From a virus, in the IMG/VR virus record IMGVR_UViG_3300023109_003296, positions 1 to 64,000 of that record: a stretch of 64,000 bases of DNA; one strand, 5' to 3'. The position numbers and the translations under genes are program-made. Position 1 is the stretch's first letter. The number at the start of each line of letters is the position of its first letter. The notes beneath the pieces were generated by a model. The model was given only the letters and a program-made list of their open reading frames with translations. It did no database searches and was not told where the DNA came from. Shown here in pieces: positions 1 to 64,000 of the stretch.

Positions 1-448
1 TGTCCTCGTATCTTACTTTTAGATGTCTTTTGAGCCAATTTCTATAGTTGGCTTTTTTAAAAACCCTCTCTATATCTCCGTATATTTCATTTACACCAAA
101 ATAATCAAAGGCTTCAAGCATTTGTTTATAAAAACAGAGACCTACATACAAAGGACCGAGCCTTCTTGTCGACTGATTAGGAAAAGCATAGCTAAGATTT
201 ATGCCGTCTTTTTCTTTTTTGAAGAAAGTAAAAAACATATAGTCATCTTTATCAGTGACGCATATACTTAAGTCACTCTCTCTTAAGTCATTCAATAGAG
301 ATTCCGAACCTTTAATCCTAGAACATATTGTTTTCATAAAAGCTGCATCCCCATATGGGAATGAATTTAAATAATAAAAAGAGAAAAGTCTTTGAAATTC
401 CTTGTCGTCAAAATCTATATTTTTTAGAATTAAATCTATATGGTTCAT
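1..448 (-). CDS. Hypothetical protein, paralog of 449..1000 (runs off the left edge)
   Basis: Hand translation from ATG at 448 (MNHIDLILKNIDFDDKEFQRLFSFYYLNSFPY...INLSYAFPN...EIYGDIER) is open to position 1. It abuts the stop of 449..1000 and is missing from the ORF track. Confidence 0.75.
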   Translation of the reverse strand, partial: MNHIDLILKNIDFDDKEFQRLFSFYYLNSFPYGDAAFMKTICSRIKGSESLLNDLRESDLSICVTDKDDYMFFTFFKKEKDGINLSYAFPNQSTRRLGPLYVGLCFYKQMLEAFDYFGVNEIYGDIERVFKKANYRNWLKRHLKVRYED

Positions 449-1000
449 TTATAGTTTGTTTTTATAAATTTTAATTAATTTACTATAGGCTTTTAATAAA
501 CTTTCTTTAGTCCCAGTAACACTTTTGAACATGTCTCCATCAATAAGTTCTATATCAAACATATTACGACCAAACCTATTTAAAGCTCTTTCATATTCGT
601 TCTCCCTGTTTTTTCTTTGTATCGTACCATGTATTTTTTCAAAACCAGACTGTTTAAGTTGATCAAGCAACAAATGACAGAAACAAAACGGCCATCTACT
701 CAAGAAAACATTACCTTTAATCAGGTTGGTGTTAGGGAAAGCAAAAACAATATCTAAACTTTTTTTGTCTTCATCTTTCTTGCAAAAAAGATAATACAGG
801 TTTTCTCCCTCACTAGAAATAAAACAAGAAGAGTAATCGCATTCAAGTAAATCCTCTTTAATGAAAGTTTTTACAGTTTTTTTTAGAAACGGCTCCGACA
901 TTTGATCACTAAAACCAGAATAAGGTCGTGATTCTACAAGGTATTTCTTTAAAGATTTTAAGAAATGTTTATCTTCAAAGTTTACTTTTCCTATTTTCAT
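449..1000 (-). CDS. Hypothetical protein (possibly GNAT-like fold)
   Basis: 183-aa ORF overlapping its upstream neighbour (ATGA); shares motifs with 1..448. Confidence 0.7.
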   Translation of the reverse strand: MKIGKVNFEDKHFLKSLKKYLVESRPYSGFSDQMSEPFLKKTVKTFIKEDLLECDYSSCFISSEGENLYYLFCKKDEDKKSLDIVFAFPNTNLIKGNVFLSRWPFCFCHLLLDQLKQSGFEKIHGTIQRKNRENEYERALNRFGRNMFDIELIDGDMFKSVTGTKESLLKAYSKLIKIYKNKL

Positions 1001-1191
1001 TTTTTTGTCCTAGGATAGACTTTTTCAGAAGACTCAGTAAGCCCAAATTCATTAACTGTATCTTTATGCACTGTACCTTTTGTCAGTTCTGCACAAGAAA
1101 TAGCCCAAGAGTAAGCTCCTTTAAGGTTTTCTGAATAACTTTGTTGATACTTACCTTTTTTATCTTTAACTCTATAAATGATTTTTTTCAT
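997..1191 (-). CDS. Small hypothetical protein
   Basis: 64-aa ORF with ATGA overlap onto the next gene; AT-rich divergent intergenic region upstream. Confidence 0.65.
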   Translation of the reverse strand: MKKIIYRVKDKKGKYQQSYSENLKGAYSWAISCAELTKGTVHKDTVNEFGLTESSEKVYPRTKK

Positions 1192-1301
1192 GTTATTTGT
1201 TTCTTTGAAATATAGTAAAGAAATAAAGCAATAAGTCTATTATTTTTTTTAAAAATACCTTTTAAACTGTAGTATATAAAAAATAGTGTAAGGTATATAG
1301 T

Positions 1302-3695
1302 ATGGGATTAGAAAGGTCTAGGGATAAAATAAGTAAAGCTGTGTTCGATATGGAACCAACAGCTATTATAGAGTTGTATAGAATATATCCAAATACAGTT
1401 TCAAAACCAACAGCTTATATAAACATACATAATGGTTCTGTTTTTGGAGGAGGTATATATTGGCAAGGGGAGTTGTATTCCCCAATACCAATGGAGACAG
1501 AGGGCTTCTCTGTAAGCTCCAACACCAAACCTAATAGACCTATAATGAGGGTTTCTAATAAAGATTATCTAATTACAAACCTATTAAGTAATAACGAAGA
1601 TTTTAGGAACGCTAAGATTGAGAGAAGAAGGACGTTTTTAAAATACTTGGATGATGAAAATTTTGACGGTGGTAACCCATGGGGAGAACCAGACCCAAAC
1701 GCTGAGATAACAGTAGATTTTTACCTAGTATCACAAAAAAGACAAGAAAATAAAGTTTATGTAGAACTAGAAGTAACATCTCCATTAGACATAGAGGCGA
1801 GAGACTTAACTAATAGAAAAGTATTAGCTAAATACTGCCCATGGGGTTATAGAGGTGCTGGCTGCGAATATAAAGGAACTGTTATAGAAAGAGAAGATGG
1901 TAAGCCATTCACTTCAAATTCAAGTGGCGCACAAAACGTGCTTAAAAGTACAGGGTATACTGCGAGAAATGAAGCCATTGCAGACGGAAGAAGTTTTCTA
2001 AACATGGAAAATTTCGGTTATGTTTTCGCTTACCAAAACCCAAAAGACCTTTATAATCCAGATAAATTTTATCGACCTGGGCACATAGTATATACAATTA
2101 ATGATAGGGTAAGAATACAAGACAACGAGGATGCTAGTATATTCAGACCACTTTTAACTTATTACGTAGCAAGAGATTTTGCCAAAAGAGGGCAAAACCC
2201 AAGAGAATTTCCTGACTTATGGGACAAAGACGGTTGTGGTAAGAAAGTTCACCAATGCAAGTCTAGATTTGCAAAATATGATAAATATAAAAAATATTTA
2301 GAAAATGACTCTTACAGCCAGCAGTTGTGGGATTTAGAATCTTACCGACCAGGAGAACATCAATCCTATATAAAGCCAACATCTAATAATAATGATGTTA
2401 TCAACAAAGTTAAAAATTTATTTAAATATAGCCTAAATAGATGGGGTTACACTCACCGAGCAAATCAGTATTTGAATTATAATCAAGAGAGTCTCTACGA
2501 AAACGCCTTTCCTTTTTCAGCGACAGAAAGAGATAACTGTAGCGCTCTTAGTGCTCCATTTACTACCATAAGCGAGACAGATTTAAATAAAGAATTTACT
2601 ATACTACTTGATATACCATATTTAGGACCTCCTCAAAGATATCCATATTTTCTACAGGGAGAAGAAGATAATGACGATGAAATATATGAAGATGTAGACC
2701 AGATAATTTTAAAAACAGGAAGATCGACTGTTGGTTATAATAAAAACCATAGACAATTTGTTCTGGGTCTTCAAAAATATCCATATGTTGAATTTCCTAC
2801 ATATGCACCATACAAGAACAACAACAGTTGCTCAGTTAGAGTGCACAGAGTTCCTTTGGTTGGAGACAGAGGACCAGGAGATTTTTTTAGAGCGAAAGAT
2901 GAATTTGGGAACAGGATAGTACCAGAGAGTGGCTTTGATGTTAAAAACAGTAAGAATTTTGTTTTTTCATTAAGAAAAGATGTTTACGCTGGTAAGCCTA
3001 GATTCAGAGCTAACTGGTCTTGTTTAACTTACCCAGCAAACGAAGAAAAAACTACTGTATTTGTAGAATGTCAAACAACATTTTTTGTTAAGAATATGCA
3101 CACTACAGATGTAGATAGGCTTGTTTTATTTGGTGGGAATACATCAATGCCAGTATTTAACTTTATAAATAATCCAGATATTGACGCTGCAACAACTGAA
3201 GCAGACCAATACATAGACAAGTGGTCCACTCAAGACATGAAAGTTGCGGCTCTTGCTATTTGGGATAAGTCTCTTTCCAATGGGGATTTGAATGCGTGTA
3301 AAACCTTAGAAACCGTAGAGCTATCTAATAAAGCATGGGATGTAGAAATGGTTAAGAAATATAGTGCTATAAGAAATGTAGATAAGGATAGGGATCCTGG
3401 TACAGAACGCTTGCTTAATAATTTGGTGTTTTGGCAAAAGCCATACAAAAGCGATGGCTTTTGGTATGTAACGGACCACAAGAATGGAAAAAGATTAGTT
3501 TACTCAGGAAGTAATTATTCTTATGCAGGAGGTGGATCTGGGGCTTTTACAAGAAGCGGTTATGATTTTCTTAATGTAGATGCCTCATTACTGAGGGCGC
3601 CCGTAGTTGGAAGGCCAGTAACTGTAGAAGGTTTTTTCGGAACGCTTCACTTCGGAGGGTTCCCTGGTACAGATGGATATCCTTTTAGAACATAA
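1302..3695 (+). CDS. Lambda gpL-like minor tail-tip protein with a large internal insertion
   Basis: IYWQGELYSPIP, RRTFLKYLD, four-Cys motif CPWGYRG.GC...DGCGK...CKSRF, terminal FGGFPG; first gene of an L-K-I-J order. Confidence 0.88.
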   Translation: MGLERSRDKISKAVFDMEPTAIIELYRIYPNTVSKPTAYINIHNGSVFGGGIYWQGELYSPIPMETEGFSVSSNTKPNRPIMRVSNKDYLITNLLSNNEDFRNAKIERRRTFLKYLDDENFDGGNPWGEPDPNAEITVDFYLVSQKRQENKVYVELEVTSPLDIEARDLTNRKVLAKYCPWGYRGAGCEYKGTVIEREDGKPFTSNSSGAQNVLKSTGYTARNEAIADGRSFLNMENFGYVFAYQNPKDLYNPDKFYRPGHIVYTINDRVRIQDNEDASIFRPLLTYYVARDFAKRGQNPREFPDLWDKDGCGKKVHQCKSRFAKYDKYKKYLENDSYSQQLWDLESYRPGEHQSYIKPTSNNNDVINKVKNLFKYSLNRWGYTHRANQYLNYNQESLYENAFPFSATERDNCSALSAPFTTISETDLNKEFTILLDIPYLGPPQRYPYFLQGEEDNDDEIYEDVDQIILKTGRSTVGYNKNHRQFVLGLQKYPYVEFPTYAPYKNNNSCSVRVHRVPLVGDRGPGDFFRAKDEFGNRIVPESGFDVKNSKNFVFSLRKDVYAGKPRFRANWSCLTYPANEEKTTVFVECQTTFFVKNMHTTDVDRLVLFGGNTSMPVFNFINNPDIDAATTEADQYIDKWSTQDMKVAALAIWDKSLSNGDLNACKTLETVELSNKAWDVEMVKKYSAIRNVDKDRDPGTERLLNNLVFWQKPYKSDGFWYVTDHKNGKRLVYSGSNYSYAGGGSGAFTRSGYDFLNVDASLLRAPVVGRPVTVEGFFGTLHFGGFPGTDGYPFRT

Positions 3696-3696
3696 A

Positions 3697-4122
3697 ATGA
3701 AAAATAAAAAATTAAAAAGCATACAAGAAACACTGCAAGAAGTCGCAACTTTTTGCGAGGGTTATCTTTCTAATGAAGTCTGTGGCTTAATTGGCTACGA
3801 TGGGGAAGATTATGTGTTTGAAGAGGGGAAAAATATTGCACCTGATACTAGAAGTAATTTTGTTCTAGATCCACTACAATATTTAATGTTTAAAAATAAA
3901 TATCAAACTATATCTATTTTCCATAGTCATGTGATAGGCAACGAAGAACCTTCTGAATTTGATATATTGATGTCAGAAAATAGTTGCGTTCCTTTTTCCA
4001 TTTACGCACTTAATACAAAAAAATATTACGTGCATAAACCAAGAGAAATAGAGAACGATTCAAATCTGGTAGACAAACTTGAGCAAGAAATAAACGAGTA
4101 CAATAAAAAAACAGATGACTGA
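3697..4122 (+). CDS. gpK-like JAB/MPN metalloprotease (no NlpC/P60 domain)
   Basis: EVCGLI...FHSH...PSEFD JAMM motif; lies between gpL and gpI; likely start is ATG 3697, just after the gpL stop. Confidence 0.85.
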   Translation: MKNKKLKSIQETLQEVATFCEGYLSNEVCGLIGYDGEDYVFEEGKNIAPDTRSNFVLDPLQYLMFKNKYQTISIFHSHVIGNEEPSEFDILMSENSCVPFSIYALNTKKYYVHKPREIENDSNLVDKLEQEINEYNKKTDD

Positions 4123-4762
4123 AATAAAATTACATGGTATTTTAGCTAAAGAATTTGACCCGACTATGATGGTTAGTTTTGATGGTCTAATAACTTTGAT
4201 TGACGCTATAGATGCTAATAGACCTGGTTTTTTGGCAAAGTTAAACAATCTTGCTGAAATTGGCTTAGATTATTGTATTGTAGTAGATGGTGAGATTTTA
4301 AAAGAAAAACATCAAATAGACAGTAGTCAGCCAAAGACAATAGATTTTGTGCCTATTGTTTGTGGTCATGGTGTTGCTCTTGCTATTGCTGGGGTTGGAT
4401 TGATGGTAGCTGGTTCAACTGCCTTCCTTGGAATAACTGCGTTAAGTATTATAGGTGGCGTCTTGTTATCGACTGGTCTTTCTATGTTGCTGGCGCCAAA
4501 ACAACAATTCCCAGATGCGGTAGCTGCAGAAAGCAGCGTCACAGGCTTGGAAAAGTCTTTTGCTTTTGCAAACAGGGCTAATATTGCCGCTCAGGGTGTC
4601 TCTGTACCTATAGGATATGGAAGAATGAGAACAGGCACTAAAGTTATACAAGCCACAGTTAAAACTTACCCACAAAACACTACGCCAACAGACGCTATGC
4701 TTGCAAATCCATTTGCATTAGATAGAACTATATCAGAATCAGAAAGTGAAATTGATAATTAA
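4115..4762 (+). CDS. gpI-like tail assembly protein
   Basis: IKLHGILAKEF ubiquitin-like N-terminus, hydrophobic Gly/Ala stretch, QGVSVPIGYGR motif. Confidence 0.87.
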   Translation: MTEIKLHGILAKEFDPTMMVSFDGLITLIDAIDANRPGFLAKLNNLAEIGLDYCIVVDGEILKEKHQIDSSQPKTIDFVPIVCGHGVALAIAGVGLMVAGSTAFLGITALSIIGGVLLSTGLSMLLAPKQQFPDAVAAESSVTGLEKSFAFANRANIAAQGVSVPIGYGRMRTGTKVIQATVKTYPQNTTPTDAMLANPFALDRTISESESEIDN

Positions 4763-4765
4763 AAA

Positions 4766-7700
4766 ATGAAACACTTAATAAAAAAATTCACATACGCTGG
4801 AGCAAAAAAAGGCGGTAGCAAACCACCTCCTCCAAAACCACCAGTATTAAAACCACCTAGAGTTGGTTCTTACAAGATCGGGGCTTCTTATCAGTTTTCC
4901 GAAGCTGTGGATTTAATATGTCATGGCCCTATAGATGGTTTATGTAATAAATTTGGTTCAAGACTTGACAATAGCCAATTACTACAAGGCGTTTATTTAA
5001 ATGATGTCCCAGTAGAACAATCTCTTTCATCAGAAAAAATAAGAGTTGGCAGCAGGTCTTTTGAAGGTACTGGTGGTGAGTCAGATATCATAGAAAAGTT
5101 CAAGTATATAGGAGTGGTAATTTCAGATAACAATAGAAATATAAGACTACAACCAGCATATAGAACTTCTTTATCGGTAGTTGTAAGTATTTCAACTGGA
5201 AAATATAAAACAAAAACATACGCACCTTTTACATGGAAAGAAAATATTTTAAACAAATCAGGTTTTTCTTGGAGCACTTCTAAACCTATATCTTATTGGT
5301 TTGCAGGTACGTTGGTCAATAGATATAAAGGTGGAACACAATCAAAGAAAGCTTTTCCTGCTCAACACTACGGAGATCAAAGATTTACAGCTCCAACCAA
5401 CGGATCTTTTAAAGGGTTGGGTTGGCCAAAAATGTCTAACTCAAAATTCTTCCAATCTAGCTCGCCTTATAAAGCGATAAACGCAGGAACAATAACTGCG
5501 TCGTTAAGACACGAATTTTGTCCAACCTGGGCTCTTATAGATCAAGAGATTTTTAGGGGCTACAATTATCTATACAAGGAGGGAACCTGTTCCCCTGAAG
5601 CCTACGATGATTCAACATGCTCAGTAGGATATCAAGAAGGCGGTTCCTATAAAAGAGATGTTTCTATTGCTAGACACGGAATCAACCAACTTTCTAATAT
5701 TTATTCGAACAGGAATCAAAACCCATACGAATGGGAATACTTAAGGGCAAAGTTAAAAGCCTATGGTTTTGGAAATACGCAATTTATTCAAGACACATTT
5801 ATATCAGAGTTTAAACAAAGGTTTGGAGGAAGAGCTAGTAATGATGAGGTTTCATTCAAAAATGCTGGATCGGTTGATAATTTAGCTAAACCATACATGG
5901 CTTTTCAATATCAATCCACTTATGTATTGGAAGGTTTTAATCAAGGGGATGATCAATGGACTTTTATAAACGAAGTACCTGCACTAACTATTGAAGAGCG
6001 TGTTAGAAAAAGAGATATTGATTTTGTTTTAAAAGATTACCCTGGCTCCTTCCCTTGGTACCTAAGAGATATAAATACTGTTAATATGTTGATTCCAGTT
6101 TTAGATGAAGACACTGGGACATGGAATGGAAAAACCAAGGGTTTTTATTTAACGTTTATAAATGCAGAGTCGAAACAAAGAAAAGGAGTTGCTTATGCCC
6201 AACCTATAAACGGCAATACTACCTGCGGACCAGAAGGTACGTTAAAAGCATTTGGTATGGCTAATTCAGATGTCAATTTTTATAGGAACATAGAAAGCTT
6301 AGGGATTTTTAAAATGCCTAGAACTACAGAAGGTTTAGCAGGTAAATATAACTATACAAATATTTTAGCTGAGTATAGAGCTGGCGACTCAGCAGAGAAA
6401 CAACAACCTTTAAGTTATTTTAAAGATGTACATTTAGATAGAGATATATCAAAGAGACTCTTAGGTCCATTTAATACTGACCCATCAAGAAGAATGCAAT
6501 CTCTTCAGAATTTCCGTTCTGATGGTATATATTTAACTAGTAATGGAAACCCTAGACAGAGATCGTTAATTGTGTCCGAAAAAAACGCAACTAGCAATGG
6601 TAATGGCGTAAATGTTGGATACAGTGATACACGAGATAATGTTGTTGGAGTACCCGCTAAGGACACCATACCTGCAATGCGAGTCAATGTAGATTCTGGG
6701 GAACAGGATTGGTTGCTTGCGCTTGATGAAGGTAGTAGTGATGCCAGACCATCAGTTGTCAAAGAGCTTGGATACAAAACTTTTGAGTTCTCATCATGGA
6801 ATAACTTCAAACAAGATTATAACGAAAAAGCACAACCCATAACACACGTTATATATAACCCAGATGCTGAATCATGCTACATCACTCTTACTATAGAGGG
6901 TTTGTGGGACACTCTTCATGTTGATCAAGTAAGTTGGGCCAATAGTAAAGAGGTGGGCACAAAAATGCCAGGAATAGTAAACTTTAGAGTAGAGGTCGGT
7001 TATATATCTCCTCAAAGTAATTCAGACAAAGGACGTTTCGTGAAAAGTTATGATCGTTTTTTTAGAGTAATATCTTTAATAGAAGGTGGCGCTGGAGTAG
7101 ACATAGGAAATCCAGATAATGCTGGAGAATCTGATAAGATAAATTATGTAAAAGAGCTTTATAAAGATTCGAGCTCCAGTAGTGAATCTGAATACACTGG
7201 GTCTCTTGTGGAACCTTTTGAACTGCCTACTGCAAGATTTGACAATAGTTATGGATATGAGGAAATTTATCGAGAAAGATACATAAGGGTTACTAAATTA
7301 TCTACAGAGGGAAACTCTACTTTAATACAAAAGGTAGCAAACCTTGCTAAAGTAACAGAAATTGTTCCGAGAACTTTAAATTATCCACTATCAGCATTAG
7401 TGGGAACAAAAGTAGATGCTAGAACTTTCGGTGAAATACCCAAAAGGTCATATGATTGTAGGTTGAAAAAAGTAAAAATTCCAACAAATTATTTTCCTTT
7501 GAATCCTGGAGGAACAGATAAAAGATTTTGGGAAAGCGCCGAGGATCTTGAGGAAGCTGGAAAAACAGACGAAACAAAAGTTTACGATGGAGATTGGGAT
7601 GGTACATTCAGATATGGATGGACAGACAATCCAGTTTGGATATTATATGATATGCTTACAGACCCAGTGATTGGTCTTGGAGATGTTTTAGAAGAATCAA

Positions 7701-9739
7701 ACATAAATAAATGGCAACTATATAAAATAGGAAGATGGTGTGATGCTGTTGATGCTAACGGTTATTTTGTGGGGGTAACAGATAATATTTTACAAGGGTC
7801 AAATTATTCAAATGGTCTGTTTCGAACTATTAAACAAGCAGGAGGTAGACAACCAAGGTATTCTTGCAACACCATATTCGACAGAAGCATAAAAATATAT
7901 GACGCTTTAAGCCTTGTTTCGAGTAACTTTAGAGGCCTTATGTATTTTACTGATTCAGTCGTATCGTTTTCTGACGATAGAATTAAAGAGCCCGTAATGA
8001 CTTTTACTAACGCTAATGTTGTCGAAGGTATTTTTAACTATCAATCTTTCCTGAAAGACGAACAATATAATGCTATAGAAGTAGCATATAACGATAAGGA
8101 TGATAACTATGAAGCTAAAATAGAATACATAGAAAACGAAAACGATATAAGAGAAAGAGGTATAGTAAAAACTAGACAAGACGCCTTTGGCGTAACATCA
8201 AGAGCTCAAGCTAGAAGATTCGGGGAACATGCTTTGTATCAAGCAACAGAAGAAAATGAATCAGTTTCATTCTCCACTGGACTAGAGGGAATACTTGTAA
8301 GACCTGGAGATTTAATTATTATTGAAGACGAGCTTAAAACTTTAACGAGCAATTTTGGCAGAGTATTAAATGTAGATACGAATGAAAATACAATAAGAAT
8401 TACTGATATTTATGATAAGAGTAATTTTGAGGGATATTTAACTGTTTATATACCAACTGGAAGTCAACAAGTAAGGGATATAGAAGATGTATTGTTGTTA
8501 GATAGAAACAGATATGATTCTTTTGAATTGTTTGATAAAAATGGATCTGCTTTAGGCAATTTAAATTTAACTGGAGAGTTCTCTTTCGATAGTTACCAAT
8601 CAGGATTCAGGGATAAAATTCAAAATGGAGAAGATATACCAGGAGGAAGAGATCAATACCCTTATTACACTGGAGAAGGAAGGTATATGTGGTATTCAAT
8701 AGAGTTTACTGGATGGGTTCTTTCAACTGGAAATGAATCTGTTTCTCCAATGAACAGAAAATGGGTGCATAATAACACATACGACAAAATCATAACGCCT
8801 ACTTCTGCAGATATGCTAGACGAAGAAGGTAATGGGTATTGGCATGATGATATTGAGATATATGATAGCGCAGAATTAGATATCAAATGGAAAGTTTTTA
8901 ATGTTAACCAACCAGAAGGTAGAAATTCTACCAATTTCACAATGGCAGAGAATTTTGTTAACCTTTCAAACAATTACAATGGAGCTGTGGTTGATGCTGA
9001 TGTAAGAATAAACGAAACAAAACAAATACAAAATATAAAAATATTATCTGGACAAAATCTAGATGAGAATAGTATAGGAGCAAAGCTCTTCGTCGACATG
9101 AATGATGATAACTCTATATATCTACCTTTAATACCTCAAGGTTCTGTATATAGATTTAAAAATAAAAACACAACAGATAGAGTTTATAAAGTATCCACAA
9201 TAAATGAAGACGACACTCATTCATATGAGGTTATTGCCTCTCTCTATAAGAGTGGAAAATTCAGGACAATAGAAGAAACAAACTTCAGAGATGTAGACAC
9301 TTATATAGAACCATATGAAAGTCTATACTCTATTGATGAAGGTTCTCAAGAAAGCAAATATTTCCCTTTGCCTTCTCCAGGTAATGTTAGTTGGGTAGCA
9401 AGAAATATTCAACAACTTGGAGGAACATTAACAGTAACATTGCAAGGAAGGTGGAATAGGGTTAAAGGAGCAACTGGTTACAGGGTCGGCATAAGATCCT
9501 CTTTTGATACTTCTTTTGATTTCTATGACACAGTAGAAACATTTTACGATATAGAGAATGTTAATATAAATGGTCAATACAGAATGTCTGTACAGGCATT
9601 AGGTGCTGTCTGGGATAACGAGAATTTTTATACACACTATCTTGATTCCCCATTAGTATATAAAACAGTAGATATAGACCAATTTGAAGAGGCTGTATTA
9701 ACAGATGGAGCTGCAATAGACTTTGTAATAATAAATTAA
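4766..9739 (+). CDS. gpJ-like tail tip / host specificity protein
   Basis: DLICHGPIDGL, VYLNDVP, YDGDWDGTF..GWTDNPVWILYD, FTNANVVEGIFNY, FGVTSRAQARR, VRPGDLIII, FN3-like C-terminal region. Confidence 0.92.
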   Translation: MKHLIKKFTYAGAKKGGSKPPPPKPPVLKPPRVGSYKIGASYQFSEAVDLICHGPIDGLCNKFGSRLDNSQLLQGVYLNDVPVEQSLSSEKIRVGSRSFEGTGGESDIIEKFKYIGVVISDNNRNIRLQPAYRTSLSVVVSISTGKYKTKTYAPFTWKENILNKSGFSWSTSKPISYWFAGTLVNRYKGGTQSKKAFPAQHYGDQRFTAPTNGSFKGLGWPKMSNSKFFQSSSPYKAINAGTITASLRHEFCPTWALIDQEIFRGYNYLYKEGTCSPEAYDDSTCSVGYQEGGSYKRDVSIARHGINQLSNIYSNRNQNPYEWEYLRAKLKAYGFGNTQFIQDTFISEFKQRFGGRASNDEVSFKNAGSVDNLAKPYMAFQYQSTYVLEGFNQGDDQWTFINEVPALTIEERVRKRDIDFVLKDYPGSFPWYLRDINTVNMLIPVLDEDTGTWNGKTKGFYLTFINAESKQRKGVAYAQPINGNTTCGPEGTLKAFGMANSDVNFYRNIESLGIFKMPRTTEGLAGKYNYTNILAEYRAGDSAEKQQPLSYFKDVHLDRDISKRLLGPFNTDPSRRMQSLQNFRSDGIYLTSNGNPRQRSLIVSEKNATSNGNGVNVGYSDTRDNVVGVPAKDTIPAMRVNVDSGEQDWLLALDEGSSDARPSVVKELGYKTFEFSSWNNFKQDYNEKAQPITHVIYNPDAESCYITLTIEGLWDTLHVDQVSWANSKEVGTKMPGIVNFRVEVGYISPQSNSDKGRFVKSYDRFFRVISLIEGGAGVDIGNPDNAGESDKINYVKELYKDSSSSSESEYTGSLVEPFELPTARFDNSYGYEEIYRERYIRVTKLSTEGNSTLIQKVANLAKVTEIVPRTLNYPLSALVGTKVDARTFGEIPKRSYDCRLKKVKIPTNYFPLNPGGTDKRFWESAEDLEEAGKTDETKVYDGDWDGTFRYGWTDNPVWILYDMLTDPVIGLGDVLEESNINKWQLYKIGRWCDAVDANGYFVGVTDNILQGSNYSNGLFRTIKQAGGRQPRYSCNTIFDRSIKIYDALSLVSSNFRGLMYFTDSVVSFSDDRIKEPVMTFTNANVVEGIFNYQSFLKDEQYNAIEVAYNDKDDNYEAKIEYIENENDIRERGIVKTRQDAFGVTSRAQARRFGEHALYQATEENESVSFSTGLEGILVRPGDLIIIEDELKTLTSNFGRVLNVDTNENTIRITDIYDKSNFEGYLTVYIPTGSQQVRDIEDVLLLDRNRYDSFELFDKNGSALGNLNLTGEFSFDSYQSGFRDKIQNGEDIPGGRDQYPYYTGEGRYMWYSIEFTGWVLSTGNESVSPMNRKWVHNNTYDKIITPTSADMLDEEGNGYWHDDIEIYDSAELDIKWKVFNVNQPEGRNSTNFTMAENFVNLSNNYNGAVVDADVRINETKQIQNIKILSGQNLDENSIGAKLFVDMNDDNSIYLPLIPQGSVYRFKNKNTTDRVYKVSTINEDDTHSYEVIASLYKSGKFRTIEETNFRDVDTYIEPYESLYSIDEGSQESKYFPLPSPGNVSWVARNIQQLGGTLTVTLQGRWNRVKGATGYRVGIRSSFDTSFDFYDTVETFYDIENVNINGQYRMSVQALGAVWDNENFYTHYLDSPLVYKTVDIDQFEEAVLTDGAAIDFVIIN

Positions 9740-9743
9740 TTAT

Positions 9744-11420
9744 ATGATATACAATATAAAAGAATTCGAACCTGATTTTAATCATGATTTAGATGATTTA
9801 AACTCACAGGGTACAGGTAGTGGAGTCCACAAAAAAGAGGATGTAGAAGTCGTATTCAACATAATGGATAGAGATGGCTATTTATTGAAAACAAAACAAG
9901 ATGTTATAGATAGTAAATTTTGTAGCGCTATAGTTTTTGATATCGCTGATAAAAATGGAACTATAGTAGAGCCAAATTTTCAAAGCGGAATAGATAATAA
10001 AATAATTATAACAAAAACTCAGAACGAATTGATATTTGGAGATTATCAAAAAGATTTTGGCATTAAAGCCACAGTCATAGATGATACGAGTTTGTATACG
10101 CCATCTGGTTACCTAGCTTTATATGGAAATAATTTAGAAATAAAAAATGTAGAGACTATAGATAGCAGCGGAACAACAAAAAACACAGAACCTAACGGTG
10201 TTTATTTGAGCGGAAATCTACAGCCGTCTGGTTATATATATAGCGGTAAATTATATGGGTTGGACGGTTATGATCTTCCTTTGAAATATGGAGCATCTGG
10301 AAATGTAACTCACGAAGGATCTGATTATCTTTGGGAGGCATATTTATCTTGGGAAACTCAGCCTGAAGATTTGTCTGGATTTATTAGTTATGATAATTTT
10401 TCATCAGACATAAATACTTTTTCAGGCAACAACGGATCTTGGAACCTAGTAATAATGGACTACAGTCCAAACGAATCATTCCTTATAGCTTCTGGGTCAA
10501 AAGATTTTTACAATCCATTTGGTGCTTATATGGATTCACTGGGTAGTGGATATATAAAAGAGCGTTTAAATGAGCCTGAAATAATACCAAGTGGAAAAGA
10601 TACATACCCTTACAGAGGTATACCACAAGATAGGATAGATATTAAAGTAAATCTATTAAATAAAGCTGATTATACAGAATATTCACATATTGACATTTTT
10701 GCATACCAAGGAAAAGAAATAGACTTGAACGGTTTTACTTTTACAAAAAGAGTAGATAACTTAGAAGACTCTTCTTATTTGGCTTATGACGAAGGGCTTG
10801 GTCTGCAATACAATACAAAGACCTGGTTTCAGTATAAAGCTTATTCAGTATTGGGACCTGGGGAGACATGGATAACTGGCCCATTTGTAATGGAAAAAGA
10901 AATAGAACCTATTGAAAATATCAATAGTTCAAGTCAACTTAAGGTATCCTCGACTGAGAATGCTGCGGTAATAGACTTCAAGGAAAGAGAAGTTGATTAT
11001 GCTGTCTATTCTGGTTCGGGTATACTAGATAAAATATTCGTAAACCAAACCAGTCCTTACACACAAACAAATATATATGATTATCAAGAAGAAGGAATAA
11101 CAGAAGCATCTCCTGATTATTACAGCATGACAATAGATGAAAAAGGCAAGTGGAGAAACACCACTTTCGATTATACTTTTGAGTTTAGAGAAGAGAATGA
11201 TTTCTATTCTGTAGAAACAAGAAAAATAATAGTAACCCCAACTGGATCCTCTAAAGAGTCAGGTAATTATGGATACCCACTATTCAAAATAAAAGATGAT
11301 TTTGAATCTGGTAATAGTGTTAATTTTAGTTTAGAATATTTTGATAGCGGGTTCATGTTGCTATGCAACACATCTGGAAACCCCTTTGATGTTTATAAAT
11401 ATTATAAAACTTCAATGTAA
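9744..11420 (+). CDS. Putative virion (tail-associated) protein, acidic and Ser-Gly rich
   Basis: 558-aa ORF directly after gpJ; no recognisable motif. Confidence 0.55.
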   Translation: MIYNIKEFEPDFNHDLDDLNSQGTGSGVHKKEDVEVVFNIMDRDGYLLKTKQDVIDSKFCSAIVFDIADKNGTIVEPNFQSGIDNKIIITKTQNELIFGDYQKDFGIKATVIDDTSLYTPSGYLALYGNNLEIKNVETIDSSGTTKNTEPNGVYLSGNLQPSGYIYSGKLYGLDGYDLPLKYGASGNVTHEGSDYLWEAYLSWETQPEDLSGFISYDNFSSDINTFSGNNGSWNLVIMDYSPNESFLIASGSKDFYNPFGAYMDSLGSGYIKERLNEPEIIPSGKDTYPYRGIPQDRIDIKVNLLNKADYTEYSHIDIFAYQGKEIDLNGFTFTKRVDNLEDSSYLAYDEGLGLQYNTKTWFQYKAYSVLGPGETWITGPFVMEKEIEPIENINSSSQLKVSSTENAAVIDFKEREVDYAVYSGSGILDKIFVNQTSPYTQTNIYDYQEEGITEASPDYYSMTIDEKGKWRNTTFDYTFEFREENDFYSVETRKIIVTPTGSSKESGNYGYPLFKIKDDFESGNSVNFSLEYFDSGFMLLCNTSGNPFDVYKYYKTSM

Positions 11421-11421
11421 G

Positions 11422-11580
11422 TTATTTATTAATCATTTCATCAATAGACTTTAAAAAATCATCTCTAAGTTTACTTGGAACCTTTAAGTATTGCTTTTTG
11501 GTTCTTCTGTATACTCTTTTGGTGATTTCATCTCTTGGATTGATTATTCTTCTTATTTTTTTTGATGTGCTTCCGCTCAT
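11422..11580 (-). CDS. Small basic hypothetical protein (52 aa)
   Basis: Hand translation MSGSTSKKIRRIINPRDEITKRVYRRTKKQYLKVPSKLRDDFLKSIDEMINK*; ATGA overlap with 11577..12038. Confidence 0.6.
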   Translation of the reverse strand: MSGSTSKKIRRIINPRDEITKRVYRRTKKQYLKVPSKLRDDFLKSIDEMINK

Positions 11581-12038
11581 AATTTTGCAATAAATGTTGA
11601 GGAGTCTTTCAAGAACCCCAGTTTTTTATAAAACGATTCGTTTTTTTTACAGTTTTTTGTTTTCTCTACGCTAGATATTGATATGTATTCAAACCCCTTT
11701 TCTCTTGCGAAATCTATAGCCTTCTTAAGTAATTTATATCCAACTTTTGGATTTTTAGACAACCAAACAAACTCAGAAAAAATACTTGTATTGAATTTAG
11801 CATTTTTATCATTAACAAAAATTACTACAGCATCGTATTTACCTTCAACGTTCTTGTTAGCCCACACAAACACATCCCATTGAAGTAAGGATGGGTGACC
11901 TATATTTCTAACTATAGACTCTTTGTCATGAGTAAGACCACAGACATGAGACTCATGTTCGTTCTCTTCGCCAAACAAAGAGAAGATATCGTCAGCAAGA
12001 ATCTTAAACTTAGGTGCTGTTAATACTCTTTCTATCAT
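11577..12038 (-). CDS. GNAT-family acetyltransferase
   Basis: VGYKLLKKAIDFAREKG and FYKKLGF, GNAT motif A/B-like. Confidence 0.7.
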   Translation of the reverse strand: MIERVLTAPKFKILADDIFSLFGEENEHESHVCGLTHDKESIVRNIGHPSLLQWDVFVWANKNVEGKYDAVVIFVNDKNAKFNTSIFSEFVWLSKNPKVGYKLLKKAIDFAREKGFEYISISSVEKTKNCKKNESFYKKLGFLKDSSTFIAKL

Positions 12039-12856
12039 TTAGAAATAATACTTATTAATTTTCTAGCTTCTTTGGCGGAAATGTCTGCAAAACCATTCCA
12101 GTTTTTAACGTCCTCATTTAAATATTTTTCAGACTTCCATAGATCCCTTAAAAGCTCTTTGAATGATTCGAAGGACTCCACGCTATGCTTTTCCTTCAAT
12201 GTCTTCTCAAGCAAGCCAGAAGGCGTTATGGGAGCATTGCTGGATGGTTGAGTGAGAGTTGAGCTTTGGCTCTGCGTCGATCTATTAACAGACTTATCAA
12301 TCTCATCAGCACCGACAATATTAATGTTTAAAAAGTTGCGAATACAACGAACAAAAGCCCTGTTACAAGCGATGGTTTCAAGAAACTTGTAGCAGAAGTC
12401 GTCTGTGTTTTCTGATGTAGCATTAGCGACATCCTCATAAAGAACATGCTCGTTATTGCTTTCGTAATTAGGAGACCATGTTATACAACACTTTGCTGTC
12501 ACATAATCACCTTCTGTTGTCGTATCAAACTCAACGCTATGAAAACCCCTCAAACGAGCAAGGTCCTTTATACCACCAAGCATAATTAAAAGCTGATTGT
12601 CTCTAAGTCCCTCTGTAGAGCTAGGAACTTGTTGCCCCCTCATATCAAACCAACCCTTATTTGGATAAAGAAACTCAGGCTTGATCATAGCCCTCCAATT
12701 CACAGAACCGTCCTCGTTAAAAACGTAGTCTACAGATTCAAGAAGACCATGATTGTCTCTTTTATAAACATCTGGGCCAAAAACTTTTTTAGCTTCTGTT
12801 TTTGTTTTTGTAGTTGTTTTCTTTGCGGTTTTTTTCTTAGTTGTTTTCTTGCTCAT
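12035..12856 (-). CDS. Putative single-strand annealing (Rad52/Red-beta-like) protein
   Basis: ETIACNRAFVRCIRNFLNINIVGADEI resembles the A-x-x-RA-x-x-R...EE helix of phage annealases; low-complexity linker, then small C-terminal domain. Confidence 0.4.
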   Translation of the reverse strand: MSKKTTKKKTAKKTTTKTKTEAKKVFGPDVYKRDNHGLLESVDYVFNEDGSVNWRAMIKPEFLYPNKGWFDMRGQQVPSSTEGLRDNQLLIMLGGIKDLARLRGFHSVEFDTTTEGDYVTAKCCITWSPNYESNNEHVLYEDVANATSENTDDFCYKFLETIACNRAFVRCIRNFLNINIVGADEIDKSVNRSTQSQSSTLTQPSSNAPITPSGLLEKTLKEKHSVESFESFKELLRDLWKSEKYLNEDVKNWNGFADISAKEARKLISIISK

Positions 12857-13997
12857 AAATATAAAAGTAATCTAATTCTTCCCAATAACTAATATTATCC
12901 AATACATTATTGTCAGAGTCAATCTTTTTCTTCCAATGAGCTAAAGATTTATAAGCTTTATCACCTTCTACAACTGTTTTAAAAGATATAAATTTATCAT
13001 TAAGGTCAATATCAGAAGGTTTTTCTTTTATTAAGTCAACGTATTCAACATTCTGTTCAAAATAATCCAATCTTAATTCATCCAGTATGTCTTTATTGCT
13101 AGTCAAAAACAAAAATTCTATTTCCATTTTTTTGAGCAAATCAAAATAGGCTTCTGGTATTTGTTCTGGCATGACAGTAGCCCTGAAGATTATTCTCTTT
13201 ATGTTGTTGCTTATTTTTCTTAAAGTTTCTGGAGACGGCAAAAAATCTTTAGTGATTAAATTGCATGGGTGATGAGCGCAATAAAGAAATAGGGCTTTCT
13301 CATCAACGACACCTTGATCTAACCTTAGGTTGATAACATTCCTATCAAACAAAGAAGATCTTACATAATTAGTAGGTATCACATCTACTTGAAAATGTTT
13401 TGTTTTATTTCTTCTTTTGGTTTTAAAATTTAAATCGAAATCACCTTTGAAGCCTAGAGATTTTATAATTGATGAAGCAATATCCTCCACTTTAATTGTA
13501 TTGATCGAATCTTTTGGGTCTATCAAACCCAGGCATGGTTTTTTATCCCACTCTGGCTCAATATCAATTTTGTTCTTCTTGTTGGACCAATATGAAGTAG
13601 TTATTGATGAGTATATATTACCATACAGATTAACAATAGGGACCCCACACGAACTAGCATACTGAGTTAGTGCATTATCTACCGAAATAAAAGCAGAAGC
13701 CTTAGAGATAACATAACAGTTTTTCCTGAACGATAGATTTGGATAATAGTAATCAGCACCTTCAATTAATTTTTTATCAGAACCAATGACAACAATTTTG
13801 TAACCATTGGAATGAAGAACTTGTTTAATTAAACCTATGACTATTTGATAATACTCATAGTTTTTTGATTGGATGTCCCTCTCATTATATAAGACAATAA
13901 ATTTATCGGGAGCAATAGGGTAAAAGTGCTTATTGACAATCGGCTGGCTTGGCTCAACGCCAAGGTTTTTAGAATATTCTTTTAATAAATGTGGCAT
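12837..13997 (-). CDS. GT-B glycosyltransferase, GT9 (heptosyltransferase)-like N-terminal part
   Basis: SKNYEYY...IVVIG...ISKASAFISVDNALTQYASSCGVPIVNLYG; probable start ATG 13997, just after the upstream stop. Confidence 0.6.
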   Translation of the reverse strand: MPHLLKEYSKNLGVEPSQPIVNKHFYPIAPDKFIVLYNERDIQSKNYEYYQIVIGLIKQVLHSNGYKIVVIGSDKKLIEGADYYYPNLSFRKNCYVISKASAFISVDNALTQYASSCGVPIVNLYGNIYSSITTSYWSNKKNKIDIEPEWDKKPCLGLIDPKDSINTIKVEDIASSIIKSLGFKGDFDLNFKTKRRNKTKHFQVDVIPTNYVRSSLFDRNVINLRLDQGVVDEKALFLYCAHHPCNLITKDFLPSPETLRKISNNIKRIIFRATVMPEQIPEAYFDLLKKMEIEFLFLTSNKDILDELRLDYFEQNVEYVDLIKEKPSDIDLNDKFISFKTVVEGDKAYKSLAHWKKKIDSDNNVLDNISYWEELDYFYIYEQENN

Positions 13998-13998
13998 G

Positions 13999-15858
13999 TT
14001 ATTTTCCGTTATGAATGTAACAAGGTATTTTTTGTGTCGTTGTACATGGATAGTACGCAGCCTCAAAGAAACCTTCGTGTTCGCCAAAACCTTCTAGTGA
14101 TATTGGATTATCTAAAGCATTAGAATAAGGTATGCACCTATGAATATATGTGTTGTCTTCTATATATTCAAAATACTCAGGTTTTGTGAAAACATATATG
14201 TTGTGATTTTTGTGCTTCTTGCTTAAGTTTTTTATAAGAGAATTAAGCAATAGTAAATCGGTAGCAGAACCCTCTGCAACCACAGCAATCCTTTTCCCTT
14301 TGTCATCCTTTGAAAGAGTATCTTCAAAAGAGATAGGTTTTTTTAAGTTCTCTCTCTGAGCTATACTTATAAAATGATGATATAAAGAATTCTGATCTAC
14401 TTGACCATACATGATTTTTGAAAACCAAACTTGATAACCTTTGTTGTTTTCATCAATATCATCATTTAATATGTTTTTGTATAAATCTATGATAAAGTCT
14501 TTATTAGAAAGACCCTCTGGCATCTCGTAAAACTCGTTGTATTGTTGGTTTTTAATGTCTTCAGATTCATCCAAATAAGGAATTGAATCAATGATTTCCT
14601 CAAGCTGCTTGCCAATAACTTCGATAGAGAAGTTATCAATAACCCATTGCCTTGATTTTTTACCTTGCTTTTCTTTTTCTTTTACAGGCATGTTGTAAAC
14701 AGTATCTAGCATTTGCTTTATACTATCAGCATCAGTAGAGGCTTTGATAAACTGAGTACCAGGTTCTCTATATTCATGCCAACTTAGAGGCAGACCACCG
14801 CTCTCTTCAGAACAGCTGTCTTCACCGCAAGAGTAGTTTGTAACCAAGGTTATAAGCTCTGTGAGCTTCGCTTCTTGAACTGGTATTTCTTGCCCCCCAC
14901 TTGTAAATGGGTGACAGTATACATCCATCAAGTTGTAAACCTCGTTTAACTGAGACTCGGAAACACCTTTTGAAACACTAGTCGTCTCAGATTCTGTCTG
15001 ACCACAATGCTTACACTTCTGTTTCCCTTGGACAAAAGGTTTAATTTCATAACCCCCACAAGAAGAACAGAAGTATGTTGTTAGTATATCGTCGTTTAGT
15101 ATTCCTTTTTCTTCTAGTAATCTTGGTATGTCCCAACCTTCACCCCAGTGTGTGTGCAAAAGCAGTTTAGCTTTTTTGTTGTCTTTTTTAAATAGCTTAA
15201 AGCCATCTAAAATATTGGGCACTGATTTTCTCAACTGATTTCTAAAAACGAAGCCTATAATAAAATCATCTTCCTTAATTTTATTTTGATTTCTTAATTC
15301 TTCTCTAGACTTGTCATCAAGCCTATAAAAAGTATCCGTGTCTAACGAACCTCTAAGGGTTTTTATATGATCGTAACCATTTTTTTTAAATTCTTTTTCA
15401 GCGAATGAAGACCAAACATAATAATGTTTGAGTTTAGGAGCAAACTCTACAGCTTGAGGTAGTAGGGGTAAACTATCAAGAGTAGTCCAGATCATTGGAG
15501 TAACCTTATTCCACCAGGGTTTTTTATTAAAGTCAGTAAAAGCCCATATGTCTTCTATACCCATATATATATCTGGACGAACCTCTTGTACGATACTATC
15601 AATAGACAAACCGCCATAACCAGCAATACGTTTTTGCTCTTCAGGGAGAGATCCCATATTGTTTGGGACCGTGCCAAAACATTTCCACGGAAGTTTTTCA
15701 AGGGCAGGATCTCCAACCTGCCTCATGTTAGCCGCTTCGACTATGTTGTATTTGCCTGTCTTATACAGGTATTTTAAAATGTTCTTGCTGTTCTTGCCAA
15801 AGCCAGTAAAAGCCTTGCAGAAATTAGAATGTATTAATACTGTTTTTTTCTTTTCCAT
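13999..15858 (-). CDS. GT4-like glycosyltransferase with Zn-ribbon insert
   Basis: FTGFG, FRNQLRKS, LNEVYNLMDVYCHPFTSGGQEIPVQEA (EX7E-like), CSSC...CKHC; GT9-like tail RIAVV. Confidence 0.78.
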   Translation of the reverse strand: MEKKKTVLIHSNFCKAFTGFGKNSKNILKYLYKTGKYNIVEAANMRQVGDPALEKLPWKCFGTVPNNMGSLPEEQKRIAGYGGLSIDSIVQEVRPDIYMGIEDIWAFTDFNKKPWWNKVTPMIWTTLDSLPLLPQAVEFAPKLKHYYVWSSFAEKEFKKNGYDHIKTLRGSLDTDTFYRLDDKSREELRNQNKIKEDDFIIGFVFRNQLRKSVPNILDGFKLFKKDNKKAKLLLHTHWGEGWDIPRLLEEKGILNDDILTTYFCSSCGGYEIKPFVQGKQKCKHCGQTESETTSVSKGVSESQLNEVYNLMDVYCHPFTSGGQEIPVQEAKLTELITLVTNYSCGEDSCSEESGGLPLSWHEYREPGTQFIKASTDADSIKQMLDTVYNMPVKEKEKQGKKSRQWVIDNFSIEVIGKQLEEIIDSIPYLDESEDIKNQQYNEFYEMPEGLSNKDFIIDLYKNILNDDIDENNKGYQVWFSKIMYGQVDQNSLYHHFISIAQRENLKKPISFEDTLSKDDKGKRIAVVAEGSATDLLLLNSLIKNLSKKHKNHNIYVFTKPEYFEYIEDNTYIHRCIPYSNALDNPISLEGFGEHEGFFEAAYYPCTTTQKIPCYIHNGK

Positions 15859-16316
15859 TATTTTTGAATTGGATTAAATTCAAACACCTTGTTTAATACG
15901 AACTTAAAGTATTCACAAAGGGCGTATGCCTCAGATGTTTCTAGACCCATGCCAAATTTGTTTGATGAGTTTCTAGAGAGCGTAAAAGAAAAAGCTTTAG
16001 TGCCATCCTTTTTTTGATAAGGAACCAGAGAAATACTAGTTTTATTACCATCAAAACTATGGAAGGTGCTATATTTTTCATAGTTTTCTATAGCATAAAT
16101 AAAACCACCTACCTCAAATTCATTGAACTTAACTGTAGCAGACTTGTCTGGATCCTTTGCGTTGGCGGAAAAAGAACCGCTTCTCTTCTTAGCATCCCAA
16201 GAAGACTGTTTCACAGCTGTCATATATAAACATGGTTTTTCAGATTTCCCTTGAGTACCAATTCTAAAGCCGAAAGCCGTACCTGTGTTTTGAGAGTTTG
16301 GTTTATAAAATTGCAT
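15858..16316 (-). CDS. Whirly-like ssDNA-binding protein (putative)
   Basis: Motif order FYK...W..K...KF...EVG..I...FH...F.L...EAYALCEYFKFVL parallels the plant Whirly domain as I recall it. Confidence 0.5.
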   Translation of the reverse strand: MQFYKPNSQNTGTAFGFRIGTQGKSEKPCLYMTAVKQSSWDAKKRSGSFSANAKDPDKSATVKFNEFEVGGFIYAIENYEKYSTFHSFDGNKTSISLVPYQKKDGTKAFSFTLSRNSSNKFGMGLETSEAYALCEYFKFVLNKVFEFNPIQK

Positions 16317-16369
16317 TTTGTTATTTAGAATTATATTAAATAAAGAATGTCGTTTTTCTAGTTATTTAT

Positions 16370-17440
16370 TTAAAGAATTTTAGTTGGGCTTCTGCATATT
16401 TTCTTGAATTCTTTTTGTATGTCTTTGTAAAAAGGCATCGATTCAAAGCACCACTCTAGGTTAGTGAAGCACTGCAGCAACTCAACCATTTTGTGTTGCC
16501 TTTTGTTTTCGTAAACGCATTGCTCTACAAGAAACTCGCTAAACTTTCTATACATAAAAATACAACAAGCGGCTTTTAAACAAGATCTGAAAAAAGGTTT
16601 GCTGGCATCATAATTTAAATCATGCATATCACAAAAAGTCTTAATCATATTATTAAACATCAGTTTATTAAAATTAAAATTCAAACATGTAAACGAAACA
16701 TCTAAAAAAGGGTTTCCACGAAAACAAAAATTAAAGTCTTCGGCTTTAAATAAGTTTCCATTGGTTGATATGTTTTTAAGATTTAAATCACCGTGACAAA
16801 ATGCATCACACTCAAAAACAGAAAAATCAAAAGATGAATAAAAATACTCTCTGATTGTTTTTAATATTAAATCGACAGACTCTTTAGAGTGGGCTGGATA
16901 TATATATTTTTCACTTATTTCTGGGATGGTATTTGGCAAGTCAAAGTGTTTAAAAACAAAATCCGCATAATCGATAAAAGAAGTTTCGCTTTTGAAGTTC
17001 ATCATAAGGGAACAACATTGGAGAAACATCCATCTTTTTTCATATATAAAAGAAGATCCGACATCCTCTAAAGAGACACCTCTATCAACTTCGTGTATTA
17101 AATATAAAATGTCTTCTCCGATTTTGTGAATACCAGAACTAACATATTTAGGGAGCATTGTAGACTTGTTGTTTTTTAACAAATTAGACTCGTTCTTTAA
17201 TAAAAAGTTATCTTTATCAAAGGAGAGTTTTATACAATATGTTTTATTATCAGTCTCTACAAGAAAAGAATCAAAATCTAAATTAGAATCAGCTGGGGTT
17301 ATATTCAATACTTTTTCATTGATCTTGTCTTTCTTAAACAATTGATCAGAGACTTCAAAATATAGATTATTATTATCCGAAGTCAATCCTTCTAATTCAG
17401 AAAGAAATAGTCCGTTGTTAAAGTATTCTTTATCTATCAC
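16370..17440 (-). CDS. APH/choline-kinase-like phosphotransferase
   Basis: YCIK, HGDLNLKNI (Brenner motif), EDF...GNPFLD. Confidence 0.7.
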   Translation of the reverse strand: MIDKEYFNNGLFLSELEGLTSDNNNLYFEVSDQLFKKDKINEKVLNITPADSNLDFDSFLVETDNKTYCIKLSFDKDNFLLKNESNLLKNNKSTMLPKYVSSGIHKIGEDILYLIHEVDRGVSLEDVGSSFIYEKRWMFLQCCSLMMNFKSETSFIDYADFVFKHFDLPNTIPEISEKYIYPAHSKESVDLILKTIREYFYSSFDFSVFECDAFCHGDLNLKNISTNGNLFKAEDFNFCFRGNPFLDVSFTCLNFNFNKLMFNNMIKTFCDMHDLNYDASKPFFRSCLKAACCIFMYRKFSEFLVEQCVYENKRQHKMVELLQCFTNLEWCFESMPFYKDIQKEFKKICRSPTKIL

Positions 17441-17451
17441 TTTAGTATTAT

Positions 17452-17483
17452 AAAAAAAGGCCTAGGTATTTCTACCTAGGCCT
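17452..17483 (-). terminator. Rho-independent terminator
   Basis: Perfect 11-bp inverted repeat AGGCCTAGGTA-tttc-TACCTAGGCCT followed by a U-run on the minus strand, downstream of 17505..17729. Confidence 0.8.
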
Positions 17484-17504
17484 GGTGTTTGGTTTTAATT
17501 AATT

Positions 17505-17729
17505 CTAAGATACTCCAATCTTGGTCTCTCTCAGTTTGAGACCTGAGAGACTTGTCTTTGCAAGCTTACGGTTACCCTTTTTATTTCTATCATATACAGT
17601 CACATACTGAGGACTCTCAGAAACAAATTGTGCGTTCAGGGATTCGCCAGCCTTCGTATAGAGACCGAAGAAGCGACCTTTACTGCTACGAATTGCTTTC
17701 ATGATCTTGTTTTGTTTTGTATTTGTCAT
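17505..17729 (-). CDS. Small basic hypothetical protein
   Basis: 74-aa ORF with its own promoter and terminator. Confidence 0.7.
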   Translation of the reverse strand: MTNTKQNKIMKAIRSSKGRFFGLYTKAGESLNAQFVSESPQYVTVYDRNKKGNRKLAKTSLSGLKLRETKIGVS

Positions 17730-17738
17730 ATGTTATGT

Positions 17739-17767
17739 ATATTAATATACATTGATTTTATTGTCAA
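17739..17767 (-). promoter_or_regulatory. Sigma70-type promoter
   Basis: TTGACA-17nt-TAATAT, 9 nt before ATG 17729. Confidence 0.65.
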
Positions 17768-20198
17768 CACCTTTTATGAATATTTCTTCGTTTTTATTCT
17801 TAGAAAGAACAAACTTTGATACTGGAACTTTAACTTCCTTTCTTATGAAGTTTTTAATGTCTCTGGCGTGAAGTTTTTCAAGCTTGATTTGCTTGAAAAT
17901 GAAATTAATTGTTTCTTTTTTGAAGTTAAATTTAATTTTTTTAGAGTTTTGTAGGTTGTTTTTAATTTTATTTAGTTCATGCTCGATTATAAGTTTGAAC
18001 TCAACCTCAGATAGGTCTTCAAAAACAAAGATGTCACTTATTCTTGCAACTAGCTCTGGTTTAAGTTGCTTTTTTATTGAGTCATTATAAGAAGAAACCT
18101 TATCTTCATTATCATTAATAAAACCCATGCTCTTCTTGCTTGCTTCTTTATGACCTATATTGCTAGTAAGTATAACTATAGAGTTAGAGAAGCTAACCTT
18201 TTTGTTCTTGTTGTCTTCAACATAACCCTCATCTAAGATATGAAGCAAAATATTAAGAATGTCTGGACTCGCCTTCTCTATTTCGTCAAAAAGAACTACA
18301 GAGTTTGGATTCTCACTTAAAAACTTAGTAAGCATACCTCCTTCTTCATAGCCAACATACCCAGCATTAGAGCCAATTAGCTTGCTCATACCAGTCTTGT
18401 CTTGAAGCTCGCTCATATTCACTTGTAGTATAGCCTTCTCGTTTCCAAAAAAGTGCTTCGCTATCTTCTTTGCTGTGTATGTTTTGCCGACACTTGTAGG
18501 GCCAACAAAAAACATACTAGCTAAAGGCTTGTCTGAATCAATCAAGCCAGCCTTGGCGCAGGATAGAGAATTGTTTATTTCATTCAATATTTTATCTTGA
18601 CCAAAAACTTCTTTAGACATTCTTCCCAAGAAAGAACTAAAACCCTTGGAAGAATTTTTAACTTGATCTAAAGAAATACCACTCTGCTCTGAAATGATTT
18701 CGTTGATATCATCCCTCTTAATTCTTATTGTTTCGCTATCGCAAGGTTCAAAAACAGTTCTAACCGTCTCAATTACATCTTTAAATTTAGATCTTACTTC
18801 GTCCTCAGACAAAGATCCGTCAAGCATAGATTCTATGAATTTCTTCTGAGGCAGAAGAATCTCCTTGCTCTTCTTACTGTTTCTTATTTTAACTCTAGCA
18901 CCCGCTTGATCTAGTATATCAAAAGCTTTGTCTGGGAATTTTTTGTTCTTTAATAAGAGGTCAGACGAATCTACTATGTAATCAATAATGGGCTTGCTAA
19001 ATTTAACATTATGAAATTTTTCATATTTAGACTTACAGTTATACAGTATACTTTTGGTATCTTCTTTTGATGGCTCTTCAATTTCTATTTCAAAAAACCT
19101 TCTTTTCATTGCTGCATCCTTATTAAATATTTTTAAATATTCTTCTTTGGTTGTAGAACCTATGCATTTTATATCCCCTCTAGCCAATAATGGTTTCAAC
19201 ATGTTTACAGCATCAAGGCCCCCTTCTTGATTACTACCAGCACCAAATAATGTATGAATTTCATCAAAGAACAAAATTATCCCTGGGTTTTTCTTAGCTT
19301 CATCTAAAATTGATTTGAACCTTTGCTCAAACTGACCTCTGTATTGAGTGCCAGCTAATATAGAGCCCAGATCTACGCTAAGTATTTCGACACCAATCAA
19401 ACTAGAAGGCACTTCTAACTTGCATATTTTAGATGCTAAAGCCTCAACCACGGAAGTTTTACCGACACCAGCATCACCAGTTAGTATTGCGTTACATTTG
19501 TTTTTCTTTGAAATGGTTTCTATCAAAGATGATATTTCTTCGTCTCTGCCATGAACCTCAGGAAGTTTATCATCATAAAATAATTCATTCAAACTAGTCG
19601 CAAAATCTGGCAGAGGATTCTGAGAAAAGCCTGTGGTTTCTCTTTCTTGTTTTTCTTGAGCGTCAGAAATAAACTCTAGATTGCTTATGTAGTCATCCAC
19701 AAAGCTTGGTAACGATGTCGAATCTTCTCCAGCGAGGAAAATAAGCATCTCCTCTTTAAACATCTCAAAATCTACAATAGAATCTTCAAATAAGCCTAAG
19801 ACGTAAGGAGATTTTTCTATAACTGCAGAAAATATATGTTCTATTCCAATATAGTACTGTTCTAAACTGTTAGAGAGCCTGTTGGCTTCTTTAATTACAG
19901 TTAGAACTTCTTTATGCCAAGGGTCTGAGTTTGTGTTAGAAAAAAACTTGTCCTTATTTTTATCTTCAGCTTCTTCAAGGGCATCTAAAACATCCTGTTC
20001 TTTGATTGCTACCCCATTTCTAAGAAGAAACTGTTTAAATTTTGGACAGGAGTTTTTTATACAGCCATAAAAAACATGTAGATTATTAACGTTATTGTGT
20101 TTCAGCTTCTTAGAAAGCCTATAGGCTTCTTCGTAAGCTTTTTTAGCTCTTGGTGTTAAGTTAAACTCTTTAAATATCACATTATTATATACACTCAT
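17742..20198 (-). CDS. clpC: ClpC/ClpA-type Hsp100 AAA+ chaperone
   Basis: Two Clp-N repeats (NLHVFYG, GIEHIF), NBD1 GDAGVGKT/FFDEIH, NBD2 GPTSVGKT/LFDEIEKA, GYVGYEEGG, SMGF loop. Confidence 0.9.
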   Translation of the reverse strand: MSVYNNVIFKEFNLTPRAKKAYEEAYRLSKKLKHNNVNNLHVFYGCIKNSCPKFKQFLLRNGVAIKEQDVLDALEEAEDKNKDKFFSNTNSDPWHKEVLTVIKEANRLSNSLEQYYIGIEHIFSAVIEKSPYVLGLFEDSIVDFEMFKEEMLIFLAGEDSTSLPSFVDDYISNLEFISDAQEKQERETTGFSQNPLPDFATSLNELFYDDKLPEVHGRDEEISSLIETISKKNKCNAILTGDAGVGKTSVVEALASKICKLEVPSSLIGVEILSVDLGSILAGTQYRGQFEQRFKSILDEAKKNPGIILFFDEIHTLFGAGSNQEGGLDAVNMLKPLLARGDIKCIGSTTKEEYLKIFNKDAAMKRRFFEIEIEEPSKEDTKSILYNCKSKYEKFHNVKFSKPIIDYIVDSSDLLLKNKKFPDKAFDILDQAGARVKIRNSKKSKEILLPQKKFIESMLDGSLSEDEVRSKFKDVIETVRTVFEPCDSETIRIKRDDINEIISEQSGISLDQVKNSSKGFSSFLGRMSKEVFGQDKILNEINNSLSCAKAGLIDSDKPLASMFFVGPTSVGKTYTAKKIAKHFFGNEKAILQVNMSELQDKTGMSKLIGSNAGYVGYEEGGMLTKFLSENPNSVVLFDEIEKASPDILNILLHILDEGYVEDNKNKKVSFSNSIVILTSNIGHKEASKKSMGFINDNEDKVSSYNDSIKKQLKPELVARISDIFVFEDLSEVEFKLIIEHELNKIKNNLQNSKKIKFNFKKETINFIFKQIKLEKLHARDIKNFIRKEVKVPVSKFVLSKNKNEEIFIKGVDNKINVY

Positions 20199-22738
20199 TT
20201 TAATTCAGAAAGTTTCATGTAGATTTTTTCTTCTATAGTCTCTATCTTGTCGACAAAAACTATATCGTCACCAGCACTACCAACTATTATGGCAATGCTG
20301 CCCTTCTTAGGTAACTTTTTACCAGAGTTTAGGTATTCTGTCAACCTTTCTTCTCTATCTGAGTCTAAAAATAATCCACACACAGGACCCAACTCATCTT
20401 GCATTTCAATTCTTGCATAATTATTATTGTTTCTGCTCTTTCTTTTTATTATATCTGTCACTTCGCCAACAAACTTCACACGCTTCCTTTCTTGAGCATT
20501 TCTGACCTCTTCTGATGTATTGAACGAAGGTTCATCTCCGCTTGTGAATATCTGCCTGATGTTATAAGAATAACTATAACCAAGAAGTTTTGTTTCAAAA
20601 TACCAGTTAGCAAACTTTATATGACTAGAGTTTTGCTCATATATTTTCTTGTATGGTTCATACTTTTTCTTGAATGTATTAAATCTTCTATCTGGAAACA
20701 AGATTCTACCATCATCAGCTGGTGAATTTTCACTTCTGCAAGAATGAATTGTGTTGAGGACATCATAATTAAACTTTTCACCAAGCTCTATAATATTCCT
20801 TTTCTCCCTGTCTGTAAGTGAATTGAATGCCTGAGCCTCTAAAACTAACCTGCATCGATCATGAGTAACAAAAGAATCAAGAAGTCCAGCCTGAATAAAA
20901 GCTGACATTGCGCCAATATTAACACCACAATCTTTTGCAGCAATAAATACATCGTACTTGTTTTCAAAAGATGATTCTCTGAAATTAATAAGGGACTCTA
21001 TGACCTTATCGGAAACCCCTTTAATAGAATTAAGTCCGTATCGAATATTCTTGCCTTCAATTTTAAAATCAAAATCAGAGAGGTTTAGATCTGGAGGCAA
21101 AAGCTTAATGCTAAAGAAGGGTAACTCTTGAGAAATCTTAGCTATTTCTTCATGAGAATTAGGCTCAAATCTAGACATCTTAAGCAAACTCAAGAAGAAC
21201 TCTTGTGGATAATTAAATTTAAGGTAGACCGTAATAGCTGCTAAGTAAGCGTAAGAGATACTGTGAGACTTGTTGAATGAATAGTTAGCCGAGTCTTCCG
21301 CAACTTTCCATAAAACTTCTCCAATAACAGGGTCTAAATTCTTTTCTTTAATTTTATCTTCGATCTTAGCTTTCCATGCTGGCATGTCTTCGACCTTCTT
21401 CTTCCCCACGATGCGCCTCAACTGCTCTGACTCGTCCAAGCTAAAGCCAACCTTAACAGCCATCTTCATCAACTGCTCTTGATAAAGCGGAATACCTCCA
21501 GTATAACTAAGTATGTCGTCAAAGAACTCATGCACAGATTGGAAGTCTCCTGTTCTGGCATAATCAGCATACCTATCTTTAAAGTCTAAAGCTCCTGGAC
21601 GAGCGATAGCTACAACAGCGGATAGTTCCTCCAAGCTTTTAGGTGATATTTGTTTGCAAACCTTGAAATTTGTATCAGCCTCAATCTGAAATAACCCTTT
21701 GGGTTGTTGTAGGCAAGCTAACGCCGCATAGATGCTTTCGTCTCCAGGGTCAATCTCAGAGGCTTTGATGCCAATTTGATTACATGTATCATTAACAACA
21801 GAGAGCGTCCTCAAACCAAGGATATCGAACTTAACGCTAAGACTAGCAACATCATCCATATCGTAACCAGAAACTAAAGCTCCATCATTGGTCTTTTGCA
21901 AGGGCATGATATCTCCTTGACTGAAGTAACTGATTGATATACCAGAAGGGTGAACGCCAGTGTTCTTAATTAATCCTTCTAGTTTTTTTGCAATTTTATA
22001 TGATTTTTTATGTTGATCTGCAAACTTTTTGAAAGATTCGCTTTCTTCATAAGCCACATCAAGCTTTGCAACCTTGCCAAAATGTTTAGGTATAGTATCA
22101 CTAATTTGATTTACATCAACTTCAGACAACTCACCCACGATCTTACCACACTCCTTCATGCAGAGCTTAGAACTAAGCGTGTTAAGAGTTAGGATTTTGG
22201 ATGTTTTACCTTCGTATTTATCTTCAATATACTTAATAACTTCAGCCCTCCTATCATAAGAGATGTCGTTATCAATATCAGCAAGTAAAGAGCCGTCAAG
22301 GAGTACTTCACCATCATGAATAATTTTTCTTGCCCTGCTCTTTGAGACGAATCTTTCGAAGAATAGTTCATATTTAATTGGGTCAATGTTTGTTACACTT
22401 AAAAGGAAAAGGACCAAGCTACCAGCCGCACTTCCTCTTCCAGCGCCAGTTGGAATCTCATTAACTTTACAAAAGTTCATTATGTCCCAGTTGAGTAGTA
22501 TATAATCAACGAAACCAAGATCATCCAAAATGTCAATCTCCATCTGGGTACGGTCATAATAATCTTTTCTGTTGTCAGCTTTAATTAAACCTTTATCTCT
22601 AAGACCTTGTCGGCACAGCTGTTTAAGGATGTCTAACGAAGAAGCACCAGGATTCAATCCTAGATCACGGAGCTTTGAGTCGGGGACGCTAATCTCTGGG
22701 AGTTTAACTCCTACAGGAAATGGGGTTTTATATCTCAT
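20195..22738 (-). CDS. dnaE: DNA polymerase III alpha catalytic core (lacks PHP domain)
   Basis: GRGSAAGSLV, LFFERF, DIDND, GVHPSG, KFDILGL, YQEQLM, YSFNKSHS, C-terminal OB fold. Confidence 0.93.
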   Translation of the reverse strand: MRYKTPFPVGVKLPEISVPDSKLRDLGLNPGASSLDILKQLCRQGLRDKGLIKADNRKDYYDRTQMEIDILDDLGFVDYILLNWDIMNFCKVNEIPTGAGRGSAAGSLVLFLLSVTNIDPIKYELFFERFVSKSRARKIIHDGEVLLDGSLLADIDNDISYDRRAEVIKYIEDKYEGKTSKILTLNTLSSKLCMKECGKIVGELSEVDVNQISDTIPKHFGKVAKLDVAYEESESFKKFADQHKKSYKIAKKLEGLIKNTGVHPSGISISYFSQGDIMPLQKTNDGALVSGYDMDDVASLSVKFDILGLRTLSVVNDTCNQIGIKASEIDPGDESIYAALACLQQPKGLFQIEADTNFKVCKQISPKSLEELSAVVAIARPGALDFKDRYADYARTGDFQSVHEFFDDILSYTGGIPLYQEQLMKMAVKVGFSLDESEQLRRIVGKKKVEDMPAWKAKIEDKIKEKNLDPVIGEVLWKVAEDSANYSFNKSHSISYAYLAAITVYLKFNYPQEFFLSLLKMSRFEPNSHEEIAKISQELPFFSIKLLPPDLNLSDFDFKIEGKNIRYGLNSIKGVSDKVIESLINFRESSFENKYDVFIAAKDCGVNIGAMSAFIQAGLLDSFVTHDRCRLVLEAQAFNSLTDREKRNIIELGEKFNYDVLNTIHSCRSENSPADDGRILFPDRRFNTFKKKYEPYKKIYEQNSSHIKFANWYFETKLLGYSYSYNIRQIFTSGDEPSFNTSEEVRNAQERKRVKFVGEVTDIIKRKSRNNNNYARIEMQDELGPVCGLFLDSDREERLTEYLNSGKKLPKKGSIAIIVGSAGDDIVFVDKIETIEEKIYMKLSELK

Positions 22739-23367
22739 AGTTCTATGTCGTAAAGTTGTTTGTGGAATATTTCGAAATTCATTTCTATATCGTAAAGAGC
22801 ATCATGCAACCTTTTAGCGTCGAAGTCAATCTCATACTTTTTAAGTAGGGTTAATTGGGATGTTTTAAGACCTCTCTCTCTATAGTTGAGCCATCTATAC
22901 TGCCAATAGATAAAATCATGATTGGGCACAGGAGACTCTTTGGCAATAGCTGTAGCTATAGCTTTTGTATCAATGATTCTATTAATATAATCTTGATGTA
23001 ACGGCTCTCCAATAAGTTTTCTCCAAACATCAATCATATAAACATCAAAACCCAAGAGATTTTGTCCTACTATTTTATAAGAGTCGTCATATAAATACTT
23101 TGAAAATTCATCCCAAACCTTCTTGGGGTCTTCAGCATTCTTCTCGTAGTGAGATTGGCTGAACCCAGTTATTCTTGCAGCGTCTTTTGATACGTTTAAA
23201 TCGTCCCAATATATAAGCTTATCATACTTCTTAATAATTTTATTGCCCTGCGCAACAATCCAAGCCGCTTGCCAGGGCTTAGATTTAACCAAATTCAAAC
23301 CTTCGGTTTCTGTATCAAAAATTATATACTTTTGATTTCTGTTGTATCTTAATAAGTCGTTGTTCAT
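22735..23367 (-). CDS. DEDDh 3'-5' exonuclease (DnaQ-like)
   Basis: FDTETEG, GQN..GFD, HDALYD. Confidence 0.88.
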   Translation of the reverse strand: MNNDLLRYNRNQKYIIFDTETEGLNLVKSKPWQAAWIVAQGNKIIKKYDKLIYWDDLNVSKDAARITGFSQSHYEKNAEDPKKVWDEFSKYLYDDSYKIVGQNLLGFDVYMIDVWRKLIGEPLHQDYINRIIDTKAIATAIAKESPVPNHDFIYWQYRWLNYRERGLKTSQLTLLKKYEIDFDAKRLHDALYDIEMNFEIFHKQLYDIEL

Positions 23368-24080
23368 TACTTGGTATTTTCTATGTATGATTCAAAACAA
23401 AACTCGTCACTAGAGAAGTGACTTAAGTTAGGGCACGACAATGTAGCTTGTCTGCCAAAGCTTCTATTACAAAGAATCTTGTATGTCTGAAGAGCTTCTA
23501 CATCTTCTTTGTTCTTATAGTATATAGACTTAACATGACTAATATCATAAGAGTCTTCCGCATACTCTAGAACTTTTTGACAAATAAGACGATCATAAGG
23601 TAAGTTGTTATTCTCAACCCAAAACCTAGGATTCAAACCATCAAGTTCAGGTATGCAGTTCTTAAGAAATAGATTGTTTTGGTGGATAAAACTATCATAG
23701 AAAGGAACGACAAAGCATAAAGAATCTTTGTCCCAAAAAGATTTGAGCTCCTCGTAAGTGATACGACCGTCGTTATCAACAAAAGCTTTGGAATATATCT
23801 TATTCATAAGCTTGCATCCGTTATCATCCAGAGCAAATACAACAGCCTTATGGTTCGAATCTTTACTGTCGATGTCATTACACATCGTAATTCTTAATCC
23901 ATATGTTAAATCTATATTGTTTTTAACACAGGCGTTAAAAGCCTTCATGAAGCTAGTGAGATTGTCCTCTACTAAAGTTAATGTTTTATAGTCTTTATCT
24001 TTACATATTTGAATGATATCATCAATACGCAAAATGCTTTTGCCTGTAGAGTAGGTTGACTTGAAAATAGGTTTCATCAC
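23367..24080 (-). CDS. Stand-alone, degenerate PHP domain of Pol III alpha
   Basis: KSTYSTGKSIL, LTLVEDN, YGLRI, ALDDNGCKLMNKIYS match the DnaE N-terminus without the metal-binding His residues. Confidence 0.75.
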   Translation of the reverse strand: MMKPIFKSTYSTGKSILRIDDIIQICKDKDYKTLTLVEDNLTSFMKAFNACVKNNIDLTYGLRITMCNDIDSKDSNHKAVVFALDDNGCKLMNKIYSKAFVDNDGRITYEELKSFWDKDSLCFVVPFYDSFIHQNNLFLKNCIPELDGLNPRFWVENNNLPYDRLICQKVLEYAEDSYDISHVKSIYYKNKEDVEALQTYKILCNRSFGRQATLSCPNLSHFSSDEFCFESYIENTK

Positions 24081-24086
24081 AACCTC

Positions 24087-24114
24087 ATTATATCATAGGT
24101 ATATAACCTGTCAA
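24087..24114 (-). promoter_or_regulatory. Sigma70-type promoter, probably leaderless
   Basis: TTGACA-16nt-TATAAT with TG extension, 6 nt before GTG 24080. Confidence 0.7.
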
Positions 24115-25136
24115 GAACAATGAGCAGGGCAACCAGCATAATATTTCATTTCATACGAACCTCCCTCTGGAACCATGTCCTCAGAAAACTCATCGTCAAA
24201 GCATGATCGGGAAAAGTTACCATCGGCATCTTTGATGTCATAATAAAAGAAATCAAACTTCATGCCACAGTGCCACATGGGTGTTCCATCCTTTTTAAGT
24301 TGACCCTTTTCTTTAGCAAAACCACATAAAAGTTTACAACTAAACGACCCATCTTCAGGAAAACCTTTGTATGCTGCCATGTTTTTTGTAGCCGAGTCTT
24401 CAGTAAAGTTGTCTAAATATTTTTGGATCTCTGTTAAGTGGTGTTCAAAGCCATGAAGATCATCTTCGTCTAACGGCTCCATTCTAACAATGCCGCTTTT
24501 CTTTACATCTGGTATCAAATCAAATTTGAGGAACAGAAATTCACTTTGTTTGTTTTCATACTCTGGAAAAAGATGCTTTACCGCCAAGCTATACATCAAG
24601 TCCTGCATATTGTCCTTAGCATCCTTACCCTTAAAGGTTTCCTTGCTTGTTTTAAAATCCCTGATTAAAGCATATTTTTTGTCCTTATACAAAAACAACT
24701 TGTCAATAAAACCTCTTATCTTGTACTTAACTGTACCATCATTAACGACAATGTGGAAATCTTTTTCCGAATGTTCTTCAGTGGGATCGTCATGAGTATC
24801 ACCGAAGAAGTCATACATTAAACCGTTAAGAGTCATCTCCTTCATCATCTTAACGTTCTCATCGTCGTTGACACCCTCTCTAATTGCGTGTTTCATTACG
24901 AGCCTCTCTATAGAGGGCACACTAAAAATATCAAGAGTTCTAATTATCTCATCAAAGTATTTTTTTCTTTTGGGTTCACCTAAAACTTCAAATATTAAAT
25001 GGCAAATAGAACCTCTTCTAGCTCCATCATTGCTGCGGTCTGGCAGCTTGAGTTTATACTTGCACCAATATAACCAAGAACAACTTTCAGCTGTCTTAAT
25101 CCTACTGGCGGATAATGTTGTTATTGGTTCACTCAT
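24111..25136 (-). CDS. PD-(D/E)XK Cas4/RecB-like exonuclease
   Basis: LSASRIK...C, GSICH..FE, RGFIDKL, IRDFKTSK, Q.LMYSLA, C-terminal Cys cluster. Confidence 0.82.
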   Translation of the reverse strand: MSEPITTLSASRIKTAESCSWLYWCKYKLKLPDRSNDGARRGSICHLIFEVLGEPKRKKYFDEIIRTLDIFSVPSIERLVMKHAIREGVNDDENVKMMKEMTLNGLMYDFFGDTHDDPTEEHSEKDFHIVVNDGTVKYKIRGFIDKLFLYKDKKYALIRDFKTSKETFKGKDAKDNMQDLMYSLAVKHLFPEYENKQSEFLFLKFDLIPDVKKSGIVRMEPLDEDDLHGFEHHLTEIQKYLDNFTEDSATKNMAAYKGFPEDGSFSCKLLCGFAKEKGQLKKDGTPMWHCGMKFDFFYYDIKDADGNFSRSCFDDEFSEDMVPEGGSYEMKYYAGCPAHCS

Positions 25137-26167
25137 AATTTTTTACATTTTTTTGCGTGTTCTTTCGAAAAGTTCTGGTTGTTTTTCGATACAAAACTTC
25201 TAATAAACTTCCTTTGTTTTGCGGATTCTGCTTCTTTTTTAGACCATGTTAATAAATCTGATCCAGCTTCATAAGCTTCCCCTAGATCATTAAAGCCTGT
25301 CGGGGGAGTTTTAATAGATAAAGCATCAAGATCAAAATAACTAGATAATTTTAAATAGTTTTTCACGGAAGCAATTAAACCTCTATTGACTTCAGAATTA
25401 AAGTCATTATTACCAGCTATAATTATTTTGCTTAATGTTTTGCCAGACAAATAAGAAATTATTGATGAGCTAACAGATAGACCAAAAATAACAAGGACAT
25501 TTTTAACACCTTGGTCGTAAAGAGCCATTGCATCCCCTATACTCTCGACGAGATAAACTTCTTTCTTTTCTGTAATGATGGAATCAATAGTTTCATTTTT
25601 ATTGGGTGTGTAAGCTGGGTATATCCAGTTGTTCTTCTTTCCTATGTGTTTCCATTTAGCACCATTGCCGTCATCCACCTTACGACCAGAAAATCCTATG
25701 ATCTGGCGATGCTCATTATAGATTGGGAAAACCATTCTTCTATACATGTTGCCAGAGCCAGCTAACCCCACCTTGAATAAGTTTTGGGTATCCTCTGATA
25801 TTTTTTTTCTTGAATAAAAATTATAATTAGGAAATAATTTTTCCAAAATAGATTCATCGTAAACTTTTTCCATTTCTATAAGTGTTGTAGGTTTGTATTC
25901 AGCAAGGCTGTCTGGTTCAGAATCTAAAGATTTTAAAGTTTTTTTTAGTTTGTCTGGTTGGCCTTTTAAGGTAAGTTGAACTAGGTGTTTCAATGGTTTA
26001 TGTCCGCTTTCAGCAACATAGTCAGTCCACACACCTGTATCTTTATATATCTGTATTGCTGTAGAGTTGTCTCCATCTCTATAAACGGCACTAGTCCTCC
26101 AGTGGTTGCCACAGTCAACCAATTTATAGCCAAGCTCTTCTAGGATTTGTTTATACATATCAGACAT
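25133..26167 (-). CDS. dnaG: DnaG-like primase (TOPRIM)
   Basis: RMVFPI.N...IIGFSGR, KW, LVESIGDAMAL, NDLGE; next to the helicase. Confidence 0.8.
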   Translation of the reverse strand: MSDMYKQILEELGYKLVDCGNHWRTSAVYRDGDNSTAIQIYKDTGVWTDYVAESGHKPLKHLVQLTLKGQPDKLKKTLKSLDSEPDSLAEYKPTTLIEMEKVYDESILEKLFPNYNFYSRKKISEDTQNLFKVGLAGSGNMYRRMVFPIYNEHRQIIGFSGRKVDDGNGAKWKHIGKKNNWIYPAYTPNKNETIDSIITEKKEVYLVESIGDAMALYDQGVKNVLVIFGLSVSSSIISYLSGKTLSKIIIAGNNDFNSEVNRGLIASVKNYLKLSSYFDLDALSIKTPPTGFNDLGEAYEAGSDLLTWSKKEAESAKQRKFIRSFVSKNNQNFSKEHAKKCKKL

Positions 26168-27674
26168 TTTCAAAGTTCGGAAGTGCATCTACTGGTGACT
26201 CATCTATATCGCCACCTCCTTCTAGAGATCTGGCTATGTCACGAAGATCGCCACGCTCAGTAATATTAAAGTTTTTAAATTCAAGGTTAACAGAATTCTT
26301 TCTAAGGGCATCTCCTATTTGGACAGGCTCCAACGCTCCAGCTACATCTTTACCAAGGTGCCTCGACTTAATGTTAATTAACTTGTGAGTTCCAAACCTA
26401 CCGCCTTCGACCTCAATTTCATCAGCGGTCTTGTTTCTGAGAATAAACATGTGAGAACAAAACTGAATGATTCTATCAGATAGGGAAACAATGCTTTCAT
26501 CATCAACAATGTTTTGGGCGTTTCTGTTGTTAGTGATTCCATATCTGTTTGATTGGACAGAAGTAATCATTGGTATGATGGGCTCTCCATCGTGAAGAAT
26601 TTCTTTTTGAACGCACTTCTTGAATTTATCAACCATCTCTCCGACAATCTGCCATTCGTTCTTGTTGTCAGAAGCTTCGCTTGTGGTCTTAATATAATCA
26701 AAAGAAAATATCATAGGGTTTCCTCTGCCAACTTTAGAATAATAAAACCTCTTCAAAGTATTAACCATAGAATCAACATCCATACCTCCGACATTGTAAT
26801 AATAAAACTCCAAGTTTTTAACCTTCTCCCAAGTCGCCCTAACTTTAGCAACAACATCTTCTCCAGCTTGCCTCCACTTACCGCTTTCTAATAAGTGAGA
26901 TGATATGCCAGAAATAGAAGCACACTGCCTCATGATGAGTTCTTCTTTACTCATCTCTCCATTATCAAAGTGCAAAACAGGGACGTTATATACAGAAGCT
27001 ACTTGTGTTGCATAGTGCATACAGAACTGAGTTTTACCGACACCAGATCTAGCCACAACAACAGTAATATTTCCTGGTCTTAAGATGGAGCCATACATAT
27101 CATTAACCTTTTTATGAGGACCCATCATACCAAATTCTTCAATAGGATTATTTCCCCTATCTTCGATAATGAACTCCATGTCATCATAAATATTGACAGG
27201 TTCATCCTCACCTATCTCGTATAGATTTATTCTAGAATTATAAACATGATCCGCTTTCTCTATAATCTCATGATATGTTGTTTCTGGAGAAATAGATTTC
27301 ATCTGCTTCGCCATGTCTTGAGCGGCTTTATAGATGCCCCTCCTTACAGATATCTTCTTTAGCTCTCTAGCTGTTTTTAGAAGGTTGCCTTTAGGCACTT
27401 TTCGCAACGCCAGAGACTTAATATAATCAGATGGGTTAAGCTTGTCCTCAAAAGACAAACCTATGCTAGATATTCTTTGAGCAATGATAACCTCATCGAT
27501 GGCCTCACTAGATTCTATAGCTTGCTTGATTACAGTAAAGATAGTCTTGTGAAGATTCGATTCCTCCGAATAAAAATCATCATGATCTATAAAGTTTGCT
27601 ATCTCACAAAAAAGATCTGGCTCTTTTATTAAAGCAGCTAACAGTTGCTTCTCTAATTCTAAATTATAAATCAT
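26160..27674 (-). CDS. dnaB: Replicative DnaB-like helicase
   Basis: LEKQLLAAL N-domain, ARSGVGKT, EMS.EEL..R, FDYIK, VQSNR, KSRH. Confidence 0.9.
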   Translation of the reverse strand: MIYNLELEKQLLAALIKEPDLFCEIANFIDHDDFYSEESNLHKTIFTVIKQAIESSEAIDEVIIAQRISSIGLSFEDKLNPSDYIKSLALRKVPKGNLLKTARELKKISVRRGIYKAAQDMAKQMKSISPETTYHEIIEKADHVYNSRINLYEIGEDEPVNIYDDMEFIIEDRGNNPIEEFGMMGPHKKVNDMYGSILRPGNITVVVARSGVGKTQFCMHYATQVASVYNVPVLHFDNGEMSKEELIMRQCASISGISSHLLESGKWRQAGEDVVAKVRATWEKVKNLEFYYYNVGGMDVDSMVNTLKRFYYSKVGRGNPMIFSFDYIKTTSEASDNKNEWQIVGEMVDKFKKCVQKEILHDGEPIIPMITSVQSNRYGITNNRNAQNIVDDESIVSLSDRIIQFCSHMFILRNKTADEIEVEGGRFGTHKLINIKSRHLGKDVAGALEPVQIGDALRKNSVNLEFKNFNITERGDLRDIARSLEGGGDIDESPVDALPNFENV

Positions 27675-27889
27675 GTTACGTCTTCTAATTTTTGGAGGTA
27701 AGATTCAATGGTTTTGATAAGACCCATTTCAATCAGATGGCTTTCGCACTTGTTGTGTATAATTGGGTATCCTTTTTCATTCGAATAAACCAGAACAAAA
27801 CCCTTATACTTGTCAGCAGAACCAGTTAGTTCATACAGCTTGTCTAAGAAGTTTTCTGGTATCGAAAATTCTATATCGTCATTACTCAT
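27671..27889 (-). CDS. Hypothetical protein
   Basis: 72-aa ORF with ATGA overlaps on both sides. Confidence 0.7.
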   Translation of the reverse strand: MSNDDIEFSIPENFLDKLYELTGSADKYKGFVLVYSNEKGYPIIHNKCESHLIEMGLIKTIESYLQKLEDVT

Positions 27890-28293
27890 AAATATGTATC
27901 TTGGTCATTAAATAAGGATGCATTTATCTCATCCGTAGTATAAACCTCTACCAACTTTATATCATTTATTTCACAGAAGTCAAGTTTCTTTTGATCTCTT
28001 TTCAATTGATCCAAGTACTTTAACCTGTTCTTGTGAAAGTGTTTTACAAAACGAACATGCTGATCTCCTTGAACCTCAACTGCAACTTTTTTATTTGCAT
28101 TATAAAAATCCAAAGATAGTCTCGTACCTACGATTCTGAACTCTTCAAAAACAATATCATTACACCAATAATCCTTCAAGAAGTCTTTGACTCTATTTTG
28201 GAATTTACTTCTGCTCTTGGCTTCCCAATCAATCAAATATTTTTTAGCTCCTTTTAGGTTTCTAGGCTTACCTAATGGATCTAGAAACTTCAT
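27886..28293 (-). CDS. Vsr/DUF559-like endonuclease
   Basis: LDFY...VAVEVQGDQH...RDQKK..FC. Confidence 0.75.
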   Translation of the reverse strand: MKFLDPLGKPRNLKGAKKYLIDWEAKSRSKFQNRVKDFLKDYWCNDIVFEEFRIVGTRLSLDFYNANKKVAVEVQGDQHVRFVKHFHKNRLKYLDQLKRDQKKLDFCEINDIKLVEVYTTDEINASLFNDQDTYL

Positions 28294-29408
28294 GAGAATT
28301 CGTTGATTGCTTTTTTAAAGTATTCAACAAGGTAGCTAGATAGCTTAGGGTCATCTTCCAGGCACTTAAAAACTTTATGTTCTCCTTGTAGTTTTTCTGG
28401 GAATTCGAAATCGTTGTCCTTCAACAAATCAGCGAAGTCTTCCGTTACATTAATCCAAGAACCTTTCTTAGAAAGAAACTCCCAAGCAAATAATAAATCA
28501 ACTATTTCTTTTTCTATCCAAATAGAATTACCATCAGACCTACCGTACCTAACTGGGTATGTGATTCTTGAATTAGTTTTCTCGTTAGGAGACTTCTTTA
28601 CTGTGACATTTGCAAAATGACCCACAGGAGGATTTTTTTGCATGTCCATTTTTTTGATTGATGGGTTTTCTAAGATTATATCTTTAGTAAACCTTGGTTC
28701 AAACTCAATAATCCAGTTAGCAAAATGCAATAAAGCGTTACCTCCAGTAGCGCTGGTTTGTCTGATTGGAGCTTTTGTGTATGGATCTAATTTAATGTCG
28801 GCTCTCACTTGAGAAATAAAGAGTGCCATGTGACCTCTTTTAGCTAAAGCAATAGACATCTTCTTCATGAACGTAGCTGCGACAACCGCTCCTCCAGCCA
28901 CCTTAGCTGAGTCTTCGAATCCTTTAGCTTGGTCATTCTTTAGTAACAAGCCGTCAACAGAATCAAGAACAAAACAATATTTGGTTTTATCTTCATTGTT
29001 AATGACAAGTTGCCTCATCAAATCCACAACTGTTTCGTATATATTAGACTCAAAAACAAAACAAGTTCCCTCTACCCAATCGTCAGCATTAAAAACGAAC
29101 TTAATTCCAGAACGCTTTCTCATTTCTGGCGAAAGCCTACCTTCCGCTTTGAAGTAAACGCCCTTTGAGTTTGGTATAGTAATGAGAAAGTTTTTCATAA
29201 CCTCCAAAGCCTCTGAAGTTTTACCACCTTCATTCATGCCACAAAATCTGTGGAGTCCAGGACCAAAGCCACCCCCCAGGTGAAGATCAAATTGAAGAGA
29301 GCCGCTTGATACTTTATAATCAATTTCTTCTTCAAAATTATAGTGGTCTTCTTTGTTATTCTTTAAGAAGTTCTTCAGTAGGTTGCTTGAATTTGTTGTA
29401 TCACTCAT
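28290..29408 (-). CDS. recA: RecA/UvsX-like recombinase
   Basis: SSGSLQFDLHLGGG, GMNEGGKTS, VLDSV, FISQVR, TGGNALLHFA. Confidence 0.85.
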   Translation of the reverse strand: MSDTTNSSNLLKNFLKNNKEDHYNFEEEIDYKVSSGSLQFDLHLGGGFGPGLHRFCGMNEGGKTSEALEVMKNFLITIPNSKGVYFKAEGRLSPEMRKRSGIKFVFNADDWVEGTCFVFESNIYETVVDLMRQLVINNEDKTKYCFVLDSVDGLLLKNDQAKGFEDSAKVAGGAVVAATFMKKMSIALAKRGHMALFISQVRADIKLDPYTKAPIRQTSATGGNALLHFANWIIEFEPRFTKDIILENPSIKKMDMQKNPPVGHFANVTVKKSPNEKTNSRITYPVRYGRSDGNSIWIEKEIVDLLFAWEFLSKKGSWINVTEDFADLLKDNDFEFPEKLQGEHKVFKCLEDDPKLSSYLVEYFKKAINEFS

Positions 29409-29868
29409 TTAAAAAATCTTTTGTTGTTTTTGTTTCTTTTCTAAGGTCTCTATCTTCTCCGACCTTTTCACCAATATTGTAATCGTCATACTTGCTTTTG
29501 TCAAGCTTGTAATTAAATGCTCTCCATTTTTTATCCATGGTGTCCTTAAGCTTTAAGCTAAGAAGATAAGCTAATGAGTCTAGTTTTTTCCAAAACGTAA
29601 CCACATTCATAAATTCGAGAGAGTACCTGTTACATAAATCATTGAGTAACTTCATCTCTCTGGCATAGAACATACGCTTACTTGTTTGTGGTTGATTAAG
29701 CAGTCTAAGAATAATTTTTCTTTTATTTATTTTAGGCTTCGCTGGGACTTTGCTACGCTGCTTCTTGATTTTAGTTGGTTCCCCAAAATTAAAACCACAA
29801 TCACAAGCTAATGTTCTAATGCCGACAAAAATATTGCATTCTGGACATCGTTTTTTACCCCTAGGCAT
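29401..29868 (-). CDS. Hypothetical protein with N-terminal Zn ribbon
   Basis: CPEC...CDC, basic composition. Confidence 0.65.
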   Translation of the reverse strand: MPRGKKRCPECNIFVGIRTLACDCGFNFGEPTKIKKQRSKVPAKPKINKRKIILRLLNQPQTSKRMFYAREMKLLNDLCNRYSLEFMNVVTFWKKLDSLAYLLSLKLKDTMDKKWRAFNYKLDKSKYDDYNIGEKVGEDRDLRKETKTTKDFLNE

Positions 29869-29877
29869 GAAGAGATC

Positions 29878-30924
29878 TTACGATAGATCTAAATCATTGT
29901 CAATCATCTTTTTAACAAGACCATAGAAATCGGTTTTTCTTACCCAACCCATTTCCTTTTCCGCAAGACTAGGATCGCCAAGAAGCAAGCTAACTTCAGC
30001 TGGTCGGTAATATTTAGGGTTGATTGTCACAAGCACTTGATCTCCGTGCATGTATTTTTGGTCGAGACCTTGACCGTCCCAATGACACTGTTCTGCACCG
30101 AATCCAGCAAAGCCAAACGCAGCCTCTACGAACTCACGAATAGTATATGTCTCGCCAGATGCTAAAACATATTCTCTCAAATCTTCGTACGAGTTTGCAG
30201 GTTGATTTAGCATTAGCCAAATACCAACCACAAAATCCTCTGCATCTGACCAATCTCTTTTGGCTTCTAGATTACCAAGCTCAAGAGGTTTAGGTGTTTT
30301 TCCGTCTCTGATCTCCTTGACGATTCTGGAAACACCTTTAGTTACTTTGCGGGTAAGAAATTCTTCGCCCCTCCTTGTTCCTTCATGATTAAATAACCAT
30401 CCTTGAACAGCATAAAGATTATAACTCTCTCTCCATACTTTTACCAAGTGCCTCGCAGATGCCTTAGAAGCTCCGTATGGGCTTCTTGGGCGCAGTGGGT
30501 GAGTCTCGTTCTGGGGAGAGGTTACAACATCCCCAAACTCTTCTGAGGAGCCAGCATTGTAGTACCTGCACTCTGGACAGTGCTTGCGGATAGCTTCAAG
30601 CTGATATAGTACTGCCATGCAATTTGTTTTCATGTGGTTCTCTGGCATATCCCAGCTAACACCGACAAAAGAATTTGCAGCAAAGTTTATAAAGTAATCA
30701 GGCTTTTCTTCTGAGATCACACGATCAACATTTGATTGGTCGGTTATATCAAGATCAATAAGCTTAAAGCGATCATTGTTCGCTAGGTGTTTAATGTTAT
30801 CGTGGTTTTTTACTGAAAGTCGACGTACGCCAGCAATAATGTCAATGTCGGTGTTCGCCAACAAATAATCAACCATGTGGCTACCATCCTGCCCCGTTAC
30901 TCCTGTTATGATTGCTTTACTCAT
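29878..30924 (-). CDS. gmd: GDP-mannose 4,6-dehydratase
   Basis: ITGVTGQDGS, AANSFV..SW, SSEEFG, PRSPYGASK, LFNHEG.RRG.EF.TRK, LGNL.AKRDW, RPAEV..LLGD. Confidence 0.95.
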   Translation of the reverse strand: MSKAIITGVTGQDGSHMVDYLLANTDIDIIAGVRRLSVKNHDNIKHLANNDRFKLIDLDITDQSNVDRVISEEKPDYFINFAANSFVGVSWDMPENHMKTNCMAVLYQLEAIRKHCPECRYYNAGSSEEFGDVVTSPQNETHPLRPRSPYGASKASARHLVKVWRESYNLYAVQGWLFNHEGTRRGEEFLTRKVTKGVSRIVKEIRDGKTPKPLELGNLEAKRDWSDAEDFVVGIWLMLNQPANSYEDLREYVLASGETYTIREFVEAAFGFAGFGAEQCHWDGQGLDQKYMHGDQVLVTINPKYYRPAEVSLLLGDPSLAEKEMGWVRKTDFYGLVKKMIDNDLDLS

Positions 30925-30942
30925 ATACACTATAGTATATAG

Positions 30943-31836
30943 TTAGTTATTATTTTCAAGCCATCGTTTAAGTTTTAAAGATGGGCCCCAATCTAATAAT
31001 TTTTTTGCTTTTTTATTGCAAGACAGACTTTCTCTTGGCTCCTGCCTCTCACTCACAAATGTTTTTTCGCCCCCTATTGCATCTGCTATTTCCTTAACTG
31101 AGGTTGCTTGATTTGATCCTATATTTATAGACTCTCCTTTTCCCACGTTTTGTGATGTCATGGCCAACATGTTAGCGGAAGCAACATCACCGACATAAAT
31201 AAAATCCCTAGTTTGATTTCCATCACCGACAATAGTCAGGGGTTTGTGTTCTTTTTTTTGCTTGAGAAACACACCTACTACAGAACTATAATCACCGCTA
31301 ACTGGCTGACCTTCTCCAAATACATTAAAGTACCTTAAGTTGACAGTTTCTAATCCGTATGCATGACTAAACAACCGACAATATTCTTCACTTATTAATT
31401 TTTGTAATCCGTATGGGCTACATGGTTTTTTTTTAGAACCTTCTTTTGTAGGTAAATTTTTTACATTACCATAAACAGCGGAAGAAGAGCTGTTAACAAC
31501 CCTTTTGACTCCAGTATCTTTAGCCCATGTCAAGATGTTTAAAGTTCCGTCTACGTTTTGTTTGTTGTAATTGATAGGATCCTCTATCGACTCTTGAACT
31601 TTTGTTAATGCCGCTAAATGAAAAACCCCATCAGAGCCAGACATCTCCTGTTTAATTATACGCTCGTACATCGAGTTTGAAATGTCAGCAAAACAAACCT
31701 TTGCTTTTTTGTTAATGTTCGCTTTTTTGCCACTTATAAAATTATCGATGACAGTAACTGTGTGTCCTTGGTTAATTAGTAGATCAACAAGACGGCAGCC
31801 TATGAAGCCAGCTCCTCCTATAACTATATATTTCAT
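30943..31836 (-). CDS. NAD-dependent nucleotide-sugar epimerase/dehydratase (GalE/WbpP-like)
   Basis: GGAGFIG, FHLAA, SSSAVYG, YGLQK, RYFNVFG, GDG.QTRDF. Confidence 0.88.
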   Translation of the reverse strand: MKYIVIGGAGFIGCRLVDLLINQGHTVTVIDNFISGKKANINKKAKVCFADISNSMYERIIKQEMSGSDGVFHLAALTKVQESIEDPINYNKQNVDGTLNILTWAKDTGVKRVVNSSSSAVYGNVKNLPTKEGSKKKPCSPYGLQKLISEEYCRLFSHAYGLETVNLRYFNVFGEGQPVSGDYSSVVGVFLKQKKEHKPLTIVGDGNQTRDFIYVGDVASANMLAMTSQNVGKGESINIGSNQATSVKEIADAIGGEKTFVSERQEPRESLSCNKKAKKLLDWGPSLKLKRWLENNN

Positions 31837-32603
31837 ATTTGAATCCAGTCTTTACACTTAATAAAACTGTCGTTAGTGTTATCTCCAAACCATTTTTTAG
31901 GACATATTACTATTTTGTTTGGGTTTTTATTTAACCAGGCTCCCCACCAACTGAAGCTACTGTTAGCTATGATATTGTCAGAACACAGAGACATATAATG
32001 TAAGTCCTCTATATTTGTATTACCTTCCATAAAAATAACATTTGGAATATTTAAGTTTTCCTTGCACCAATCTATATCGTCAGAAAAAACAAATATGTTC
32101 CCCTTTGGTTTAATCAACTCTAGCGCTTTTTCGTAATAAGATATAGGCTGTAGCGGATGTATATGTTGTAGGCCGACATAGTCCCCACGACGAATATGAA
32201 TAGAGCAAGAGTTTTCAAAATCAAAATCTTTTGCTTTCGGCCAATAGAATAAATCTAATATTTCATCTCTATACTTATTATAATACTCTTCGCACTGCCA
32301 ATAACCATTGAGATAATAATTATTATCAGCTTTTATTTCTGGCTTTTTAAAATTAAAGTCGTCAGTTATTATGTGTGCCGACTTCTGACTAAAGAAGTGT
32401 AAAATATGTTGGTTCGATATAGGTATATTACCTTTTATTATTTTTGGCAATTCGTATTCTCTTGCATCAACCGAGTAATTATGATCTTGGTTTTTATAAA
32501 AAGAAACGTCAAAGTAAACTTCATTGTTCTTAGACAAAGCATATCCATAAGCCCATTGGAAAAGTTGATTGCATAAACCAGCTTGTAATTTAAATATTAT
32601 CAT
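31833..32603 (-). CDS. GT11 alpha-1,2-fucosyltransferase
   Basis: GLCNQLFQ, GYWQ, SIHIRRGDY, VFSDDI.WC, IIANSSFSWWGAWL. Confidence 0.92.
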   Translation of the reverse strand: MIIFKLQAGLCNQLFQWAYGYALSKNNEVYFDVSFYKNQDHNYSVDAREYELPKIIKGNIPISNQHILHFFSQKSAHIITDDFNFKKPEIKADNNYYLNGYWQCEEYYNKYRDEILDLFYWPKAKDFDFENSCSIHIRRGDYVGLQHIHPLQPISYYEKALELIKPKGNIFVFSDDIDWCKENLNIPNVIFMEGNTNIEDLHYMSLCSDNIIANSSFSWWGAWLNKNPNKIVICPKKWFGDNTNDSFIKCKDWIQI

Positions 32604-32618
32604 TAACTATTATTTTAT

Positions 32619-33185
32619 TCATAAAGACCAAGAGCAAACAGTAGGAAATACTGTAGGCTGTTTTTTGTAATTATACTTCTCGTTATCTATAATATTCCAA
32701 CCGTAAAGATTCGGGGCAGTATTAAAATCATGAGCAAAAACAAATTCAATTCCTTTACTAAAAAAATAATTGACGCTTTCCCCTCTACCGTGGAAACCTT
32801 GGTCAACAAAAGCTACATCAATACTAGACAGATCAACAAATGATTCTAGTTCTTCGAAGTATTTTTCGAGTGCAGAAGTATCCCTTACTGATCCGTTGCT
32901 GGAAAGGAGTTTTTCATCAGATTTGTCAATACCATAATGTTCAAAGCTTCTAAAATAGCCATGCCAGTTTTCAAAGTTTTTTAAATCTTCTTCGGTTTTT
33001 TTGTACCAATAATTATTTTTAGCGGTCTCAAAAGAAAAAACAGACTTAAATTCTTCGCATAGTTTTTTTGTCCCTATTCCGCAGCCGAGTTCTATTATGT
33101 TTTTGTTTTTTTTGTTTGATATGGTGTCCAATACTGGATACCAGTTTGTATACATTTCTATTAATGTTTTTTCATCGTAAGTCAT
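32619..33185 (-). CDS. Class I SAM-dependent methyltransferase-like protein
   Basis: IIELGCGIGT, VFSFE, DVAFVD, AHD. Confidence 0.6.
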   Translation of the reverse strand: MTYDEKTLIEMYTNWYPVLDTISNKKNKNIIELGCGIGTKKLCEEFKSVFSFETAKNNYWYKKTEEDLKNFENWHGYFRSFEHYGIDKSDEKLLSSNGSVRDTSALEKYFEELESFVDLSSIDVAFVDQGFHGRGESVNYFFSKGIEFVFAHDFNTAPNLYGWNIIDNEKYNYKKQPTVFPTVCSWSL

Positions 33186-33187
33186 AA

Positions 33188-33910
33188 CTAAATAAAAGAG
33201 GATGTTTGTCTTGGTATTTGATAATTTTTGTTGTTAGGGTTTATTATTACCCCTTTATTGAGGTCAAAAATACAATTTATTCCATAACGCTCATTATCTA
33301 TAGTATCAAAAAGGTATACAATTTCATCTTTTATTTTTAATTTTTCAAAAGGGCCAATTCCATCCGTACTTTTTGAGTATAGGTATTGATACAAAAATTT
33401 AATATACAGCCCTCTGTTATGAGGGTTGTCGTCAGCGGGATTGTTAACGCAAAATCTAATAAGTTCAAGAAGTATGGGGCTTTTTCTTTTTGCGGCAATT
33501 ATACCGTTAGCCATAATTTTTTCAACAGTCTTAGTTTGGCCATTTCTAAAAGTACAGCTAAAACCCTCCGCACCTCTTCCAAAAGAAGTTATAAAATCAC
33601 CCATAAAAGACAACTCTTTAAACGGCAACAAAACTTCTAAGTCAACATCTAAATAAAAACCTCCACGAAGATATAATAGGCAGTATCTCATCAAGTCTGA
33701 CTTATGACAAAGCCTGGGGAGTTTGTCTATTGTTTGGCATATTATGTTCGGGTCTATACCATCAAACTCTTTAAGTATAAGATCTTTACCTTCATCAAAA
33801 TCAAAAATGTTGTAACTGTATGTTGGGTTCAGGGTTTTTATTCTGTCTGTTATTAACTCTGGAACTAATTTTTTGTCGTGGTAGATTTGAAATATGTTTT
33901 TGGGTATCAT
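33188..33910 (-). CDS. GT32 (OCH1-like) DXD glycosyltransferase
   Basis: MIPKNIFQ, KSDLMRYCLLYLRGGFYLDVD. Confidence 0.88.
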   Translation of the reverse strand: MIPKNIFQIYHDKKLVPELITDRIKTLNPTYSYNIFDFDEGKDLILKEFDGIDPNIICQTIDKLPRLCHKSDLMRYCLLYLRGGFYLDVDLEVLLPFKELSFMGDFITSFGRGAEGFSCTFRNGQTKTVEKIMANGIIAAKRKSPILLELIRFCVNNPADDNPHNRGLYIKFLYQYLYSKSTDGIGPFEKLKIKDEIVYLFDTIDNERYGINCIFDLNKGVIINPNNKNYQIPRQTSSFI

Positions 33911-33911
33911 G

Positions 33912-34574
33912 CTAAATGTTTCTTTGTATTTGAGACTTTTCTGAATCCATTATAGACTGTGGGACCTTTATTGATATTGAGTTGTCATTTAAATAGTAAT
34001 TAGCAAATGCAAAATCAATATACTTCGGTTCCCATTTTTTCATAATCCTAACCCAATAATCGTAATCCCAACAAAGTCTCATTTCTTCATTGAATTCACC
34101 TATTTTTAAATAAACTTCTTTTTTAAAAAAACAAGATGGCTGCGGAATATAATTAGCTTCCTTCATATCCTTTAGGTTTACTCTTTCTTTGTAATATGTG
34201 CCAGTAGCTTTTCCGTTAACATGGTAATTCAACCTTCCAAAGTACCACTTTGATTCGTCTAAGTTTTCTATTAATGTAGAAAAAGCATTTTCACAAAAAC
34301 AATCGTCATGGTGAAAAACACTAATGATGTCTCCTGTTGTATGCTTGATAGCCTGATTGCAAGCATGACCTAAAGATGAATCTTCGCACGAAATAATCTT
34401 TATTTTATTATGATTAAAATCATTTTTTAGTTTGCCTAGCTCTTCTTCTGTTCCGTTATGTTTTATAACTATTTCCCAGTTATCATAACTTTGATTTTTA
34501 ATTTTATCAATGCAGTCAAAAAGCTTAGTATGGGAATAATCTTTTATAGCTATAATTATGCTTATTAAAATCAT
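33912..34574 (-). CDS. GT2 glycosyltransferase
   Basis: ISIII, NQSYDNWEIVI, ACNQAIK, HHDD, PQPS.FF, DYDYW. Confidence 0.85.
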   Translation of the reverse strand: MILISIIIAIKDYSHTKLFDCIDKIKNQSYDNWEIVIKHNGTEEELGKLKNDFNHNKIKIISCEDSSLGHACNQAIKHTTGDIISVFHHDDCFCENAFSTLIENLDESKWYFGRLNYHVNGKATGTYYKERVNLKDMKEANYIPQPSCFFKKEVYLKIGEFNEEMRLCWDYDYWVRIMKKWEPKYIDFAFANYYLNDNSISIKVPQSIMDSEKSQIQRNI

Positions 34575-35254
34575 GACCTTATTTTTGAGTGATTCTTATC
34601 TAATGCTATTAGCTTTGCTTTATATGGTGGGCGCAACGATTCACCATAACAATAACCTGGATCTAAAACTTTTGTCGGAGGATTATCAATAAAGTATCTA
34701 TTCATGTGACTTTCGTCATGCCAAATAGCCATGACGTTATTTTCTTTATCTATGTCTATATTGTCAGAAAGTTTTTTGCACATCTTTAAATATTCGCTAG
34801 AAGAACCCCCATTAAAACCACCAGCAAAGTATTGCATTTTTTCAAATATAGAAACACAAGCTAGTGATTCTGGGTTTGTATCAGGTGTACCTCTCCCACC
34901 GCAAAAAGCTGGATGTTGAGTAGCGACTCTTTCAGAAAGTATTTCATCTCCGACGGCATCACAAAACAGCATGTCAACGTCGCAATAGAAAAGATAATCT
35001 TTACCACATAGTTCTTCTTTGTTTCTCTCAAATATTTTATATCTTCCAAGAGTCATCCAGGGCCACTTTTTGTGATCAGTTTTTATTACATTTATTTTTC
35101 TTTTTGAAGCAATCCCCAAATCTTCATTGTCTGTGAATACAAAGTATTCCACATCAAAACCGCTAAGTAAGAACTCGTCTGCGCTAGTAATAAGATCGCT
35201 TAAAAAATCTGTATACTTATTCGTAGCTATAATTAATAAACCTACTTTTTTCAT
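34571..35254 (-). CDS. GT6 (ABO-family) alpha-1,3-GalNAc/Gal transferase
   Basis: IATNKY, YFVFTD, WPWMTLGRY, DYLFYCDVDM, YFAGGFNGG, WHDESHMNRYF. Confidence 0.92.
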   Translation of the reverse strand: MKKVGLLIIATNKYTDFLSDLITSADEFLLSGFDVEYFVFTDNEDLGIASKRKINVIKTDHKKWPWMTLGRYKIFERNKEELCGKDYLFYCDVDMLFCDAVGDEILSERVATQHPAFCGGRGTPDTNPESLACVSIFEKMQYFAGGFNGGSSSEYLKMCKKLSDNIDIDKENNVMAIWHDESHMNRYFIDNPPTKVLDPGYCYGESLRPPYKAKLIALDKNHSKIRS

Positions 35255-36003
35255 TTTTCTAAAGAGTTAATTAACATCATAAATTCAAGGCACTTTTTAT
35301 CACTAATATCTTGAGGATTCTTTTTGTAAGCAAAATCATTTTGAAAATAATAAGTATGGTCATAATGCCAAACAGTATTGTTTTCATCAAAGCTTATCCT
35401 TACGCCAGCCTCTTTCAACTTAACAGAAAAATCAATATCCTCATTATAATCAAAGCCGTTCAGTTTACCATAAAAAGGTATTTCGTTACTCCATTCTACT
35501 TCATCTAGCAAGGATCTTTTACATACAGAGAAAGCCCCACACTGATAAAGCAATGTATGAGGATCTAATGTCTCATCAAAATCATAAGAAACCATCTTAT
35601 GTCTAGGCAGGTAAATAGCTCTATCATAGTACCGACCTCCATCTGGTAAAAATATTTTAGTACCAAGAACTTTCCAATCTGGATTTTTGCTATTGTATTC
35701 CTCTAGCTTAAACAGCCAATCATTGGGAAAAATAATATCATCATCACAATGGACAATAATATCTGCGCTTGTATTTTTTGTGCCTATGTTTTTTCTCGCA
35801 CCGAGAAACTTATTATACTCGTTGTCTTCTACAAGCTTAACACCTAGATCTTTAAACTGATCTATATTGTCACCAACAATTACAATTTCGTAATTTTCTT
35901 TTACGTTGAAGTTGGCATGTATAGACTTTATACAGAGATTCGTCTCTCTTGGTCTTTCTCCATTAGAAATAATACAGAATGATACTTTAGGCTTTAGATC
36001 CAT
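35251..36003 (-). CDS. GT2 glycosyltransferase
   Basis: VSFCII, YEIVIV, ARKNIG, HCDDD, NEDIDFS. Confidence 0.82.
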   Translation of the reverse strand: MDLKPKVSFCIISNGERPRETNLCIKSIHANFNVKENYEIVIVGDNIDQFKDLGVKLVEDNEYNKFLGARKNIGTKNTSADIIVHCDDDIIFPNDWLFKLEEYNSKNPDWKVLGTKIFLPDGGRYYDRAIYLPRHKMVSYDFDETLDPHTLLYQCGAFSVCKRSLLDEVEWSNEIPFYGKLNGFDYNEDIDFSVKLKEAGVRISFDENNTVWHYDHTYYFQNDFAYKKNPQDISDKKCLEFMMLINSLEK

Positions 36004-36016
36004 AAAGGATCATAAA

Positions 36017-36985
36017 TCAAACATCATCGTTTTCAATTATTTCACAATCTTTTAAATGATCGTAGCCGTTGAAATAATCATCGTTTTCAATAACAGAGGA
36101 CTCATCCCAACCCCACTCGCTAACAGCTTCTTCGTCATCCCACTCAAGAGCTTCGGAAGAAACAGATTTATTGACAGGCTTTTTGCTCCACATCTTACAA
36201 GACCAGTAACGAGGTGTGGTTTTGTCTTTTGCGCTATCGCATTTATGTCTGGCTCTAAAGCTACGACGACGATCAGGGTCATCTCTTTTGATCTCCATAT
36301 TTGGGTCGCCAAATTTAACCATAACTACGTTGCCAGTTTTAGAGTTTTTCACATATACTCCAAACTTTTTTTTGCCATCCTTTAATCTAAAAGGCTTGTT
36401 CAAGGTTTTTTTCTCAGCTTCAGAGAACTCAAGCTCTTCAGCTTCTTGGTCTTGTTCCCAAGATTCAATGCCAGCTTTTAATAGATCAATTTTTGCTAGT
36501 TGAAATTCAATTTCTTCGAAGTCCCAGAAAGCTTCACCTTCTTTTTCGAGATAGTATTCTTCAGAACCTTTTGCAATATCGCTGTCAGCAGCTTTGTAAG
36601 ACTTTTTAACTTTGCCACCTCTAGCCATTTTCAGGAAAGTATTTACTCTAGCCATTGCCCATTGACCTCTAGTCATTCCAGGTCTGTGACTAGAACTAAA
36701 TGCACCAGCACCTCTACGATATACTTTTTTAAGTTGAGCAAGAGTAACTTTCTTGGAGTGTTTTTCGTTATGTTCTTTAACTTTTGTTTGTAAAGCAGAA
36801 ATAACTTTATCAGAAAACGTTATTTTTTTACCATCTTTACCAGCACTACCCTTCTCGTTTTTGCTAGAACCTTCTTTTTTTTCGCTTTTTTTAGCAGGTG
36901 TTTGAGCCGAACCTTTTGGTCCTGGTCTTTTTGCTGACTGGCTTTCTAAAAACGTTTTTGCTTGGTCTGAAAAATCGTACTCCAT
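36017..36985 (-). CDS. Two-domain basic hypothetical viral protein
   Basis: LKKVYRRGAGAF..SHRPG....WAMARVN and KFGDPNM...RRRSFRARHKC...YWSCKMW blocks; function unknown. Confidence 0.7.
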   Translation of the reverse strand: MEYDFSDQAKTFLESQSAKRPGPKGSAQTPAKKSEKKEGSSKNEKGSAGKDGKKITFSDKVISALQTKVKEHNEKHSKKVTLAQLKKVYRRGAGAFSSSHRPGMTRGQWAMARVNTFLKMARGGKVKKSYKAADSDIAKGSEEYYLEKEGEAFWDFEEIEFQLAKIDLLKAGIESWEQDQEAEELEFSEAEKKTLNKPFRLKDGKKKFGVYVKNSKTGNVVMVKFGDPNMEIKRDDPDRRRSFRARHKCDSAKDKTTPRYWSCKMWSKKPVNKSVSSEALEWDDEEAVSEWGWDESSVIENDDYFNGYDHLKDCEIIENDDV

Positions 36986-37023
36986 GTTAATTCTTTACAC
37001 TAAAATTTTAAAAAAATGAAATA

Positions 37024-38694
37024 TCAACCTTCACAAGATGTACAATTCATAATAGATCTGGCTAATTCTTGACTAGGATTCATGCTTCTTTGATAATAAA
37101 AACCTTTAAGACCCATTTCCCAACCAAGAATCATAAGTTCGCTAACCTCTTTTGGAGAGGCTTTAGGGTGAATCATTAGGTTTAAAGATTGACCTTGATC
37201 AATATGCTTTTGGCGTTGAGAGGCTTGAATTACAATTTCTTTTTGTGAAATCTCTCCAAAGGTTTTAAATACATCTTTTTCGTGATCGCTCAAGAAATTC
37301 AAATGCTTAACCGATCCGTCGTTGTGGAGAATGGACTTCCAAACCGCTTCCGTGTTTTTACCTTTAGACTCCAACAAACTTGCTAAGTGAGGACTTCTAA
37401 TTGTAAATTTACCTTTAGCTGAGTTCTTAGTATAATAATTTACAGTAGGCTCAATCCCTTGAGAAACCTGACCAAGAATAAGAGAGCTTGTCGTTGTTGG
37501 AGCAACAGCCATTGTTGTTGTGTTTCTACGACCATAACCTTTTAGGACTTCAGGCTCACCAAATACTTCCGCCAATTCTTTCGTAGCTTTGTCCGCTCTT
37601 TCTCTAATTGTTTTGAATATTTCTGCATTTTTCATTTTAGCTTCCATGCTCTCAAACGATACCATATTGCTCTGAAGATAAGAATGCCAACCAAGAACGC
37701 CCATACCTAAAGCTCTATGACGCTTTGCAAAGTTATGGTCAAACTCCATATAAGGAATATCTTCTGTCTTCTCAATATATTCTTCCATAACAGAATCGAG
37801 GAAGTAAACCATTGTTTCAATAGCGTCTGTTTCTACAATCTCATCCCATCTCTCTAGATTTAAGGAAGACAAGCAACAAACAAAAGACTCTGCTGGTGAA
37901 GAAGGTAAAGAAATCTCATTACATAAGTTAGAAGCATAAATCTTCATGTTCTTGTCCTTATATACTTGAGGAGCATTCTTATTAGCTGTGTCTTGGAAAA
38001 ATAGATAAGGATAACCAGACTCAAATTTCTTCTGAATAATCTTAGCCCAGATCTTGCGCTTGTCAATGTCACCATTCTTCATGCCCTCCATCCAGTCGTC
38101 TGTAATTGTAACAGCAAATGACAAATCCTGAATAGCGTGACCATCAGATCTGATGCGAAGAAACTCTTCAATATCTGGGTGATCGACAGGAAGATAAGCA
38201 GCAAAGGAACCTCTGCGAACACTACTTTGCGACACAACAGATGTTACCTTGTCAAAGAGTTCCATGAAGTGGACGGCTCCAGAAGAACTACCTCCAGTAC
38301 TAATACTGTGTCCTCTACCCCTCAACTCTCCAAAATAACCAGAAGTTCCAGCGCCATGCTTTGTTTGCATGCCGACTTCCGATTGTTTGGTTAAGATGCC
38401 CTCCATGGTATCTGGAACATAAACTCCATTACAGGAAACAGGAAGTCCCCTGTTTCTGCCATAATTAGCCCATACAGGGCTAGACAGTGAATAAAATCCT
38501 AGAGACATATAATGCTCAAACTTCTCACACAAGTCAGAGAATTTACCTTTGTGTTCTGTGGGAGCACGAGAAACAAAGTCTTTTTGAAAAGACTCTCCCA
38601 CACTCAACACCCTACCCGTTAAGCTTTCGCCATCAAGGTATCCTCTGTTTAAAATCTGTTGCGAAGTTTCGTTGTTCCAATAATATTTTTTCAT
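37024..38694 (-). CDS. nrdA: Class I ribonucleotide reductase alpha subunit (no ATP cone)
   Basis: LPVSC, RRGSFA, GYPY, SNLCNEI, APTTTSS, DQGQSLN, YY, C-terminal CTSCEG. Confidence 0.93.
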   Translation of the reverse strand: MKKYYWNNETSQQILNRGYLDGESLTGRVLSVGESFQKDFVSRAPTEHKGKFSDLCEKFEHYMSLGFYSLSSPVWANYGRNRGLPVSCNGVYVPDTMEGILTKQSEVGMQTKHGAGTSGYFGELRGRGHSISTGGSSSGAVHFMELFDKVTSVVSQSSVRRGSFAAYLPVDHPDIEEFLRIRSDGHAIQDLSFAVTITDDWMEGMKNGDIDKRKIWAKIIQKKFESGYPYLFFQDTANKNAPQVYKDKNMKIYASNLCNEISLPSSPAESFVCCLSSLNLERWDEIVETDAIETMVYFLDSVMEEYIEKTEDIPYMEFDHNFAKRHRALGMGVLGWHSYLQSNMVSFESMEAKMKNAEIFKTIRERADKATKELAEVFGEPEVLKGYGRRNTTTMAVAPTTTSSLILGQVSQGIEPTVNYYTKNSAKGKFTIRSPHLASLLESKGKNTEAVWKSILHNDGSVKHLNFLSDHEKDVFKTFGEISQKEIVIQASQRQKHIDQGQSLNLMIHPKASPKEVSELMILGWEMGLKGFYYQRSMNPSQELARSIMNCTSCEG

Positions 38695-39668
38695 GCAAAT
38701 ACGCTATCTAGGTCAAATGTTTGTGATTTTTTTGAATATTCTACAGGTCGAGAATGGAAAAAATCTGTCGAATTGTTTCCCATTAACTCCTCCTCAAACC
38801 ACATTGTATCCTTGATTACAGTATTGTCAACCTCAAATGCTTTTTTGAATGAAATTTGTTGTAAGGAGTCATTAATACGCTCTTTGATAAACTCTTTAAG
38901 AAGGGGCGCACTTAAACCCTCTTCGTCAATACCATTAACCATCCAATCAATAATCTTGGCTTCTGCTGTATATGCTTGTTCAGCTTCATGCAAAATTCTC
39001 TGCTCTAACTCTTCGTCAAAAAGCTCTGGGTGTTCATCTCTAATAGTATTGATTATTTTAATTCCTACTTGGGCGTGAATGTTTTCTTCGTTTCTAGTAT
39101 ACCTAACCTGTTGTTCTGTATCTTTTAATACGTTTTTATTTCTAGAGAACCAATTAATTATATAAAACTGGCTCATAAGAGATACGTTCTCAACGAAAAG
39201 TGTAAAAAGAATCAAGGAATATACATACTGCTTCTTACTGTCTTTGTAATACCTGTGATTGTATTTACGTAAATAGTTGACTCTTCCCTCAATAAAATCA
39301 AGTTTTAGATTCTCTTCAAATATTTCTTCAAGACCTAGAACCTTAAGCAATCTCTCGTATGCATTATTATGAATGACCTCAACATTAGCCATTACATAAC
39401 CAAGATCGGTAAGGGCTGGGTGAGGTAAGTTATCTCCTAGTTTAGCCCAGAATTTTTTAACAGCGACTTCAATCTGACCAATAGCAGATAGTGTTCTAAC
39501 GATTATCTCCTTTTGTTGATCATCCATTGATATTTGGAAGTCTTGTATATCCGAGGAAAAACTAAACTCTTTATCTGTCCAAAAGCCATTATGCATAACC
39601 TCTATGAAGTCTTCTGCCCACGGATAATTGTTAGGTTTTCTTGATATTTGTTCCTCGAATATGCTCAT
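38691..39668 (-). CDS. nrdB: Class I ribonucleotide reductase beta subunit
   Basis: FW, EVIHNNAY, ENVSL, EENIH, DFF. Confidence 0.92.
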   Translation of the reverse strand: MSIFEEQISRKPNNYPWAEDFIEVMHNGFWTDKEFSFSSDIQDFQISMDDQQKEIIVRTLSAIGQIEVAVKKFWAKLGDNLPHPALTDLGYVMANVEVIHNNAYERLLKVLGLEEIFEENLKLDFIEGRVNYLRKYNHRYYKDSKKQYVYSLILFTLFVENVSLMSQFYIINWFSRNKNVLKDTEQQVRYTRNEENIHAQVGIKIINTIRDEHPELFDEELEQRILHEAEQAYTAEAKIIDWMVNGIDEEGLSAPLLKEFIKERINDSLQQISFKKAFEVDNTVIKDTMWFEEELMGNNSTDFFHSRPVEYSKKSQTFDLDSVFA

Positions 39669-39748
39669 TTCTTTATTTTATTTATTGTGTTTACGTTTCC
39701 AGCAAGGTCGGCTTTCTGCCCCCTAATCCACTCGCTGTCTTAAGTTAC

Positions 39749-39776
39749 ACTTTAGCTAAAATTAAGTGACAGTCAA
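39749..39776 (-). promoter_or_regulatory. Sigma70-type promoter for nrdBA
   Basis: TTGACT-16nt-TAAAGT. Confidence 0.5.
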
Positions 39777-39979
39777 TACAAAAATATAGTGAAATTTTTT
39801 AGTTGAATTTTTTTTTGAAAAAGTTTTAGAAAAAAGTGGAACGGTTTTATATAATAAATCGATTAGTATGAGTCTTCCGAAAAAGTTATTGGTTACGATT
39901 AAATCGAAAACTAAACGTAAGTCGTTTGTATTCGATATTTTAAAAGTCTATACGATAAGTATAACCAGTAATCGATAAG

Positions 39980-40004
39980 TATATACTATACGGTATAGTA
40001 TATA
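39980..40004. repeat. Perfect palindrome in the divergent intergenic region
   Basis: TATATACTATAC-G-GTATAGTATATA, adjoining a CGATAAGTATA direct repeat (39953, 39973). Confidence 0.8.
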
Positions 40005-40047
40005 TTTAAAATATCTCATTCGAAATTTAAATTTTAATAAAGAAATA

Positions 40048-40075
40048 TTGACACTCACTTTTTATAGCATATAAT
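40048..40075 (+). promoter_or_regulatory. Sigma70-type promoter, probably leaderless
   Basis: TTGACA-16nt-TATAAT, 7 nt before ATG 40083. Confidence 0.7.
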
Positions 40076-40082
40076 GAAAAAC

Positions 40083-40670
40083 ATGTCTGTATACGATTGC
40101 AAAATAATAAGTATATCTGGAAACGCCAGGTGTGGTAAGGACACCATGGGAAATAACTTTTCCTCTGCATTATCAGAGATAGGAATAAAAACAAAAACTG
40201 TCTCCTTCGCTAATGAGTTAAAGAAATCAGTGAATAGTTTTCTCTTGGAACAAACTGGCATTTCTGCTTTTACAGAAGACGATGAAGAAAAGAAAATTAT
40301 AAGACCATTTCTTGTTTGCTGGGGCACAGATGTAATCAGAAAGATAGATAATAACACATGGATAAACAAACTTGAAAAAAACTTATGTGATAAATCTGTC
40401 AACATAATAACAGACTTAAGGTTCCTTAATGAACTCAATTGGGTTAAGTCAAATAATGGATTTTCCATTATGCTTGAAAGAGAGGGTATAGAACCAGCCA
40501 ATGATTACGAAAAGTCAAACAACCACCAAATATCTAAGGAGGTTGACTTAAATTTTTCTGTTGGAAATTTTGAAGATAGTGAGCTTTTGATGTTGACTTC
40601 TGTTCAAATACTTGATAAACTAATTAACAAAGAAACATACGACCTATGGAAAGCGACCTGTCCCTTATAA
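40083..40670 (+). CDS. Deoxynucleoside monophosphate kinase-like P-loop protein
   Basis: ISGNARCGKDT, SFANELK, RPFL..WGT..R, ITDLRF.NE; the ATG at 40074 overlaps the -10 box, so 40083 is preferred. Confidence 0.8.
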   Translation: MSVYDCKIISISGNARCGKDTMGNNFSSALSEIGIKTKTVSFANELKKSVNSFLLEQTGISAFTEDDEEKKIIRPFLVCWGTDVIRKIDNNTWINKLEKNLCDKSVNIITDLRFLNELNWVKSNNGFSIMLEREGIEPANDYEKSNNHQISKEVDLNFSVGNFEDSELLMLTSVQILDKLINKETYDLWKATCPL

Positions 40671-41218
40671 AGAAAATACAAGAATCAAAAGATGGGGATA
40701 GTCTGTCTGAATTGATAAATAGACATTCAGGAATATACGTTTATATTGTTGATCAGTATTCTAAAAACGAACGCATCAATACAAACAGGAAGACAATTCT
40801 TGACGAAAAAGATTATATGATATATAAGTCAGCTTTAGAATATGATCCAAATAGAAACAGTAAGTTCTCTACATTCTTGGCAAACCAAACAAAATGGAAG
40901 TGTTTGAACGAGATAAACAAAAAGGAGAAAAGAGATCTCCCTCTCGACAATGTTCATTGTGATCTTTCTGATGAAGAAGATTCTCTTCAAAAACTTTCTA
41001 AAATAGAAGCTTTTGACGTTTTTAATCGTATGCTTTCTGAAGAAAAAGATAAAAGAGTGAAAAAAATTATTGACATCAGATACAATACCAGTAATAATAA
41101 GCTTGTGCCGTGGAAAATAGCAGCCAAGAAGTTAGAGTTAAGCATTCAAGGCTGTATTAACATTCACGATAGATTTATAAACAAAGTAAAAACTAAATTA
41201 GACGAAAATTATGTATAA
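40646..41218 (+). CDS. Phage RNA polymerase sigma factor (sigma70-family regions 2 and 4)
   Basis: LINRHSG..., YDPNRNSKFSTFL, IIDIRY...WKIAAKKLELS HTH. Confidence 0.75.
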   Translation: MESDLSLIKKIQESKDGDSLSELINRHSGIYVYIVDQYSKNERINTNRKTILDEKDYMIYKSALEYDPNRNSKFSTFLANQTKWKCLNEINKKEKRDLPLDNVHCDLSDEEDSLQKLSKIEAFDVFNRMLSEEKDKRVKKIIDIRYNTSNNKLVPWKIAAKKLELSIQGCINIHDRFINKVKTKLDENYV

Positions 41219-41582
41219 CACAATAGTAGCAGCAGGTCATCTCGCATCAGATCCAGAGATGAGACAAGTAGGAGATAATAAAGTTTGTAAGATCAGGCTT
41301 TGTGTCTCAGGTAAAAGAGCCAAAGAGCCGTGTTTTATTGACGCAGAGCTTTGGAACAAACAAGCAGAAACAGCTAACCAGTATCTTACTAAGGGTAGAC
41401 CCATCATCATTCAAGGCGAATTGAGAAATTCTTCTTGGGAATCAGAAGGCAAGAAATACAATAAGATGTTTATCTCTGCTTCTACCTTCCAGTTCATTGG
41501 CGGATCAAATGATTCAGAGCCAAAAACTGAGAGTAAGCAAGCTGTTAGTGCAGGTTCTGTAGATGAAGATATCCCGTTTTAA
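41211..41582 (+). CDS. ssb: Single-stranded DNA-binding protein
   Basis: GHLASDPE, W.KQAE...YL.KG, GEL...W, acidic tail DEDIPF. Confidence 0.93.
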   Translation: MYNTIVAAGHLASDPEMRQVGDNKVCKIRLCVSGKRAKEPCFIDAELWNKQAETANQYLTKGRPIIIQGELRNSSWESEGKKYNKMFISASTFQFIGGSNDSEPKTESKQAVSAGSVDEDIPF

Positions 41583-42644
41583 ATGAAAATTTTAGTAGAT
41601 GCACCACTAAATTCCTTGAGCCTTGGTAATGTTAGTTATAACATTATCAAGGAGCTTAAGGGCAAGGGTCATGATGTGGCTGTATGGCCAATGAACGAAG
41701 GCAATGTTGATCTCTCTGCTTATAACGTTTCAGACGAATTTAAGGAGTTTTTACAAGATGCTATAGATAAGCGTTTTGATTTTCTATCTAAAGACATACC
41801 ATCCATTAAGGTTTGGCATTTAAACGGATCTGAAAACAGAAAAAATCCAAATCAGTATCTTTATACTTTTTACGAATGTAGTGATCCAACTGATATCGAG
41901 AAAAAGCTTTGCGAAGCTCAAAACAAAACAATATTCAGTTCTTCTTGTTCAGCTGAAATGTTTAATGCTGAGTTTGTTCCTCTTGGATTCGATAGAGATT
42001 TCTTCAAGACTGATAAGTCTTATCTGAAAGATGTAACTCATTTTGGTTTAATGGGTAAGTTTGAGAACAGAAAACATACAGCTAAAATCATTCAAACATG
42101 GGTTAAAAAGTATGGAAACAATAACAAATACCAATTAAGTTGTTGTGTAAATAATCCGTTCTTCAAGGAAGAAGAAATGAATCACCTTATTAACAATTCA
42201 CTTGGTGGACAAAGATATACAAATGTAAACTTCTTGCCTTATCTTAAAACTAATAATGAGGTTAACGAATTATTAAACTCTATCGATATTGATCTTACTG
42301 GTCTTTCTGGAGGAGAAGGTTGGAACCTTCCAGCATTTAACGCTACATGCCTAGGCAAGTGGAGTATTGTTCTAAATGAAACTTCCCACAAAGACTGGGC
42401 AACTAAAAACAATTCAATTCTAATTGATTCTAGTTCTAAGGTAGATTCCCATGACGGAAGGTTCTTTATGAAGGGTTCTAACTTTAATCAGGGTCAATTT
42501 TATGATTGGGATACTGATGAAGTAGCATATGCCATGGAAAAAGCTGAAGAAAAAGTAGGACAAATTAACACAGAGGGACAAAAATTAGCGGACAAATTTA
42601 CCTACTCTAAAACAGTTGATGGTATTTTATCCCATATTTCCTAG
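41583..42644 (+). CDS. GT4-like (GT-B) glycosyltransferase
   Basis: SLGNVS, YTFYE, VPLGFD, GKFENRK, SGGEGWNLP. Confidence 0.75.
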   Translation: MKILVDAPLNSLSLGNVSYNIIKELKGKGHDVAVWPMNEGNVDLSAYNVSDEFKEFLQDAIDKRFDFLSKDIPSIKVWHLNGSENRKNPNQYLYTFYECSDPTDIEKKLCEAQNKTIFSSSCSAEMFNAEFVPLGFDRDFFKTDKSYLKDVTHFGLMGKFENRKHTAKIIQTWVKKYGNNNKYQLSCCVNNPFFKEEEMNHLINNSLGGQRYTNVNFLPYLKTNNEVNELLNSIDIDLTGLSGGEGWNLPAFNATCLGKWSIVLNETSHKDWATKNNSILIDSSSKVDSHDGRFFMKGSNFNQGQFYDWDTDEVAYAMEKAEEKVGQINTEGQKLADKFTYSKTVDGILSHIS

Positions 42645-42653
42645 GTTTTTCAA

Positions 42654-42670
42654 TTGGCACAGTATATGCA
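42654..42670 (+). promoter_or_regulatory. Sigma54-type (-24/-12) promoter
   Basis: TTGGCAC-AGTAT-ATGCA with exact GG-N10-GC spacing, 14 nt before the Hsp20 ATG. Confidence 0.6.
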
Positions 42671-42683
42671 ATAGTAATATATT

Positions 42684-43004
42684 ATGACATCAATTATTAA
42701 TGAATTATTGAATATTGACAGGGCTTACCAAGACACAACAAACTTGGTAAAAAGCAGCGATGACGTTTATACCGTTGAATTTGAACTTGCTGGATTTTCC
42801 AAAAAGGATGTAAAGATTACGGTTTGTGATGAAGTCTTAACAATTGAAGCTGAAAAAAGTGGTAAAAAGAAAAAGACCCACAAGGTTTATCTAAAAAACC
42901 TAGTTTCGTTGGATGGTATTTCATCTAAAATGTCTGATGGGTTGTTAACAATAACAATGCCAAAAAAAGAAGTAAAAAAAACCTTAACCATTAACGTCGA
43001 TTAA
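42684..43004 (+). CDS. Small heat-shock protein (Hsp20/alpha-crystallin)
   Basis: ELAGFSKKDVKI....LTIEA...MSDGLLTITMPK. Confidence 0.9.
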   Translation: MTSIINELLNIDRAYQDTTNLVKSSDDVYTVEFELAGFSKKDVKITVCDEVLTIEAEKSGKKKKTHKVYLKNLVSLDGISSKMSDGLLTITMPKKEVKKTLTINVD

Positions 43005-43027
43005 TCTCTAGTTATTGTTCATCATGA

Positions 43028-43058
43028 GCGGGTGTAGTTGAAAAACTACGCCCGTTTG
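43028..43058 (+). terminator. Hairpin terminator after Hsp20
   Basis: GCGGGTGTAGTT-GAAA-AACTACGCCCGT stem-loop followed by a short T-run. Confidence 0.7.
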
Positions 43059-43071
43059 TATATAATAAAGT

Positions 43072-43461
43072 ATGCCCATTTACGAATACCGAAATCCAGA
43101 AACAGGAGAGACCGCAGAAGTCATTCAAACGATGTCAGAGGATCATGTTTACTTTGATGCTGAAGGTCTTGAATGGAAAAGAGTACTCGTTGTTCCAAAT
43201 ATGTCTATAGACTCTCAGATTGACCCTAATAGCCAAAAAGAATTCATACAAAAAACAAGTAACAAAAAAGGCTCTCTTGGAGACATAATGGATTACAGTA
43301 AAGAATTAAGTGAAGCTCGTTCAGATAAAAATGGAGGAATAGATCCAGTAAAGGAAAATTATTATAAGGAATATGCTGCTAAAAGGAAGGGTGCAAAACA
43401 CGTAGACCAAATGAAATCCGAAGTTAATAAAAACAGCCAGGTTAATATAGATTTTGATTGA
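43072..43461 (+). CDS. FmdB-like protein (Cys-less variant)
   Basis: MPIYEY...GE..EV.Q.M N-terminus; TATAAT 5 nt upstream. Confidence 0.55.
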   Translation: MPIYEYRNPETGETAEVIQTMSEDHVYFDAEGLEWKRVLVVPNMSIDSQIDPNSQKEFIQKTSNKKGSLGDIMDYSKELSEARSDKNGGIDPVKENYYKEYAAKRKGAKHVDQMKSEVNKNSQVNIDFD

Positions 43462-43486
43462 AAAGTCGACCGACTTTTTATTTGCA

Positions 43487-43651
43487 TCATCCTCCAGTTC
43501 CAAATTTTTTACCAAATCTTTTGTGCCACTGTTGTATTGCTTCTCCTGCTGAGTGGCCTTTTGTTATAAATTCTTGTCCAAATTCAGATTTATATATAGC
43601 AGTCCAAATTCCTGTTTTTTTATCTCTTTTTAATGACGGTTTAATATTCAT
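43487..43651 (-). CDS. Small hypothetical protein (54 aa)
   Basis: Hand translation MNIKPSLKRDKKTGIWTAIYKSEFGQEFITKGHSAGEAIQQWHKRFGKKFGTGG*, directly downstream of the LRR gene. Confidence 0.55.
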   Translation of the reverse strand: MNIKPSLKRDKKTGIWTAIYKSEFGQEFITKGHSAGEAIQQWHKRFGKKFGTGG

Positions 43652-43657
43652 ATTAAA

Positions 43658-46552
43658 TTAAGGCATTTCTATTATATCTATATTATTTCCAGAAAAATTC
43701 CATGCGCTATTATAATTTCCAGATTGTCCATTCGGTACGTAAATCTCCGTCAATGCTGGCATTGAATCAAAAGCAGTAGTGTCATCGAAACCTCCTCCAA
43801 ATGTAGGAGCAGGTCCCATAAAGAACAGTCCAGACAAACTGTTACATCTAGTGAATGGATTGACACCCCATTTAGTGACCGTTGAAGGAATTGTTACCTC
43901 TTTGAGGTTTGTGTTTGGATTAGAACTTTCCATTTGTAAGAAATATGAAGGTATATTTTCCAAACCTTCGTTCAAATAAACTCCGCTTATTGTCCTGTTC
44001 TTGCTAAATGAAAAACCCCCCATACCTGTTAACGAAGTGGGTGTATTTATTTCTCCTATCATGCATGACTGAAAACAATAACCAGGTATATACTCTAATC
44101 CATTATTGAAATTCACCACACTTAAGTTTGGCGAACTAATAAACGCTCTAGAACCAATCCCTGTTAAAGAAGCTGGCATTGTAACTTCAGTTATATTATT
44201 GCTTAAAGCAAAGCAGTTGGCTTCTAATTCCGTTATTGATGAAGGTAAAGTTATGCTTGTAAGATTATTACCATAAAATGCACTATTTTTAATCCCTGTT
44301 ATTGTAGATGGCAAATTAATTCCACTAAGTTTTGGACAGTAAGAAAACATGTTATCTCCAATATATGGTATTCCCTCGCCCAATGTAACACCACTTAAAA
44401 GAGAACAAGAAGTAAAAGATCTAGGATAAATATACTGTAAGCTACCCCCTAAGTTTACACTTGATAAGTTTGTACCATTAAAAGAACCGTAATAACTTTG
44501 ATAACTCACATATCCATCTAAACTCTCTATGTTTGGCAAATCAACATGACCAATATAAGGGTTTTGATAGAAAGCATGTCCATCTATTGTAGTTATAGTG
44601 CTTGGTAGATTAATATCTCCACTTATACCACATTGACGAAAAGCCTCTCTGCCTATTCTTTTTACTCCTTCTTGGATAAATACTCCAGACAAAGAATTTG
44701 AACCTTCAAAACAGTAATCATGAATACCATCAGCACCTGAAATCGTTCCTGGTATAGTTACTTCTGTAAGAGAATCGCAATTAGCAAAAACGCTGGAGGC
44801 TAATTTTTCTAATTGATTTAAATCTAAACCACTTAAAGATGAGCAATTACTAAACACACTATATTCCATCTCTTTTAAAGAATCTGGTGCATGAAACCAC
44901 TCAAGACCATTACACGAATTGAATGCTGAGTATCTTATAACCTCTAAAGAGTCCATTCCTTTTATTTCTTTTAATCCATTGGATGAGCTGCAAAATTGTG
45001 GAGGAATTTCCGTTATTAAAGGAGGAATAGTTATCTCTAATAACGAATTACAGAATTTGAAAGTGCTACCATCACCTAATGTTGTAAGACTATTAGACAG
45101 TCTAACACCAGAAAGAGAACTGCAATTATAAAATTGATTGCTTCTATTAAAATTATCTATATACTCCAAATCAATATACAACAAATCTGAACACGAAAAA
45201 AAAGTGTTTCCTCTAAGTTGAGATTGACCAGAAGACATGCTTACCCCACTTATATTTGTATTCTCCCAACAATTTGCACCCATATAAGTTACACTGTCTG
45301 GAATATCAATAAAACCACTAATATTGCTATTAATAAAAGCACTGAAATCAATTGCAGCAAGTGTTGATGGGAATTCAATTGTTTTCAAGCTATAGGTATT
45401 TTGGAAACAACTATTTCCAATATATGATAAAGTATTACCTAAATAAATACCAGAAAGAGAATCGCAGTTGCTGAAACAGCTTTGTCCCAATGATCCCATA
45501 TTATCTGGAAGCTCTACGTATTCAAGAGATTCACAATTATAAAAAGTAGAATCACTTAAAGATAAAACGTTGTTAACTGGATTAAACACAACCTCTCTAA
45601 GACCAGTGCAATCTTGGAAACAATTTATACCAATAGTTTCAAGGCTTGAAGGGAAATACAAACCAGACAAAACATCACAACTAAGAAACGCATTACTTCT
45701 AATTTCTTCAAGCCCCTCGTTAAAGGTAACCCCGCTTAAGTCATCACAAGCATTAAAAGCATTTTCACCTATCCCAGTAATATTTGAAGGTATTTCGACG
45801 CCACTTAAACTAGTACAACCATAAAAACCGTATCTATTAATAAATTCTAACCCAACACCGAAATTAACATAAAGAAGATTAGTATTACCATAAAAAGCAC
45901 TAGCTCCTAAATAAGTTAAACTATCAGGAAGTGTAACCCCAGATAAAGAATAACAATAACCAAAACCAGTTATCCCTATATATTCCAATGTATTAGGTAA
46001 ATTCAATTCCAAAAGAGACTCACAATTTTTGAAAGCTTCATATTCAATTCTGTTCAATGAACTACCAAGGTTGATCCCCGTAAGAGATATACAATCATTA
46101 AATGCTCTCGGTCCCATATCTTCAACAATATCCCCACAATTAACATAATTAACATTTGAGCAAGTTGCAAAACAATTATTACCTATTTCTAAAACTGAAT
46201 CAGGGATTTGTATTGAGGTTATATTGTCACAATTATAAAAAGTAGAAGTTTGCAATACAGATACGCCACTGCCTAGAGTTAATACCCCAGGCATTCCCGC
46301 ACTAAAAAAAGCACTAGTACCAATATTATTAACACTATCGGGTATTGTTATAGGGTGTTTAATTGACTCACATCCTTTAAATGCAGATCCTCTAATTTCC
46401 TTTAATCCTTCGTTCAAATCTACACTTTTCAACTTTGCGCAATCTAAAAAAGATTGCGTTCCAATACCAGTAAGTCCTGACGGCCAATAAAAAGTCTCTA
46501 AATTTATGCACCCGTTAAATGCATTATTATCTATGTGTGTTATAGTATTCAT
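43658..46552 (-). CDS. BspA-type leucine-rich repeat protein (possibly the C-terminal part of 46549..48135)
   Basis: Dozens of LxxIxxxAFxxCxxLxxIxIP repeats and a C-cap; starts mid-repeat. Confidence 0.88.
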   Translation of the reverse strand: MNTITHIDNNAFNGCINLETFYWPSGLTGIGTQSFLDCAKLKSVDLNEGLKEIRGSAFKGCESIKHPITIPDSVNNIGTSAFFSAGMPGVLTLGSGVSVLQTSTFYNCDNITSIQIPDSVLEIGNNCFATCSNVNYVNCGDIVEDMGPRAFNDCISLTGINLGSSLNRIEYEAFKNCESLLELNLPNTLEYIGITGFGYCYSLSGVTLPDSLTYLGASAFYGNTNLLYVNFGVGLEFINRYGFYGCTSLSGVEIPSNITGIGENAFNACDDLSGVTFNEGLEEIRSNAFLSCDVLSGLYFPSSLETIGINCFQDCTGLREVVFNPVNNVLSLSDSTFYNCESLEYVELPDNMGSLGQSCFSNCDSLSGIYLGNTLSYIGNSCFQNTYSLKTIEFPSTLAAIDFSAFINSNISGFIDIPDSVTYMGANCWENTNISGVSMSSGQSQLRGNTFFSCSDLLYIDLEYIDNFNRSNQFYNCSSLSGVRLSNSLTTLGDGSTFKFCNSLLEITIPPLITEIPPQFCSSSNGLKEIKGMDSLEVIRYSAFNSCNGLEWFHAPDSLKEMEYSVFSNCSSLSGLDLNQLEKLASSVFANCDSLTEVTIPGTISGADGIHDYCFEGSNSLSGVFIQEGVKRIGREAFRQCGISGDINLPSTITTIDGHAFYQNPYIGHVDLPNIESLDGYVSYQSYYGSFNGTNLSSVNLGGSLQYIYPRSFTSCSLLSGVTLGEGIPYIGDNMFSYCPKLSGINLPSTITGIKNSAFYGNNLTSITLPSSITELEANCFALSNNITEVTMPASLTGIGSRAFISSPNLSVVNFNNGLEYIPGYCFQSCMIGEINTPTSLTGMGGFSFSKNRTISGVYLNEGLENIPSYFLQMESSNPNTNLKEVTIPSTVTKWGVNPFTRCNSLSGLFFMGPAPTFGGGFDDTTAFDSMPALTEIYVPNGQSGNYNSAWNFSGNNIDIIEMP

Positions 46553-48135
46553 GGATTGGTCGTTGTCACTGAAGTTAAACTAGTACAGCCTTGGAAAGCA
46601 CCTTGAGATATAGAAAGCAAATTAGCATCAATGACAAGAGATTCCAAATCATCGCAATTCCTGAAAGCTTTATTACCCATACCTGTAATGTTTTGCGGTA
46701 TGAAAAGTTGTCCAGTTATTTCTAAGTGTTCAAAGGAACTTTCACCTATTGTATCTACTAAACCTCCAAATGCTATTGACCTTAAATTATCATGTGGACC
46801 ATAAATTGGATTTTGAGGGTAAGGTGGATTAATAGGATTATTCATTTTCCAATTATATGGTATTGTAGTATCGAAAGTATAATCGATGATAACATTGCTT
46901 GGCCCAGAGAAGATTCCTGAAGCTGATTCTGCATTTCCATCATACCCATCATAACCATATACTCTGGTTGGTACCTGATCACTTACAGGGCAAGCTTCTT
47001 TTGGTCTATATCTCGACTGAGCATCACATATAATACCTACAGAAACATCTTCAGAGTCTCCTATATCAACTTCAAAAACCAGATCTACAGACTTACTAGG
47101 GCCTATATTAGAAGAAAAATTCTCTGACAAAAGAACTGGTTTTATAAGAGTCCACTTTATTGCATTTTGGTTTTCACAGTCATTTGCTGAAATTGATATT
47201 CTATTACCAAAACCTCCCTCATGACACCTCCTCATTGATTGTGCTAGATCTACAGTTTCAATATTTGACAGTATGGCATTTACGGATAAAGTAGCTCTTA
47301 TTGGATATTCTACAACTCTAGCATATACTCCCTTTGTACCTAAACGTCTTAATTCCTCTCTTGGCATAGGAATTGATAGGTTTGCACTTTGAAGGTGAAA
47401 AGAACCATTGCCACTTGTTTTAGATATAGATTCACCACTTATAACACCATCCAAACCTTCAAAAGTTAAAGTTATATCTCGAGGTTTCAATGCAGTTGGA
47501 CCGCCCTGCCCAGTATTATATGGAGGACATAGTGTAGCCCTGTAACCATCTTCTGAGTATGGTCTAGCGTTTTCCATATTAATAGAGGGTACATCTGCGT
47601 AAATATCAGTTCCCCAAGTACCCTCCCCACTTACAACGGTATTTATACAGTTTATATTTGAACCTTCGCAAGATACATTTACAGTAGGTAAAGATCCAAC
47701 GGAAAGGTCCACGGAATAGTTAGTAATAAAAACATTTCCAATTCCCATGATACTTATATCATCCCCATAATCTAAATCAACGGAATCCAAGCCCTCATCA
47801 GAAGTCAAAATATACAAATTAAAACCATTATTATCTTCTATGTGTTTTTTCGAAAACTGGAATGATTCTTCGACATTAAAACCCAAAGCTTTTTCGTTTT
47901 GTCCGTCACTCAAATAATAAGAAAAATCAAAATTAACTGTAGGCAAATCAAGTATAGAGTCAATTCTAGAAGAGAGACCATACTGATTCACATCAGTTTT
48001 ATTCATAGTAAAGCCATAATTACTACTTTGAATTCTTATCAACTCACAGTGATTCAAATTAGAGGTAGAAAATATGTCATCACTAACATAAATCGACTCT
48101 GATTGATAGATTACCCTGTTTCTTGATTTCTTCAT
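46549..48135 (-). CDS. Tail-tube-like protein with C-terminal BspA LRRs
   Basis: RNRVIYQS...RIQSSNYGF...IGNVFITNYSVDLSVGSLPTV N-domain shared with 48132..57650 and 59536..60357; LRRs in the last ~90 aa. Confidence 0.65.
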   Translation of the reverse strand: MKKSRNRVIYQSESIYVSDDIFSTSNLNHCELIRIQSSNYGFTMNKTDVNQYGLSSRIDSILDLPTVNFDFSYYLSDGQNEKALGFNVEESFQFSKKHIEDNNGFNLYILTSDEGLDSVDLDYGDDISIMGIGNVFITNYSVDLSVGSLPTVNVSCEGSNINCINTVVSGEGTWGTDIYADVPSINMENARPYSEDGYRATLCPPYNTGQGGPTALKPRDITLTFEGLDGVISGESISKTSGNGSFHLQSANLSIPMPREELRRLGTKGVYARVVEYPIRATLSVNAILSNIETVDLAQSMRRCHEGGFGNRISISANDCENQNAIKWTLIKPVLLSENFSSNIGPSKSVDLVFEVDIGDSEDVSVGIICDAQSRYRPKEACPVSDQVPTRVYGYDGYDGNAESASGIFSGPSNVIIDYTFDTTIPYNWKMNNPINPPYPQNPIYGPHDNLRSIAFGGLVDTIGESSFEHLEITGQLFIPQNITGMGNKAFRNCDDLESLVIDANLLSISQGAFQGCTSLTSVTTTNP

Positions 48136-51100
48136 GTTACTGATACTATTTGAGCGCCATTTGGTAAATTTTGTCTTCCACTAAATGTCGGATTATTATA
48201 TTCATTATATACACTACTATGTACAAAAAATTGAATATTGTTGTTTGTGCTAAGAAAATTACCTGTGCCTTCAAAAATTCCAGTTCCTACGTTTTCAGCA
48301 ATGAATACTAGCGATAAAGAGGTAGAGCTATCAAAGTTTCCTGTTCCCATTGTAGCGTTTGTATCTGTTGTATCTATATACAACTCGGTCAAGTTAGCGC
48401 AATTTTTCCAGTTAGCGTTTCCTATTGTTCCACTAAATCCAGCCCCTATCCTCAATGTTTGAATCCCCAAAGAATCTTGAAAGTTCGAATGATTCATTGA
48501 TTCTAAAGTGCTAGGTACTACAAACGGCTGAGTATCGAAAACCAGGTTTCCAAACTTGCGAGATCCCATCCAGTTATAATTACCTATTGTTTTTAAGGTC
48601 GATGGAAACACAACATCGTCTACTGTAGCATCTCTCCAGTTACCATAATCCATGCTAATAAGACCCTCTGGCAAATCACAACTGCGAAGAGCATTCGAAA
48701 ATCTAAAGTTTTCATAAGTCATTGTTTCTAATGAATTATTTGGAATATAAACTCCGCTCAATTTGGGGCAAGAATAAAAATTCCTATCTTCCCATGTAGT
48801 GGCATTAGGAGCAATTTTAACTTCTTCTAATTGAGGGCATTCTTTAAAATCTTCATTCAGGTGTCCAGTGAAGCTTGTGCATTGAGAAAAATCAATACCT
48901 GTTAAATTTGACTTATAAAAAGTGTTTCCATAAAAACCGTTCCGTTCATTGTCAAGCATACCTATCTTTTCTAAGCTGCTAGGAAGAACTATTCCACTAA
49001 TGTCAGCTTCATAAAATGCTCTATAACTAATAGTATCAACTGAATTTGGAAGTGTAAATGGTAAATTTCCAACCCATGCACCTTCAAATGCACTTTGATG
49101 TATTCTTTCTAAAACAAAAGTATTAAATGTAAAACCAGTTATCCTAGCGTCTTCAAATGACGAGTAGTCCATGACTGTAGTATTAGCCCTCCAATCCAAA
49201 TTGTTTATTATCGATTCTTGTAGGACACTGTAACCAACATTCGTAATACTGGAACAAATTTCTAAAGTATCAATACTTGTGCACTGTCTAAATGCTCTAT
49301 CTCCAAGTGTTTGCAGTTGAGAGTTGCATAGAAATATATCTGTTAAATTAGGATTTTCTCTAAAAGCATAAGCTCCTATAAAATCAACATCTGTTGACCT
49401 AATATCAATTTCTGTAAGACCGCAATTATCAAAAGCTCCATATCCAATACTTGTCATTGCTCCATTATTAGGAAAAGTAACACCAGTTAATTTAGTACAA
49501 CCCTGAAACATCTTCGGGGCGACGGTTGTTATAATGTCTGGGTTTTGCCAAACAACAGACTCAAGATATGGCATGTCTGCAAAAGTAGAATAATAACCAG
49601 GATCAAGTCCAATTTTTGGTAAATTTAACACTCCAGAATGTTTGTTGTATTGAAAGCCTTGATACCATAATCTTTGAGGATTAGCAGTGCTAGGCGAACC
49701 AAAACTAACTTCATTAATTACAGAAGAAAAATCAAGAGTCCAATCAGAATTGTAAAACGCCTGTGTCTTAACTTCTCTTAATCCAGAATCAAAAACCCAA
49801 GTCCTATTGGCTCCTGATCCAGTTTGACGAAAGTTGCTAAAGCATCCAGTTTCAAAAACTTCAAAATTGATATCTGTTAAGTAAAGATTGTTAACTTTGG
49901 CAGAAGCTAGAATCTTTTCATTCATTGTTTTTGAATACTGAGGTCTTGATGGGTCTCCAGACCAATAAAAGTCTTTTGATTCAATTCCATAAAATGCACC
50001 AGTTCCCAAACCAGAAACCCCAGCATGCAAGTAAAAGTCAGCGTCCCTCATATATACATAGTAGAAAGCTGCCTCGCCTATCTCTTCTACACCGCTAGGT
50101 ATTATTAAATCAACTTGTAATCCACTATATCCGTTGGAATGGAATTGTCCAATAGGAGGATCACGATAGTAATCCCTACTACCTGCGTCATAATTAGAAG
50201 CTTCATAGAAGGTGCGATTTTCTATTCTTTTTAATTTGGAACCTGATTGGAATTCAATTCCAGTAAGAAATGCACATTGTTCAAACGCACCTTCACCTAG
50301 ATACTCCACTGAATTTGGTATTAAAATATTACCAAACTTATGTCTTTTAAAAGCATCATCAAAGTTTTCACAATTTTTATAAAAAGCGTAATCACCAATT
50401 CCAGTTAATCCTCCGTCAAGATCAAAAGTTCCACTATTTATAAAATGCTTGCGCATATCGTAAAACATGGAATTTTGTATGTAAAATGCATTTTTAATGT
50501 CTAATCCTGAAGTGTAAAATATATTTTTAAATATATCAACTCCACCATCACTTATATCCCATCCAGAAGGAAGTATTATTTTATCTGGATGCTGCCCATC
50601 TGGAGATTTGCCTATTCCTTGAAATGCTCTCGAACCTAGATATACATCTTGTGGTACATCAATAACATATCCGTCGTTATCATTTTCAATTCCACGAAAT
50701 ATTAAACAATCTCTAAAAGCATCTTTTCCAATCCCAGAAAGGTTATTCCATGACGTAAAACCTCTCAAAAATTCGCAGCTTCGGAAAGCTCCATCATTTA
50801 TAAGCTGTAAAGACTCAGGCATATTAACATAATCCCTTATCGATGATTGCCTGAAAGCATCAATCCCCAAATATTCTAAAGATTGTGGAAGAGTGATTGA
50901 ACTATTTATGTTGTCGCAATCAAAGAACGCTCGATAATTAATTCCACTTAATCCTTCACCAAATTGAATACCTGGCATATTGGCGCTCGTAAATGCTTGT
51001 TGACCTATATATTCCATGTTTTCTGGTAAAACAAGATTAAAAGCGTAATGACTGATCTGAGCGAACGCCTGAAGTTCTATTCTTTTTAGAGAATTTCCTG

Positions 51101-54100
51101 CAAAACTTATTCCTGGGCAACTCGTTAATCCATAAAATGAATAAGGCTGAATAGTTTCTAAAAGTGGCGGCATTTCTATCGGTTCATTTACATTTTCCGT
51201 AGAATAAAAAGCATAAGGCTCAATATCAGTAAGACCTGCCCCCAAGCTTATTTCCTGAAGTCCATTACAGTCATAAAATGCAGCATAACCAATATTAAAC
51301 ACAGAATTAGGTATAATAAGAGGACCTTGAAGCTGCCTACAACTAAAAAAAGCATAATCACCTATACCATCTACAACGACCCCCAAGTCTAACCATGCAT
51401 ATTTAACATCTGTTCCCGAAATATAGCCTTTTTTATTAGTGTCAATATAGTTTCCGTTAGCATTAAAAGGCACTTCTGTCCGAGGATAAGTCCGTAGACT
51501 GCCGTCAGCCCATCTAGTGGGTATTGAATAAGGCTGATTATTTTGAGCCTGAATGACTTCAAAGACTTCGGTTCTCTGATCATTCTTATCATTTATTCCA
51601 GGACCTAACCTTTGGTTAGTTGGTGTCGTGGCATCGTTGTTAATATAAAAAGTAGTGTTAGGATTTCCTACACCGCTAATTTGTATACCTTGAAAGTATG
51701 GTTTTCCGTTTATTAGTGTTGATTCAGCTAAATAATCATTATAGGTCAATGGTCCAACTTCAAAAATTCCACCTACTCCAGCAAATGCATCTTCCCCAAC
51801 AAAAGCATCAACTGGTAAAGTTTGAGTTAATACTCCACTTATTCCAGTGCAACCACTAAATGCATGAGATTCTATTCTCAACAAAAAGGATTTATCTAAA
51901 TTAATAATTCCCTCAAGACCAGTGCATCCTTGAAAAGCACCACTTCCAATCTCTTCTATAAGTGCAGGAATTTCAATTTCACTCGTTAAATTTCTACATT
52001 CAGCAAAAGCTCTCTCCCCTATAATCCTTAAACTATCTGAAATAATTAAGTCGCCATCAAAGCTAGAACAATTTTCAAACGCATAATTTCGGACATTTGA
52101 AACATTATAAGGTATAGTTAAATCACCAATAAGATTCGAATTGTTTCGGAAAGCGCCAGATCCTAAATATGAAGTTGTTCCAGGCAAATATAAATTACCA
52201 GTCAGATTGTAATTATCAAAAGCATTATCTCCTATGGTGGTAAATGGAGAAGTGTCAAACTCAAATTTTAAACCTATTGCAAAAGATTGAAAAGTATCAT
52301 AATCCTCATCAACTATAGCAACGGTTCCAGAGGGGACAAGAATGTTTGCAAAGTTTGTATTAAAGAAAGCATCGTTTCCAATAAACACTCCAGGCTTTAA
52401 TCTCAGGTCGCAATTTAAAGATGAGCAGTTATAAAAAGCCTCTTCCTCTATCAAATTTATATTTTCTGGTATTTTAAATACCCCATCATCATAACACTTT
52501 AAACTTGAACAATTCTTAAATATTCCCTTGGGTATTTGATCGACTCCACTCCCCAATATCAAAAACCCATCTAAAGAACTCATGTCCAAGAAGGCATATT
52601 CCCCCCAACTAGTAACTCTATCTGGTATACACAAATTACCAGTTAAATTTGAATTCCCTGCAAAAGCATAATCTCCGAAAACATCTAAAGAGCTTATTGT
52701 CACTACAAAAATATCTTCTAGTTCCCCATCGTCGTATACAACCTCAGTCAAATTACCAGAAAAACCAAATTCTAAATCTTCTGGCAATATGCAAAGCCTA
52801 AATTCACCATCTAAACTTGACATGTTATGAAATGCACTATGTCCGACTGCGTATGTTGTTTCTGGTATTTTTAAGTCGCCAGAAAGATTGCTGCATCCAG
52901 AGAAAGCATAATTTCCTATAGTTTCATTCAATAAAGGATCAATTGAAAACTCACCATTAAAATCCGTGCATTCTGCAAAAGCAGCATAACCAACATTTAG
53001 ACTAGGAATGTGAAGATCCCCAGTAAAGGAATTACCAGAAAAAGCATAGGCTCCAATTGTTTCTGAGTTTTCGTTTATAGTTAATTTGTTTTCAAATGAA
53101 TAATTTTCTACAAATGCATTTGCTCCTAAGGAGGAAGCAGAATTTGCTAAATATAAATCTCCCACCCAAAACTCAAAAGTGTCAAATTCAGTATCTTCTA
53201 TAAGAAAATCTGAAGAAGCTGCTCTTAATTGATAAAAATTAGTCCCATCAAAGACATTCAAATAAGAAGATATGGATCCAGCTGTAAGATCTGATATTTG
53301 CAAGTAACCATCAAGACCAGTACAATCAACAAATGCCCCGTCTCCTAAATTACTCAATAGACTCGGTATAATTAAATTTCCATTAAGACCAAAACAAGAA
53401 CGGAAAGCGTCTACTCCAACGCCTAATACCGAATCAGGTATAAACAAATCACCAATAAACCCATCACAATTCTCGAAAGCGCTGACACCAATACCAGTAA
53501 GCGAATCTGGAAGATCTATCTCACCAACAAAATTATAATTATCAAAAGCATTATCTAGTATTCCGCTAAGACCCTCTTGGAAAACAACTTCCATGCTTCT
53601 TGGCGCAAAATAATCAAATTCTCCATTGTTTATATTAGCAACAGATTCACTAACAATCAATGTAGCAAAAGGTGAATCATCAAAAGAATTAGAACCTACT
53701 AAACTCGAAGCCGTAACATTAGTGATTGTTATATCTCCACTTAAACCTATACAGCCTAAGAATGCATCTTGTTCTATGGATGTTATATAATCATGTACAA
53801 TAAGATTTCCACTTAATCCTTGGCAATTCTGAAACGTACCAGTTTTAACAGTTGTGTAGTCTTGGTTATTAGGCAGGTATATATTTCCACTCAAACTTGA
53901 ACACTCTGCAAAAGCGTATTGGCCAATACCACTTGTTATGTCCGAGAAGATCAAAGAACCATTCATACTTGAGCAATTATAAAAAGTATATTCCCCTATC
54001 TCTGTTACTGAAGTATTTAAAGTAAGAAATCCATCAACTGAGGTATTATTGTAAAAAGCTCCGTCTCCAATAAAATCTACATTTCTTAAATCTAAATCAC

Positions 54101-57100
54101 CATCTATTAAATTTAAATCATAAAAAGCATAAGGCCCTATATATGAAATATTAGAAGAAGAAAAGTCGTAAGTGCCTTCAAAATTACAACCAGAAAAAGC
54201 TGCCTGTCCTATGTAGTTTAATGAGAACGGTAATTCTAAAGATCCTATAAAAGAATAATTATCAAAAGAGTAACCAGAAATTACCTGCAGACCTTCTTGC
54301 ATTGTTAAATATAAAGGATCATCCTTGAAATAATCAAAATCCCCTTCGACAATAGTTTCTACAGAATCACTTATTATTAAGTCTGCAAACGGCAGTGGAT
54401 CATTAAAAACATCGACCCCTATATTTCTAGCTGCAATATTGGATATAGTAATACTTAGAGTCAAGCTTTCGCAACCCAAAAATGCTCTATCATCTATACC
54501 AAGAATAAAGTCAGGTATAACTAGCTCTCCCAAAAGACCAGAACAACCAAAAAACGTCTCTTCAAGAATATAATCAAATTCTCCAGCAGACAAATCAATT
54601 GTTGAGTTTAAATTTTTACAATTTTTAAATGCTCCAGAACCCAGGTAACCCACATTTCCAGGTAGCAATAAAGGCCCAGTCATTAATGAGCAGTCTTCGA
54701 AAGCATAATTACCTATGTATTCGCATTCACCTACATTTTCTAAGCCAAATTCCCCATCTAAACTTGAGCAGTTATAAAAAGCAAAATCCCCAATGTAATT
54801 GACAGGCGAGGGCAGATCCAAATCTCCAACTGCATTATTACAATTATAAAAAGCATAATCGCCTATACTAATTATATTATTACCAAGAAACAACTCTCCA
54901 GAAACACCAGTGCAATTATAGAAAGCCTCATCTTCCACAGTATAAACCTCTGAGCCTACGATGATATCACCATGTATATTACTACAGTTTTTAAAAGTTT
55001 TTCCTTTTATAACCTCTATGCCGTCCCCTATATCTAATAAATCATCAAATCCAGAACAGTTTTCGAAAACTCCACTACCTAAAGATATTACAGTGTCTGG
55101 TATTATTAGATCACCATCAAAATGACAATTATAAAAAGCATAATCTTCAATAGTCTCAACCTCTTCTGGCAACACAAAAAACCCTGTAATACCATAGCTT
55201 CCAGAAAAAGCTCCAGATCCAATATTTTTACATGTAGATCCAATAACTAAAAGAGCGTCTCTACTTTGATTTGTATACCAGTATGAAGGAATATCCCCTC
55301 TTATAAATTTTATAACTTCTGAAGTATTTGCATCATAAATAACAGTATCTAATGATCCGTAGCAAACAGGCATTCCTTGGTACAAACCAGCAGTCCCAGC
55401 GCTTAAGTAGTCGTTATAGTAAAAAGGAGAGACGAACATACACCCATTTACCCCAGAGAATGAATTACTTCCTTGAAATATCGTCACTGGAGAATTCATG
55501 TATACATCAGTAATTCCAGAGCACCCAAGGAAAGCTTGGTCTCCTATTGAGCTGACTCCACTCGGCATAGTCAAAGAGGAATTTAAAGATGCGCAATTCA
55601 TAAAAGCGTTATCTCCTATACTTTCAATACCTGAACTCAACGACAGTCTACCCTGCAAACCTGAGCACCCAGAGAAAGATGCGTCGCCAACAATATTGAC
55701 ATTAGGCAACATAAGGGAACCATTAAAAGATGAACATCCTTGAAAAGCTCCTACTTTAATTTCATTTACACTATCAGGAATAACTAAATCACCAGTCAAC
55801 GAGCTGCAATTATAAAAAGTATAATCTTCTATAGTTGTTAGTTGGTTGCTTAATGTAAGCTCTCCATTAAAACCTTCGCATTGGTAAAAAGCCTCTTTAC
55901 CTATACCAGAAATGTTATCTGGTATGGTTATTTCAAAACTTAAATTCCTAGCATTTTTAAATGTTTTTTCTTTTATCTCTTTTAAAGAGTTTCCTATATA
56001 AAGCCCCCCTATAAAACCACTGCAATTTTCGAAAGCGCTCTCTCCAAGTGTTAATGTAGTATCTGGTATATATAAACTTTGATTTAATCCAGAACAGTTG
56101 TAAAAAGCTCTTTCCCCTATACTTTGCACATCGGCCAGAAATAATGCTTCTGCGGAATCACACCCCATGAAACATTCTTCTCCTATATCTAGCACACTTG
56201 CTGGAATAAATATATTTTGCAAAGAAGAGCAATCTTTAAAACACCTTTCTCCAAAAGCTGGTATAACACATGAAGAGTCTGTGTAAAAAGAAGGTAAGTT
56301 AGAGCAACCGATAAAAACATCTTCGCCCATCGTTAATATTTGGGGCGGTAAATAAACAGGGCTATTTATATTAGTTGCATAAGCAAAAGCGCCATCAAAA
56401 ACATTGTAAGATCTTAATTCTCCAAAAGCAACTTTATATCCATTTAAATCACCAGATTGCCAATTACTAATAACATCATCCAATATGTATTCGTAAACTT
56501 TATTTTCATCATCTATAAATCTAGTAACTCCTATATCTTGTTCTGTTACAGATGTTTTAAACCCTTTGGTATCTGATATTTGAAAAGAAAATTCTAAGTT
56601 ATACTTTGTCTGTTCATTGACTAAAGTTTGATACTCAACATTTTCTAATTTTATATCTTCAAAATAAAACTGCGAACTTATTTGCTTTCTGCAATCATTA
56701 GTAATGATTCTTAAGTTTGATACTTCGTCACCATAAACCAAACCACTTATAAAACCAGCCTCCATCTGTGTTACCAAAGAAGAAATTGATAAAGTTCCTT
56801 CTATAGGGTATTCTATTTTTCTATCACAAACATAGTTGGAGCCAAGCCTATACACATTAGCCCTGTTAATAGGTATATTAACAGAAAACTCATCTATTCT
56901 ATGGCTTTGAAGATTTATCTTCTGACCACCTATAGATAGATTGTCCATTTCAAATTTAATATCGTAAGGAAGTATGGTTTCTATATCTGATCTATCAAGA
57001 TCGTATATATCCCCAAACTTTCCAGTCTCAAAATAATTAACATTACTTAAATTTATTGATCCAACGCCAATGTTATTACCTGATTTTAAGTTTATTGAGG

Positions 57101-57650
57101 GCGATTCAACCTGCTGGGAGAAATAATTTTCAATTTTTATATTAGAGCAATCAAACTCTACATCAACAGTTGGAAAAGATCCTACAGAAAAATTAACGCT
57201 ATAATTTGTTATATATGCATTGCCAATAGAAACAACCTCACCACCATTAGGAAAAGACGCTCCATTTTTTATGTATTCTGCTCCATCAAAACCTTGTTCT
57301 GGATGGTTGTAAAAATAAAAATTATTAGATACTTCAGACAAACCATTTAATATACTAAACTCTGGTTTATAATCTAAATTATAATTGAAACCAAAAAGCT
57401 CCTCGTTTGCAAAAGTAGGGGTAAAACCATAACTCATTTGCAGTGTTACATCTGGATGCCTTATTATGTTTTTTTCTTCATAAAGCTGACTTCCAATTTG
57501 CTCAACATCAGCCCTTACGTTACTAAAACCATAAGTAGCAGATCTTACACCAGCAAAAACAAATCCAGATTCAGTTGTCGTTTTGAATGATGGCGAATCG
57601 CCTATTATGACAACTGTATTTGCGCTATTTAATGTTACCCTGTTTGCCAT
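48132..57650 (-). CDS. Giant (3172 aa) tail-tube-like / BspA LRR fusion protein
   Basis: About 370-aa N-domain (IGNAYITNYSVNFSVGSFPTV) followed by about 2800 aa of BspA LRRs in three capped cassettes. Confidence 0.8.
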   Translation of the reverse strand: MANRVTLNSANTVVIIGDSPSFKTTTESGFVFAGVRSATYGFSNVRADVEQIGSQLYEEKNIIRHPDVTLQMSYGFTPTFANEELFGFNYNLDYKPEFSILNGLSEVSNNFYFYNHPEQGFDGAEYIKNGASFPNGGEVVSIGNAYITNYSVNFSVGSFPTVDVEFDCSNIKIENYFSQQVESPSINLKSGNNIGVGSINLSNVNYFETGKFGDIYDLDRSDIETILPYDIKFEMDNLSIGGQKINLQSHRIDEFSVNIPINRANVYRLGSNYVCDRKIEYPIEGTLSISSLVTQMEAGFISGLVYGDEVSNLRIITNDCRKQISSQFYFEDIKLENVEYQTLVNEQTKYNLEFSFQISDTKGFKTSVTEQDIGVTRFIDDENKVYEYILDDVISNWQSGDLNGYKVAFGELRSYNVFDGAFAYATNINSPVYLPPQILTMGEDVFIGCSNLPSFYTDSSCVIPAFGERCFKDCSSLQNIFIPASVLDIGEECFMGCDSAEALFLADVQSIGERAFYNCSGLNQSLYIPDTTLTLGESAFENCSGFIGGLYIGNSLKEIKEKTFKNARNLSFEITIPDNISGIGKEAFYQCEGFNGELTLSNQLTTIEDYTFYNCSSLTGDLVIPDSVNEIKVGAFQGCSSFNGSLMLPNVNIVGDASFSGCSGLQGRLSLSSGIESIGDNAFMNCASLNSSLTMPSGVSSIGDQAFLGCSGITDVYMNSPVTIFQGSNSFSGVNGCMFVSPFYYNDYLSAGTAGLYQGMPVCYGSLDTVIYDANTSEVIKFIRGDIPSYWYTNQSRDALLVIGSTCKNIGSGAFSGSYGITGFFVLPEEVETIEDYAFYNCHFDGDLIIPDTVISLGSGVFENCSGFDDLLDIGDGIEVIKGKTFKNCSNIHGDIIVGSEVYTVEDEAFYNCTGVSGELFLGNNIISIGDYAFYNCNNAVGDLDLPSPVNYIGDFAFYNCSSLDGEFGLENVGECEYIGNYAFEDCSLMTGPLLLPGNVGYLGSGAFKNCKNLNSTIDLSAGEFDYILEETFFGCSGLLGELVIPDFILGIDDRAFLGCESLTLSITISNIAARNIGVDVFNDPLPFADLIISDSVETIVEGDFDYFKDDPLYLTMQEGLQVISGYSFDNYSFIGSLELPFSLNYIGQAAFSGCNFEGTYDFSSSNISYIGPYAFYDLNLIDGDLDLRNVDFIGDGAFYNNTSVDGFLTLNTSVTEIGEYTFYNCSSMNGSLIFSDITSGIGQYAFAECSSLSGNIYLPNNQDYTTVKTGTFQNCQGLSGNLIVHDYITSIEQDAFLGCIGLSGDITITNVTASSLVGSNSFDDSPFATLIVSESVANINNGEFDYFAPRSMEVVFQEGLSGILDNAFDNYNFVGEIDLPDSLTGIGVSAFENCDGFIGDLFIPDSVLGVGVDAFRSCFGLNGNLIIPSLLSNLGDGAFVDCTGLDGYLQISDLTAGSISSYLNVFDGTNFYQLRAASSDFLIEDTEFDTFEFWVGDLYLANSASSLGANAFVENYSFENKLTINENSETIGAYAFSGNSFTGDLHIPSLNVGYAAFAECTDFNGEFSIDPLLNETIGNYAFSGCSNLSGDLKIPETTYAVGHSAFHNMSSLDGEFRLCILPEDLEFGFSGNLTEVVYDDGELEDIFVVTISSLDVFGDYAFAGNSNLTGNLCIPDRVTSWGEYAFLDMSSLDGFLILGSGVDQIPKGIFKNCSSLKCYDDGVFKIPENINLIEEEAFYNCSSLNCDLRLKPGVFIGNDAFFNTNFANILVPSGTVAIVDEDYDTFQSFAIGLKFEFDTSPFTTIGDNAFDNYNLTGNLYLPGTTSYLGSGAFRNNSNLIGDLTIPYNVSNVRNYAFENCSSFDGDLIISDSLRIIGERAFAECRNLTSEIEIPALIEEIGSGAFQGCTGLEGIINLDKSFLLRIESHAFSGCTGISGVLTQTLPVDAFVGEDAFAGVGGIFEVGPLTYNDYLAESTLINGKPYFQGIQISGVGNPNTTFYINNDATTPTNQRLGPGINDKNDQRTEVFEVIQAQNNQPYSIPTRWADGSLRTYPRTEVPFNANGNYIDTNKKGYISGTDVKYAWLDLGVVVDGIGDYAFFSCRQLQGPLIIPNSVFNIGYAAFYDCNGLQEISLGAGLTDIEPYAFYSTENVNEPIEMPPLLETIQPYSFYGLTSCPGISFAGNSLKRIELQAFAQISHYAFNLVLPENMEYIGQQAFTSANMPGIQFGEGLSGINYRAFFDCDNINSSITLPQSLEYLGIDAFRQSSIRDYVNMPESLQLINDGAFRSCEFLRGFTSWNNLSGIGKDAFRDCLIFRGIENDNDGYVIDVPQDVYLGSRAFQGIGKSPDGQHPDKIILPSGWDISDGGVDIFKNIFYTSGLDIKNAFYIQNSMFYDMRKHFINSGTFDLDGGLTGIGDYAFYKNCENFDDAFKRHKFGNILIPNSVEYLGEGAFEQCAFLTGIEFQSGSKLKRIENRTFYEASNYDAGSRDYYRDPPIGQFHSNGYSGLQVDLIIPSGVEEIGEAAFYYVYMRDADFYLHAGVSGLGTGAFYGIESKDFYWSGDPSRPQYSKTMNEKILASAKVNNLYLTDINFEVFETGCFSNFRQTGSGANRTWVFDSGLREVKTQAFYNSDWTLDFSSVINEVSFGSPSTANPQRLWYQGFQYNKHSGVLNLPKIGLDPGYYSTFADMPYLESVVWQNPDIITTVAPKMFQGCTKLTGVTFPNNGAMTSIGYGAFDNCGLTEIDIRSTDVDFIGAYAFRENPNLTDIFLCNSQLQTLGDRAFRQCTSIDTLEICSSITNVGYSVLQESIINNLDWRANTTVMDYSSFEDARITGFTFNTFVLERIHQSAFEGAWVGNLPFTLPNSVDTISYRAFYEADISGIVLPSSLEKIGMLDNERNGFYGNTFYKSNLTGIDFSQCTSFTGHLNEDFKECPQLEEVKIAPNATTWEDRNFYSCPKLSGVYIPNNSLETMTYENFRFSNALRSCDLPEGLISMDYGNWRDATVDDVVFPSTLKTIGNYNWMGSRKFGNLVFDTQPFVVPSTLESMNHSNFQDSLGIQTLRIGAGFSGTIGNANWKNCANLTELYIDTTDTNATMGTGNFDSSTSLSLVFIAENVGTGIFEGTGNFLSTNNNIQFFVHSSVYNEYNNPTFSGRQNLPNGAQIVSVT

Positions 57651-57651
57651 T

Positions 57652-64000: not shown

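Follow-up and report, generated by a model that had tools for sequence, protein, structure and literature searches.

The 64,000-nt window that we analyzed belongs to an 89,844-bp record (∼72% complete) of an uncultured marine phage whose terminase is no more than 27% identical to that of any cultured phage. Positions 29878 to 36003 hold eight open reading frames (ORFs), all on the minus strand and spaced −4 to +15 nt apart. From 36003 to 29878 the gene order is GT2a, GT6, GT2b, a GT32-like gene, orf188, GT11, an epimerase gene (Epi), and Gmd. The ORF coordinates and the Pfam matches agree with a sequence-only reading of the window, which had described eight tightly packed, co-oriented genes of these families. 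The island sits between RNR and UvsX, in a block of replication and nucleotide metabolism genes and outside the structural genes. None of the eight proteins has a membrane segment, and the island has no gene for an initiating transferase, flippase, polymerase, ligase, or lipid carrier. We found no integrase or other lysogeny gene among the scanned proteins. The structural module holds two Asp/Asn β-hydroxylase genes.

GT2a (35251..36003, minus strand; 250 amino acids [aa]) encodes an inverting glycosyltransferase (GT) of the GT-A fold (PF00535, 3e-8; PF13641, 1e-6) with DDD at residues 87 to 89, and its stop overlaps the start of GT6 by 4 nt. GT6 (34571..35254, minus strand; 227 aa; PF03414, 9e-43; phrog_3317, 3e-56) is by its sequence a member of a published clade ("clade 1") of minimal catalytic domains with D-X-D, which includes the GT6 of the Prochlorococcus cyanophage P-SSM2, marine-metagenome homologues, and PaGT6 of Parachlamydia (Thiyagarajan et al. 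2012, PMC3516806). Like them, it lacks a stem or membrane-binding domain and keeps D-V-D (residues 92 to 94), the catalytic Glu (WHDES, 178 to 182), and the H-acceptor residues; it differs in having Ala, not Gly or Tyr, after His-Pro (HPA, 114 to 116), and its function is predicted from sequence. The best PDB match is BoGT6a (2.6e-41), with the human ABO transferases at about 2e-34. When aligned with the solved enzymes by HMMER, CDVDM pairs with human VDVDM and BoGT6a FNANL, and YFAGGFNGG, as had been proposed, aligns with the human enzymes (YYMGGFFGG, in the mutant chain 3sx7) and with BoGT6a YYAGGLSGG. Ala217 corresponds to human Ala343 in the fucose pocket, and His114 and Lys220 are also present. 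The donor triplet AGG (144 to 146) is that of the GalNAc-transferase BoGT6a, in keeping with the earlier suggestion that small pocket residues favor a GalNAc donor. The protein also lacks the bulky Met266 that shuts GalNAc out of GTB (PMC4202792). At residue 235 it has Ala, whereas GTA and BoGT6a have Gly and GTB has Ser.

Among 82 viral GT6 proteins, D-X-D and WHDES are present in all, AGG in 80, the fucose-pocket Ala in 81, and Ala at residue 235 in 2. The sequence-only reading had remarked on the DVD motif; it is indeed kept where BoGT6a has NAN, but it is no peculiarity of this phage, because the whole viral clade has D-X-D. According to PMC3516806, PaGT6, the only minimal D-X-D member assayed, is a metal-dependent A-synthase that transfers GalNAc to H-trisaccharide or 2′-fucosyllactose and does not use LacNAc. 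The acceptor and donor positions of the phage GT6 agree with those of A-type enzymes, and we predict that it is a retaining, metal-dependent α-1,3-GalNAc-transferase acting on Fuc-α-1,2-Gal. NCBIfam calls this subfamily "family 6 glucosyltransferase" (NF041524); GT6 scores 195 bits against that model, under the cutoff of 250.

GT11 (31833..32603, minus strand; 256 aa; PF01531, 5e-30; phrog_2644, 2e-44) has, at residues 136 to 141, the HIRRGD motif described for its family (PMC4202792) and is predicted to be an α-1,2-fucosyltransferase, the maker of the H-type acceptor. Gmd (29878..30930, minus strand; 350 aa; GTG start) matches GDP_Man_Dehyd over its full length (PF16363, 8e-100). Its 11 best PDB matches are all GDP-mannose 4,6-dehydratases (211 to 252 bits, versus 124 bits for Rmd), Y152xxxK is present, and it scores 312 bits against TIGR01472, under the cutoff of 415; by homology it is this dehydratase, which catalyzes the first committed step to GDP-fucose. 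Epi (30943..31836, minus strand; 297 aa) is an extended SDR of the NAD-dependent epimerase family (PF01370, 2e-62) with GGAGFIG at 7 to 13, Ser at 116 to 119, Y142xxxK146, and YFNV. Its best PDB matches are 6dnt, PelX (6wjb and 6wj9), 4zrm, WbpP (1sb8), and WbgU, and its nearest solved kin are the group-3 UDP-GlcNAc 4-epimerases. A Ser aligns with the last Ser of PelX DIRHS. The sugar-wall motif, TKVQ versus ASVQ in PelX and ASVP in 6dnt, counts against a UDP-GlcNAc 4-epimerase, and the galE model gives 171 bits, under its cutoff of 262. We predict a UDP-hexose/HexNAc 4-epimerase that would supply UDP-GalNAc from UDP-GlcNAc.

The next enzyme of the GDP-fucose pathway, Fcl, had been reported as having no clear gene in the window, and this holds for the full 89,844-bp record. 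The only match to the Fcl model there is Epi, at 51 bits versus a cutoff of 500, which rules out Epi as Fcl; the record has only two SDR-fold genes. Fcl is also absent from the closest large relative (G001), but in other phages it adjoins Gmd in 27 of 30 cases. Because the record has no Fcl, this step is probably supplied by the host, and the GDP-fucose supply therefore depends on the host.

The middle of the island is variable. It consists of GT2b (33912..34574, minus strand; 220 aa; PF00535, 1e-12), the GT32-like gene (33188..33910, minus strand; 240 aa), and orf188 (32619..33185, minus strand; 188 aa). The GT32-like protein has a DXD sugar-binding region (DVD at 88 to 90) and matches Gly_transf_sug (PF04488, 2e-9), which we take to be CAZy GT32; it presumably adds an α-linked sugar. 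None of 80 GT6-bearing viral loci has a homologue of it at 10 kb or less from GT6. The methyltransferase label given earlier to orf188 finds no significant match in Pfam (best E, ∼0.1), but the fold agrees with it. An AF2 model from a 64-sequence alignment has a pLDDT of 97, and its Foldseek PDB matches, among those listed, are all class-I SAM methyltransferases (TM, 0.43 to 0.59). An exhaustive HMMER search found 105 relatives, and the family has an invariant E-x-G-x-G-x-G motif I and invariant E32, G34, E53, D128, and R134. The family profile matches KsgA/Dim1 in the PDB at 4e-4, in an alignment confined to motif I. We presume that orf188, a divergent protein of the class-I SAM methyltransferase fold, is a sugar O-methyltransferase.

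Homologues of GT2a that are 62 to 81% identical adjoin GT6 in six loci of the same lineage, whereas GT2b is only 22 to 27% identical to the GT2 genes at the same position in relatives. The middle of the island differs in two same-lineage loci (L007 and L013), and a contig from another seawater run departs exactly at the GT11/orf188 boundary, which is weak evidence. Thus, GT2a, GT6, GT11, and Gmd are a fixed core, and the inner decorating genes are exchanged among near-identical phages. We regard the island as one allelic form of a phage glycan locus that can be swapped.

We surveyed the 80 GT6-bearing viral loci for partners within 10 kb of GT6. GT11 was found in 68, an Epi-type gene in 56, and Gmd in 43, a coupling that is expected if GT6 needs a fucosylated acceptor and UDP-GalNAc. 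This co-occurrence and the sequences themselves give good support to the earlier proposal of an H-type step followed by an A-type cap. The completeness of the cluster, which had been put forward as its main interest, is not distinctive: GT6, GT11, Gmd, Fcl, and Epi all occur within 10 kb in 25 of the 80 loci, P-SSM2, published in 2005, has all five in one cluster, and the Fcl is what is missing here. The P-SSM2 "LPS" cluster (PSSM2_257 to _271) was proposed to change the host cell surface (Sullivan et al. 2005, PMC1079782). It too is a single co-oriented cluster with GT2s and a methyltransferase gene adjoining GT6, and the proteins are 40% (Gmd), 41% (GT11), 45% (GT6), and 39% (Epi type) identical. 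However, P-SSM2 is a 252-kb T4-like cyanomyovirus, and the present phage is siphovirus-like and at least 90 kb; P-SSM2 has Fcl straight after Gmd, an extra GT1, and a 2OG oxygenase, but no GT32-like or orf188-type gene (tblastn, E ≤ 1e-5). The core gene set is therefore already known from P-SSM2 and many other phages. What is particular here is a siphovirus-like backbone without a cultured relative, combined with a fixed core and swapped inner genes.

Judged by sequence, the expected product should be a sugar chain with fucose and a cap like that of human blood group A. The explanation that we favor, and hold to be somewhat probable, is a cytoplasmic assembly line that makes a short, probably methylated, fucosylated oligosaccharide with an A-type cap, GalNAc-α-1,3-(Fuc-α-1,2)-Gal, in the infected cell. 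We infer the substrates, the linkages, and the order of the steps. Gmd would convert host GDP-mannose to GDP-4-keto-6-deoxymannose, and host Fcl would complete GDP-fucose; Epi would convert host UDP-GlcNAc to UDP-GalNAc. GT2a, GT2b, and the GT32-like transferase would place the inner sugars, β-Gal among them, GT11 would add α-1,2-fucose, the D-X-D GT6 would add α-1,3-GalNAc with Mn2+ or Mg2+, and orf188 would methylate one sugar.

That the product is not A-like, through a UDP-Gal or UDP-Glc donor, another GT11 linkage, or another GDP-6-deoxyhexose, seems distinctly unlikely. The missing Fcl, the NCBIfam name (under whose cutoff GT6 falls), and the rare Ala at the GTA Gly235/GTB Ser235 position would fit such a product, as would the existence of at least one α-1,3-fucosyltransferase in the GT11 family (PMC4202792). 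But the record has no ColD/DegT-type enzyme, and a third SDR (Rmd or ColC, for example) is also missing; with the help of a common host enzyme, the phage could therefore arrive at no GDP-6-deoxyhexose other than GDP-fucose. The AGG triplet, the missing Met266, the UDP-GlcNAc-4-epimerase-type gene in 56 of the 80 loci, and the A-synthase activity of PaGT6 (PMC3516806) also speak against it. It is very improbable that the GTs hypermodify phage DNA against restriction, although phage GTs that add diverse glycans to DNA are described (Pyle 2024, cited in PMC12619734), a T4 gp1-like dNMP kinase is encoded at 40074 to 40670, and the first GT2 of a related locus (L010) has a subthreshold match to a TET-associated GT family (3e-4; 21 bits versus a cutoff of 27.5). 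The 89.8 kb gave no match to a thymidylate-synthase-type hydroxymethylase, TET/JBP, or TAGT (the TET result is a weak negative, because that model matched nothing in the control genomes either), and GT6 and GT11 extend glycans, their acceptors in PMC3516806 and PMC4202792 being Gal-terminated sugars.

For the acceptor, a host lipid-linked envelope glycan, completed and exported by host machinery, is a reasonable possibility that falls a little short of an even chance. That route needs compatible host enzymes, because the initiating transferase, flippase, polymerase, and ligase are not encoded. The O-antigen clusters of bacterial mimicry loci also encode a flippase and a polymerase. In such loci of Bacteroides ovatus (BoGT6a) and of E. 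coli O86 (WbnI and WbwK), GT11 and GT6 likewise pair, capping a surface polysaccharide with an A- or B-type structure (PMC4202792, PMC3516806), and BoGT6a is the best solved match to the phage GT6 and shares AGG. As described in PMC3516806, however, the bacterial GT6 enzymes are N-X-N and metal independent, and at the C terminus they have a membrane-binding domain that serves O-antigen assembly; the phage GT6 lacks such a domain. With the same chemistry, the acceptor may instead be virion proteins glycosylated in the cytoplasm before lysis, a tentative alternative that we consider rather doubtful; capsid, tail, and giant BspA-type LRR fibers are possible acceptors. The soluble enzymes, the missing lipid-carrier and export genes, and the absence of lysogeny genes among the scanned proteins fit it, as do the two Asp/Asn β-hydroxylase genes of the structural module and the fast exchange of decorating genes, which suits selection on an exposed virion surface. 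Chlorovirus PBCV-1 is a precedent: its soluble GTs, methyltransferase, and own GDP-sugar enzymes make capsid glycans in the cytoplasm. Phage GTs also glycosylate mycobacteriophage capsid and tail-tube C termini (Freeman 2023, cited in PMC12619734). With virion acceptors, the present island would resemble these systems in having soluble virus-encoded GTs and methyltransferase activity that work in the cytoplasm independently of a host lipid-linked pathway, but its enzyme families are different. Against virion acceptors, the island lies away from the structural genes, an acceptor motif was not identified, and our literature search found no glycosylated virion recorded for any GT6-bearing phage. 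An acceptor other than these two is unlikely.

If host envelope glycans are capped, the cell surface would be altered during infection; if virion proteins are, the phage would encode its own glycan coat, one that would vary from strain to strain.

The island comprises eight open reading frames (ORFs) lying head to tail on the minus strand at 29878-36003, with intergenic gaps of −4 to +15 nt. Read along that strand, they encode a GT2 glycosyltransferase (GT2a, 35251-36003; Pfam), GT6 (34571-35254; PF03414, 9e-43), a second GT2 (GT2b, 33912-34574; Pfam), a Gly_transf_sug protein (33188-33910; matched in its DXD region, Pfam 2e-9), orf188 (32619-33185; no Pfam family at threshold), GT11 (31833-32603; PF01531, 5e-30), an NAD-dependent epimerase (Epi, 30943-31836; Pfam 2e-62), and GDP-mannose 4,6-dehydratase (Gmd, 29878-30930; PF16363, 8e-100). 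The Gly_transf_sug protein is called GT32-like here, its DXD region being presumably typical of CAZy GT32. The island is part of one long co-directional gene block; upstream are the RNR genes nrdB and nrdA and the gene for a DUF5824 protein, and downstream are a 155-aa zinc-ribbon-like ORF, a UvsX-like recombinase, DnaB, and a primase. When the GC contents of the genes (0.30 to 0.35 for the GT genes, 0.43 for Gmd) are set against the range of the window's 2-kb bins (0.31 to 0.41), we see no mark of recent acquisition. A scan for promoter and terminator patterns gave no convincing boundary signal (62 promoter-like sites versus 42 expected; 9 terminator-like sites versus 6.5), and a megablast search with the 6.1-kb island returned no match among 50,697 phage records. 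The DUF5824 gene (36017-36985) adjoins the island on the GT2a side; in the more distant lineage of the GT6-bearing viral locus L010 it lies on the opposite side (15732-16949), after the gene for GDP-L-fucose synthase (Fcl), and the neighboring backbone blocks are arranged differently. An atlas look-up for DUF5824 gave only other viral DUF5824 clusters, none with a function.

GT6 matched PF03414 over residues 4 to 226 (146.7 bits; cut-off, 25), and its best PDB matches were BoGT6a, the Bacteroides ovatus GT6, and the human ABO transferases. HMMER alignment to these solved structures placed CDVDM opposite human VDVDM and BoGT6a FNANL, so the metal-binding D-X-D is kept (DVD at residues 92 to 94 versus NAN in BoGT6a). 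WHDES at residues 178 to 182 is the same as human WHDES, which holds the catalytic Glu303, and His114-Pro-Ala is opposite human His233-Pro-(Gly/Ser)235. The donor segment YFAGGFNGG lies opposite YYAGGLSGG of BoGT6a, a proven GalNAc-transferase, and human YY(L/M)G(G/A)FFGG. Thus, the DVD motif and the donor-segment alignment had been read correctly from the sequence alone. The donor pocket is AGG, as in BoGT6a, with small residues at human positions 266 and 268; GalNAc is kept out of GTB by its bulky Met266, according to PMC4202792. Ala217 is opposite human Ala343 and BoGT6a Ile228, and Lys220 is opposite BoGT6a Lys231; the human Ala343 position makes room for the acceptor's 2′-fucose, as stated in an excerpt of PMC3516806. 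These residues suggest an A-type (GalNAc) donor and an H-type acceptor. A residue-level look for N-acetyl contacts in PMC3961637 found nothing.

At 227 aa, GT6 is a catalytic domain only, aligning end to end with the catalytic domains of its relatives; it lacks an N-terminal stem, a transmembrane segment, and a C-terminal membrane-binding domain (maximum 19-residue hydropathy, 1.02). As outlined in part of PMC3516806, GT6 clade 1 contains the enzymes of the Prochlorococcus phage P-SSM2, marine-metagenome homologues, and the Parachlamydia enzyme PaGT6; judged by its minimal length and its D-X-D, the window's GT6 is exactly of this type. Nor are its residue features special to this phage, because in a census of 82 GT6 proteins (the window's, those of 80 viral loci, and that of P-SSM2) DxD and WHDES were each present in 82 of 82 and AGG in 80 of 82. 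Ala occupied the fucose-pocket position in 81 of the same 82. Both GT6 and GT11 already have PHROG families.

GT11 scored 105 bits with PF01531 (versus 23.9) and has HIRRGD at residues 136 to 141; HxRRxD is given, in a section of PMC4202792, as a motif of alpha-2 and alpha-6 fucosyltransferases. GT11 is predicted to be an alpha-1,2-fucosyltransferase; linkage is not readable from sequence, and the same section includes an alpha-1,3 enzyme in the GT11 family. Searched against PDB sequences, GT11 had no match at E ≤ 0.01. Gmd matched PF16363 over its full length (335 bits) and contains Y152xxxK; with TIGR01472 it scored 312 bits over the full length, below the NCBIfam equivalog cut-off of 415. 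Its 11 best PDB matches were all GDP-mannose dehydratases (211 to 252 bits), and the reductase Rmd scored 124.

The sequence-only reading had noted no clear Fcl in the window, and this proved to be so across the whole 89.8-kb IMG/VR record, whose first 64 kb are the window (89,844 bp, linear, and ∼72% complete according to CheckV). The sole match to the Fcl model was Epi, at 51 bits versus a cut-off of 500, and we rejected Epi as an Fcl on that score; only two SDR genes are present in the record. A true phage Fcl, in the related record G003, scored 451 bits with the same model. We also considered a colitose or perosamine branch and rejected it, as the record has no DegT/ColD-type enzyme.

Epi is a 297-aa SDR with motifs of the UDP-GlcNAc/UDP-GalNAc 4-epimerases of GalE group 3 (WbpP/PelX type), namely GGAGFIG (residues 7 to 13), Ser116-119, Y142xxxK146, and YFNV. 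Its EPRES lies opposite DIRHS of the epimerase PelX, with Ser at the end position, which we take to be the substrate gatekeeper, and its sugar-wall motif is TKVQ versus ASVQ in PelX and ASVP in 6DNT. It scored 171 bits with the galE model TIGR01179 (cut-off, 262). Its best solved relatives are 6DNT, PelX (6WJ9/6WJB), T. maritima GalE, WbpP, and WbgU. The reference motifs come from PMC12820599, in which 6DNT is the Methanobrevibacter UDP-GlcNAc 4-epimerase; PelX is a group-3 epimerase that prefers N-acetylated UDP-hexoses (bioRxiv 10.1101/2020.05.26.111013).

Exhaustive HMMER searching found 105 relatives of orf188, a word-indexed search gave only 2 hits, and Pfam applied to 64 family members gave 2 weak Methyltransf_23 matches. 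The structural model reached a pLDDT of 97 with 64 relatives in the alignment; with 3 sequences it was unusable (46.5). All of the Foldseek PDB matches listed were class-I SAM methyltransferases (for example, MnmM, METTL5, KsgA, COMT, and TrmR; TM, 0.43 to 0.59). The 64 sequences show little or no variation in motif I (E32-x-G34-x-G36-x-G38) or at the acidic E53 that follows strand 2. The earlier label of methyltransferase for orf188 therefore stands at the level of the fold, on the strength of the model, the Foldseek matches, and motif I.

The island belongs to a kind of phage glycan module that was already known. When IMG/VR was scanned for GT6 relatives, 134 viral contigs carried one, and 80 loci were examined. 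Because each locus extended at most 10 kb from GT6 and many were truncated where the contig stopped, the counts are minimum values; SDR types were assigned by best-reciprocal match among the SDR queries, and Gmd was counted at ≥35% identity. GT11 was found in 68 of the 80 loci, this type of epimerase in 56, Gmd in 43, and Fcl in 32. GT11, Gmd, and Epi together lay within 10 kb of GT6 in 30 loci, and in 25 of the 80 Fcl was there as well. Fcl was ≤300 nt from Gmd in 27 of the 30 loci holding both. As in P-SSM2, the island has GT6, GT11, Gmd, and an SDR of the UDP-hexose-epimerase type clustered in one orientation. In P-SSM2, however, one annotated cluster contains Gmd, Fcl, GT11, a methyltransferase, GT6, and an epimerase, whereas the island has no Fcl. 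Sullivan et al. 2005 (PMC1079782) named the P-SSM2 genes the “LPS gene” cluster and proposed that they alter the surface of the host. The completeness of the cluster, which had been put forward as its unusual aspect, is thus not borne out: P-SSM2 and 25 of 80 loci have the same set plus the Fcl that the window lacks. In the literature searched, which did not extend to the 2010 JBC review of GT6 evolution, we found no paper spelling out the logic of GT11, GT6, and Gmd for phages.

Comparison with close relatives showed that the locus resembles a glycan cassette in which genes are swapped around a constant core of GT2a, GT6, GT11, and Gmd, because the inner genes differ between members of the lineage. 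Six loci (L005, L007, L008, L012, L013, and L014) have the same backbone as the window, with NrdA 86 to 96% and UvsX 81 to 83% identical where those genes fall inside the locus. The inner genes are GT2b, GT32-like, and orf188 in the window; a sulfotransferase, a GT2, a sulfotransferase, a GT2, and two methyltransferases in L007; and two GT2s and two methyltransferases in L013, from which the epimerase is absent. Homologues of GT32-like occurred in 0 of the 80 loci, and homologues of orf188 in 2. The two L007 sulfotransferase genes (9284-11231) are of the Sulfotransfer_3 and Sulfotransfer_2 families, and because the L007 island holds them, a sulfated version of the glycan is predicted there. 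No Fcl was found within 10 kb of GT6 in any of the six loci or in the whole 98.5-kb record of L013 (G001, ∼79% complete); in a more distant group (L006, L009, and L010) a true Fcl, with 451 bits in G003, directly follows Gmd. A 2,466-nt contig from a different seawater run follows 30788-32605, with 19 differences, and diverges from the window exactly at the GT11/orf188 boundary, and a second run's contig stops at the same base. Being contigs only, these breaks are a weak hint of swapping. Contigs of run X2 gave low cover at ∼32.6 to 33.9 kb, which alone is no sign of absence.

The phage itself has a siphovirus-like backbone: minor tail proteins of the lambda type and a central fiber resembling J are encoded at 1302-9739. 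Other genes code for a DnaE-type polymerase, RNR, an ATPase similar to ClpA, and five LRR proteins of the BspA type. The five LRR genes are consecutive on the minus strand, at 43658-63998 in the window and running on to record position 69884. Two of the products are giants (3,172 and 3,175 aa), and in a 615-aa protein (57652-59499) the LRRs are fused to a Phage_min_tail domain at the N terminus; the LRR proteins are probably tail fibers or adhesins. No integrase was found among the proteins scanned, and a tRNA scan found none in the window or the rest of the record. Because tblastn with the terminase gave no cultured phage above 27% identity, no host was inferable from relatives. Near-identical pieces occur in seawater metagenome contigs from several coded studies, with the probable source run left out. 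No RNA run was listed among the sequencing runs containing the sequence, a result that carries no information on expression. A GT6 scan of cellular genomes gave 10 loci, the best (66%) in a metagenome-assembled genome (MAG) labeled uncultured Flavobacterium. We rejected this as a cellular GT6: the contig holds homologues of the phage's dNMP kinase, Hsp20, and 353-aa GT and is a binned phage contig. That a related phage contig was binned into a Flavobacterium MAG is the sole, faint hint of a Flavobacterium host.

Several other features of the record were noted. The DnaE-type polymerase is apparently split (20195-24080): phrog_405 is matched in its N-terminal part by a 237-aa ORF and in the remainder by one of 847 aa, and a gene for a 210-aa exonuclease subunit separates the two. 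Adjoining the polymerase is an 818-aa ClpA/ClpB-like ATP-dependent protease ATPase (17742-20198; phrog_4871, 652 bits). Between the genes for the UvsX-like recombinase and DnaB there is an inserted HNH or homing-endonuclease-like gene (27886-28293). Outside the island lies a second group of sugar-related genes, at 11577-15858 and 41583-42644: two ORFs with weak likeness to GNAT and to GT9, respectively, a 619-aa GT1 with a DUF4214 domain, and an isolated GT of 353 aa (phrog_2170). In the viral loci L018 and L019, homologues of the last two proteins (∼51 to 53% identity) are encoded no more than 10 kb from GT6. The ORFs at 12837-14087 and 13999-15858 share 89 nt, and a wrongly called start in one of them is the probable reason. 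Three neighboring plus-strand genes with the APH-type phosphotransferase fold, at record positions 76382-79521 (L003 13383-16522), gave weak TCAD9 matches. Two adjacent Asp/Asn beta-hydroxylase (2OG oxygenase) genes, at record positions 85970-86964 (L004 5971-6965), have the large terminase on one side and, on the other, a 654-aa ORF, which has no family match and, judged by position, is probably the portal. Hydroxylation of virion proteins by these enzymes is conceivable.

What the island makes is, on balance, probably a methylated oligosaccharide capped with GalNAc-alpha-1,3-(Fuc-alpha-1,2)-Gal. Its synthesis would take place in the cytoplasm from the host's GDP-mannose and UDP-GlcNAc, with the host supplying the Fcl step; all of the substrates and linkages are ones that we infer. 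We favor this product because, across phages, GT6 goes together with GT11, Gmd, and a gene of the UDP-GlcNAc-epimerase type, as would be expected if GT6 needs a fucosylated acceptor and UDP-GalNAc. In this respect the A-antigen-like glycan of the sequence-only reading fits the gene coupling, although the set is not the complete one claimed. DNA glycosylation by the island GTs, by comparison, has no support: no hydroxymethylase of the thymidylate-synthase type, TET/JBP, or TAGT was found, the TET model being one that matched no control genome.

None of the eight island proteins has a membrane-spanning segment, and no Wzx/Wzy-type gene (initiating polyprenyl-phosphate transferase, flippase, polymerase, or ligase) was found in the island by Pfam or among the other proteins scanned. 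Because none of these is encoded, the glycan would be built either on a lipid-linked intermediate of the host, which the host's machinery would complete, or on an acceptor that is soluble or a protein, virion proteins for example. The position of the island in the replication block mildly favors an early, host-directed role. Virion proteins are nevertheless a live alternative. Chlorovirus glycosylation is a precedent for virus-encoded virion glycans, and the island enzymes are all soluble. Precedents for virus-encoded virion glycosylation also appear as citations in the literature. We think it rather unlikely, but conceivable, that this marine siphovirus makes its own strain-variable virion glycan coat, for example on the giant LRR fibers or the capsid, with an A-like cap and swapped inner decorations. 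Those decorations would be methyl groups, sulfate, and extra sugars, exchanged much as bacteria exchange O-antigen genes. Such a coat would be a phage counterpart of antigenic variation, and it would be widespread in the ocean, since GT6 and GT11 modules are present in at least 68 viral contigs.

Returning to the A-capped oligosaccharide, what is new here is that the module occurs in a siphovirus-like lineage without a cultured relative, that it can run without its own Fcl, so that the host's fucose pathway would be needed to make the glycan, and that it lies in a locus exchanging inner genes among near-identical phages. Such exchange implies diversifying selection on the glycan. The island enzymes, predicted to be small, soluble, and metal-dependent, could serve as biocatalysts for A-type oligosaccharides. 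Should the chemistry be as predicted, marine phage infection commonly yields ABO-type sugar caps, which are then no speciality of vertebrates and gut bacteria. This would fit the idea, put forward in a portion of PMC3516806, that minimal D-X-D phage GT6 enzymes resemble the ancestor of the vertebrate ABO transferases.
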